Source: Phoronis australis (lineage: Eukaryota; Animalia; Phoronida). From it: a DNA stretch of 64,000 bases. The notes beneath the pieces were generated by a model. The model made no database searches and was not told where the DNA came from. It saw only the letters and a program-made list of their open reading frames with translations. The translations under genes were made by a program, and so were the position numbers. The DNA is taken from assembly GCA_002633005.1 (NCBI GenBank), contig NMRA01000012.1, positions 310,001 to 374,000 on the forward strand, in the 5' to 3' direction. Numbering within the stretch: position 1 is the stretch's first letter; the number at the start of each line of letters is the position of its first letter. Positions 1-64,000 of the stretch are shown here, piece after piece.

Positions 1-2138
1 ATGACCAATTCCATCTTCAGGGGCCCAGTATCTTGCAAACAGGCTCACCTCCTGAGGCAGACAAATGCGATTGGGCCCTTCCGATTTTTGCCAAACTATT
101 CTGGCTTGTGTCTGTTTACTCTGTAGTACTGTATTATGTCTTTTCAAGCTTTTGTGTCACCTAGTAGCATACGGCCATCTTAAGGTGTTAAACTTTGAAA
201 AGAACTCAGTCAAGGCATACCTCTTCTGTTTAAAACAGATGTCTTGCAGATATCTTCCATTGATAAAGGAATTACCTTAGGTACAAGACAGATACACAAG
301 ACGATGCTTGTTCTTTCTGTCAGTTCAATCCATCTAAAAAACACCTTAACTTTTTGGAAAAAGATTTAACTAAAATAGTGGCACTTTAATTAAGCTCTTT
401 GTCTTAGAGTTCTATCTATGGCTTTGAGGGATATTTGAAAAGCCCTGACCTGTGTTTAAAAATCTTGTCATGTTGAAAAGCATAAGGGCCAGATAGTGTA
501 CATCAATAACTGCGAGGTGAGCTGTTCTTAAGAGAAGTTACTATAGCTCTGCTCATAACTCATGCATGCAGGTTACCTGCCCACAGAACAAAAAGCTCAC
601 TGATCTGTAACTCTCATAGTAAACAGTGCAAATATATACACATGGTTGGAGTTAGTCAATGAGAGAGATTTATTGTTGTCTGGTGATGCAATAATTCGTT
701 TTTCGTTGGATACTGAAGGTAATCGACTATGTATTTGTCTCAGCGCACCCGCATGCTGTGAGGATTTATGTTTACCATGTGAATGAAGTACAACAAGTGA
801 GACATTTGCCTCGTGAGGCAAAATCCTCACAGTTCAACTTGCTGCAGACACTGAGTTCATTTGCAGTAGAGGCACGTAGCTCTACATCTGTATTGGCCGT
901 AAGACTTGTCTGCTTGTCATTTGGTGGGAAGACAAATGATGAAAATGATATTGCACAATACTGCTTTTTCTCATTAGTTTCCTGTATGTAGACATACTGT
1001 AATTACTGACTTTGTCAAAAAATAATGGCCATAATTTCATATTTCCACTGTTCAAGACATAGTTGTCTTGCTGCAGATAATTGAAACTTTGCCAAATATT
1101 GTTTTGTGACATCTACACAGTACAAACCAAGCTTAATAAAAAACTAAAATTTTCATAATCTTAGTTTTTCTTGTTAAATTTGCAAAAAATCATAATAGGC
1201 AGAGAATTACAGAAGTAAATGGCTTTTATTTAAATCATGGCTGATTATAGTTGTGTAGATTTTCAGTTTGCATGAAGAATAATACATAAACAAGAGGTAC
1301 TCTTAGTTTCATACTATAGAGAACTCTGCTTTTGCCTGTTTTTAAACTTTGGAGCCATGATTTTTTACCCCATAATAACTATTTAATGTTTACAATGTCA
1401 GTCATCCCAGAACTAGTTGAAGGATATCGTCAACATTACTTTGGGCCAACGTAATGTTTATATCAATTTAAAATCCCGTCATTTCTTTCTTGATTTTCTT
1501 TTTTGTTTGTAAAACTGTGAAAGTGATATGTATTTCACTGACCATATCTGATAAATTTTTTATATTTGTGGTTACCAGACATATGAAGCTTATGGTGTGT
1601 TTTGTCATTTCAAACTATGAACAAATGGTTACCATGAATAACCAGCTGCGATGTTATAGCAATTGTTTGGTTCAGGCAGTCTTTGGTCAGATTATTTCTG
1701 TTCGCATATCTCCAGTTTGTGTAGTGTTTATTCGAACCCCTTGGCTGTCACTGTTCAGTAGTTTGTTTCTCCACTTTGAAAGCCTGCGGCAGCATATTTT
1801 TTCATATTGTTTTATTTGGTGTGTTTCATCTCTTATGCTAGTGAGTACCTTTGTTCTTTCCTCTGTCAGAAAACCCCCTTTTAGGTTTTCTGTGATACTG
1901 TATTCTTCAACTGCATTCAGGTAGAAAACGTGGGAAAAGGAAACAACTTTGGCTGGAATGCTCCACTTATAGCATGGGACTCATTACTTGTTTGTTTGTT
2001 ATTCATGCCAAATGACTGCTAGCTATTGGTTGGCATTTGACCAACACTGGTAAGGGGGCGGCTCAGGGGGTGGCTCGGTTTATTTTTATGAGGACTTACT
2101 TATTTTCTGTCCCACTTCCATACACTGTCTACAGTTAG

Positions 2139-2510
2139 TTATTTATTTATTATAGTGACAAGTACAATTATCAATTATTACCATACAATCCAGTTGATAT
2201 GGATGTACCCAACCCTTTGGATTTGTCACCTTCAATATCCACATATATTGATGTAGTGGGGTATAGCGTCTCTTTTCTTCTGAAGTACACGGCACTTTCA
2301 CAAATTTTGCCTATTGGCGACTGGCGAGGAAAGCTATGAAACATAAACTGAAGTTTTTCAATGTCACTCATATAATTAAAGTCTAAATTATGAGAAGCAA
2401 CTTTGGAGAGAAGATTGTTTCTCAGGTGGTTATACAATGGGCAGAAAAAATGAAATGTAATTCATCTTCGATAAATTTAGGCTACAACAAGTACAAATTC
2501 TTTCATCAGC
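2139..2510 (-). mobile_element. 3' end fragment of a non-LTR retrotransposon (ORF2 C-terminal CCHC knuckle)
   Basis: Minus strand reads DERICTCCSLN / IEDELHFIFFCPLYNHLRNNLL (one frameshift), a C-x2-C...EDExHF...CPxY motif, followed by an AATAAATAAAT tail. Confidence 0.7.
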
Positions 2511-5101
2511 AGGAATATATTATATATGTGACACATGGCTGACACACTTCAAAACACTACAATATTTGAGCCACAGTGTCCACTAAATGCAAGCCAAACC
2601 TCTGTTCTTTAATAGAACCCATGTTTAAAGTCCCATTTGCCCAGATTTAATTCATTGTCTTGCTATTCGTGACATTTAAAGCACACATGGCATGCCTGTA
2701 AATATGTTTATCATACCATGTGCAATTCATGTTACTTGATACTTGTGGAAAGAATTACTTCAGCAGAGATTTTGATTTTTGGTAGCATATATCTTGTAGA
2801 TCTTCTATATCCTGGTTTTCAGCGACATGGGAAAACGGACAAAATTGCCGGAATCGAACAGCATTAGAAGTTTTGAACATATTTTAGTTTTAGGTACTGT
2901 ATCATGTATTCTATTATTTTTGTTTTTTTCATTGCCAAAAATTAAGAATATAATCATCAAATTCATTAACCAAGACCGATTGTGGTCATAAGTCAATTGA
3001 CTATATCATTTGGCACAGGATGTGCTCTGGTACTTAAAACATTCCTGAAGATGTCAGTGTTCAACGAACATTGTATGTAACAAGGTATTAAAGTTAAGAA
3101 GAATGCCACCCGATTTAATTATTCTTTTTTACCGTCTGAATCGGTCTATATACGGTCGATCTCACCTCACCGAAAGGTGTTGCGTTAACCTGTGAGGAAA
3201 TTGAGAAACGACTCAGCGAGGTCAGTGGTTCTTCTGCAAAGTGAGTGCCGCTATGGAGTGATGTATCGTTCCTGCTTATGCGAACTGTGAAGCTACGAGG
3301 AAAGCACGTATATCGTTTTTTCAATTTACTCGAGAGCACACAATGCTTCGGAAGTGGTTCGTGGTAGTGAAGAATGGAAAGTACGCCGTAATACCAATTA
3401 AGTATGAGGCTGTGAAACGTCTCCGTGTCTGTGGCCAGCATTTCATCTACAGTTATTTCACTGACAATCGAATGCCGGCTTACCAAAGAGCTCATGCCAG
3501 GGCAGAAGAAGAGACTGAGGAGGAAGTCATATGTTGTGCCTAGTGTGTTTACGTTCGGGAGGCAGGAGACAAAACAACGCGGATCGGTTGTTGCTCAGTT
3601 TTTGATTATGGAGAATTGTAGCTGGCCATGAAAACATAAACAATTACAATTAATTCAAGGCATGAGAACATAACGTTTTATATAACCTGTTTGATGACTT
3701 ATTCGTTTGTCAGGCTTCTGTTTGGTCCTCTCGTAAGCAGACTTCTGTTTANTGGAGAGAAGATTGTTTCTCAGGTGGTTATACAATGGGCAGAAAAAAT
3801 GAAATGTAATTCATCTTCGATAAATTTAGGCTACAACAAGTACAAATTCTTTCATCAGCAGGAATATATTATATATGTGACACATGGCTGACACACTTCA
3901 AAACACTACAATATTTTAGCCACAGTGTCCACTAAATGCAAGCCAAACCTCTGTTCTTTAATAGAACCCATGTTTAAAGTCCCATTTGCCCAGATTTAAT
4001 TCATTGTCTGGCTATTCGTAACATTTAAAGCACACATGGCATGCCTGTAAATATGTTTATCATACCATGTGCAATTCATGTTACTTGATACTTGTGGAAA
4101 GAATTACTTCAGCAGAGATTTTGATTTTTGGTAGCATATATCTTGTAGATCTTCTATACCCTGGTTTTCAGCAACATGGGAAAACGGACAAAATTGCCGG
4201 AATCGAACAGCATTAGAAGTTTTGAACATATTTTAGTTTTAGGTACTGTATCATGTATTCTATTATTTTTGTTTTTTTTCATTGCCAAAAATTAAGAATA
4301 TAATCATCAAATTCATTAACCGAGACCGATTGTGGTCATAAGTCAATTGACTATATCATTTGGCACAGGATGTGCTCTGGTACTTAAACATTCGTGAAGA
4401 TGTCAGTGTTCAACGAACATTGTATGTAACAAGGTATTAAAGTTAAGGAGAATGCCACCCGATTTAATTAGTCTTTTTTACCGTCTTAATCGGTCTATAT
4501 ACGGTCGATCTCACCTCACCGAAAGGTGTTGCGTTAACCTGTGAGGAAATTGAGAAACGACTCAGCGAGGTCAGTAGTTCTTCTGCAAAGTGAGTGCCGC
4601 TATGGAGTGATGTATCGTTCCTGCTTATGCGAACTATGAAGCTACGAGGAAAGCAGGTATATCGTTTTTTCCAATTTACTCGAGAGCACACAATGCTTCG
4701 GAAGTGGTTCGTGGTAGTGAAAAATGGAAAGTACGCCGTAATACCAATTATGTATGAGGCTGTGAAACGTCTCCGTGTCTGTGGCCGGCATTTCGTCTAC
4801 AGTTATTTCACTGACAATCGAATGCCGGCTTACCAAAGAGCTCATGCCAGGGCAGAAGAAGAGACTGAGGAGGAAGTCATCTGTTGTGCCTAGTGTGTTT
4901 GCGTTCGGGAGGCAGGAGACAAAACAACGCGGATCGGTTGTTGCTCAGTTTTTGATTATGGAGAATTGTATCTGGCCATGAAAACATAAACAATTACAAT
5001 TAATTCAAGGCATGAGAACATAACGTTTTATATAACCTGTTTGATGACTTATTCGTTTGTCAGGCTTCTGTTTGGTCCTCTCGTAAGCAGACTTCTGTTT
5101 A
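2404..5101. repeat. Near-identical 1.35-kb direct duplication (2404-3751 / 3753-5101) joined at a single N
   Basis: Copies differ by scattered substitutions; junction is an assembly N, so probably two haplotypes. Confidence 0.9.
3250..3555 (+). pseudogene. Degenerate THAP zinc-finger domain (copy 1)
   Basis: CIVPAYANC...ISFFQFTRE...RKWF...LRVCGQHF...(frameshift)...VVPSVF follows the THAP pattern; contains a stop and a frameshift. Confidence 0.7.
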
Positions 5102-5420
5102 GATACGGTGCAAAATCAGGATGGTCCATGAGACACATCTACGGTTCTCCAAGAAGGGGTTTCACTTGCGGAATTTCGTGGCAGCAAACAGAAGCATCAT
5201 TTGTTTCCATTATCCTGCAGTTAGCTCACTGACATCATGACAAATCATTCAAACAGTTTTCGGAACCATCCATATGTTCCATTGTCTGTATGCGGCACCT
5301 CTCTTGTATTTCTTGATCAGTGAATTCTGGTTCGAACTGATAGCTTGTGAAACCTAACGATCGACCTGTGAAGTCTTCGTCGGATGAGCACTCATCTAAA
5401 TCTGGATTACGAGTTGCCAC
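4600..5420. mobile_element. Internally deleted Kolobok-like DNA transposon relic: THAP remnant (+, about 4600-4905) convergent with a P2X7-C-terminal/KolX-like remnant (-, 5420 to about 4915)
   Basis: Minus strand SYQFEPEFT...LNDLS*CQ*ANCRIMETNDASVCCHEIPQV...CLMDHPDF, then IRVVL after an intron-like gap; THAP on the opposite strand. Termini not securely identified. Confidence 0.6.
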
Positions 5421-6829
5421 GGTTGACGTTTATTATTGTGCACTCTGTTTCAAAATGAATTATTCTCACCCTAACCAATGCTTATTTAGAACTGAAACAA
5501 AGATGCAATAAACTAATTGACCGGGCATCTTCATACCGTGAATAATATGTTTACAAGGAAGTCACGCATTTCTAAAAATATGCGGGAATTTTCACCGCTT
5601 GTCCTTCTGATTGGCTTGTACCAGGATCAAAGAGAGTGCGGCACCGGAATCAGGTACAGCTGTGATGACCACATTGCACGATTTGAGCAAGACCCAATTT
5701 AATGTAATTACCCAACCATAAACTGTATTAAACATCTCTGACTGTACATAATGGCAAATTTTCGAAATGCATTAACCATTAATTTTCGTTATGAACAAAC
5801 ACCATGGTGGCATTCAGCTGGAAAAAATACAACCAAGTACGTTTTTTGATTTTTAACATTCGATGAACGAATAATCTAAAAACTACAACCATTCGGTACG
5901 CGCGTATTGATATACTTGGTAGATATACAAAGGCTGATCAGAGTTAACAATATCACATGGATTCATTTCTTAATATTTTTTCAATCTCGTTTAACCAGAT
6001 TTTTTACCAGGAAACAGTTGTTGTGCCCACTTTTCATTTTTTTATTACTGACAAAGAGCTAGAATAGTTATATAGTCAGTGCCACTGAAATGGTCCAGAG
6101 ATTCCAAATCTTCAGTTTGGTTATCACCATATTTGCACTTTTGTATATATTGTGTGATTTCTAATAAAGATTAAACTTTAATGACACGTGAAATGTTTAG
6201 TGTACCTGTACTGTGGTAAGTTTAGGTATGGGCTCACTTTGAACTTAACTAATTAAGTTTAGCTGGCGATCAAAATCTACCACTGTTTTGGTACTTCAAG
6301 TTTAAAACTTGGATAAAAAGTTATCAACCCGTTTCCGGTAAGAAAAAAAACAAGTGGGCAGAAGCATTAAAAATTAAATAAAGAAAACCAATATGAAACT
6401 TATCGTTCCTCTGGGAAGTGGCCCTTTGGGAAGATAAACACAAGTTAACCTACAAGTTAAAACTACTCTCCAGAGTTGCAGGCTATAACTCTGCAAATGT
6501 CAGAGAAAACCAAATTGGGGGTACTAACGACCACTGTTGTTAAGACAGTAATGCTAGCTATTACCTTTCCACTTCATTAGCTCAGATCTACATCAATACA
6601 AAGGGCATGCTGAATAGGGATTGTAAAAGTTGTCTGGGGCTTAGGGAATCAGAGTGGTCACCAGTGTAAGGGAGAAATTCTCCACATGTTGGCCTGTGGG
6701 CTGATGCTATGTCAGTGTTTGCTGACAAAAAGCTGTTGTGAAACAATATCTCGAATGTATATCCTATGGTCAGATGTTAGGGGAATCTATTTAGATATTC
6801 ATATACATTATTCGAATCATTGTTACTGT

Positions 6830-7490
6830 GCAATTGCCCGGACGGTTTTGCTGTGGAAGGGTAACCTGACTTCGCGGCCCCGGACGAGCTAGTAAGAAGA
6901 TTTGCAGTTTTGCATCTAATGCACCAAAATAATCACGTGCACATTATTTCTTTGGGTCACTAGTATAGTCTTTTCGTGACTGGAAGTTTAGTTTCTAACT
7001 TTGGCTGGTTTATGGTCCCGATGTCTTCAGGCCGGCCGCGACAGGCCTGATCAGGTTCCAAGCCACTGGCCGGGATAACAAGCGTTTTTGTGTGTTTAGA
7101 ACTGAAAAAATCGCAAGTCTAAAATTACAACACACAGCTATGTTTTCCTGTCTGTATTTCACGGATGAATAATTCAAATTTATCACCGAACAGGGCCCAA
7201 AACTCCCGCGACCGACCCTTGGTAAATTGGCCTACCAAACTTTGTAGGCTACGGTACAATACCTATAAATCTGTAACAGCGATATAAAACAATACATTTG
7301 TTCAATAACTCGATGTATTTGTAAGGGTTTTGCATCAAATTTTGTTGATTCATTGGTGTAAAACAATGAATTGAACCGATAAGCAGGACATCAGTAAGTG
7401 TGTTGTGAACTTCTGAACAGACTGTGTTTGAACCTCTGACGTCATTGGTTATTTTCAACACCTCCATCTGCCGTCATGTGTCAGGTAAAA
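6830..7490 (+). promoter_or_regulatory. Candidate CpG-rich promoter and non-coding first exon of NDST (donor CAG|GTAAAA at 7485)
   Basis: Locally CpG-dense (CGCGGCCCCGG, GCCGGCCGCG, CCCGCGACCG; CACGTG near 6934) versus the CpG-poor downstream body. NDST coding exon 1 has an acceptor, so an upstream exon must exist. The link to this donor is inferred. Confidence 0.4.
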
Positions 7491-8434
7491 GAATCGTACT
7501 TGCTGTTATCGAGTGGAACTACTCGATCTAAATTTATACAAAATAGGTTGCTTTTTTGGGTGGCATCTGAGCTGCAACATTAATGCAACAGAACTAGTAA
7601 GACTACTTCTACTACGGTCTTCCCTTGAGATTACAGAAAAAAGGAAATTGCTAATTTACAAAATGGAAAAATGTAGTTTCAGGTTTGTTTGCTAAAACAT
7701 ATTTCTATTTATTTTTGAAAAATGGAAAATCAGGGTCGATTTATGTCTGAGTGTTTTCGCATAGAACTGTGTGTATTCTTATCTTTGGTTTCAGGAAGTG
7801 CATTACATTCATCTGTGCTTCTTGTCCGAGGACAAATCTTATCTCATTTGGTTGAAAGTATGGCAAATGTCACCAATTTAAGGACACAATATGGCTGACT
7901 GCTAACACTTTATTTTCTCACTTTTTTAATAAAAGACGGTCTTGCCTCATCTCAGCCGATCACCCAGATTATGTATCTTGCACCATGCGACAAATATCAT
8001 AATGGCTCTATAGGATTACACTCGTGTGGTTTGCACTTCACTATGGACCAAATTTTATAAATTGTGTTTTTAATTTGGCACAGAGAAAAAGAAATTTCAT
8101 CTAGATGTGTAACTGTTCATGAGTATTGTAGTTACGAACCTTCAAAATGTTACTACTGTAAAAGTCTAATGTAATGTTTTTGTAATGACTGTTGGATACA
8201 GCTAGGTTACTTGCACTAACATTCAAACCTTTAAAGGTGTGCCACTGTGCAGGTGTGGATGGTGCTGTTGTTCTTCATACATGTTCAATAGTAGAGTTTT
8301 GTTTGCTCAATGAATTTTGTGGTAAAATTTTCCTGGCAGCTCATGGTACACTACACTGGCCCTTTATTTGATATGTGTAATGTGGGACTTGACTGAAGAC
8401 TTCAAGTGTTAGGACTACGCTACTCGTTCCACTT

Positions 8435-8484
8435 GTTCTGTACTCTAGTCGTTCTGTACTCTAGTCGTTCTGTACTCTAGTCGT
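8435..8484. repeat. 16-bp tandem repeat x3 (GTTCTGTACTCTAGTC)
   Basis: Directly visible. Confidence 0.85.
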
Positions 8485-11400
8485 AAGGTCCCTTCAGAGG
8501 AGGTAAATGCGCTAATGTACTTACTGCTGATCGGGGTATTCAGCACAATCGATGTCTTTTTCCTTAGAGCAATGTTCTCCTCTACATAAAATTCAGCAGT
8601 TCAATGTCGACAATTACAAAATATTCAGAAACCTGTGTTGTTGCTGTGACGGTGGTGCTGATGGGAGTGCTGGTGGGGGTGCTGGTGGGATGAGTTGTGT
8701 TTAATGGCCTAGGAACCAATACACTGAAGTGGTTCCAAATGTTCAAAATTTGTTTAAAATAAATGACTTTAATTTCCTCATGGTTTTAAACTCAAACTGG
8801 AAGCAGGTATGCCAAGCTCCGCATAGCAAAATCCAAACTAGTAACTGCGACCAGTCAAATCGGGTTTTGAAGGACACAGGATGGAAATAATAAATATGTA
8901 TTCTGGAATTTTGATTGTTTTGCCACTGTCGAAAAGAGCATTGGTAAAAACTGCTTTCTTGCAACACTATTCTCAAGTCATAGTGTGTACACAACTTTAG
9001 TCATTCAGTGTGCAACAAGTATATCTCAATATTCCTTTAACATTTTACAAATTGATGTTTTCATGTAGATATACTTTGTTTTATTGTTCCATTAACTGTT
9101 AGGATGGTAATTTAGGTATATGAATTAAAAAAGTAAGTTTGGAGAAATAAAATTTAAGAAATTACAAATTGATATATTGTATTAGTGAACTTTGGTTTGA
9201 TTTAGTAGACTGCTTGGCCTCTGAAATTGACCTTAGTACAAGGTTATCTCTAGTTATAGGGACATTTATCATTTAAGGATGTTTAATGTCAATAGTGTAT
9301 TGCCATCTGCTGCAAACTTTTATTCATTTGTGTTCAATCCAGAGTGCCATTTGTGATTGCTTTTGTTGTTGAAACTTAAATTAGATTTTCATTTGCACTG
9401 GAGGCACAAGAATGGCATACCAAGTAGTCTGTCTGCTAGGGAAACACTCCTTTAACCATTACCCTACCACTTGGAAATAAGTGCGGGTTAGTGCCAGGAT
9501 AAAAACAAGTTTTACTTTTTTATTGAGTAAGGTTGATGTTTTGAACATCTCTATTGTTCTGATAAAATGGCATGTTGTGGGAGTCTATCCCAAAGTAAAA
9601 CAGAGTTGTCCAACTGCACCCAACCTAGTTGGCGTCACATCACTACTTGATCATGTGGCTGGTTGGTGTTGTTGGAAAATGAGCTTACAGTTCCATGTAT
9701 CTGGTAGCACCCCAGGATATTGTCTTTGTGTGGCTGACAGTTTAATTCCCATGTCTGCTGTCACTATCTGGTCTTGTGTCTGGTTGGTCCTGCTGGATAT
9801 CATCCTAATTCTTCCCACAACATGGCCTACAAGTAAAATTCCATTTTGTTAACCCCCCCCGAATTTTTTCCTGAACCTCCCATTATTTGCAAAAAGGCAA
9901 TCATCTTTTGAAGTTTGAAAAATGGAAAAATGACTATTTTGGCAATTATTTTTGTATGAACTAAATGGAGAATTAGTGTTGGCTTTACAGTTCTGTATAT
10001 CTTTGATGGTACCCTAGGAAACTGTCTTGATTTGTTGGCAGCTTAATACCCATGTTTGTTGTGACAACTCTTTTGTCACCTTTGTCATCCAGGCTAAGAG
10101 CTTCACAGTTTGTTGACTAGAGTCACTGAACTCTAAAGTGTTCCTAATTGACTCAGAATTGTTCAATAGCATTGTGCAGTCTTCCATAACAGGATCCTGA
10201 GCTTATAAGCTTTCAACAGAAAGGGTGCTACAGGAAATTACATTGGGCATTTTCTACACCACTTTTGTGCCATCTCAAGATAAGTGTCTATTATTCTATG
10301 CTGAAGTACATAATGACTTACTTGGATAATTTATTAATCCTAGTTTGCTGTTGATAAACCCAACTTTAAGGCTAAAGGTCATCAAGTGCAGACTTGGACT
10401 AGATACTCATATGCCTAAACTAATAACCACTTATCTTGAGTTCGCACAAAAGTATCGGAGAAATTGCCAAAAATAATTTCGATTTCGTTTGGAGTACAAA
10501 GATTAGATTGCGGGCCACTTCTGTCCTCTGATTGACAAAGAGCACAGACTTTTGTTATGAGGTGACGTTGACCAATCCTAAGTTTCTTCAAATTGTCTAA
10601 GAACACGATGTGGGAGAACAATGAAATTTAATTTCATCAAAATTTTCAACAAGTAGACAAGAAGGCATTATCACTTCATTGTTAGTAAACTTTATATAGA
10701 ACACTTGTCATCAACAAACACACGAACACACACATGGTTACATTTTAAGCATTCTTGGCAATGCATTGACCATTGGAAAGAAATGACAATTTTGGCTGTT
10801 ATTTTGTTCGAATTTGAGGAAACTTTACTGAACCATAAACCCTGATGATGTAGTCAAAGCAGGCATGAACAATGTCTGTAAGCAAGTAAAATAGGCCAAT
10901 CCGAGAATGAGAGATGAAGAAATCAGAGAAAAGAAGCAGTAGTTATATAATAAAACACATACTGACCAATCCCTCTGGTTTATAAGGTGATGTGGACCTC
11001 CACATTGCTCACCCTTGGTTCATTAGACCTGATATTGCCCTACCCAGGATCTGTACATATCTACATAATGTTTACTGAAACTTTCAATCCTGGGTTACAT
11101 TCTCCTATCTAACTCAGTGGAAGTTCTGGAGTGAAAGCAATAATTTCACTGACATACAACATGTTTTGCGTCATCACCAAAAGTAACAGGTACCTGTCAC
11201 ATTTGAAGGTTGGTTTTTGTCGGTATTTGATGCTTGTGGTACAGGATCATGACAGATTGCCGACATTGATTGTTCTGAAATTGATATGCCACTTTGAAAG
11301 ATGTAGTTCATTTCCATGCAAATTTTCCATTCCTGTTGCCCTTTTGTAAATTATGATAGAGCATTTCAAAGGGGAACGTAGAAAAAAGAGAGGTAAGTTC

Positions 11401-11980
11401 CCCTCCCGGCTCTTATTGGATGAATGAGTAGTAGTTCTGTTAGCCAACACATGTGTCACCTGAAATTACACCTGTCTTCTGTGACACACTTCCTGTATTT
11501 ATGGGAGAGTGGGCCATGAGAGATAGGCCATTGTAGTGTTGTCTGTAGTAGGTTTGGGATGTCACCTGCAGCTGTAATCCTGAACTTGATTACTTAATGT
11601 GTGTGACTCATACTGTTACATAACAACTATGCTACCAAGTATGGGCAAGAGTGGTTAGGATTTATGCCAAGTGTTCTTTTAGGTGAAGAGTGAACACTGG
11701 ACAGGGTGAGTTCAATAACACTAGTACCTCACAAGAAAACCAAGATCTCACGAGATATTGCCATGTATTTTCAATGAGAGCATGGATTTTGGTTATATTT
11801 TTCTCTCCGCAAGACAGTTATGGAACAGTACCTTAAGTTTTGCTTTTATATAAAGAGACCTGTCTCACCAAGATACTGTAAGGCCTGTCTGAAAACGCAA
11901 TGAAATGGGTTGGGGGTGGGAAACTTGAGCAAAAAATGCCTTGGGAGCAATGAGAGCTTGAGGGTATTAGAAATTGTCTT

Positions 11981-13024
11981 CAATGTGTGTTGTAGTTTCC
12001 CACAAGTTAGTTTTAATCCATTGTGTCAACATTCTTAAGGATGCTCTGAGAACTACATTGATGTGGATTATAATTATCCAGTAGTTAAGAATATGGTGAA
12101 ATTATACTGGAGTTACCTGAAAATAATCGCCAACATTTTTCATCAGCCACTGCTGACTTCATCAAGCCTGTGCAACATCTGTTGGAGATAGTCAAATGTA
12201 GGAAATCTTTGGCAAAACACAGTTGCAGGTGTGTGACAAGTTAAGTCTAAGTTCACCTCTATTGGTGGTAACTGTATCCATATTCTGTGAGAACTACCTT
12301 TGTCTGACGCTGCCGTTATTATAAAGAAAAAGTCGTGCCCAGAAATATATCTTACAAGGTCATTTAGTTTCCATTCCGCTTTTATTCTATTCTTAGAAGA
12401 ATTACATTAAAAATGTGTTTCCCCGTGACAGGGCTTCATCTAGGATTTCGAACATAGGGTGTCCAAAATGGGGTTCACAATATTCCAGGGCGTCCATGAT
12501 TACAACGCCGCATTACCCCCCCCTCCCCACCCCATTCACCAGTAACCCCCCCCCCNNNNNNNNNNNNNNNNNNNNNCAATGTGTGTTGTAGTTTCCCACA
12601 AGTTAGTTTTAATCCATTGTGTCAACATTCTTAAGGATGCTCTGAGAACTACATTGATGTGGATTATAATTATCCAGTAGTTAAGAATATGGTGAAATTA
12701 TACTGGAGTTACCTGAAAATAATCGCCAACATTTTTCATCAGCCACTGCTGACTTCATCAAGCCTGTGCAACATCTGTTGGAGATAGTCAAATGTAGGAA
12801 ATCTTTGGCAAAACACAGTTGCAGGTGTGTGACAAGTTAAGTCTAAGTTCACCTCTATTGGTGGTAACTGTATCCATATTCTGTGAGAACTACCTTTGTC
12901 TGACGCTGCCGTTATTATAAAGAAAAAGTCGTGCCCAGAAATATATCTTACAAGGTCATTTAGTTTCCATTCCGCTTTTATTCTATTCTTAGAAGAATTA
13001 CATTAAAAATGTGTTTCCCCGTGA
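11981..13024. repeat. 448-bp direct duplication (11981-12428 / 12577-13024) around an N gap; first copy continues into a CAGGGC-starting insertion
   Basis: Copies appear identical and diverge exactly after CCCCGTGA. Confidence 0.9.
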
Positions 13025-13873
13025 TTGTGTATTCCATTTGCTAATGAGTTTTCAGGTGGTTAAAACATTCTTTGCATATTAACTAAATGTGTGTTGTGTT
13101 ATTACCTGTAGCTGAAGAGCAGCCTTCCTCCTTATTAATGCCTGCTTGGACTACTACAGAATATTTAATTGAAAGTCCATCATGGTAACTTGCTTCTAGC
13201 TTGAGCTTAAATGTTTCCTTGCAGATCATAATGCAAGTCCGTTCATTATACAAGCATCATGTTCATAGTCTTATAAGTTGTTGCAATGATTTGACTGCAT
13301 TGCCAGTTTCAACTGTTCGGTTAACGTTTGTCCAAAACTGAATAACAGACAAAAAGCCAATCCTCAATGTGGATAAGCAAGTTATTAGTTTTTAAATGTC
13401 AATTATCAATTATGGTAAAAACGTGTTTAAGACAGAACTCGACAGACAAGTCATTTTTACTTTGTCAAATATCTAGACTAAATCCAACTAAGAATTACTC
13501 ATTCTTAAGCTCAGTCCTTACCATATGCCCCTCACCAAGTAGCTTATGGTTAATATTTGCTCAGCAATGTTGTGGTCAGTGAGCCTTTGTCCTAAATTAA
13601 AGAATTCCTGGTGTAGATTGTGTCCCAGCTGCCCTACACTGGCTCTCTAAATTCATTGACAGGTTACATCACAGGAACCTTTGCTTGTGATGTTTAGCTC
13701 CAGGTTGTAGTTTAGAAATGCATTTCATCAGGCCATGTTTCACCAGCTGGTTTTCATTACGGTTAACCTTTGAAGTTGATGCCAATCCATGAATTTGAGG
13801 TCATCTGAATTCCAGCTCTAGTATGTTCTGATTGTTGTCAGGAGACAATTAATTAGTGTCACCATGTGTCTAA

Positions 13874-14291
13874 AGCTGCATTTACATGGGAGACAGTTGT
13901 CATGGAGCAACCAACAGGCAAACAGCTATCAGGCACAGTTCTGTGTGTAAACGCACTGACAGGCGCAAGCTGTCACCGTGGTGTGGTGTGGTGTGGTGTG
14001 GCGTGGCGTGGCGTGGCCGCCACCATGTTTGACAGGGGTTTGAGAGGTAGACCAAGTTGCATTCTAGCTGTTCCAGATTCAATTACATGTCTAAACATAA
14101 ACTGGGGCAAGGTGGAGAAGGGATCATCTGTGTTAAGCTGACGCTTGCACTTGCGCAATAGTGCAATAGGGTAGAGTGATTCGCTTGCATTCCACGTGGT
14201 TTGGACATTCGTTAGTGTTTATGCAAGCATGTGCAGACAGTCTTCGTGTAAATGTCGCCCTGTGACAACTGTTCCCCATGTAAAAACAGCT
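13874..14291. mobile_element. MITE, PIF/Harbinger-like, with internal (GTGTG/GCGTG)n
   Basis: About 30-bp TIR AGCTGCATTTACATGGGAGACAGTTGTCA / TGACAACTGTTCCCCATGTAAAAACAGCT; flanked by TAA and TGA. Confidence 0.7.
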
Positions 14292-14310
14292 TGATCCTCT
14301 GAATCTGTCA

Positions 14311-14800
14311 TTAAGGTGTGTGTAGGATCTTAGTAATACATACTGATTTGACTAATTTGGAAACTTATCTCAGAAATGCGGGATTGGATTCACACGAAAT
14401 GTTTAGATTTCATGCTTTAGCAGTGTTTGCCAAAATGTGGTTTGGAATTGTTATTATAATGTTCTAGATTTGCATGAGCAACTATCAAAAATGAGACTTC
14501 TATGATTTTCATGAAAAATATGTTAAAAGTTGTATAAAAAGAAAACGAATAGATATTTTAAAAACTGTAACACTGTTTTTCGAGATCTCATCTTGAACAT
14601 TTATATCATGCAAAATCAAATGAAGTTTTCTAAGCTTCACTAAAGAGACCTTGTCATATGATCCAATTAATGGCAGGTGGGTAGAAATCAAAAATCAATC
14701 TCTAAAGGCTTCAGGTTTTCAGAAAATGTACTTTTACTGAGTTAATAAATCTACTTTTGTTGATATTTTGCTAAATACACTAAATTCATACAAAATATTG
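14311..14800. mobile_element. Dispersed non-autonomous element starting at TTAA (Kolobok-type end), related to 53510-54017 and a partial copy near 24130-24240
   Basis: Shared TATCTCAGAAAT...ATTGGATTCACA, GAYCCAATTA and TTTCAGAAAA blocks. Confidence 0.5.
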
Positions 14801-17800
14801 TTAACCCTACTAGTAGTCTGAAAGTTATGACTTATTCTGCTGCAGCTGCTATTGAGAACTAGTGACCACACTGCTGGAGTTGTATTTGGTACTGGATGAT
14901 GTATACCTTAAATCCTTACTCCCCAGTGTGCCCTGCTGACTAATGGTGAATGAATTTGGCTTGAGAAAAACAAAGAGAACTTCTCCATTTGAATCAATTA
15001 TTGGTCTTGGTTTGATTTGCTAGCTTGGTGAATCCTTGTATTTACGGTTCAAGAGGATTGAGTTCTGGTAATGGTAGTTTGTAAGGGTATCTGATTTTCT
15101 GTTTACACCTCAAATCCGGTAATCAATGTTCTCAATGGTTGCATTGCACAATTTCGATTTACTACAAGGCTGGTTTATTCATTGAAGGCTGTAGACACCG
15201 TCTTCAATGACTATCAGTAAACTAGCCACTACTTGCATTTGGCTGTGTTGCAGTCACAGATTGCCGACAATGCACTCCTGAATCAACCATTTCAAGCAAA
15301 ATAACCTTGATAAAAATTCTTCAATTTGTGACAGTGAAACAGTTTATTCAAAGTTGGTGCTTGTACACAATTTTTGAATGAAGCAATACTGGGCGTCCCA
15401 AATTTAAGAATTGCGCTCAATGACTAATGATTATTCAACCTCCATGTTACTCACTTTTGGGACACCAGCTATTTTCTTTGATGTTCTGTACTTACAAGTA
15501 CATTTTCAGACTTTTAATTAATATGCATTGTCTGAAATTTGAGAAACATGATGTTCGCCAAACTTGTCTATGTCCCAATCTTCGTAATGATGAAAACTTA
15601 ATTTCACCTTGACTTTTTGGAATACCGAATTTTAGAGACTGCCCAAACTTGAGATTTTTTACCTGATGTTGTAATGACTTTAACCTTTCACTGGAGGTCA
15701 TGACACTATTTTACGATCCATCTTGACTTGCAAATGGGATATATTGTTTTAGACCATTTCATACTAACTTAACTCTTGGCTTGGGTGATAAAGATTTGTT
15801 GAGGTAAACTGCAAAGTTATTTGAACATGTCTGACTGTCTTCAGTAGTTAAAGTAGTTACAAACACATGTACCGTCACAAAAACCTACTTTCGAATTAGA
15901 TCGCTTATCGTGGTCTCAAAGTGATAGTTCTTTACCAAGACTAAAAATCATTTATCATATGAGTAAGGAACAAGTTGCGACCATCTTTCAACTTGTGGTA
16001 AGTGGTTTAAAGTAAAAAAGTTTATCAGTGGAATTATGGAAAGCAGATTTGGGGTCACATGAATAGACCCCAAAGTTATCACAGTTTAATGCAAGGGTGA
16101 TCAAAGTTATCGCGAGGTGGTATTCCGAAAACGCTACTGTTAAACCCACCTTCCATCAGAAAAACTCGTAATATTCCTCACAGACTCATGAAAATTGTGT
16201 TTATTGCTGTTGGCCAACCCTGAAATTGCGAATTTTAAAAGGAAACATGTACACATTCCATGTGACTTGAGTTCCATCAAGAACATCAGTACCATCTGAT
16301 AATTCATAAAAATGCTTCAGTGTTTATTGGGTTTGGCCAACCCTGTATTGCAAATTCGAAAATGGAGCATGTATGCATTGCCTCTGACTTGAGTTGGAAA
16401 TGATAATATTATTAGAGAGTATTTACCGGTATGAGAATAAAATAATCTGATTCAATTTACGTTTCTAGCCAGCTCAACATGACAAAGTCCAGCTTTAAGT
16501 TAGACTTTTGGCATGATGTCCGTAATATTGTTCAATAAGAAACACAATGTGTGATCATGTTATGTCATTTTAACTTAATCCATGACACTGAGTTCTGATC
16601 CCATTTTGTTCAGCTAAATGATAGGATAACCAAATGTTTGAATTGCGCAAAATTTCTTTCGGCAGAGATCACAGCTCTTTGTTTTTTCATCGTAAGCTAG
16701 TACTTGAGTTTGCATGACCTGATTGAAGTTTGATCAGGCCACGTTGTGATGCAGAATGTCGCGCCACAATATTTGTGTTTGATTTAGCGTGGTATGAGTT
16801 GACGTGTATATACATTTACAAACTGAGCATATTTGCTCAGATGTGTCAACACTATACACGTAATTCTTCATTATTTATATTAAGATCATAATTTTGGGTG
16901 GTGAACATGTGCAGGATGATAGCTTGATCATTTTCATCTTAATTTAAATAATAAAGGAATACATTTTCAGTGTTGACACAGCCGTTGCCGAGTAATTAGG
17001 TAGAACTGGCTTGAAATTTTTTATCATGTTTGTCTGGGTTAACACCCTGTGCACTTAAATTGGGCAATTCATAAATCAGGAAATGTTTGTTGATCGAGCA
17101 TAGTGCTTAAAATAGAAGAAACTTTTAAGATGTTGGGATGGGTGTTTACCTGGAGGATCGGTTCAGGTAAACGCCTCTGGATTTATGTTTATGTCAGACT
17201 TCTGTGGCGAATTTAACAAGTTGGACACTTTAATTTCTTGCCCAACTCGGCCAAAGTGCTACTGAAATTACAAGTAATAACTGACTGTTACATGGCAAAG
17301 TTAACCTTATTTTGTACATTTTGTAACTGAAATTTGCGTGGCACAGCGGTTCTCTAAGACCCAAGTGCTTGCAAGGAAGTTTTGATTGAATACATATTGG
17401 AGGTAAGTGTTGAGCCCAGCCTTTAAAAGTGAAAAATTTGGGGGGGTTGGCAGTATCCCAAACCTGATGTTAGCCATGTAAGGTAGTATCATGCTCTAAA
17501 CTTTTGTGTTCACAGTTCACACACAGACCTGGCAATCCCTTCAGTTGTTTTAATGATACCATTCATTGAGCTTGATATAAATGCAACCCTTCTATGCCAC
17601 ATGTTTCAGACAGATTTTGGCGCCTTTTCAGATGTTGTCTTTTTCTCGTTTTGTCAATTACTAGTTTGATACAAGCCATTAGGTTGTTAATCTGCAGGTA
17701 TAATCGGATTTTGTAGATGATAATGAAACTGTTGTACACTTCAATAATGAAGAGCACATATCTTTCTGTAAATGCTATAATAATTACATCCCGATTACTC

Positions 17801-18690
17801 CTGCATTCAAAGGTTTTCACACGAACCTGTCACACTTTCTAGTAATACCATGTGGCAGTAGATTGTGGGTTAATCGTAAGCACTTGAGGGCCATTTTATG
17901 CCATGCAGACATCAGGAGTATTAGAAGCTGTTATATAGTAAGTGTATTACATATTTTGTGGACAGGACATGTCTGCACAAACAATGGTGGTAATCATTAC
18001 TGTGGAATTCCTGCTGGTTTGTCCTCTCTTCAATTTCACACCCAAAAATAATGGCCGTTTCACGTATTAATATGGGATGCAACTGTTGACCTTTCCCTGA
18101 AACATATTCATCGATATTTTGTTACCTGTTAGCTTTTATTGAGACTGTCAAGCTGATTCAGAGGCAGACTTGAAAACAGGAGGCACGGAACATTGTTCTT
18201 GCTTAGCTTTATTTTGGTGAAAGCTTTCACTGTTGTTTGACCCACTGGAAACTCCCCTCATTGTTGTCTTAATGTCTGAAAAATCAAAATTTGGAATTCC
18301 AGCCTGTTATTCATAAGATTTCTATTATTGTTTGGTCTGTCACACAGAGTCAAACACATGATGTTGCCTGTCTTATCTTTTCTTATGTTTTCTATTATAG
18401 TTACTGGTATCAAGGCATGCAGTATTGTACTGTCAGGATAAGACCTGTTTTTTCTTGGCCATGAGATGGAAATATTAGCCCATTACATGGCTTTATCTAG
18501 TAGGCGTTCTCTAATTCAAATGTAGACATCTAAATGTCTTGGCTAGGAGGTACTGTTCAGCATTTGGACATCCTGTTCAGCATTTAGGCACCTAAGTAGC
18601 ACACAACCCCTGGGCTGGCTGTCTAAGGGGCAACAATACTCCCCACAGCTATTTGTGCTAATCTCATCCTGTATATTTTAAACAGGAAGT

Positions 18691-19759
18691 AGTCCAAATC
18701 TAGTCACCCAATAAGAGGTTTTCACCTCGTCAAAACTACATTTTATTCTTAAAAATGTTACTTAAAAAGAGCTTACTTTCTTCACTAATCCTTTCTTGTG
18801 CTATGCATATGATAATCTTCGGTGAAGCATGTCTGTGTGACTCTTGCATAAAGTAGCATAGAAAGACATGCAATGAAATTTGTAAGATTTGAATCTCTTG
18901 AACTTTTTGCAGTCCAAATCTAGTCACTGAATAAGAGATTTTCACCGTGTCAAAATTATATTTTACACTTAAAATGTCACTTAAAAAGTGCTTACTTTCT
19001 TCACTAATCCTATCTTGTTCTATACATATCTTCGGTAAAGCATGTTTGCGTGACTATTGCAAAAAGTAAAATGGGAAGACATGCAATGAAATTTGTAAGA
19101 TTTGAATCTCTTGGCCTATTTATTTGTCAACAGGTATGATTTCACTTCCTCAAAATTACACCCGGATAAGGAAGCTTGTGTGAAACGCAACATTTTTTCA
19201 TGGATATGTTCAAATTATGCTAACTAAATTGTCTCCAGAGTCATGGCATTAAGTGTAACTCAATATGTATATATGCATGTTATTTGCTGTACTTCAACAG
19301 GAGTAACTTTTTATGGGGGTATNACTGAGCATGGGCGTTAACCCGAACGATTACGGTAGTCACCGAATAAGAGATTTTCACCGTGTCAAAATTATATTTT
19401 ACACTTAAAATGTCACTTAAAAAGTGCTTACTTTCTTCACTAATCCTATCTTGTTCTATACATACCTTCGGTGAAGCATGTTTGCGTGACTGTTGCAAAA
19501 AGTAAAATGGGAAGACATGCAATGAAATTTGTAAGATTTGAATCTCTTGGCCTATTTATTTGTCAACAGGTATGATTTCACTTCCTCAAAATTACACCCG
19601 GATAAGGAAGCTTGTGTGAAACGCAACATTTTTTCATGGATATGTTCAAATTATGCTAACTAAATTGTCTCCAGAGTCATGGCATTAAGTGTAACTCAAT
19701 ATGTATATATGCAGGTTATTTGCTGTACTTCAACAGGAGTAACTTTTTATGGGGGTATA
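18691..19759. repeat. Diverged 220-bp tandem pair (18691, 18911) plus about 400-bp gap-flanking duplication (18921-19322 / 19358-19759)
   Basis: Repeated TAGTCAC...AATAAGAG...GCTTACTTTCTTCACTAATCC; N at 19323. Confidence 0.85.
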
Positions 19760-20152
19760 ATATGACCTGTATGCGCCTGTGGCATACACAGTGGTTTAAT
19801 TGCCTAATGCGCACCCTATTCAACATTTGGATGCCATGTTCAATATTTGGATTTTCAAGCAAAGTAAGCAAGCATTGGCATCACTTTTATATTGCTATCA
19901 GCAGTGCTTGGTGTTTTTTTAATATGAGCACAGCCCCAGCATTATATCTCGGTTCTCATTCATTCCCTTGCATACATTCACCAGTAAAAGCGAGCTCAGA
20001 GGAGTAGGAGACACATTTGAGCAATGCTCAATTGTCTGCCAGTAAAGCCAGGGTTTGAAGGGTAGTCCAGAGCTCAAACCACTGAGCCACACTGTCTTCT
20101 TGCTTGGTGCTGGTAGCTTGTCAAGGGTAAAAAGACCATGCATCCACTGTAG

Positions 20153-20582
20153 AGTGCCCTTTACACTACAAAAGTTGACACCGATCAGCTGACACCAAAC
20201 GAGATGTTCTAGCGCAAGTATGTGTGTAAACAGGACTGACCTGGAGTATACTGACACCGCGGTGACAACTTTTGCCACCTGTTGTGAGGCAGAGCAATTT
20301 GCGCTCGATCATCTTGCTCCGTGTCAATTATATGTCTAAACGCGAAACTGGGGCAAGGCGGATAGGATCATCTCTACTGAGCTTGTGCAATGACCTACAT
20401 ACAGGTTCTCTGTCTCTGCAACTCCCGCCATTTGTAAACCTGTGCATGTGCGTTCCACACTCCAGCCCACAACTTCCGTCTTGCCACAGTTAGTAAGTTG
20501 TGTGTGTAAACGGCCGCTTGACACTGATCAATTTGCTCCGTGTCAGTTGCACCGGGCCAAAAGTTGATGTCTAAACGGGACT
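20153..20582. mobile_element. Diverged relative of the 13874-14291 MITE
   Basis: Shares internal AATTAYATGTCTAAAC...AACTGGGGCAAGGYGGA...GGATCATCT; degenerate TIRs. Confidence 0.55.
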
Positions 20583-23391
20583 TACCATAGGAACCACTCT
20601 TTGACTTAGGGTCATAAAACAGAAATGGGCAAACCCATAATGAACACCCCATTTATGAATTCTTGTAATGCGTTTCCATAACTACAGTCTGATGTTACAA
20701 GAACTTTTTATAACATTTAAAGCTGCTCTACTAATGGACTCTCCTTCCTTCACATGCTTATTTTCTATCCTGGTTCTCAAGCGGATGTGTTTTGATAGCT
20801 TGCTTGGAGAGTATTTAGGCTTCATTTGTTAACTGTGGGAGTGCCCTCATGCATTCTCAATCTTTCTTAATATTGAGTAAATCCTAATTAGGACAGACAT
20901 CTGCATATGATTGCCCTGATGTATTGGATTTCAATTATTCCCTACTTTGGAAAAACTTCACCACTGTGGCTGTAAAATCCAGTTGGTTTGATTAATCGAG
21001 ACACATCACTGGTTACCAGTCACTCCAGGGGCTCCTTTCTGAATAATGGGAAGTGGGTGTTACCACAATATCAAAATTTAGAGCAACGAAATATCATGAA
21101 AACTTAGAAAATGGACACCTGAAATAATTCCAATTTCACCGACCGCTGCCCCTGGGTCACCATTTTTTGCACACCCAAGACAATACCATCAGTAGCACAA
21201 AGTCAAAATACCCACTGAAGAAGAAACCTGAGAGAGCAAAATACAGTAAATCCCAATGATTGAGGACACAATGTAGATGACAAGTGAAATTCTGCTGTTC
21301 ATTTTGTAATAAAAGATAAGTAACAAACAAATAAAAGCTTTATCATTTTAATGATCTATATCCATAACTAACGTCAGACAATTATGAGAAATTGTGAGCA
21401 TTCACAGCAGTGTTGGAGGCCATTTTAAAGTGAAAAAATACCAATTTTGGCAATTAGTTTTGTTCAAAATTGGTGAGATTTTTCTGTACCAATGGAAGAC
21501 GAAACCTGAGGGTAATATCCAAGGCCTTTCATATAGCTGCATGACAGTCAAGTAGGTGCATTCTTGAATTGTGTTTGAGCATTTATGACCAAAGTAGACA
21601 GTGGTATCCCCCAAATGGAACTTGAGAACAGTGACTGGAATGGTTTAATTGAATTGGCCTACCAGTAATATGACCTCTGCTTGCCAGAAATATTGAAGTT
21701 GCATAATGTCTCTTTGGCCACAAGTGTTTGTCACTGTGTTTCTGTATTCAAAAGGACCAAGAAAGTGCATACTGTATATATTCTTATAGGTGAGGTTTAC
21801 CAGGTGTGGTGCTTTGAAAGGTCACCTTCAAAAGGGTTCCTTTTCTGATAAAATTCCCTCCAAATGCGTTCAGTTTGTTAGTTTGAAACTTCGCAAAATA
21901 TGTTCCCTTTCCAGCTACACAAATCTACTGAGGTTTTTGCAATATTAACTACACCGAACTATTGTTGCAAATGACAACATGTCATCTGTTCTTGTACCTT
22001 TTCAGACTTAGTCGATTAAGAATTCAACTGTCAAAGAATTCCTCTGAAAGCAGTAGGTTTATTGAATTAACCTATGCGTAAGGCTGGTGATTCTGGGTCA
22101 AAACCTTATGAAAAGGGTGGTGTCTTTTTCATGAAAGACGCTTACAAAAGGCTCCCTTTTACAAGTCCTCTCTCTGAATAGGGTCATCCCGGATTACTCG
22201 GCGATAAAACTCTCCTTCGTCCTGGAGATAAGACAGCACGTGACACAGTTCTGGAAATCATGTACATTTTCGTGTGTCTTTCATTAATGTCAGAAACATG
22301 AAGACTTTCAGATCATGCATCCACAGGTATTTGTCCAGTTTGTCAAACTTTTTCACATCGGAGTTCCAGTCCACAGCACTGCAGTTATACTTCGTTGGCA
22401 TTGAAAGGACGAATAGAGTAAAGCAACCGAGAAAAACTTGTAAAGAATCAAACAACTACAAATAATAAGTGAAGCTCCAGTGGCATGAAAATGAGGCAGC
22501 AAATTTGATTGACCGATGTTTACGGCATTGTGGGTAAAGACAGATTCGAATGTCACTGCGTAATCCAGGATTCCAGGATGGCCCTACTACTGAGTATTTT
22601 CAATTTTCCAACTGTGCCTTCCATGTCAATAATATCCCCCCCATTTCTGATGACTGGAGTCATCTGCCCTCCACCAACAACTGTTTGGCAGCTTGCTTCT
22701 GATACCAGCGATATCTGATTACACTGACTGGCCTATTGTTGCCTTCCCTGGAGGTTGAGGGGATGCTCACATGCATAAATGTTGAGACCTTAGTTTTATG
22801 CAAAAGCATGCTTATGTTAAATCAATGACTAATGTTTCCGGAATGAAAAAAATCTCAGTATGGATTTTTGAGTTTTTCAGGTTCTGTCAAAGTCAAAGAA
22901 GTTGAATCAATTTCTTCAATTACATCTTTTCATCCCGACTGTCAGACGATCTTTAAATCAATGATTGAATCGACCATCTTATTTCCACAGTTGTGTAGAA
23001 ATTATTGGTTTTGCTCTTCCGTCAATATCATGCACTTCCTGTAGTCTCTCATTTTAACTTGGCACAATGATTACTCGCCATGGGCCAACGGGGCCCAACC
23101 ATTTGTATATTTATGAATTATGAATAAGGACTGTCTTTATAGATTTTGATATGTGGCTACCACTTGAGTGATTCGCCTCAAGTGTTTTCCACACACCATG
23201 GAACATTCACAGTAGCTGCAGGCATCACTTAATGGTGTTTGAAAGTGGTTCTCAAAATGCTGGTATCTTTGTGACTATTATCAGCGCTATAATAGTCGTC
23301 TTAATGACATCAAATAGGTCTTGATTTTTTTGGAGTTGATGGTAAGTTAATGTAAAAGGTTATTTTTCAATGGCTGATTACCGCGCAATAG

Positions 23392-23490
23392 AGTCACTTA
23401 CAGAGGGTTCCAAATTTTGAGAACCGGTTTGATGCCAGTTAATCTGTGGTGAAAACTGGTTCTCAAAATGTGGAACTCCTGTAAGTGACT
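23392..23490. mobile_element. 99-bp palindromic miniature element; related copy at about 30250-30346
   Basis: AGTCACTTACAGAGGGTTCCAAATTTTGAGAACCGGTTT pairs with AAACTGGTTCTCAAAATGTGGAACTCCTGTAAGTGACT. Confidence 0.7.
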
Positions 23491-26400
23491 TTTACCATTC
23501 ACCTTGCTACAAATAATGGAAACTTTGGTAAATGTTGTTTTACAACACTCACCTACTCAGTACAACCTAAAGACAAAAGTTTTCTTCTGCGAGGCAGAAA
23601 TTGTCGCTTTGTGCAACACAATGAATACGACGTAAAAAAGATCTATATGCAAGTGTGCCAGGTTTGCAGTGACACAACAATTAGGATTGGCACAAGTTAC
23701 CTTTGAACAAGATACCTTACCTCGATAAAGTGGAGTAATTTGTCTCAAGTGGGACAAGTTGTACTAGTTTAAATGGGGTCCGCATAGCGTTTCAGGAGTA
23801 ACTTGTTCTTGGGCAAGTCTGTGTGCAGACGGCGCTTGAGGTGGGCTAATGAAGCTATATTTCACCCGTTTGGCTGTCAATGCGAAATTCTGAACAGATG
23901 CGCTTTTTGTTTTAAAATCATTGCTACAGTAATCCAATCTTGAATTGTTGAGTGGGCAACTCAAGTCATAGGCAATGTATATATTGCCATTTTCAAATCC
24001 CAATTTTTCTGTTTGCCAAACCCCAATAAATTTTCAAGTGTTTTTTGGGTCACTGATGTTCTTACTAGTCAGGGAAATAGAATCCTATCACGGTAAGGAA
24101 TATTATGAGACCAATCTAAGTTTTAATCAAGACATGCTCACGTGACCCAATTAATGACAATCAAAGTATACATTTTTTCTACTTTCAGAAAATAAATACA
24201 TTTACAAAGTTTTGTATATTTTCGGCGAAATGCAAAATTTCTTGTCCACGTTGGATTCGAGCTGCAAACCCCAGTGCCTAATGCTGGGGTCATCAAGTGC
24301 AAACTAGGATTGGCCAGTTATCCACCGTATGCTATCTTGTACTTGAGGATAAAATTATTGTAACCTATCTTGTGTTCACCAAAAGTGCATCAGAAAATGC
24401 CAAAAAATTGAGGGGGGGGGTGGTGCTGGTGTTATATCTGAGTGTTTGTCTTATCACTGATTTGATGTTCAACTGGGCATTACATGCATGTGATTTCCCA
24501 AGGGTTTTATCAGATAACCCACATTGAAAGGATTATTGTGGTGACACTTGCTGATATGATCTCATCATTTCTAAACTGGTCCTTAATAGTGTTTATGTTT
24601 GCTTCTCAATTTGTATGGGACAAGGACAATTGTTTACTCTGGGCTTTCTTCCTCTGCTGAAAGAGTATTGTTATGAAGGCATTTTACTTGCATCAAACTT
24701 CCTCGCGCCAGTTAATGTTCTCAATTTTTTAGTGTGCTTATTACATTGTAACTCATGTTATTTATGAAAAATACCCTGATCCCTGCATGATGTCGTGACA
24801 CACAGTTTTGCACCCTGATCCGTGCATGTCTTGACACACAGTTTTGCTTGGCAAGACATCCTCTTCCACATCTAGTCAATTCCAAAAGTATTGTGACAAA
24901 AGTACTCAGAATTAGTTGTCACAATGACTGGGTGAAAGCCTAATTCATTGCCCTAGTAGCCTTCCCTGAGAATGAACGGGAATTTACAAGAAAGTTAGAG
25001 GTGTCTACAAGTATGTAATTTGCTGCCATAATAGTTCTCTTATTTGGTACACAATACAGCCAACTAATGAAATTCTATTTTGTAAAATTTCTTAACGATA
25101 ATAAAGATGAAAATCTTATAGTCTGTAACTAGTATGGTTTGTACTGCAGTGATGTCATAAAACTATTTGGTGAAGTTTTAACTATTTGCAGCAAAGTTAT
25201 CAATATTCGAAAGTTTTGGCAAATATTGTTAAAAAAATAAGTGACGTGAGAATTACCATATCAGTTACTTACTTTTGCTGTGAACACAAAGTCAACTAGC
25301 TGACATAGCGGAAAAACGGTCTTTTGTCTCGTTACTAATGTCTTGTACTGTATTCTTGTTTGCGATATACTTGCGCACTTTTCACTTGTAATTTATGCAC
25401 TGTTTTCAATAAAAATGGGCCTCAATGGTATGCAGTGACACATAAAAGGTTGCATGCTGTATGCACCACCGTCAGGATGTGAACATTGATACGGTTCAGT
25501 AATTACCATCATTTACAGTCCTACTTCACAGCTTATTCAGACGTGGTTCACATTTGATTCCCACAAATCAATGATCATAAAACTGGCCTCATAATATTCA
25601 TTACCGTGGTAGGATTCTATTTCTGTGCCTGTGTGATTTGAGTGGTTTACAGAAATAGAATCCTATTTTAGTAAGAAATGTTATGGCAGTGTTCTCCACA
25701 GCCTGTTTTGACTGGTCACTGCGTAGAGTTTGAATTTTGTTGTGATGAGTTTGGGTTACTTGCGTAAAGTATGAAAACCTGTGCAAAGAGTTTGTAAGTA
25801 TTGGGAGATTAGTCGTTTCTTAAGCAAACAAGGTTATTTTGGATTTTTAGTACGAGTTCAATACATTTATTCCAAGACTTAGCACACAAACTCCCTATAG
25901 TAAGGACATGGACTTCAAACATGTACATGAATTTGCAATTCCATTAGTTTGAATTTTCTGTTGTGGAGAGTGCTGTATGAGAACAATTTTATGAGAGTAA
26001 ATGGCCTACCGGGTAATTTGATTGACTATTTCTAGCCAGCTAAACAAGGCAAAAACCAGCTGCAGGACGAGTAAAAATGTTAACACTAAGATGTCTTTTG
26101 ACATTAGAATGTAGGCCTCCTGTAAAAATATATCCCATTTGGGTCCCCCTTTACAAACTCCGTCATGAGTGTCTGCTTCTTAATGGTCCCCTTGCTCTTC
26201 CGTCCCCTCTTAAGAAATATTTGAAATTTATTTTCAAACTTCCATCACCAGACCAGGAATTTCCTTTTTACAGGTTAGTAAATTCTCTTCTCAAGAATGA
26301 GTTAACACTCACCAGCGCTTGACTGTAGATTTTCCTCAAGAAATTTCACTTTCAAAACAAGAGTGTCCCTTTACCTTTTGTTAGGAAGGGCCCTGTTACA

Positions 26401-26910
26401 CTGCTCTACCTGTAGAACATTTAAAATAATTGTATAAGGATATACCATGAAAGACATCTGATGCTATTAATTTCACAAGTGGTAACACATGTGCTGAAGT
26501 GTATGGTACTGTTTTGTTACTGGTGCTTTAGCTTTAATATCTGAGTAGTCTATAACCTTCTGAATGTATTGTTTTGGTTAGATCAATGTGTGAGTGTTAT
26601 GTGTTTTGAGTGAGCTGGCACTGCTCAGTTCTAATATGTCACTTGAGTATTACACACTACTACTGTTACGTTGAGAGGGACTTTGGTTCTCCTGGTGGGT
26701 TGACTCTGCAGCAACTTTCAATCTTGTCTTAAAAATGATTGAGTAATACTATTTATTTCTTTTGACATTTGTGACTTGCCAATTGGTAAGTAGATTTTTT
26801 TTATTTCGAACACAGTTTAGCAATTAAGTTCTTTTAATACTAGATGTTGTGTCATTGACATCGCTTCTTGTGTTAGTTTGTGAATTCGTGGTTCTCATTT
26901 TTGTTTATAG

Positions 26911-26952
26911 ATGGCATCTGAACCAGGTGGTTTGTGTGTTAACCAGTGGTAG
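26911..26952 (+). promoter_or_regulatory. 13-codon upstream ORF (MASEPGGLCVNQW*) in frame with NDST
   Basis: ATG is the first three bases after the acceptor; TAG at 26950-26952; main ATG 6 nt later in the same frame. Confidence 0.6.
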
Positions 26953-26958
26953 AGGAGG

Positions 26959-27987
26959 ATGACAACGATTAGGCGATGGCTGTACTTCAAGCCATGTGGC
27001 AGGTTACGCCGCCTGTCACTGCCTCAGATGATGTGTGGCCTCTTTCTTTTCTGTTTTGTATCAACACTGCTCTTTGCGTACTATGCGTCCATGAAACGCT
27101 TCAGCGAGTATGTCCGCGATGTTCCCAAGCCGAACTTCAAGTGTCATTCTCGAGCATTCTCCAGTTCAGACTCGCCACTGAAGCCTAATGATCACGTGTC
27201 TAGTGCCCGGCTTCGAATTGATGCGAAGGTGTTGATCATTGTTGAGACACAATACTCACCACTTGGTAAGAACATTGGCACTCTTTTGGACTCTGTGAGA
27301 ATTAATTACAAGGCTGAGATTGCCTCTCATCCTGCCTTACCCTATTTAACGCGTATGGACAAGGGCAAGTATGGGATTATTATCTTCGAAAATTTCAATT
27401 CGTATCTCAAAATGGATAAATGGAACCGCGAACTGTTGGATAAATACTGCAGGGAGTACACTGTTGGCGTAATTGGCTTCATGCCAAGAACAGAACTCAA
27501 CCATTACGAACATCCTATCGGAGGAGGGTTCCCGCTGAAAATTAACACAAATCTTGGCATGAGAGATTTCGAGATCAATGCCACCTCCGAAATACTGCGT
27601 GTGACACGTGCTGGCGAAACATACGTAGGCAATTTACCAGGGGACGAGTGGACAACATTTGTACCTGAACACCCAACATATCAGACTTTGGCTTACTCGA
27701 AAACTCAGAGTTCGGCCGAGCTCGTCAATTACACGCTAGATATGTTCGAGATGGATGAGCCCCATCATTCAGTCATTGTGCAAGACCTTGGTAAACTGGA
27801 TGGTGTACAGCGAGTGCTGTTCGGCAGTGGGCTTCAATTCTGGCTGAACAAAATGCTGTTTTTGGACTCAATTAGTTTTCTTTCTCATGGAAAACTGAGC
27901 ATACCCCTAGAGAGATTCATACTCATCGACATTGATGATATTTTTGTGGGCATGAAAGGTATTCGTATGAAGCCGGCTGATGTCAAG
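26959..27987 (+). CDS. NDST: NDST coding exon 1 (MTTIRRW...MKPADVK), TM anchor and start of deacetylase domain
   Basis: 353-aa ORF; acceptor TTTTGTTTATAG ending 26910; donor AAG|GTATGT at 27988; DIDD motif. Confidence 0.96.
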
Positions 27988-30900
27988 GTATGTGTTAAGT
28001 TGTGTCATGTAAACTGTTGACAAATTTGACAGTTAGCCCTAAGCACAAGTTGGTGACCTCATTTGATTATCACATTCAACTGTTTCTGGACACTGTGCTC
28101 TGTTCTTCATCATAGTTCAAATGAATGCATTTCCTTGAAATCCATCTGAATGGCAAATCTCCTTTAGTATTCCCCGTTCCTACTGTAGAATCGTATTTTA
28201 AAACCTCTGCTATGCCACACTGTCTTGGTAAGTAGTACAAACAGCCACCGACATCAACCTCTATGCCTGTGTTATTTTGCCACTTCGACCTACCACTGTT
28301 AGGGTCTTATCACACTAGGTTTGTTTTGAAAAGTTCATGTTTTGAGCCCATTGCAACAATTTTTATGAAAAGAATGCTGACGATAAACCACTTTGCTCTT
28401 CGTCAGTTTGTGTTTTGCCCAGTCAGTTCTACCTTGGTTTCTTTCCCATTTTTGAGATTGTACTGAGACCTGCCATGGTGTGACAGTGCCCCAAGTAACA
28501 CAATTGAAATGTGGAAGACCTATTTAAATCTGTTTTGACCTGAGGCTGGAAGAAGCTTGTTACGGTAATCAAGATATGCTGTACAAAATCTAATTAAGGA
28601 GTCATTTACTCAATTATTTTAAAACCCAAATCCATTTCACTTGGGAATCATTATGGTCATGAGAACTTTATTATCCATCGCTCAATGTCTACAAGTAATT
28701 GGATAAAAGAAGATAAATTAGGCGATACCCGACGAGCCATAATATCTTCGACGCCTTTTTGTATTAATGTTGGATTATTGCTAGGTACGTATATTACAAA
28801 GCATAAATAAATGTACCGAATAAGGGGGTTTTAATTGAATTGTATAGGTATTATTGGAAATGGATTGTTACAAAGCCTTTTAAAATCTGAGCATTTTGAA
28901 CTCTGACTTAAAGGATTTATGCATCATGTTGTGTATCAAGTGTTGCAGGTTCATTATTTTAAACATGGCCCTCATTTCCACTAACAGTATGATGAGGAAG
29001 GAGGCTTCATCAACGAATTTATCAGTTACTTCCTGTGAAAATAAATTTAAGTTTTTGCATTTCATAGTTATCACCCCTATCATCAAATGACTTCTCACAC
29101 AATTGTCTCGCACTCCTAAAATGCACGCCTTGCCAAAATCACCTTGTCACCTTATTTCCTCATTCACTGACTTTGTTTGGAGCAGAGGCTACAACATATG
29201 TGTAACTCCTGTGCCATATAGCACTGAACAAATGTCCATCTTGCTATAACTTTGCAGGCAATGTTACACACTCAGGATACGTTGAGGAAGGACATCAGTG
29301 GCTTCCGCTTCAACCTTGGATTTTCTGGCAAGTTCTTTCATAAAGGCACACCTGAAGAAAATAATGGGGACGACATGCTCCTTGGTGAGTTGTTCTAGCT
29401 CTTCAAGCTCATGTAAAGGCATTATGGTTTACATGTAACTTAGCGACATAAAACCCTCTGTGACCAGATGTGTCTCTGAGATTTTTTCACTGTAGAGCAA
29501 AAGGGAACTTGATTGTCTAGACAACTTCCGGGTTAGTGACCACAGATACCAAATGTCTGAGGAAATTTTCCCGCGGAATTACCTATGAGGCATTCTGTAA
29601 CATGACTGCAAGTCCATATTCAAAGTATTTGACGCTGTTCAATTAATTCCTGAAGACTTAAAACCAAGTGTTATTTTTCAGCTTTTTGCATTGAATTCCT
29701 TGTTTAACATTTGTAAACGTTTTTGTTGATGTCCTCTCATATCACATTTAACTTCTTTTTGTTAACATAACTGTTATGAAAGTTATTGTAAACTGTTGTT
29801 ATTGTTAATATTTGAATTTCTTTACACTAATACCTTATTCATCTGTGTTATAGCACATATTGATTTAACGCTAACAAGTTTATCCTTAGTTTACAGTAAA
29901 ATCTCATCAATTTCGAAAGCAATATGGCTGACTTGTGAAACTGAATTGTATCACATATGTAGCACTAAGTTAAAGGCTTTTCCACTTTCAGCTTTTGTAT
30001 CACAGACACCATCTGACAGTTTTGAAAAATTGTGGGCATCCACAATAATGTTAAAAACCCTTGAGAAAGGAAAAATGACATTTTTAGCTATTACTTTTGT
30101 CTGAAATTGATGAGATTTTGCAGTAAAAAGTTGAGACGTTTAGTGTCTTAAAGCACTTATTCTTTACCAGTTCACATTTTACTGCTCAAAATCCATAAAA
30201 CTGGCGTGCTTGCAACTCATGAGCAAGCGATTGTTGTGTGAACAGTTGTTACTGCAAGGGTCTCGGATTTTGAGAACCAGTTTGCTACTTGTTATTCAAT
30301 GGAGAAAATTGGTTCACAAAATGCAGGACCTCTGAAAGTGGCTATTACCGTACTTTGCCAATTTTTGTTTGACTAGTGCATGTAAAATGAATTTCACAAA
30401 TTTTATACTGTACCTCCTGGTCGATAAGCTGCATTCCAGTTCAGGTGAACACTCATCGCGACTCAACTTTTAAGTGCCCAATTTCGGCTCAACACACATT
30501 GCCTGAATTTTTCAGTTTTGTGATTTAAAATTTTCACCAGCATTAACCTGGACGAGTAGGTTAGATCAAAGACTAATTTGCAGCCAGTCCTGACTAAATG
30601 TATTTGTGTGTTTTATTCAATTCAGTGTGTCTGTGGATTCTTGATTAAAGTCTTGTTGATTGTTTTGTTACAGTCGTTTATCATGTATTCTGGTGTGCAA
30701 TGTCTCCTCGTCTCAAGACCTGTCTTTCTTTACACTAACCATTTCAGATCAATTCTCCAATTTAATCAAAGAGATGTGATTACTGTTAAATAATTTATAA
30801 ACAACTTCTAATGCATGCGCCAAAGTGGTTATATTTTCCTGGTGTGAATGCTTTACCATCATGCCATGTTCATGCAGTGTTTGCTTTTAAATGTTTTATG

Positions 30901-33900
30901 AGTGTGGTGGTCTGAAACGCTGAGAGAAAGCTTAATGCGTTTGCTGGACCCTCGATGCCTCCATTTGGGGCTAAATATTGTCCTCGTTTCCCTTTGAAAA
31001 ATTTAGAAATCTTACAAATACCCCTTGTTAGGCCAAAAAATTCCCCTCGAGTGATTAAAAAATTCCCCTTGAGTTTAGAATAACTTGTAATTCACACAAG
31101 CGACGATTTGAAAGAGTACAAAATGTTTGTTTTGAGCAAAGCTGATGAAGGGTGGTACCATGCGGGAGGTGTTGTGGGCGGTTGGGGCGTACTATTGATG
31201 GTGATCAGGGGGATAATTTTCTCCTCACCCGAAAAAAATCCCCCTCCGAGGCCACAGGCACTTTTCCTTTAGTTGAGCGAGGGCCCTGGTTAGTCAGCAT
31301 TTATTTAATTTGCAAGTTAGTCTAAGGTAATTGTCAACCTTTGATTTATTTTTCATAAATTAAGAGTAGAATTCATGAATAATCATGAATTATATCTATT
31401 ATTTTTTCAAACAATGGTGATGTCTGGCCTCAAAAATGAAGACTTGCACCGACATTTACTGAGGGACTTTGAGAGCTGATATATCTGTAAATTAATTATC
31501 AGAAAGACGATTTACTTTGTAATGACAGTGAGAAAGGTTTTTTATATAGTTTGAAAACAAATTAAACACAAAGCTGCACACACTTGGGATTTTTAGAAAT
31601 TAATGTTGAAAGCAGACAAATGAGTGGCAGAGGATTCAGAAAGCATATTTACTTTCAAGTTTTGACTGTGGACAGTTAGAAGTAATTTGATAAAATGCGA
31701 AAGTATTTCAGGAAGGTTGCCAATTACCTTAGGATTGCTCTTGCTCTTTACATGTGAAAGGGATTCTGTATTCCTCAGTCAGACCATATGTATGTGTTTC
31801 AGTCATAACAAGTACATCATCTTCAGGAAGCTTCCTGGAAACAATTTACTGTTAATGAATTTCGAAAACTTATTGACCTAGTTTTGATTAATATTATCGA
31901 AAAAACAACTTTTCTGCTATGATAAGTGTAAGAGTGAATGGTTTGGGCCTAGGGTATGGCATGTTTGGAGAAAACGTACAAGTTTCTGCTTGAATCGGAT
32001 GGCCTGATTGATAGATTTTTGAGTCTCAGTCGAGTTTGATTTCGGAAATCAGTCTGTACTAGATTGCATTCACTAAAAAGTGTAAAGATTGCTAAGAGAA
32101 CTTCCTGATGATGACAAAAAATCTGAATCTGATGTATTTATTTTTGAATTCCTGTTTCTGTTATCCGTTTTTGGAGATCGCTTTTCATTTCTGTTTGGGG
32201 TGGCTCATGCTACAAGTTGAGAGCCATGGTAACACTGTCTTGGCAATTGTCCAGAATGAAAAAGTTCGTAGAAAGCATGTAGAATTTGGTTTTTGTCTTT
32301 ATACCAATCTGGGTCATATGACCGTGTATTTTTATTAAAACTGAGGGTAGAAGAAGAAGAAAGGTACATCCACATGTAAATAATGGTGTCAAGAGCAGAT
32401 ACAAATTTTGATCGATATAAATGTTTAAGATGTTACAGTTTTTGAAATTATCATTTCGTTTGCTTTACATGCAACTTGTGTGCTTTTTCTTAAAAATTAA
32501 AAAGTCACATTCTTTGACAGGGAATGCGATTACCCATTTTAGAGATATGATGTTTGGAAGTTTGCCAAATTCGGCCATTTTTCAAGGACCCTACATAACC
32601 TTATCTGCAAACGTAAACGGCATGCTCAGTAACTTTTTCCCAGGTGTCTGTGCTCACCATGGCTGTCTATGATTGCTTTAGCCCAACTGAGTGTATTCTC
32701 TCATTTTTTGATCATGTTAGATGTGGTTCTCCCATCTTTGACCCTCAGTGTCACTGTTTCCTGTATTGGCCTCGTTATGTTTTATGCCCAGACTGACATG
32801 GCTGTACATACTGGGCTTACTCTACCACTGTTGGATTGGAAATAATAAAATTTGACAACATAGGTTTGTGTGGTGTTGTGATGGCCACTACACACAAACA
32901 CACCAAATGAAGTCCTGAAAATGAAGTGTTATGCTGGGATGTGTCGATATTCTCTGCCTTTGAAGTTTTGAATTTTCTGGATGTGAGGTGGTTAAATTTA
33001 GGAATTTAGAATAACCGACTAATGAGGATTTAGGAATATTATTTGAACAGTGTTTTCACTGGATGACCACTTCACATCTGTCAAAGCAAAGTTGGTAAGG
33101 TCAAATTTGAAAACCTATTCATTGGCAATGAAATAAATCAAGGGGTAGAAACAACACAGCTGATGCATTCATGAACATTATAGTTCTTCATTTATGAACA
33201 CTGTTTACGGCCATAGTAAATTCTGTTCAGCGACTGACAAACGAGCTTAGTAACTGCCCAACACTGTACTCAAGCATGGTGTTTTTGTACTGGGTGCGCA
33301 TGGATATCACAATTTGTGGGTCAGGTACTAGCACCATATTTAACTGTTGTTCAACCATGTTTGTGAGTCTGGGAATGAGTTTATGGATTGTTGTTTATCG
33401 GGACCTTGAGCCATGTTTGTAAATGAGGAAGTATGTTCATTAGTGCGACAGCTGTTTCATTTCCACACCCTGTAATGTAGATTCATTTTTAACTTGATAA
33501 TGAATTAAAGCAGTGTTGTTTGTTGAACATGAATTGGCCATTTGTATCAAGATTTTATCAAGTTCTCATTTGTGCAGGAAAATTGACTAAACTTAAAGGG
33601 CATGTGAATGTTGGTCACATAATCGAATAAATCAGTTGTATGAATTGAACATGAAAAGGGAATACACTCACTGGCTCTGGCTCGTATCTAGCGCATGCTT
33701 TATTGCTTCTGTTTCTTACAGAGAACAAACACAAGTTCTGGTGGTTCTGTCACATGTGGCGACACACGCAGCCCCACCTGGTGACCAATCTTACAGCTTT
33801 CTTCATTGAGATGCGGAACAATTATGAGTTTGCTAAGGTAATTCCACGCAGCCGCTGGGTTGATGTTGATGTTGATGTTGATGTTGATGCACCGAGCATG

Positions 33901-36900
33901 CTTGATGATGGCGTACTGGGCTTGCTTGATGGTGTCAAAAGTCCAATTCTCTTGCATTATTTCTACCTTTTCTTTAAACATTTCCTTTGTTTGTAGTGGT
34001 TGGTCATGGTGGCTGAACTATGAACGGACTGGGTTTGTCTTGTGAAAAGTTTTGTGTAGGAAACATTTTATGTTTTGTGCTTTTACGCTTGGTGAAGAAA
34101 ATTTTGCAGCTCTCCATGTGGTGTTGCTGTGGGCAAAGCACGTGTGCATGACGGGTAAAACTTTTCTCTGTGAAAGATTACTTAAGATTTTCTGAGAAGT
34201 CATAGTTCAGTCACCATTGTTTTGCATGCTATCTTATCTGAAACTCTCTATCCTTCACCTTTGCTCTGAAACAGGTAAGTTTTTACGCACTACCCTATGT
34301 CACTCTGACTGGCATGTTGTAGCATCTTGACATATGATGACCTTAATTTCGATTCATTGGCCAATTCATCCTGTAATTCTAAATTTAGTTGCAAGAGAAA
34401 GTATTTTTGTTTGGATTAGCATCAGAACTGGGATATTAATTAGAAATTGTCAGATGCTAAGGCAGGCACGAGGGGTGTCATTTGGTGTGTCTTCTAAGGT
34501 AGAGGTTAGCTTTCAGGTTGCTGAGGAAACCTCTCCCCGTCCAGGACTTACAGGGATCAGCGAAACATGACCCACTTTTTGTGGTGTTGTCGTCTCATGT
34601 TTTGTCATTTTCTTCGTAGAGTACAAACACCACTTCTGGTGGTTTGGTCACACCTGGACGCACGCCCAGGCGCATACATTCCTTGGCAACGAGTCATGGC
34701 TTTATAATGAAATGTTAACCAATAAAAACTTTTCTGAGGTAAGACATGGGCTAGTCATCAGCTGGTGGGAGGGTGTTCAGGTACCATATGGTTCAAAATG
34801 TCCTATTTGTTACTTAACAAAGTTAAATTTGTTATCTCCTGAAGTTTTCTTCCTTGTTTCTTTTTATCCCCGGGTTGTGGTAATGGCAATCGTCATTCTG
34901 CCTGTGTACTATGTCCACAGAGAATTGTACTCTTCTGTGCAGAGGGTTTTTCTACATTTTTAAGCATAGCTCAACCTAAACTCTCTTTTGCAATTTGAAG
35001 ACTCCTACAGATCATCTGAAGCCGAAGTGCTGGTGTGTCGGCATTGGCAGAGATTGTTGTCACGTGGGTTGTGACATAATTTCTTTGGTTGATGATGTAA
35101 AACATTGTTCCAAACAGATGATAGATTATATCTAAGTCCTTGCAACACTGTCGCCCTACCTATGGAGATAACAATGTCTCAGCAGTGTTTAGTTACCTTC
35201 GCGGATCAGACCATGATTTTTATGTAAAATGTGGTGATCCTTTATACTGAGGAGGATTGGTTTTCCCGTGGTGTTAGAGAGGCGATCCACGAGAGAATTG
35301 AGTTCCCTAGCCTCAACAGACACGGAGGACTTAGATATGATCTGTCAACTGTTTGGAACAATGTATTATATCACCAACCAAAGAAATTGTGTCATAACCC
35401 ACGTGTCGACAATCTCCGCCAATGCCGACATGCCAGCACACCAGCTTTAGGTGATCTGTGGAAGTCTCCGAGATGGGGACGCTACGTTATCATTTATATA
35501 AAGTAAGTCCAGAAATTGATTTGTTTTGCATTATGCGATAACTGGATGAGTAAGATATATTCAATTATTTCAAAATTTATGCTTTTGGAATGAAACAGTG
35601 CATATTGTTGGCATTTTGCAAAGTGACCGTGTTTTCTGTAAATCTTGATTTTCTCCCACCCATGTATGGAAATACTCTTCCACGACTGACTTCTACTTCT
35701 CAAATAAAAACCTAATAAGTAAGCTTGCAGAGTACCATATGCATATTGTTGGCACTTTGACTTGACACAGTATTTTCCTAAATTTTAGCCTGTTGTTGAT
35801 TTTCACACATCCATGCAGGAATGCACATGACCCTCAGTGAGGGACATTGTTGTCTGTGACTGCCTTGTTTGTTTTGATTACGCAATGGCCTCATATGTAA
35901 TCCAATTGGCATGAAATGTGCAGGTATTATGTGTCATGTCAACAGCTCAAAGCCTATCATTTTTGTGGAATTCCACCTTGAATTGATGTTGTGACAACCT
36001 ATTATTGACTTTGCAGAATCGAACTACACAGTCTGCAACTTTTGTAAGAAGGGTATACCCGTTTTTTATCGTTTTCAATTTATTTGAGATTTACCAGTAG
36101 CTGCTCTTTTGTTGTCTGACAAATTTTTCGCTCCATTTACCATGTGTTGTATAAGTCTATGTTTCTTAGTCATTTTTGTCATCGTTCATCATCAGTTTTC
36201 ATCATTGGGGTAATCGTCATTGTCTTTTTATCATTTTGTCATTCAGTTTTGCCAAGAGTCACTCTCTGTAGCACTTTTGTTTTCTTTTTAATTTACTGGC
36301 CAAAAGTGGATGCGCTTCTAATTTAGTTTCAATTATGACTTTATTGTATCAGAAAATGCAGTTTTTTTCTATGATATTGTTCAACAGATGTCTGTCATGG
36401 GTGATTGACAGTTACATTTGCTCATTTGGTTGTGATGTCTGTAAGCTACTAAAGCACTAAAAATACCACCTCGCAATAATTGATTTTAACTTTGTGAAAA
36501 CTGGCTTATTCGTGTTGGAAACTTCCTCCCGTGTGATTTTTAAAATCATGAGAGTGAAACCTTTGTCCAATCTGAGTCATACATAATTCCCAGGATACCA
36601 GTGCACGGATATGTTGGATATTACTATTGTCAGATATTAGCAACATGCATGGGTGGGTTTCAATTGGTTGTCGCTTCTCAGACTGAAGACCTGTCTCTTC
36701 AATTGCTTTGGCATTCACGCTTCAGTTGTTGAGAGCGACTTGCAAACTTTCCGCTATTTCCGAGTCTGGTGAAACTAATCTTTTACGATGGTGCGACTAA
36801 ATAAAATTACAGTAATTTTCCACTTATTTCGCACAAACGTAATAGCCACAATGGTCGTTTCTTGATTTTTTAAAGGCTGAGTTACAGATGATGAAAAATT

Positions 36901-39900
36901 TACAAAGTATTGTTTTTAATTATCACATTTGTTAGACTGTACACTATGCTTTCAATTAAATGAAACTTTATTAATGCTCTGATGGCCCCCATAGAAAGAA
37001 GTGTGAACTGATGGGGCTACCCTCATTGTAAATATTACTTTAAATAAATAAATTGTTGAGAAATATGACATAATATGTATCTATGCATCAACCATATTAT
37101 GTGCTAAGTATGTGAATAGTTACCAATTATCAATAACCTAAAGATTAGTCATTTAGATGTTTGAAAACAATCATGTTTACACATGTAAACAATCATGTTT
37201 ACACATGTAAACAATCATGTTTACACAATTTGTTACTATGCCGACTCCTTAATTTGATGGAAAACTGCAGACTTAAAATTTCAGCAACAAAACTTAATTT
37301 TACCTCATTACACATTTGCTACAGAAGGACCGGTAATACATGTCCACCAGACATGCCATTGCTTATTAACATAAAACACAGTTAAAGGAATTGTCTACTA
37401 CTCACACTAGGAGATTTCACGAATCAAAATATGAGTTTCGAGTGTCACCTAATGCTTATGTTTATGATTGAGTTTCAATTTGTATCTATAGCCTACGCCC
37501 ATGCCATGCACAGTTGGTGCCAGCGATTTCTAGTACACTTATTGAGTCTTTCACGACATCCACTCTCATAATTACTCCATGGGTTCAAACTCGTCAGAAA
37601 ACCATTTTTAAAGGGGCATTTCATGGCTGCTTCTTCTTTTTTGTTCCCTTCCATGCAATTTAAGTCTTCAGTTTTTCTGGGCAAAGTCCTCCACCCATCG
37701 GAGTAACGATGGACCCTACAGCACCTCAGGCCGAGGATCCGGTGCCACCTCCGTCTGAAGAACCACAGGACGAGCACCATACCATTGGATATCCGTTTAC
37801 ATAGCCATGATGTGTAGAATGCATGCGTGTCTGTGGGATGGGTAAAATGGCCATAGAAGGTCCTCTCTTGTCCTAAGTGAACATGCTCCATCTTCATGGC
37901 AGCTAACAGTTTTGTTTCACCGTATATTTCTAAGCTGGTTGCCTTCTATGGCTGATGAGCCCAGACTGGCCATGTTTAATCTGCGAGTTGTCCTTCTCGA
38001 ACCTGACTTGCTGCCCAGTAGTGTTTTTACATGGTAAGGGAGTTGGTCTTACACCCAACCCTAGTGTGGCCCTCAGGAGTTATAGCATGTATGTTGTCTT
38101 AATATCAACCTTTCGACCTGCCCAACATAGATGACCCTACCAGGAGTTTGTAAGCTCCCACTGGTAAAACTCTAGAGGTCACAGAGATATGCAACCTGTT
38201 CCACGATAAGGCATACAACCCAGGAACAGAGTGGATGTTTAACTGTCAATGTTTAATTCCTAAGTGATGTGCATTAGACTATAAAAATATTATTACCATA
38301 TTCATCATGTTGCACAAGAGAGTTGCAGCCTCCACTGCGATCACCACCAACTCTACCCTCTGGCCTCTCTACCAACTCCCCCCACCCGGCCCCCCAGTCA
38401 TCAGCAATTTCTGATTCCCCCCAGTCGTCACCAATTCAACCCTCTGGTCATCTTTGATACTCTGCTGTCTGAATTTTTTCTTGTTTTGTTGAATTTTCCT
38501 TAGTTTTTGCTTGAATCTGGGGTGCAGCCAATATTGCCCTCTAACTTTGACCAGAGCTATGAAACAACAAAATATGTTGTGCTTTTATAATTTTCTTACC
38601 AACTGCCAATTCTACATGTCTGCCAGACATTCTCTAAAATCACGGTTGACGACTTTTCCAGTTAGATGCACTTTAAGTACTCGACCATTTGTCTAGTGAG
38701 GTTTATCTCCACCCATAGAGGGCTTGATTACGACAGCGGGAGTTGCTTGTTTAAGTATGCACTGAGTCTGATTTTGGAAAATCACTTTTCTTGCCCGATA
38801 ATGTCCCTTTAAGGACTGTAGTTGAGATTACTGCCTCCATTGTGGATGTAGTGCTGGTGTGTCTTCCTTGTTTTATCTACACACATCTTCAGCTTTTTGC
38901 TGTCCATGATAGCACTGTTTTCTTTCCTGGACAATGATTGGCCTGTAATGAACCTACTTATGTGGTTTGGGACCTCACACATTTTGTAGTGGAATTTCTT
39001 GACAGACATATTGCCTTTGTGATTAGACTAATCACACTGTAAGTGGTATCGGAATATGACACCTTGGCATCACTCACTCTCTGGGTTGGTTTTACCTTGA
39101 ATTGCCCATTCTGAATTCATGTGTTTTAATAATAATCACTGTGTCAGAAATCCTGTCATTTTAATCTAGGTGGAAGGCTACTCTGTTACAGTCTATTCTA
39201 AAAACTGAATCGTTATTCTTGTGGGTGGTCCTTTAAACTGGCTCTTTTTGTGGAGGAGTCTTAAATCCAGTACCAGCAAGACATTTGATATATGTATATG
39301 TTGCTCTTTGGAGTGCTGCAGCTGCAGAGAAATGCAATATCCACTTGACCTGACTTGAATAAAAATAACACTGGTTGTGCTTAATGATAGGTGGGTGAGC
39401 ACTGCTCTTCTCCAATAACTGTCTGCCATTGGTTAATAAACTATTCCCTGCAACTATAACCTCACTAAGTAATGTGTGAAATACTGGGTTATTTGGTGTA
39501 ATATAATGAATGCAGATGTTATTTATCTTAGCTGGGTGGCCCTCCATAAGGCTCTTTCATACTGACTTAACTCTGGTCTGAGTGGATAGTTGACATAAAC
39601 TGTGGTAGTTAACAGACTTCAAAATAAACAGTAGGTCAGGCTGTTGTCATGAAGTAATCGCAAGGTAGCGTGCACGCTAAGATTTTTTTGATATGACAAT
39701 TTGGGAACATTTACATGTGCTAATTGACATAAAACTTATTTTTACTTGGATTGGTGATTATTCGAGCAAAATATAAGCAACTATTAGTGATGATACTACC
39801 CTTTAATTGTTGACGATAACAGTGGCACCTGGCAATAACTTCGATGGGACCAAAGTTGACCGTTCATACTCTACCGCAGCGTCGAAGCTCCACTGTTAAA

Positions 39901-42900
39901 TCCACCTGTTTACTGTGAAGTTAAGTGGCGCAGTGGCGCAGTTAACTTCGATTCAGGACCGAAACTCCCCAAAACATCGATGCGTTGACGTTGGTATAAA
40001 AGGTCCTATAGACTCGTGGTAATTGCAAGAGCTAGTGTGATCACATTCTTCATTTGTATAATGCATGGCACAAAGACTTGCATCATCTTGGTTTTATACG
40101 TTTTTTCGTCTATAGAACGCTGACCAATTTCCAAAATTGAGCATTTTCACTTTTCAAAGGCTTGTTACATTGTTGAGCACACCCATAGTTTCTCAAAAGA
40201 TTTTCTTGAAAATACCAAAGAGTTTTATTTTTACCTACTTATTGTTAATGAAGGCTATAATTTCACCCTGCCAGCCTATTGTGTTATCTTGAATTGTTTG
40301 TGTATGAGCCAGCAACTTGAGTCGCAGGTAATGCATACATGTGCTATTTTTAAATTCGGTATTTTTGATAGATTGGCCAAAACTCTGAAACGTGTTCTCA
40401 AGTCGCTGATTGCTTTGATGTTGTTGTTGATTATACAAATAATATCTTATCGTGGCTAGGAGCATTATGCTAACGGTTTTGTGAGAGTAAAAAGCCTAAT
40501 TCAGTTTTTGTCTTAGGTAGCTAAATGGCGAAATGCAGGTTTAATTTGAAAAATGTTAATTTCACGTTAAACTTTTGGTATTATAATTATAATGTTAAAT
40601 GATAGTTTCTTACATCAAGTTTCCCCAATAACATTGCACTAAACATGAGAATAGACTTTAACATAGATGTAGACATTTTTACATAATTTGCAGAAAATGA
40701 CAAGTTTGCATTAGTAAGCTCTCATCTCAGGTGATGCAACTGAACTTATTTCACAATCACAACATACTGGTAGTAACATAATAGACATTTAGTGAAATGC
40801 AGCAGGCCAATCAGGATCTTGAAATTGGCACTTTGGAGCTAGACAACTTTTGCATTCTTTTGTTACACTTTTTGAGTTTAAAATGCTAAAAAATTATGTT
40901 GCTAACTTTCAAGTTTTTGTTATTTCGGTGCAAACACGAGGGATATCAAAATGATGCGTTGAAGAAAAAAATTAATGATATGAGTTTTGTGTAAAAGCCA
41001 AAATGGTAAAATTGGAGGTACTGAAAATCCAGGAAATCGATAAACTGGACTATTATTATAGCAGTTGAAACATTAAACGGACACCGTGCTATGAAATTTT
41101 AGTGTCCAATCTTTTCTAAAAGATTCCAATTATTGATTTAGTTAGAGGATGTAAATTTCACATTTTTGCCAGAGGTACCTCCGTTTTAAGTGGCTGTAAC
41201 AGAAAAACGAATGTGGTGACCCTCGCTTTCTTTTGCAGATTTGATAGCAGGTAAAGTCCCTATTTTTTAAATTCAACAATAAACCAAACCTGTGTAGAAT
41301 GTTTAAAATTATTTTGTTTCCTCCTCTACACTTATAGGTACAAATAATAAAGTTGTCACTTGAAGTTCTTGGTATTCATTTGCTAAATAATCCTTGCAAA
41401 GAGCTACTAGTATGTTTGTGGCAAATACTTCTGTCATTATGTCACTGTTCCCTTGTCATACAATTTACATTATTGTGGTGTGTTTACACCCAATGACTAC
41501 AAGTTTGACTTTCAGTGTACTCTATGTCTCTGTTCATCCGGTCTTGGGCCTGTACCACTTCTTTTAGTATGTAATGAAATGACAGAAGATGCTGTTGTTT
41601 TAAAGTTGGTGTTGGAACTGTGGACTTGGTCATTCATTCTGATTCAAGTGATACACTACAAGACAAGCCTAATCAGACAAAATACCATTTCCCCTTCTTG
41701 ACAATTCTGTTGACAGGAAAAATGACTGGTAATAACTATTATGGCGAGGAGGCAATGTTGCCTTGTGGGATTAATATCCACTTCCTTTACTCATGGTTGT
41801 GGGTTCGAGTCCCGCTGGGGCACATTGCGAGATCCTAGAGTCAGGTCTCTAACTCCTCGGCTTGGTTTTAAGTTTATATTAATCGAGCATAAAAATGGTT
41901 CCATGTGATCAGTGCAATGGGCCCACATGAGCGACCTGCGCACGTCTGCTACAACATGTACCTGTCCAACCTCCATCAGTTTTCGTTATTATGGCAGGGA
42001 AATTTTAATTACAAAATGGTTAGCTACCTTTCTAACTTTCCTGTTCATTCGTTACTATCCCCGGTCGTGAGGAAAGACCAGCCATCATGACTGGGAATTC
42101 TGGGTCATTTTGTCTGAATAGTGTTGGCTTGCGCTGTCAGTGTTGATGATTAGAGATGTCTCCAATGAAACATGTGACAACCAGCATACCAATGAAACTG
42201 GATCATAGGACTTGTCAATGTCGGTTGGTGTCAAAACTTGAAATACAACCCGGAGTTTTTCTCTAGTTGAATAAAAACGAGGTTAATTTCCATATTTTGG
42301 ATCTTAACACAAAAGTCACATTTAGACCCTAATGAGGAGAAGGGCAGACATAGAGAATGTGTTTTACAGATAAACATGTACATGTCAATTTGTTTCCGTA
42401 AACCTAGCTTCCTTGTTTTGTACTAGCCCTTCCTCTGATGAATCTTATCANACAAATATTAAAGTTGTCACTTGAAGTTCTTGGTATTCATTTGCTAAAT
42501 AATCCTTGCAAAGAGCTACTAGTATGTTTGTGGCAAATACTTCTGTCATTATGTCACTGTTCCCTTGTCATACGACTTACATTATTGTGGTGTGTTTACA
42601 CCCAATGACTACAAATTTGACTTTCAGTGTACTCTATGTCTCTTTTCATCCGGTCTTGGGCCTGTACCACTTCTTTTAGTATGTAATGAAATGACAAAAG
42701 ATGCTGTTGTTTTAAAGTTGGTGTTGATACTGTGGACTTGGCCATTCATTCTGATTCAAGTGATTCACTACAAGACAAGCCTAATCAGACAAAATACCAT
42801 TTCACCTTCTTGACAACTAATTCTGTTGACAGGAAAAATGACTGGTAATAACTATTATGGCGAGGAGGCAATGTTGCCTTGTGGGATTAATATCCACTTC

Positions 42901-45900
42901 CTTTACTCATGGTTGTGGGTTCGAGTCCCGCTGGTGCACATTGCGAGATCCTAGAGTCAGGCTTGGTTTTAAGTTTATATTAATCAAGCATAAAAATGGT
43001 GCCAGGTGATCAGTGCAATGGGCCCACATGAGCGACCTGCGCACGTCTGCTACAACATGTACCTGTCCAACCTCCATCAGTTTTCTTTATTATGGCAGGG
43101 AAATTTTAATTACAAAATGGTTAGCTACCTTTCTAACTTTCCTGTTCATTCGTTACTATCCCCGGTCATGACCAGCCATCATGACTGGGAATTCTGGGTC
43201 ATTTTGTCTGAATAGTGTTGGCTTGCACTGCCAGTGTTGATGATTAGAGATGTCTCCAATGTAACATGTGACAACCAGCATACCAATGAAGCTGGATCAT
43301 AGGACTTGTCAATGTCGGTTATTGTCAAAACTTGAAATACAACCTGGAGTTTTTCTCTAGTTGAATAAAAACAAGGTTAATTTCCATATTTTGGATCTTT
43401 AACACAAAAGTCACATTTAGACCCTAATGGGGAGAAGGGCAGACGTAGAGAATGTGTTTTACAGATAAACATGTACATGTCAATTTGTTTCCGTAAACCT
43501 AGCTTCCTTGTTTTGTACTAGCCCTCTGATGAATCTTATCATAATCTCACTCTGTCTGTTGCAGTTTCAAGTACATACAACACTTCCCCATTCATCCAAT
43601 CATAATGTCCTGCTGTTTTGACTATATTTCCCTAAGATCTCATGCTTTCCTTATCTTCTAGCTATCCCCATTACAGTCAGTAACATCTTGGTATTTCTGT
43701 TACAGTTTCATGGTATTCCCACTGACAACTACTATGCAGTGGCGCCTCACCACTCGGGCGTGTATCCAGTCTTCGAGCCTCTATACGATGCGTGGAAGAA
43801 GATCTGGGGAATACAGGTGACGAGTACAGAGGAGTACCCCCACCTTAGGCCAGCCATAGGTCGGAGGGGCTTTATACATCAGGGTATCAAGGTAGGCAGA
43901 TGAAATTTGCATGGCCCTTATGATGTCTTCTTTTATTGAACTAGATGCATTTACTTGAAGAAAGGTCTTATATCACTTGAAATTGGAGAAGTTTGGAAGT
44001 GGCCCCTGTTATACACATAATGTGTTCTATACAGGCCACTGACTGCAGCTGTCTTTTGCGTTGACTGTTTTTTCAGAATGACGGATGTAGCGATACTATA
44101 GAATCATTATACACACGAGCATCGCATCTTGCGCACGAACCACCTATGAATCATGCATACGAACCCAAAAATCACGCATACGAACAAAAATCATCTACAC
44201 GAACACAAAATCATTCACACACGCAATGAATCACAAGTACGAATACTTTGTCGTTTTGTGGATCGTGCGTATGATTAGGATGCTCGTCTGTATGATTGTG
44301 TTCGTTTGTGTGATTTTTGTTGTTCGTATGCATAATTTTTGGGTTCGAATGTATGATTCATGAGTTCATAGGTGGTTCGTGAGTAAGATGCGATGCTCGT
44401 GCGTATAATTATATGGTTCCCCTGAGATTGTGTAGCTTGAATTCGTAGTTTGTAAGTAGTCCTTCATGTATGCAGAATTTATTATGCGAAGAATCGTGAT
44501 ATCTATAATGTGGACTGTATCTTGTAATGTCATGATCTTTTACCTGCAGGTGCTACCGCGTCAGACATGTGGTCTGTTCACGCACACAATATTCATAGAT
44601 AAGTACCCTGGAGGACGTATACGACTAGAGAACAGTATTAGAGGAGGCGAGCTGTTTCAAACCTTCTTGTTCAACCCAGTGAGTTAATGGTTACCTTTTG
44701 AATTTTTACTTTTCATTTGGCATTACTCTACCTGGTGTGAAACAGTGCAGAGCTTTTAATGGCTGCGTTTGAGTCACTCTCCGAGGCCAACCATGACATC
44801 TGATTGGTTTCCAGTGGCCTCTGCAACTTGGGCACAGGAACTTACCAGATGTTTTCGCCTTTTGACTTGGGGGACACAGTGTACCTTAGGGGAGTAAATT
44901 AGGTGCAGCAATTTTGTAAATTCATACAAAATTCTACAATATTCAGTACAAACTCACCATACCTGAATGTTAAAGTTTTCAACTTCTTGCTAATTGTTTG
45001 ATGTTAATGTTTGTACGTATATAGTCTGTATGCATTTTAATGGAGATAGGCAGACTTGAAAACTTCTTCACAAAGACCCTGTTGATCGATAACAGGGGTC
45101 TTGTGAGTTTTAGCTGTGGTGTTTTGTGCAGTGGGCCCAACCACAAGTCCTGCGCACATCTGATGCACTGCCAAAGAATCAGATCACCTGCACTCTTTTT
45201 GTACGCGTGTTATCATTTGACAGCTAGGAAAAATGAGAAATTTCATTTCAGGTTTGTTCTGTTTATTAAAATCCAAGTATATTTTCTTATACTTTTGATC
45301 GAACTTTTGTGCGCTCACAAAAAAAAATTGTAGCGTAAGTCAGTATCCCTCCCATCTGTTTCCTTCGGATGTTGTGTTGTGTTGGTGACACACTTGTGTT
45401 TTTACTATCCTTTGTTCAGATCAATATCTTCATGACCCACTTGTCAAACTACGGCAATGATCGCCTGGCGCTCTACACATTTGAAACGGTTGTCAAGTTT
45501 GTGCGTTGCTGGACCAATCTACAACTGAGGACTGTTCGCCCACTCCAGCTCGCTCGCATGTATTTTGACAATTACCCTGATGAGGTGGATCCCGTGTGGT
45601 CGGTGAGTGACACCTAGTGGTCATGTGTGAAGGCAGTGGAGTATAGTGGTGTGCATATCTGTCTTATTCATAAAGTTGCAAGTCCCCTTAAGATCTAAAC
45701 TTTAGAGCGCAATGCTAGAACCCTGAGTCTTTGTGCTTGATTTAAATTGTGCCGATACTGTTAGGTGGCCATTATAATTGTTATGGACTTTACCTGAATT
45801 ATTTTGTAGCGCCTGTCTAGTAGAATTGAGAGAATTTAGCTACTTCGAAACTCTTTGTCCAACTAGTTTGTATTCATGGAAGTTTAGAGGATGTTATTAA

Positions 45901-48900
45901 AATCAGCAGCTGTGCACAACAGCCCAGTTTCAACAAAATTCATTTGCTGAGTATTTTAGAAAGTTGTTGAGAAAATTAAGCCGAGTTCTCTTTTGCAGGC
46001 GCCTTGTGTTGACTCCAGGCACAGAAACATTTGGCCCATTAATAAAACTTGTGATCGACTTCCCCATTTCCTGGTTATAGGGCCCCAGAAAACAGGTCAG
46101 TTGCCCTAAGATTGTCATCCAGTATTGTAGGCTGTGATCAGACTCATTGACTCCTCAGAAAAATGTAGTTTTGATCTGGTGGATTTTGTTGCGGCTCAGC
46201 AACACAAATCATTTGTTGAAGTTAACGGCAGTGATATTCTTGTATGCAGTGGTAGATATGCCATTTCAGATTTTCCTTTGATGTCTCTAAGTCACTGACC
46301 ATAATTATAAACATTTTCAAAAGTGTACTTGGTGGAGAAGCAAAGGTTTAAATTTACAATTCCTTAAAATGTCTGTGTACGTTATGGTCAGAGAGGGGGA
46401 AAGTCAATGTTTCGGGAAATTCTCTTTATGGTGTGAAGAATGTGCCATTTTCTATGGTTTTAGAAATGACTTCCCATTTAAATAAAACGGCAATATTTAT
46501 TTTGTTGTTTTTTCTCTATTTTTTGTAATATGCTAATCTTCAACTCTGTCATTGAAAGTTGAGAGTTTTACTTGATACAATATTTCATCCCCTCTTCTGA
46601 TTATTCCAGGATCCACAGCTTTGTACACATTCCTAACACAGCATCCAGCAATAAGGAGCAACTTCCCCAGTCCTGTTACTTTTGAAGAGGTTCAGTTCTT
46701 TGGTGGCCGTAATTACTACAAAGGCATTGACTGGTCAGTATCTACATCTATATTGAAGAGTCTATTTCACGTCTTGCCAAAAGTCAGAAATCTGACTACC
46801 AATAGCCAAAATTTCATTTTTTTGTCTTTTGTGTTGTTCGAATTGTCTTTTGTCTTGAGCAGAAATGGATTTCTGCCTTTTGACTTTGAGTTGCAGACAG
46901 ATTATCTGACTGCTTTTCACAGACTTATTACTAGCCACAAGACCAAAGCCAGTAGACTGTGAGAAACAAGCCGCTGTCATAGAAGTGTATGAGTATTGTT
47001 TGGTGAAAGGGCTTTGCTGCATTGGTGTGGCAGCTGCAGTGGTTGGTAGAAGTTATGTTTGCAGCATAAGTTGTGTTGTGTTGTTAAAGGCATGTAGTGT
47101 GAGTATTTGAGTTGTAAAACCAATCTGAAGCTGAATATTTGAATTGGAGTCTCAGCCGATTAGAAGGCAAGTGTACATATTTATTATTTATTACATTGGC
47201 ATGAATGCATCACAGAATGCAATACAAAAACAATAAGTCTTATGACCTCTTGGGCTTTTAAATCTCTGTTACAAATTAAGAAGTTTCATTTGTACTTAAC
47301 AGCTATTATAACTTATGGTTGAAATAGTATAGAGGTCATGCTCTAGGCCAATTGACCTATTGCAAGCTCCGCCGCCTTGCGAAAAGTCACGGGACACCCA
47401 ACAAACAAATAATAAGTTTTACCCAACGTGTTATATGTCGGGTAAAATGGTGGCTTGGAAACGAAGGTGTGTCAAGAATGCTGCGCTCTGATTGGTCAGT
47501 TGAGCCGTCACTCAAAATCCTAGTGATTGGTCAATTATTACCTAAGAAATCAAAGGCTACCATCGGTCAATTCAATGGCTGACCTTGAAATTTCATTCAC
47601 AATGAATTTAGCATAATTAAAGTAGGTGTCATGTTCATGCTAAATTACGATGTCACTAGATTGGATGATCATAGATAGAGCAGTAGGTACTAAAAAGACT
47701 GGCCGACACTATTGACATGTGTTAAAGATGAGACTTAAATACAGTATCCTTCCCTAGTGATCCAAAATAAAGGGAAGTGTACAGGAAAGTTAGAAAGATT
47801 CAGTAAATTTTGAGCTGTGATTAAAGATGTGATGCTGAATAATAAAGTTTCTGAGTGTGCATATTTGTATTCAGTTCTGTTTCTACCTGTTGGCCAAATC
47901 TTGCACATGACAATTGCTGGCAATTGGTCTACTTAACATAAGTTTAGCATTTTATGATAATTTTTCTTTGAATTAAAACTCAGCATAGGGTTCTTCGAGT
48001 CCTGTTCCTGGGGTCTAGTCTCTGTACTCGAAATTCAATGAAAATTTGCATGTCGCGCCTTTACCGTAGTCAACTTACAAATTTGTGCTTGAATCATACA
48101 CTGTGATTGGTTAAATTTCGAGTCTGAATCTGACTCCAGTCTGAGTTCCGAGATTAGGTCTTGTGCTTTGTTTAAACTGGTAAGTTTGTGTAATTTATTG
48201 TCGGTTTTTCAGAAATTTGAAATACTTGTGAAGGCAATCAAGGGTACCGTCATCCTTATCAAATTGAGAATAAACATTTTGGGGTGTCTTTTTTTACCCG
48301 TATCATGCACAAATACCACCATTTTGTCTCTGTGGAAAAGTTTCTGGCATCTTGTTTACAAAATTGTGAGTGCAACATAATGATCACATCTTGCTACCAA
48401 TAGGTACATGGATTTCTTTCCGGATCAACCTGCCAATGGCTCATACTATCTATTTGAGAAGAGCGCCACATATTTTGACAAAGACTTTGTTCCTAAGAGG
48501 ATCCACACGCTGTTGCCCAAGGCCAAGTTAATCTGTATATTGCTGAGCCCTGCTAGGAGGGCGTACTCCTGGTACCAGGTATGTGTCATCTGCATCGATT
48601 TCAGAATGCTCGCGCTTTTGCCAGAAGGCATTTTCAGTGTTTAGTATGTTTTTGTCCATCTTCACATCTTTTATTTTGTATGTTATTATTTGTTAGGGAT
48701 GACCACAGAAATAACTGTTCCACTTTCTGGTGCTATACCCTGGTTTTATTTTTCTCACATTCATGTATTACCATCTTATTTGTCTTATTTTGTGTTATCA
48801 TATCTCATCTTTACTCATGTCTCTCCTTCAGTTATATGTCTTGTGTATATAGCCCAATGATCAATCAATAAATCGGTCAATCAATCCATCACCATCATTT

Positions 48901-50995
48901 TTATATATGTGAGCTGAGCATGATCAATCAATAAATCAGTCAATCAATCCATCGCCATCATTTTTATATATGTGAGCTGAGCATGTATATTTGTTCTTTT
49001 TGAACTAAAATTAAGCTCTTTCTAGTTTTCACAAACATTTCAATCATTCATGAAAATTTCAAGCTATGCTGTGTTTTTGATTAAGTTCTGAAATTCATCC
49101 ATTGGAGTTTATGGATATGAATTTCCCACAATTCGCTACTTTCGTCTTGCACAGTTCGGTGTGGCCCGTAACCAGGTTTATTTTCCACTGCAGCACATAA
49201 GAGCCCACCGAGACAAAACAGCTTTAAACTACTCATTCTACGAGGTGATCTCAGCCGACCAGTCCGCTCCCAAGCCAGTGCGTGACTTGCGCAGTCGCTG
49301 CCTCAACCCTGGACTGTATGCTCATCACTTGGAGAAGTGGCTGCTGTACTTCTCAAGCAAACAAGTTTGTAAATTCAGCCATACTTTGTTTTGTGATACA
49401 ACTGATAACTGGTGAATTATACTAAATAGAGACTGCTTGAAAACTGTTTTCATTAAAATAGTTAATATCAATAGCGAGTTACGTTTTGGTTTACTATGCC
49501 TTAACTGATAATGCAGCTTTTTTGGAAAGCAATGTCGTCTGCTCCACGTCCACAAACATGATTCAGAAGTGCACTGTTGTTGTTATTGCTTTAAAAGACG
49601 AATGGAATTTTTGACTGTGAGGTTCCATTGTGTCATATTCCGTAGAATTTCTTCTTCGTGGGACATTAGGCTACTCTGACTTAAGACCGTGAAGTGTTTC
49701 TTGTTCTTCTGCCTGTGTTTATGCAAGAGTCTTAAGATCTAATCCTCGAGTCCTATGTAGAATCAATTATGGTAAATTGTACAATTCCATTTGATGTTTA
49801 ATGTTGTCAGTTTCCTGTGAGATTGGGTTTATGAGCCAATCCTTACTTATTCCAGATTCTCATCTTGGATGGTGGAATGTTAAAGACGGAGCCAATCAAA
49901 GTGATGGACACAGTGCAGCAGTTCTTACATGTAGAACCCTACATGAACTACTCTAGTCACTTGAGGTACTTAAGTGCAGATGCACTCGCCATTTCTGTGA
50001 TACTTAAATGACGTGAAAAATAGTATCCCTTTTTGAGGCACTTTTTTGTGGGAATAAATTTATTTGAATGCTCACATATCAGAGCACCACACCACAAAAG
50101 TATGTATGCCTATGGGTGTATTTTTGGCAACTGTATGTTGTTTTGGAAATCTGATGGGTTGTTGTAAAATGCATATGTATTATGTTTTGAGTGTAAAACT
50201 GTATATGACATTATATATGACTGTCATCTAATGAGGTATTGAGTGACTTTGAAGGTAACTAGCCGTATTAGCAAACCAGTATAAAGGAGTTTTAATAACG
50301 CACTGAGCTTGTTGAATGTGAAATTAGTACACACAGATAAAATTCTTTCTAGTGAGATACAATTATATTAAAAAGGATGCGTTTGTTTGTTTCACAAAAA
50401 CTGCACCATAGAATGTTTCATACAGTTTCCGAAAATATACTCCCCTTTCCAAAAAATACACCCAGCCGCGTATTCAGTTTCATTTGACGTTTTGACGGGT
50501 CGTTTTCCAAATACTTGTCCATAAGCCTATTTTCGGAAATTTCTAGTAGAAGGTTGTGTATGCATACATGAAGCCAATACAACGAAAGAAGGTTGAAATC
50601 ATACTGTAAACATATTAGTATATTTTTGGCAGCCAAATCTTTGAAGAGAGTTGAAATTGAAGCCATTCCTCAACAGCTTTGTTCTTCATAGCTCCAAAAA
50701 CAACAGAGTTGTGAAATTGCTTTATGACTGATGTCTTAGGATCATGTTGGGTCTCATTGTTGTGTTCTGTTTTTGCAGATATGATGCCAAGAAAGGTTTC
50801 TTCTGCCAAATTAGAGATGACAATCACACAAAATGCCTCGGTAAAAGTAAGGGTAGGCTCTATCCGCAAATGGATGATACTTCGAGGCGATTTCTTTCTC
50901 AGTTTTATAAACTTTCGAATGTGGCTCTGTATAAGCTACTGAACAGAATCGGCCAACAGATTCCCGGTTGGTTAGAGGATGAACTCGCCACATGA
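26959..50995 (+). CDS. NDST: Bifunctional heparan sulfate N-deacetylase/N-sulfotransferase (NDST / sulfateless-like), spliced: join(26959..27987,29258..29384,[33722..33837 OR 34620..34738],43706..43891,44550..44678,45420..45602,45999..46095,46610..46733,48404..48578,49194..49364,49856..49965,50779..50995)
   Basis: Exons join through GT-AG introns into one open frame of 2664 nt (887 aa) or 2667 nt (888 aa). N-terminal type II TM anchor; deacetylase motifs ILIDIDDIF, WWFxHxWx[25 protein letters not shown]; sulfotransferase motifs [40 protein letters not shown]. Confidence 0.97.
29258..29384 (+). CDS. NDST: NDST coding exon 2 ([42 protein letters not shown])
   Basis: TTTGCAG acceptor, G|GTGAGT donor, phase 0 in and phase 1 out; [10 protein letters not shown] motif. 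Confidence 0.95.
33722..33837 (+). CDS. NDST: NDST alternative exon 3a ((E)[38 protein letters not shown])
   Basis: TTCTGTTTCTTACAG acceptor, AAG|GTAATT donor, 116 nt, phase 1 to 0; WWFxHMWxHxQPH motif. Confidence 0.93.
33860..33889 (+). repeat. (TTGATG)5 microsatellite 22 nt downstream of exon 3a
   Basis: Directly visible. Confidence 0.9.
34240..34280 (+). promoter_or_regulatory. Recursive-splice-site-like element (polypyrimidine tract-ACAG|GTAAGT)
   Basis: CTCTCTATCCTTCACCTTTGCTCTGAAACAG immediately followed by consensus donor GTAAGT; no AG between 34211 and 34272. Confidence 0.5.
34620..34738 (+). CDS. NDST: NDST alternative exon 3b ((E)[39 protein letters not shown])
   Basis: TTTTCTTCGTAG acceptor, GAG|GTAAGA donor, 119 nt, phase 1 to 0, no stop; paralogous to exon 3a. 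Not in the ORF track. Confidence 0.9.
34999..35467 (+). mobile_element. Penelope-like element 3' fragment (GIY-YIG C-terminus) with inverted pseudo-LTR arrangement
   Basis: [45 protein letters not shown] matches the Penelope endonuclease tail; 34999-35140 is an inverted copy of 35326-35467. Confidence 0.75.
37165..37227. repeat. 22-bp tandem repeat, about 3 copies (AAACAATCATGTTTACACATGT)
   Basis: Directly visible. Confidence 0.85.
37680..38215 (-). mobile_element. Possible RTE-clade LINE 5' region relic
   Basis: GC-richer block; CCTTTCGACCTGCCCAACATAGATGACCCTACCAGGAG...CTCCC resembles, from memory, the antisense of RTE 5' UTRs. No protein motif to confirm. Confidence 0.3.
41340..43541. repeat. 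About 1.1-kb direct duplication (41340-42450 / 42452-43541) joined at a single N
   Basis: Near-identical copies with SNPs and small indels; probably haplotypes. Confidence 0.9.
43706..43891 (+). CDS. NDST: NDST coding exon 4 ([21 protein letters not shown]...FIHQGIK)
   Basis: TTACAG acceptor, AAG|GTAGGC donor, 186 nt. Confidence 0.96.
44106..44409. mobile_element. Foldback MITE with long TIRs and AATCA...ACGAAC subrepeats, in an NDST intron
   Basis: ATTATACACACGAGCATCGCATCTTGCGCACGAACCACCTATGAA pairs with TTCATAGGTGGTTCGTGAGTAAGATGCGATGCTCGTGCGTATAAT. Confidence 0.8.
44550..44678 (+). CDS. NDST: NDST coding exon 5 ([13 protein letters not shown]...FLFNP)
   Basis: CCTGCAG acceptor, GTGAGT donor, 129 nt. 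Confidence 0.96.
45420..45602 (+). CDS. NDST: NDST coding exon 6 ([21 protein letters not shown]...DPVWS)
   Basis: TTTGTTCAG acceptor, GTGAGT donor, 183 nt. Confidence 0.96.
45999..46095 (+). CDS. NDST: NDST coding exon 7 ([32 protein letters not shown])
   Basis: TTTTGCAG acceptor, CAG|GTCAGT donor, 97 nt; start of the 5'-PAPS-binding loop. Confidence 0.95.
46610..46733 (+). CDS. NDST: NDST coding exon 8 ((G)STALYTFL...[17 protein letters not shown])
   Basis: TTCCAG acceptor, GTCAGT donor, 124 nt. Confidence 0.95.
47350..47572. mobile_element. Possible small TIR element
   Basis: Ends AATTGACCTAT and ATCGGTCAATT; CpG-richer than flanks. Confidence 0.35.
48404..48578 (+). CDS. NDST: NDST coding exon 9 (YMDFFP...FEKSATYF...RAYSWYQ)
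   Basis: AATAG acceptor, CAG|GTATGT donor, 175 nt. Confidence 0.95.
48858..48985. repeat. About 62-bp tandem duplication
   Basis: ATGATCAATCAATAAATC...GTGAGCTGAGC occurs twice. Confidence 0.85.
49194..49364 (+). CDS. NDST: NDST coding exon 10 (HIRAH...[23 protein letters not shown])
   Basis: CTGCAG acceptor, CAA|GTTTGT donor, 171 nt. Confidence 0.93.
49856..49965 (+). CDS. NDST: NDST coding exon 11 ([36 protein letters not shown])
   Basis: TTCCAG acceptor, AG|GTACTT donor, 110 nt. Confidence 0.94.
50779..50995 (+). CDS. NDST: NDST terminal coding exon ([10 protein letters not shown]...[11 protein letters not shown]...WLEDELAT*)
   Basis: TTTTGCAG acceptor; TGA stop ending 50995. Confidence 0.96.
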
Positions 50996-51689
50996 CTAGT
51001 TAACAATACAACAATAGGTAATTTTGAAAACTTGTTGTAACAGAACATGAAGTGGGGTTGTGAAAACCCATTAGAACGCTCTTGAGACCTTGTATTTTTG
51101 TACTTATATTTATGAATTGAGCATATATAAATAGTTTGACCCACATTCTACCATGTATAATGTGAGGCTGATACTAGCAATTATGATTATAAGAAAAAGT
51201 TATTTTATGAAATGCAAGTGGTGCCAAGATTGACTGCCTTATATCTTTGTGAATGCCTGGGTCACGAGAATTTTGGGCCCCAAAATGTACACAACTTGCT
51301 TATCTTTGGATAACTATCAATCAGTTTCAGTAATACTGTGTCATATTTGGGGAGTAAGTACCCACTTTACTAAAGGAGATACGAAATGTTTCTTTTGTCT
51401 CATGCTTATTCTACTAGTATCATATTCGCATAAAAACTTAAAGTGACATTTTGTACGAGAAAATAATTTTACAGAACTGACTGTCATGCAGAATCAAACT
51501 CGCCAGCTCCGATCTCCCACCGAGCCAAATCCCACACATAAACTCCAGAGTATTTATTTATGTCAATATGGTAAAGTTACCGGCCCTGATTTCATCGAAT
51601 GTCTCGAAGGCTACGGCAACCATTGGCGATTTGTAATTAACTCACAAAAACATAACAAATTATGTTGTCTTATAACTCTGGTCAAAGCT

Positions 51690-52052
51690 TAATAACTTCA
51701 ACAAGTCTCCCACCCAACAATAATAACTTAACAAGTCTATCCCACCCAACAATAATAATAACTTCAACAAGTCTACCCCACCCAACAATAATAACTTAAC
51801 AAGTCTATCCCACCCAACAATAATAACTTCAACAAGTCTATCCCACCCAACAATAATAACTTAACAAGTCTATCCCACCCAACAATAATAACTTCAACAA
51901 GTCTATCCCACCCAACAATAATAACTTCAACAAGTCTATCCCACCCAACAATAATAACTTCAACAAGTCTATCCCACCCAACAATAACTTCAACAAGACT
52001 ATCCCACCCAACAATAATAACTTCAACAAGACTGTCCCACCCAACAATAATC
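51690..52052. repeat. Minisatellite, about 33-bp unit (AACAAGTCTATCCCACCCAACAATAATAACTTC), about 11 copies, in the putative NDST 3' UTR
   Basis: Directly visible; unit length varies from 30 to 36 bp. Confidence 0.95.
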
Positions 52053-52995
52053 ACAAAAAATGCATTTTGTCCATAAAAATGATGTCCCTTTAACGCCCAC
52101 CCCAATTTTTGTTTTTCCCCAATTTAAGCACCCTGGACATTGCATGCACTTGTATGGTATTACCTCTTTTCTTTTACGAAGATTTTTTTAAAATGTAATA
52201 TATGACGTCACTTCTCTTTTTTCTTCTGTGAAGATTTATTTACAATTTAATATAATGATGCCAGCTGTAACATCCACCAAGAGCACTTAAAGAGTCACGA
52301 GACTGTTGGGTGACAAATGTACTCATCATATTTCACCATTATGAATCACAGAATCAGACTTAGCAACAGTTGTCTGGTGCGTTGGTCAACAGTGACTGTT
52401 AATACTTTCACAGCATTAGTAGCGGGTCGCTTCTCATTTCTTTCCCACCACTGCCAGTGAGTTTACTAGTCATTGATCTTGTTGGACGTCACTTTCATAT
52501 TTTATCTCCAGCCTGCACAAATTGTGTTTTACAAAGGTTGTATTTGTCAGCAGAGAATGTTAAACCTGGATTTTGAAGCTATATTTTACTAAGAAATGCT
52601 ATTTGACTAGAAAATTTGTAATTCTTAGTTCCTATTATGTACAGTGTAGTTAACCAATGTACTTAATACGAGTAAAATTTTGTGCAAAATAAGGTAGACC
52701 GTCACCTGGGTGCCAATTTTGTAATTCACATCAATTTTTGCACGTTTCTTCCGATTACACAGAAAGATATTTAGTTTCCGTTGTAATGTAAATGAAGGGC
52801 TGAGAAGGGTACTTGCCAATATTTTTGAAGTTTGGTCTTTTAGCAGGTCTTGTAAATATTGTATATTTCTTGTATGTACAGTGTAGTGTATTTTAGTCAA
52901 TAATGATTGTGAACTGCACTTTTGCATTTTAATGCCTTAATGTTCATGATATTCGTGAACTAACATATTGTAAAAGAATGTCTGTAGTTTTTATA

Positions 52996-53001
52996 AATAA
53001 A
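52996..53001 (+). terminator. Candidate NDST polyadenylation signal AATAAA (about 2 kb 3' UTR)
   Basis: AATAAA after a TGTA-rich, T-rich stretch and followed by a T/GT-rich tract; base skew reverses roughly 1 kb further on. Confidence 0.5.
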
Positions 53002-53509
53002 ACCCTTTAACCTATTCCTTGTTTTCACCAGTTGCTGTTAACAAGCTCGTTTGATGCTCAGGAGTTAAATTTGGACACTCAAGAGATTGTTTATACACAC
53101 AAAGATTTTACGAAACCAACCTCTGCGCTATTGGCTCTCCATTCTGAAAGTACCAATCGTGTATGAACAGACTTTTAGTTGGAAGCTTTCAATATTATTG
53201 ATTGCACTTGTCTTTGGAGCATTGTGGTAAACCTGGAAAAGAATTGGGACTACCAGCTGTTATCAATTTGCGTTTACATAACTGAGTGAATTTATGCCAC
53301 ACACTTGCTTCAACTTGCATGACCTGTGAAGGTTGTACAAACATGCACTGTTATCAAGAACTGTCCTGCAAGGTTGGGGTTGTTGACCTTGCAACTCCAT
53401 CTAGTTAACAAGGCAATTAACAACTAAACATGGGAGTGTTGGAATGGTTTTCATCAATGTGGCTTCTTTCAGTTTGGGGATTTAACTTCAAGCTTCTGAA
53501 ATGCAATGG

Positions 53510-54017
53510 TTAAAGTTGTGTAGGACCCTATAAAAATGAACAAATTTGGCAAATTTTGGAACATCGTATCTCAGAAATAAATTGGATTCACATGAAACTT
53601 TCAGATACAATGATTAACTCACTTATTCTCTGTAAGGTATTTTTTTAACAATGTTCCACTTTTGTGTGAGGAGCTATCCAAAATTATAGTACTTATGATT
53701 TTTATGAGAAATCTTGAAAGTTGATAAAACGCAAAATTATTTTAGAAAAGTAACAGCATTTTTGATAACTCACCTTGAACATTTATCTCAAATAAAATTT
53801 GATCGGTGATTAATACTGTTGTTTTGTTACCAATGTACCTTTCTTTTTTGGTAAATTTTACTAAAAGACACGTGACCCAATTACCAACAGTTTGCTAAAA
53901 AGTCAAAAATTAAGTTCTGCGGCCTTTCTACTTTCAGAAAAATATACACTTTTAAACTTTTCTACATATTTTGTCAAATTTTTGTCAAATGCACAGATAA
54001 GATCCACATAACCTAAA
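53510..54017. mobile_element. Non-autonomous TIR element between the convergent genes (same family as 14311-14800)
   Basis: Ends TTAAAGTTGTGTAGGACC and GATCCACATAACCTAAA are imperfect inverted repeats. Confidence 0.5.
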
Positions 54018-54623
54018 GAATGTACTTGGAAATCCTGTATAGGCAATGGAGTATACCAAGTGCACACTTGATTTGTTCACTGAGCAGCAATTTTGAATGC
54101 TAAGCGACATCATACGTACACTGCTCTAAAACATCAACTGAAAGTTGACCAGTACCTATTATAATAACAGTACAGACTACCACAATCACATGTACAACAC
54201 GCGTAATAAACACAAACAAAGGAGCATTTCGCACCACCAACAGTGCAGATTTAAATCTAAATCAATGCAATTATTTTTTAGCAAATCCATCAAGTACCTC
54301 TTTCAAATTCAAAAACCTAGATAAAGCTGTCCTTTTTGTTCTTCGGCTTATTCAGACTCCTTCATAATATCCATGAAGTGTGAGTGACAAGTCATTTAGT
54401 ATCACCTGTATACTTTGCTCTTGACTTGAAGTATTGTTGTACTGACTTCCAACAGTGTACTACACAGACATTAGGCATACGGTACACAGTGGGCAGGAAT
54501 CACAAAAAGTGTAGAAGTGGACAACACGTGGAAGGAATAGGTGAGGATTTCACTTTTAAATGCCAGTAACTGCCATTTTTACACCAAAACTAAATAACGT
54601 AAAAAGGTAATCTCAAAACAGCA

Positions 54624-54899
54624 TTAAACCCATGCTTTTTGTCAAACAACAAGCTCTCTTTCTTCACCATTTACTGCAGTAAAATTGGCCTTGTCTTGTT
54701 CCTTGCCTACTTTTGCGTAAAGTTAACTGTGGCTGGGGAAATCTCATATTTTGTAATTTCTTCAGACCAAACTCATAGCAGACGGTCAGTATTTCCATAG
54801 CCCGGAAATCATTTTTCATCAGAGTAAAGAACAATTAGAGACTTCAATTACACTAATAAACATCAAAACTTAGTTTTTTGACAGAAAGCATGGGTTAAA
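54624..54899. repeat. About 28-bp inverted repeat pair enclosing about 215 bp
   Basis: TTAAACCCATGCTTTTTGTCAAAC / TTTTGACAGAAAGCATGGGTTAAA. Confidence 0.6.
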
Positions 54900-55923
54900 T
54901 CCCGCTTTAATATTCTAGTCTCTGAGGCTTTTTAAAGTATTATTATGGCATGCAGTACCACACAAAGGTTTGAACACAATGATAACACGGTACACAGTAT
55001 TGTAAACGGTGGTCAGGGTATACCTAAGCTTGCCCTTGTCCTTTAAAAGCCATTAAATCTATAATTTACTTGAATGGCAAAACTGACCATCAAAGTTGAT
55101 ACAACACATTCATATTATACAATATTATACAATATTACCAGTGTCGAGTACTAGTCATTTTACCTTACAACATCACATCTGCTACACACAACAGCCAAAT
55201 ATTTATACATAAATTTGAAATTCAAAACAGCAGTGAACATTTTTAAGAAAAAAGAATTTTAAGTTCATATTTTTCTTTGCCTTTCCACAATCACACAAAA
55301 GAAAGTGTTCCGTTCACTCTTGACATTTTCTTGAAATACTACAGATTTAAGGAGCCTACTATGAAACACAAACTCAAGTGGCAGCAAGATCAGTATCAAA
55401 GTCTATAATGCTTGAAACAAGTCAACTTACAAGGAGACAACATACAACAAACTAACTTTTCCACGTACAAATGTAGTAAAAAGCTGGTCCTGAAGTGGCA
55501 CAGCACCACTCTCATTCTAAGATATTTACCCAAAAGGAAACACCAGACAAGCACTTGTCCTACTTCTTCTCACGCAATTGTACAGCACTATCTCGTATCC
55601 TAATTGTTATGTAATTCATCACTGTTATGCGGGCAAACTTTTATTAGTGCATTTTCAGTTGTGTCAGTTCTACATGTGGAATGTATTGTTCTTCCCTTAT
55701 TAATTAATTGAGAAAAGCCCAGCAGTCTACAAAGTAGGTAAGTCATGTAACACGCTTTTTTACATCTGCGACAAAGGAAAGTTCAATCCAACATGGGCTA
55801 ACTGGAATAAACTAAAAATATCAATACTTGGACGACAAATGCAAATTCTAAGAAAACGGAACAGTTCATAAAGTTCCAGCACTACCCTGACAATAGATTA
55901 CCTACAAACCAAAATGAGCAAAC

Positions 55924-56277
55924 TTGAATGACTGGATTGCCTAATGAGTCAGAATAATCAGTGGACTGAATTTTGAATGACTGGATTGTCTAACGAGTCA
56001 CAATTATCGATAGCACTGAATGTTGAATGACTGGACTGTCTAACGAGGCACAATTATCAACAACACTGAATTTTGAATGACTGGACTGTCTAACGAGTCA
56101 CAATTATCGATAACACTGAATGTTGAATGACTGGACAATCTAAACAGTCACAATTATCAGTAACACTGAATGTTGAACAGCTAGACTGCCTAGCCAGGCA
56201 GTTGTCTTTAACACAGAGTATTGAATGACTGGACTGTCTAACAACTTACAGTAGCCAGTAACACTGAATGTTGAATA
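55924..56277. repeat. Minisatellite, about 50-bp unit x7, in the ACSL 3' UTR region
   Basis: TTGAATGACTGGA.TGTCTAACGAGTCACAATTATC...CACTGAAT recurs at 55924, 55973, 56023, 56073, 56123, 56173, 56221. Confidence 0.9.
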
Positions 56278-56522
56278 ATACAATTCATTCAGACAACTGT
56301 GAAACTATACAAAATGCTTATGAAAGCCAATAGTTTGTGTTTTGCGTTAGCTAAAATTACAACTTCCCAGTTATTTTAGATAAGTAAAGAGATGTTGATA
56401 CTGTGACAATCAGTTTCCTACAAGAAGCCTTCACTTCCATAGAGTGAACAGAATGAATGACTGGACATGAGACATAAACTGCGCATTTTTAGAAAAGACA
56501 ATGCCATCAATGCCTTGAGCTA

Positions 56523-56672
56523 TCACAGTGAAGCGGCTCCGTGTTTTTTATACAAATCCGCTATCTCCTTCTCAAAGAACTTCTTCAGGTCATTTCTCTT
56601 GGACTTGAATGTTGGTGTGAGAAGACCGTTTTCCACACTGAATAGTTCGTGGTGCAGATAGACTCCTTTAAC
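56523..56672 (-). CDS. ACSL: ACSL terminal exon ([49 protein letters not shown])
   Basis: ATGCAG acceptor; TGA stop. Confidence 0.95.
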   Translation of the reverse strand, partial: VKGVYLHHELFSVENGLLTPTFKSKRNDLKKFFEKEIADLYKKHGAASL

Positions 56673-59600
56673 CTGCATACAAAGAGTCATAGTCATCTGT
56701 ACCAAGTCTAAACATTATGATATATTGACATAACATTAGCAGTAGCAGTTAATAAAACTGTGTCCAGGTAGGCAGTCAGCCTGGTATTCCTCTTACATAT
56801 TATACTCATATTGTTTTCGGAACAGAAGTGACATCACCAAAAAGTCACATGAGCTTTTCTTAAATCCTCTTATGCATGACTATAACAATTAATTGTGGGA
56901 AATATGTACAATAACAACATGTGAGTTGTAAATATATTTCTCACAATTCATCGTTATGGGCATGCGAAAGAAGGTTCGGCACTCCATTCTAACAAAGTCC
57001 AGAAATCACTTCTAAGCACAGAACGAAGCAAGTTCAGACCACTGTTAAGACCACAAGTGGCCTAAATCAAAACTATCTGAAAGAGGTGAAGTATTAAATA
57101 CTCACAAATGACAATAAATACTTTCAAACAAGCCAACACCTGCTCACAACAATTCACATTGGACTGAAACAAACAAACCTCTTTTTTATTCCAATTAACT
57201 CACCTGCTCAAATGACTTGAGTCCAGCTTTCCTTCCAATATTAACCATTTGCTGTAGCACTGCTTCATTCACATTCTGCAAAGATATAAACACTGTTACA
57301 GGAGGGTGTTGTGGAATTACAATCTGTTCTAGTCTAGACTAGAATACACTTTAAGTGACTGAAAGGATTGCCTGAGGTCAACCTCAGTGTTGAATCGAAC
57401 CTACAACCTATGTGGTCGTAGCCTAACACTTCAAAGGTGTAGCTAAACCCACTCAATAAATGCCAAGAGTATTTTAGTCGTATTTTACTGGTTAAGTCAC
57501 TGATGTAGATTTCAGCTAACATCTGGTGGATAACAATGAGAATTGACAATTTGCAATAAAATCACAAAAACATGATGTATTTTGTTGTTTTATAGCCCTA
57601 ATCAAAACTGATAACTTAAGAAATTTATCCCGTCTAATAATAATCCCTAAAATGCATTTTTTAGCACAAAAACCGAGTGTTCTCCTCGACCTGTTTTGAC
57701 TCGACGCAGTAACGAGTTTAAATTTTGCCGTGTCGAGTTTGGAGAATGCGCGTCGAGTTTGAAAAGTGCTACGCTAAGTTAAAACTTTGGCTGGCTTGGC
57801 ACTTTTGCCCTCAGAATCAAAAATGAGGGTGAATTTGCCAACATCAACCATAGTTCCTAATAATATGAGACAGTTAACAATACATATATGACTTAATTTT
57901 TGTAATAATATAGTGTTAATAATATAGTATTATTGCCAAAAAAAATCTGAAGAAATTCTTTTTCTAACATAATTTTATGGTGTCAGCTACCTTACCTTAA
58001 TAATTGACTGCCAGCAATATTATTTTAAATTTAAAATTTTGCACTTAAACCTGTAAATTAACAATCTGATATGCTTAGTTTAAAGGATTTTGATTTTTAC
58101 TGACATCTGGTAGCGAATTAGAATTTATTCAATTAGACAACAGGTGTCACTAAAAACTAGGTCACACCCTTAGTAGTATTTAATAAGTAGAATTCAAGGT
58201 ACCTAAACTACACGGTCAACGGACTCATAAACACGGGCATGGATGCATGAACAGAACTCACGGACCTGCAAACACCGTCCACTGACTCACAAACACGGGA
58301 ACGGACTCACAAAACACGATCCACGCACCCAAATACACGGGACACGGACTCATATTCACGAGGAAACACGGTTAACGGACCGCCAAACATGGGCCACGGA
58401 CTCATCAGCTTTCTGGGTCAGCTGACATCTCCATTTTGTCCGTAAACCATGTTTAGCGGTCCGTTAACCGTGTTTCCTCGTGAATATGAGTCCGTGTCCC
58501 GTGTATTTGGGTGCATGGATCGTGTTCTGCGAGTCCGTTCCCGTGTTCGTGAGTCAGTGGACAGTGTTTGCAGCTCCGTGAGTCGTGTTCATGCATCCGT
58601 GGGCCGTGTTTACGAGTCCGTTAACCGTGTAGTTTAGGTACCTTGGAATTGATACTAGAATTGACATTTTTATTATTAAAGGAACTTATAACCTTTAGGT
58701 TGATTTTCTGAGTCTGTAATGAATGCTTTGGAGGACTTATAGTGAAAGATTGGTAGGAAAGTCAAAAAGTAGGTCACACCAATTCAGTGTACATTTTAAA
58801 ATGTATGTAAATACACAGTGACCATGTTGTTAGGGAAAGAACAGTGTTTACTACTAACAAAAAAAAATTTGCGGCGAGTTTAGATTTTTTGTTGTGGAGA
58901 ACACTGTAATGTCCTTTTAAAAGTTTCCAGTACAACGTGCTTAAATTGCTAAATTACACAATGATACTGTGGACAGAGTGGAGTTCATTATTTGCTCGCA
59001 AGATAATAATCCTCAGTATACACTTGATTTATTGTTACTTGAAGTTGGGAGATTTTGACATCACCTAATTATAGCTATGCTTCATCTCACTTAACAGTAC
59101 TTTTATTGATAAAGTGCATAATTCATATATTAAGCAAGTAGTACAAAAGGCGACAATTAAAACAAACTAAAAGCAAACATCAGATAATTCAGCCATTTTG
59201 TTTTGTGTAATATGTTCATACTGACCTCATCCTGACACAACTTCTTCACACTTCCTGACAGTCCCAAGTTCTCATTCACCCACTTACTGAATGGGTCAAA
59301 GTCTGGCACAACCACTGCCACAAGGAAAGCCTGAAACGGGGGGGCATAGTGGGTAGAAACATCACAAGCAACACACCAACAAAACAGAGTGAAAAACTAT
59401 ACCAAAGTTATGAATATAAAGATTCAATAATGCTCAATTCTTGTCAGAGATTAAATTCTAAGATATGAGATTGCGCTTACTTGGGATACACAATGTGATC
59501 CAGTTGAAGTAAAAAATTACTATTCTAAGTCACATAGAAAAAACCTAACATTGAAGTTCGCCAACATCAACCTGAAGTGTGTAAGGTCAAATTTCACTAT

Positions 59601-61781
59601 GTGGCACCAATATCGTGCATTCACATGCAACTCTCAGTCCACAAACACTAACATGCTGCTTCTCTCATTTCTCTCCTTGCTAAAGCCAGATAAAGAAAAG
59701 AAGACATTTTCTTCATTTGTGCGACTTGACAAATATCAAAGGACTATACTTCTGGTAAGAGCTACTATGACTATGTTCTAGTGTGAGTGAATTTTTTTTT
59801 TTGTGTTTTCACAGCAAAAAAGAACTTGCTAGGTTAGTTAGACACCTAAAGGATGAGTCAATGGTACCTGTAAACTATCACCATGAACAAATGCTTGGGC
59901 CACAAGTGGCGCCCTCATGTAGACATTTTCTATCTTCTCAGGAGCGATGTACTCTCCTTGAGCCAACTTGAAGATGTGCTTTTTTCGGTCAAACAGTTTT
60001 ATTGTCATGTTCTGCAATAGAAGTCATAAGTTATAATACAGTAAAACAACACATCGTAATAAAATCACTGTAAATTAGGCAGTTTTTGCGCAAGTCAAAA
60101 ATGAACAAAACGCTCTTCCAGAAAGCAATTTAGAATGTAACCAAGTCTCAGACAGTATGCATGAAAAAGAAAGGACTTGGGCCAGGAAAAATTAAGTTAA
60201 TTTAGTAGCCAAAAAAACACATTACTGTGCATCAAGGCCAAGTTCTTCCTTACAGAAGAGCAAATGTTACGAAAAAAGGGAATTATAGTACAGTAGAGCA
60301 ACAACAACAAACTACACGCAAATCATCAAGGTGTCTTAAATACACAAAGTAGGCATGTCAAAGGAGACCTGGTTAATACGATATTTTGAAATTTTAACAA
60401 CGAAATCTTATACATGAGGTCACATTCATAACATGACTGGAAGCAGGTGCTTTAAAATCTCAGACTTCAGACAACAGTCACTGCAAGGTTTGACCTTTAT
60501 CTCTTTTTTTGAAAATTTCTTACATTTTGCGAATGCACAAAACTCTTCAAAACGTTGCCTGCTAGTTACTATGGCACAGAACCAGAAAATAGTGACAATT
60601 ACTTTTGTGTTACTTATCAATCAAAAAAAGAAAATTAAATAAATTTTCACTTGTTCGATAGTATGGTGACAACTTATTGTGCGCACAGACAACATTTTAC
60701 TTTACATCATGTGACTACCCACCTCAGTCCATTCTCCAATATCACCAGTGTGCAACCAACCCTCACTGTCTAGTGCCTCTGCTGTCTTCTCAGGATCACC
60801 GAGGTAACCTTTGAACACGTTGGTACCTTTTATACACACCTGAGGACAGACAAAAATTCATGTATCTCTGGAACCAAGTCTGCAACACCATAATGGTGTC
60901 CAGAGAAAGTCAAATCACCTGTTTCTTACCAGTGTGTCAAACAAACTGATTCAGGAGTCCGTTTGCAAGACAATAGGGTGTGGTGGCCTTTACATGTCAA
61001 GGATTGATAGCTGTGAACATGCAACAAATTAACAATTGTTTTTCGACAACCTGAACAGACAAATGATAAAATTTCAACACTATTACAATCATGGCAATTG
61101 AAGGCCCTTACTTTGCTATGAAAGAAATAGCAACATGTGATGCATCGTCATGATATGTTTGAATTTTCATGAAAACACGAGACTGGCTTGCATTTTACAG
61201 TGCCAGTCTGACGAGGAAGCGATAACATTGTACAGTAAATTATCTTGCTTCACTGTGTCTGATACTGAGACACTATGACTAAGGAAAATGCAGGTACTAC
61301 ATATCACAGTCACACTGTTAACGACTCAAGATCTTGACGATTCTGCCCAGATACACATCTGCTTTAATTTTCAAAACAAACAGTTTATGCCATGTGTAAT
61401 CACGATATTCCGCAATAATTTCTTACATTTTGATACACAATAATCATCATATTGTCTGCATGTGTAATGCTTACAAGACAGATAAAATGTTGCGTATTTT
61501 ATTCTTATGCTCAACAAGTGTGAACATACTGATATGAACAAAATGATTAAGGCACAATACCATGTAATCTGCACTTAAGCCTTTACAGCACAGAGACGCT
61601 GTAAAAGGCCTCGTCTTTGACAAAGTAAAATAAAATGTCCATTACTTATACCGTAACACAACGTTCTAAGAAACTTTACAATCATCCAATACCTCGCCTC
61701 TTTTATCCTTTGCAAAGTAGTTCATCTCAGGCACATCCATCAACTTAATATAGTTACATGGCAGAGGGAAACCAACATGGC
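56523..61781 (-). CDS. ACSL: Long-chain-fatty-acid--CoA ligase (ACSL1/5/6-like), 3' part: complement(join(56523..56672,57204..57275,59226..59330,59868..60011,60723..60839,61693..61781)); 5' exons lie beyond the window
   Basis: GT-AG exons join in frame: [96 protein letters not shown]. These are ACSL-family signature motifs. Confidence 0.96.
57204..57275 (-). CDS. ACSL: ACSL exon ([24 protein letters not shown])
   Basis: TTGCAG acceptor, CAG|GTGAGT donor, 72 nt. Confidence 0.93.
57675..58906. mobile_element. hAT-like non-autonomous element hosting a nested MITE
   Basis: Ends GAGTGTTCTCC...CTCGACGCA and TGCGGCGAG...GGAGAACACTG; no clear TSD. Confidence 0.5.
58195..58645. mobile_element. Foldback MITE, about 205-bp TIRs, 5-bp target site duplication GAATT
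   Basis: GAATT|CAAGGTACCTAAACTACACGG ... CCGTGTAGTTTAGGTACCTTG|GAATT; internal ACGGACTC subrepeats. Confidence 0.9.
59226..59330 (-). CDS. ACSL: ACSL exon ([35 protein letters not shown])
   Basis: TTTCAG acceptor, GAG|GTCAGT donor, 105 nt. Confidence 0.93.
59868..60011 (-). CDS. ACSL: ACSL exon ([31 protein letters not shown]...HGDSLQ)
   Basis: TTGCAG acceptor, CAG|GTACCA donor, 144 nt. Confidence 0.95.
60723..60839 (-). CDS. ACSL: ACSL exon ([39 protein letters not shown])
   Basis: CCTCAG acceptor, GAG|GTGGGT donor, 117 nt. Confidence 0.95.
61693..61781 (-). CDS. ACSL: ACSL exon ((G)[29 protein letters not shown])
   Basis: ATTTCAG acceptor, GAG|GTATTG donor, 89 nt. Confidence 0.94.
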
Positions 61782-61850
61782 CTGAAATGAAACCACCAAC
61801 ATTGACTATTATCTCGGGTAGACTGGACATAATTAGAATATATGAACAGA

Positions 61851-64000
61851 AATTGACAGGACAACTAAAAGGATTCCTGTACTTTGTAGATACCAACTGA
61901 CAGGACAACCAAAAGGGTGTCTGTATTGTGTAGATACCAATTGACAGCACAACCAAAAGGGTGTCTGTATTGTGTAGATACCAACTGACAGGACAACCAA
62001 AAGGGTGTCTGTATTGTGTAGATACCAATTGACAGGACAACCAAAAGGGTGTCTGTATTGTGTAGATACCAATTGACAGGACAACCAAAAGGGTGTCTGT
62101 ATTGTGTAGATACCAATTGACAGGACAACCAAAAGGGTGTCTGTATTGTGTAGATACCAATTGACAGGATAACCAAAAGGGTGTCTGTACTGTGTAGATA
62201 CCAACTGACAGGATAACCAAAAGGGTGTCTGTACTGTGTAGATACCAATTGACAGGATAACCAAAAGGGTGTCTGTACTGTGTAGATACCAACTGACAGG
62301 ATAACCAAAAGGGTGTCTGTACTGTGTAGATACCAATTGACAGGATAACCAAAAGGGTGTCTGTACTGTGTAGATACCAACTGACAGGATAACCAAAAGG
62401 GTGTCTGTACTGTGTAGATACCAATTGACAGGATAACCAAAAGGGTGTCTGTACTGTGTAGATACCAACTGACAGGATAACCAAAAGGGTGTCTGTACTG
62501 TGTAGATACCAATTGACAGGATAACCAAAAGGGTGTCTGTACTGTGTAGATACCAACTGACAGGATAACCAAAAGGGTGTCTGTACTGTGTAGATACCAA
62601 TTGACAGGATAACCAAAAGGGTGTCTGTACTGTGTAGATACCAATTGACAGGATAACCAAAAGGGTGTCTGTACTGTGTAGATACCAATTGACAGGATAA
62701 CCAAAAGGGTGTCTGTACTGTGTAGATACCAATTGACAGGATAACCAAAAGGGTGTCTGTACTGTGTAGATACCAATTGACAGGATAACCAAAAGGGTGT
62801 CTGTACTGTGTAGATACCAATTGACAGGATAACCAAAAGGGTGTCTGTACTGTGTAGATACCAATTGACAGGATAACCAAAAGGGTGTCTGTACTGTGTA
62901 GATACCAATTGACAGGATAACCAAAAGGGTGTCTGTACTGTGTAGATACCAATTGACAGGATAACCAAAAGGGTGTCTGTACTGTGTAGATACCAATTGA
63001 CAGGATAACCAAAAGGGTGTCTGTACTGTGTAGATACCAATTGACAGGATAACCAAAAGGGTGTCTGTACTGTGTAGATACCAATTGACAGGATAACCAA
63101 AAGGGTGTCTGTACTGTGTAGATACCAATTGACAGGATAACCAAAAGGGTGTCTGTACTGTGTAGATACCAATTGACAGGATAACCAAAAGGGTGTCTGT
63201 ACTGTGTAGATACCAATTGACAGGACAACCAAAAGGGTGTCTGTACTGTGTAGATACCAATTGACAGGACAACCAAAAGGGTGTCTGTACTGTGTAGATA
63301 CCAATTGACAGGACAACCAAAAGGGTGTCTGTACTGTGTAGATACCAATTGACAGGACAACCAAAAGAGTGTCTGTACTGTGTAGTTTCCAACTGACAGA
63401 ACAACCAAAAGGGTGTCTGTACTGTATAGATACCAATTGACAGGACAACCAAAAGGGTGTCTGTACTGTGTAGATACCAATTGACAGGACAACCAAAAGG
63501 GTGTCTGTACTGTGTAGATACCAATTGACAGGACAACCAAAAGAGTGTCTGTACTGTGTAGTTTCCAACTGACAGAACAACCAAAAGGGTGTCTGTACTG
63601 TATAGATACCAATTGACAGGACAACCAAAAGGGTGTCTGTACTGTGTAGATACCAATTGACAGGACAACCAAAAGGGTGTCTGTACTGTGCAGTTTCCAA
63701 CTGACAGAACAACCAAAAGGGTGTCTGTACTGTATAGATACCAATTGACAGGACAACCAAAAGGGTGTCTGTACTGTGTAGATACCAACTGACAAGACAA
63801 TCACAAGAGTGTCTGTACTGTATAGATACCAATTGACAGGACAGCCAAAAGGGTGTCTGTACTGTATAGATACCAATTGACATGACAACCAAAAGAGTGC
63901 CTGTACTGTGTAGTTTCCAACTGACAAGACAACAAAAGGGTGTCTGTACTGTATAGATACCAATTGACAGGACAACCAAAAGGGTGTCTGTACTGTGTAG
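61851..64000. repeat. Intronic minisatellite, 44-bp unit (TAGATACCAATTGACAGGATAACCAAAAGGGTGTCTGTACTGTG), about 49 copies, runs off the window
   Basis: Directly visible; explains the 44-aa periodic ORFs in all three minus-strand frames. Confidence 0.98.

Follow-up and report, generated by a model that had tools for sequence, protein, structure and literature searches.

The NDST gene and its duplicated exon

The window, a stretch of 64,000 nucleotides from Phoronis australis, contains a complete 12-exon NDST gene in which exon 3 is present as two tandem copies, 3a and 3b (Table 1). The Pfam scan, which covered exons 1, 3a, 3b and 4, matched these to PF25119 and PF12062, and outside exon 3 the full model was 52–60% identical to 29 NDSTs. 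The N-terminal domain, HSNSD deacetylase and sulfotransferase followed one another in a single chain, and exons 7–12 showed AG/GT at all ends and no internal stops. The intron 3' of the exon pair also contains a real 1.1-kb tandem duplicate, 97% identical.

Table 1 Features of the NDST gene, in positions of the window
Feature	Position	Strand	Evidence
Coding exon 1: start codon, membrane anchor, N-terminal domain, DIDD	26959..27987	+	Joint 27987>29258 in RNA
Exon 2, 127 nt; common donor, phase 1	29258..29384	+	Sequence and RNA
Candidate pairing element over putative branch region of 3a (lead only)	33660..33692	+	RNA-pairing screen
Exon 3a, 116 nt, first alternative copy; H396-M-W-R-H400, sequon N408	33722..33837	+	12 junction reads from exon 2
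Intron 3a-3b, 782 nt	33838..34619	+	Too long for steric exclusion
Exon 3b, 119 nt, second alternative copy; H396-T-W-T-H400, sequons N409 and N422	34620..34738	+	6 junction reads from exon 2
Candidate partner element directly 3' of 3b donor (lead only)	34739..34778	+	RNA-pairing screen
Exon 4, 186 nt; common acceptor, phase 0; preceded by 8967-nt intron	43706..43891	+	Sequence
Exon 5	44550-44678	+	Sequence
Exon 6; holds general-acid His 536/537 (human H529)	45420-45602	+	Sequence, alignment
Exons 7-12; shared sulfotransferase domain and stop	45999-46095, 46610-46733, 48404-48578, 49194-49364, 49856-49965, 50779-50995	+	Sequence-derived boundaries

The coordinates, lengths, peptides, AG/GT ends and phases (1 in, 0 out) that the first-pass annotation had assigned to the two exons were all reproduced. 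Alignment returned the 17 identical residues over 40 columns that it had counted, with FWWF-x-H-x-W-x-H-x-Q-x-H in both copies and a sequon in the same column; 3b carries one more sequon than 3a. The similarity score of the two exons was 47, against a best of 23 among 200 shuffles, and the 400-nt flanks, said to be unlike each other, indeed scored no better than shuffles (P 0.37 and 0.14). On Pfam HSNSD-CE both copies lay above the cut-off (3a, profile 69–107, 43 bits; 3b, profile 70–106, 30.7 bits), and they alone were found (E 1e-20 and 4e-16, with the next-best match at E 0.21) when 3512 six-frame pieces of the window were searched with a profile built on 45 exon-3 peptides. Identity by codon position was 21/30/21 of 39, the second position being the most conserved, and the same codon was used at 9 of the 13 identical residues having codon choice. 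The two copies are therefore adjacent, homologous, equal in phase and placed in the same region of the protein, as tandem duplicated exons are. Conceptual translation gave an open frame with 3a or 3b alone (887 and 888 residues, respectively), while inclusion of both or neither broke it, as had been claimed, with early stops after 456 and 391 residues.

Both copies are spliced to exon 2

Reads from three raw-read runs (X1, X2 and X3) were placed on positions 27700–34990, with exon 4 lying outside. Both junctions proposed from exon 2 were recovered: 29384>33722, to 3a, in 12 reads (X1, 8 reads with 5 starts; X2, 4 with 4; X3, 0), and 29384>34620, to 3b, in 6 reads (X1, 0; X2, 2 reads with 2 starts; X3, 4 with 2), all of them GT..AG and stranded. 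Exons 3a and 3b are thus each spliced to exon 2 in RNA. Usage of 3a and 3b across X1, X2 and X3 was 8:0, 4:2 and 0:4 (P 0.00075 by reads and 0.06 by distinct starts, on 18 junction reads from samples that differ in alleles). The 33837>34620 joint of 3a to 3b was absent from the listed junctions, at a depth there of 0.13–1.15 or 0 that gives little power, and depth was 0 in every run in the bin 3' of 3b. The contig run X4 had nothing on the exons and is no evidence either way. Since both copies are spliced to exon 2 and the frame fits one at a time, two full-length NDST enzymes are the likely products of the gene. In such a scheme each copy would be joined to exon 4, double or empty messages would decay through their early stops, and the choice of copy would be regulated by tissue or stage.

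The exchanged segment surrounds the deacetylase metal site

The assignment of H-x3-H and the Asp of DIDD as the metal site agreed with human D320, H389 and H393 (PMC10864358). By alignment to human D319, D320, H389, H393 and H529, both isoforms contain DIDD (324–327), H396/H400 and H536/537, with D326 as base and D327 as metal ligand. Because both metal histidines are kept in both copies, and shared exons encode the base, third ligand and acid, the swapped part is the surrounding strand-loop-helix; the proposal of two different deacetylase pockets is thereby narrowed to this surrounding unit, the catalytic residues being unchanged. The exon-3 segment corresponds to human residues of about 380–417, including H389, H393 and N401, and in the modelled chiton protein (pLDDT 86, TM 0.83 to 9F6Z) it folds as a single strand-loop-helix unit; a first structure model built from 9 sequences was set aside at pLDDT 45. 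The cleft loops named in human NDST1, 319–332, 486–512 and 528–538 (PMC10864358), map to shared exons.

The residue before the second histidine was R, G or Q in one copy and S, T or A in the other in all nine pairs compared; in the four pairs of known order, first copies had R, G, R, R and second copies T, S, S, A. The first-type copy was more basic in 8/9 pairs, a tally favoured by the A/B labels, which were set by similarity in 5/9. In single-copy genes this marker residue varied freely (N 91, S 73, R 19, K 19, G 18, A 7, Q 3; 229 of 244 proteins).

Exon pairs in other animals and their age

Half of the 14 database isoform pairs compared differed only within the exon-3 segment (Lineus, Lingula, Liolophura, Limulus twice and Tachypleus twice), placing such pairs in a brachiopod, a nemertean, a chiton and two horseshoe crabs. 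The Owenia gene model, with both copies in tandem, made an eighth pair and is the source, among named species, of known exon order in relatives. RefSeq models connect both exon-3 versions to a common downstream part in four phyla. The genomic locus L014 has copies of 116 and 113 nt with a 626-nt intron between them and about 7.6 kb to exon 4, a short intron followed by a long one as in the Phoronis gene, and ORF P0245 runs through two exon-3 copies. As tandem pairs, L018, with two overlapping matches (frameshift), and P0372, with a second stretch too weak to count, were rejected. These pairs in other phyla, the L014 layout and the junction reads together sustain the earlier view of an old duplication with both copies used and frame-locked in one NDST gene.

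A single version was found in 12 of the 20 clusters (most arthropods, scallops, limpets, abalones and amphioxus), and six arthropod-like genomic loci had one copy each. A homolog search with exon 3b alone gave no candidate, and none of the 331 pattern matches from a metagenome scan with the two exons was confirmed. Ten further exon-like ORFs had no named cluster members.

Trees were built from 18 peptides (nine pairs) and from smaller sets of 14 peptides and of 8 of known order; neither the 18- nor the 14-peptide set included the Tachypleus pairs, which nearly repeat those of Limulus. With 18 peptides, approximately unbiased (AU) tests gave 0.30–0.35 for one origin, a tree that the similarity-based labels favour, and rejected all-independent duplications (0.002–0.012) and per-phylum origins (0.0008); both rejections held without the two marker columns (0.011 and 0.006). 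A separate xiphosuran origin was not rejected with all columns (0.25–0.28), nor were independent origins with 14 peptides (0.07) or 8 of known order (0.07). Quartet consistency was 15/21, no better than chance (P 0.89), and the split between first and second copies had a bootstrap of 49, with the Lineus first-type copy on the other side. These results suggest that the exon pair is probably protostome-old. A single origin in an early protostome is the reading towards which we lean, and a history with at least one spiralian origin and a further one in horseshoe crabs seems rather improbable. One copy would then have been lost in most arthropods and probably also in conchiferan molluscs.

Candidate means of splice control

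Steric exclusion, which needs less than 50 nt from donor to branch point, does not fit the 782-nt intron, in which an AG lies 61 nt 5' of the 3b acceptor; the 20-codon spacer between the copies in P0245 could permit it there. The donors around the exon pair are GTGAGT, GTAATT and GTAAGA, none of which matches the U12 consensus, so mixed U2/U12 exclusion presumably does not apply. In an RNA-pairing screen of 9 region pairs with 8 shuffles each, three region pairs beat all shuffles clearly or narrowly and one case was marginal. The one pair taken further, 33660–33692 with 34739–34778, beat 400/400 shuffles and ranked 2/144, and no counterpart was found in L014, where 58/60 shuffles were as good. 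If formed, the predicted duplex would cover two splice signals at once, the putative branch region of 3a and the donor of 3b.

Weighing the explanations

The explanation we hold to be likely is that tandem duplication gave rise to 3a and 3b, each spliced to exon 2 and frame-compatible singly, which likely yield two full-length NDST enzymes with common catalytic residues and a different strand-loop-helix; the two would likely differ in their hold on heparan chains and in deacetylating them. That the copies are an assembly duplicate, a haplotype collapse or two paralogous genes is scarcely credible: the 1.1-kb tandem duplicate in the intron 3' of the pair speaks for it, but the exon copies are 44% identical with unrelated flanks, the layout recurs in other genomes (L014, P0245), and reads connecting a single exon 2 to both copies contradict it. 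A decaying or non-productive copy, whether pseudo-exon or alternative last exon, would leave a single full-length enzyme and agrees with reads that are few and all from the exon 2 side; we regard it as very unlikely, given canonical donors, intact frames, Pfam scores above cut-off, conservation biased to the second codon position, zero depth 3' of 3b in all runs, and RefSeq models that splice both versions onward.

Two further explanations accept that both exons are expressed. The pair could have arisen by repeated independent duplication, with parallel change or gene conversion making the two residue classes. Weak tree support, the non-rejections on smaller sets and for xiphosurans, chance-level quartets and the shared codons of 3a and 3b point this way, as do convergent tandem-exon events in orthologues, described as common between human and fly (PMC9741552). 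We nevertheless judge it unlikely, since the 18-peptide trees reject it even without the marker columns, the class order is the same in 4/4 pairs of known order, and the short-then-long intron layout is common to Phoronis and L014. Somewhat less doubtful is that both enzymes are made and act alike on heparan, the pair being kept for expression level via unproductive splicing, for stability, glycosylation, metal preference or partner binding. Consistent with this are the catalytic residues common to both isoforms, the presence of one version only in 12/20 clusters and 6 genomic loci, the extra sequon in 3b and the predicted duplex over splice signals of both copies. Against it, the full motif persists in both copies over distances at which neutral DNA would vanish, the class difference adjoins a metal ligand in 9/9 pairs, and deacetylase strength differs among vertebrate paralogs (PMC9132247, PMC7570499).

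If the two enzymes do differ, the likeliest difference, which we offer tentatively, is that the first, more basic copy, with Arg before the second histidine here, holds anionic or already sulfated chains better and gives longer N-sulfated blocks, and the second, with Ser/Thr (compare S392 of human NDST1), shorter ones. More speculative still, and on balance doubtful, is that NDST of the ancestral protostome already switched between two splice states at the deacetylase metal loop. Brachiopods, nemerteans, chitons, annelids and horseshoe crabs would have retained both states for over 500 million years, and flies, arachnids and most molluscs would have settled on one. Each state would give its own pattern of N-sulfation blocks, the pattern differing between tissues, and one exon would do the job of four vertebrate genes, with the residue next to the second metal histidine (R/G/Q versus S/T/A) as the selector.

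Comparison with known systems

All further modification of heparan sulfate is guided by the N-sulfated blocks that NDST sets, and PMC7570499 still treats as open what determines the sites and the extent of NDST action. Vertebrate paralogs differ along the whole chain, whereas the isoform pairs, which occur naturally in at least eight lineages, differ in 15–23 residues near the metal site of an otherwise identical protein; the role of the loop is therefore directly testable. Such pairs could guide heparin-making enzyme work and are a source of invertebrate heparan diversity that fly-centred work would miss.

We found no description of the NDST exon-3 pair in the literature searched, nor NDST in the two texts searched of tandem and mutually-exclusive-exon catalogues, which deal mainly with human, fly and a handful of model species; the human catalogue (main text and 10 text supplements) does not mention a duplicated exon 3 of NDST1. 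Mutually exclusive splicing of tandem exons is itself already known. PKM1/2 and Ca-alpha1T, the latter a protostome-wide example, likewise have homologous neighbouring exons that are frame-incompatible together, old and often tissue-biased (PMC9741552, PMC5740500, PMC7954323); events touching catalytic sites are rare, with 9 in PMC7954323. Fungal Agd3 (CE18, PDB 6NWZ) and CE4 motif 2 share the H-x3-H metal motif on a (beta/alpha)7 barrel, but Agd3 has another substrate and 14% identity, and an exon pair was not considered there. In human NDST1B, alternative splicing also alters heparan sulfate sulfation, but there exon 12 is skipped in the sulfotransferase half and the product is inactive and dominant-negative (PMC9132247); in Phoronis one homologous exon takes the place of another within the deacetylase, and both predicted forms are full length. 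Human NDST1 (PDB 8CCY, 8CD0, 8CHS, 9F6Z; PMC10864358) has the same three-domain build, and its D320/H389/H393, D319, H529 and N401 have equivalents in both Phoronis isoforms, whereas vertebrates rely on four paralogs.

Structure and expression of the exon pair

The first-pass annotation proposed that two tandem copies of exon 3 in the gene for the N-deacetylase/N-sulfotransferase of heparan sulfate (NDST) are spliced as alternatives, and the positions, lengths, peptides, splice sites and phases given there for 3a and 3b all match the window sequence. The completed gene carried AG/GT at every internal boundary, and its translation yielded an open protein of 887 residues with 3a or 888 residues with 3b; inclusion of both copies led to a stop after 456 residues, and skipping of both to a stop after 391. 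Alignment of 3a with 3b showed 17 identical residues within unrelated flanking sequences. Nucleotide identity peaked at the second codon position (21, 30 and 21 of 39 at positions 1, 2 and 3), and the same codon was used at 9 of the 13 identical residues having codon choice, which speaks against full saturation. Comparing a profile of 45 exon-3 peptides with 3512 six-frame pieces revealed no third copy in the window.

Expression was evaluated by mapping three raw RNA runs labelled as the same species (X1, X2 and X3, with ~19% of each run read) and one contig run onto positions 27700-34990, where the contig run gave no signal. Stranded reads with GT..AG ends joined exon 2 to 3a 8, 4 and 0 times and exon 2 to 3b 0, 2 and 4 times in X1, X2 and X3, respectively. 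This imbalance among samples had a P value of 0.00075 counted by reads and 0.06 (not significant) by distinct starts, and because the three runs carry different alleles, individual or genotype is as possible a cause as tissue. No joint from 3a to 3b was listed in the mapped stretch, where depth at the 3a donor was only near zero to 1. We conclude that 3a and 3b are genuine exons encoding the NDST metal loop, both of them expressed and probably mutually exclusive.

Positions of features in and around the NDST gene
Positions	Feature	Remarks
3262-3540 and 4594-4890 (+)	THAP-domain fragments, two copies	Pfam PF05485, E 1e-6 and 3e-4; in duplicated stretch, ~1.3 kb spacing; probably transposon-derived
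26959-50995	NDST gene	12 coding exons
29890-30127, 34999-35467, 44103-44412	Inverted-repeat pairs	Resemble small non-autonomous elements; 142-nt arms in 34999-35467
31037-31288	Intronic RNA signal	Many partly fitting reads; X1 and X2 show abrupt loose ends; probable transcribed repeat from elsewhere
33660-33692 with 34739-34778	Predicted duplex	Putative 3a branch region with region behind 3b donor; -34 kcal/mol
33722-33837	Exon 3a	
33742-33781 with 34118-34157	Second predicted duplex	Exon 3a with following intron; -34 kcal/mol against -28 for the best of eight shuffles
34620-34738	Exon 3b	
41340-43525	1.1-kb tandem duplication	97-99% identical; inside long intron before exon 4
51690-52051	33-nt array, 11 copies	Behind gene
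61851-64000	44-nt satellite, 49 copies	Behind gene; extends past window end

Probable basis of exclusive splicing

The frame lock would send messages with both exons or neither to decay; among human clusters of mutually exclusive exons, 60% are of a length that three does not divide (PMC5740500). Steric exclusion in the window is unlikely given the 782-nt intron between the copies. The predicted duplex between the putative 3a branch region and the sequence behind the 3b donor was bettered by 0 of 400 shuffles and ranked 2 of 144 such pairs in the window gene; as it was chosen from nine region pairs, contains many G-U pairs and had no counterpart found in the two-copy metagenome locus L014, we regard it as a lead only.

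Occurrence among relatives

The exon-3 segment was present in 26 of 71 metagenome loci, one of which, L014, held two tandem copies (116 and 113 nt, AG/GT ends) separated by a 626-nt intron and followed by ~7.6 kb to exon 4, a layout common to the window (introns of 782 and 8967 nt). In six loci whose contig takes in both flanking exons, a single copy was found, namely in insect-like L019, L032 and L065, Daphnia-like L030 and L036, and arachnid-like L024. In a tree without exon 3, the window protein and L014 fell on the spiralian side (split aLRT 99), their position inside which the tree did not settle. Among the 150 matches listed in a representative search, the open reading frame P0245 ran through two copies 20 codons apart, a gap at which exclusion in that animal could be steric; in each copy, what follows the first histidine is unusual (Q and S). 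The Diaphorina citri model P0084 has a near-identical repeat of part of the segment, resembling an assembly duplicate more than an old pair.

Named isoforms, which are database gene models, were collected from homolog searches and a look-up of 20 clusters. Two versions of the segment occurred in six clusters, two clusters had a single member, and in the remaining 12 the listed members all had one version: ticks (15 members listed out of 40), Daphnia (15 out of 25), spiders and Penaeus (15 out of 17 each), scorpions (two clusters), odonates, limpets, abalones, scallops, amphioxus and one other group. Of 14 aligned isoform pairs, seven differed solely in the segment, by 15-22 differences per pair (Lineus, Lingula, Liolophura, and two paralogs each in Limulus and Tachypleus), six differed outside it, and Owenia had a single model with both segments in tandem. 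The NDST exon pair is common to several protostome phyla.

The swapped segment

Exon 3 aligned with human NDST1 residues ~380-417. Human NDST1 binds its metal through D320, H389 and H393, with D319 as base and H529 as acid, all required for activity, and is glycosylated at N401 (PMC10864358). Exons 3a and 3b each retained the sequon and the two histidines, a second sequon was present in 3b, and the D319, D320 and H529 equivalents were encoded by exons common to both isoforms. When the first-type isoform of the chiton was modelled (from 100 sequences; pLDDT 86, TM 0.83 to 9F6Z), exon 3 formed a barrel strand, the loop bearing both histidines, then a helix.

The sole column with disjoint residues between first-type and second-type copies was the residue before the second histidine (human S392), with R,G,R,R,R,Q,R,G,G versus T,S,S,A,S,S,S,S,S in nine pairs; labels of five pairs drew on this marker column, whereas the discordance in every pair and the agreeing order in 4 of 4 known-order pairs are not by construction. 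The first type was the more basic copy in eight of nine pairs (+2 versus -2 in the window). From these sequence differences, we infer that the two isoforms may differ in grip on the anionic chain; however, the cleft loops named for human NDST1 fall outside exon 3 (PMC10864358), and the marker residue varies widely among single-copy genes.

Origin of the pair

With seven pairs, 15 of 21 quartets were consistent, no better than chance (P 0.89), and the AU test did not reject separate origins (0.07). With nine pairs, on trees of just 40 alignment columns, the free tree set eight first-type copies against all nine second-type copies plus the Lineus first-type copy (aLRT 88, bootstrap 49). Fully independent duplications, a constraint free of type labelling, were rejected in two runs (AU 0.002 and 0.012), and still so after removal of two marker columns (AU 0.011). 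One origin, a constraint leaning on assigned labels in five of nine pairs, was not rejected (AU 0.30-0.35). Two origins, one in spiralians and another in horseshoe crabs, gave AU 0.25-0.28 on all columns and 0.02 without marker columns. When only the four pairs whose exon order is known were analysed, pairing by position was best in four of six quartets and independence was not rejected (AU 0.07). Parallel selection could imitate common descent of first- and second-type copies.

Annelid-like NDST loci were either intronless and full-length on long contigs (L006, L007, L008 and L020) or contained introns and a single exon 3 behind exon 2 (L039 and L040). Each of them had the second-type motif H-S-Y-[SA]-H, whereas the Capitella model was of the first type, possibly reflecting retrocopies or opposite losses within annelids.

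Comparison with known splicing

In the literature searched, which takes in few subscription papers, no account was found of NDST or sulfateless exons that are duplicated and used as alternatives, and NDST was not mentioned in PMC5740500 (main text and 10 text supplements) or PMC7954323 (main text). The isoforms do have automatic RefSeq entries, under the names X1 and X2. The NDST splice variant known from the literature is one of human NDST1 that skips exon 12 (PMC9132247). The exon pair is apparently undescribed so far, but the kind of splicing itself is known.
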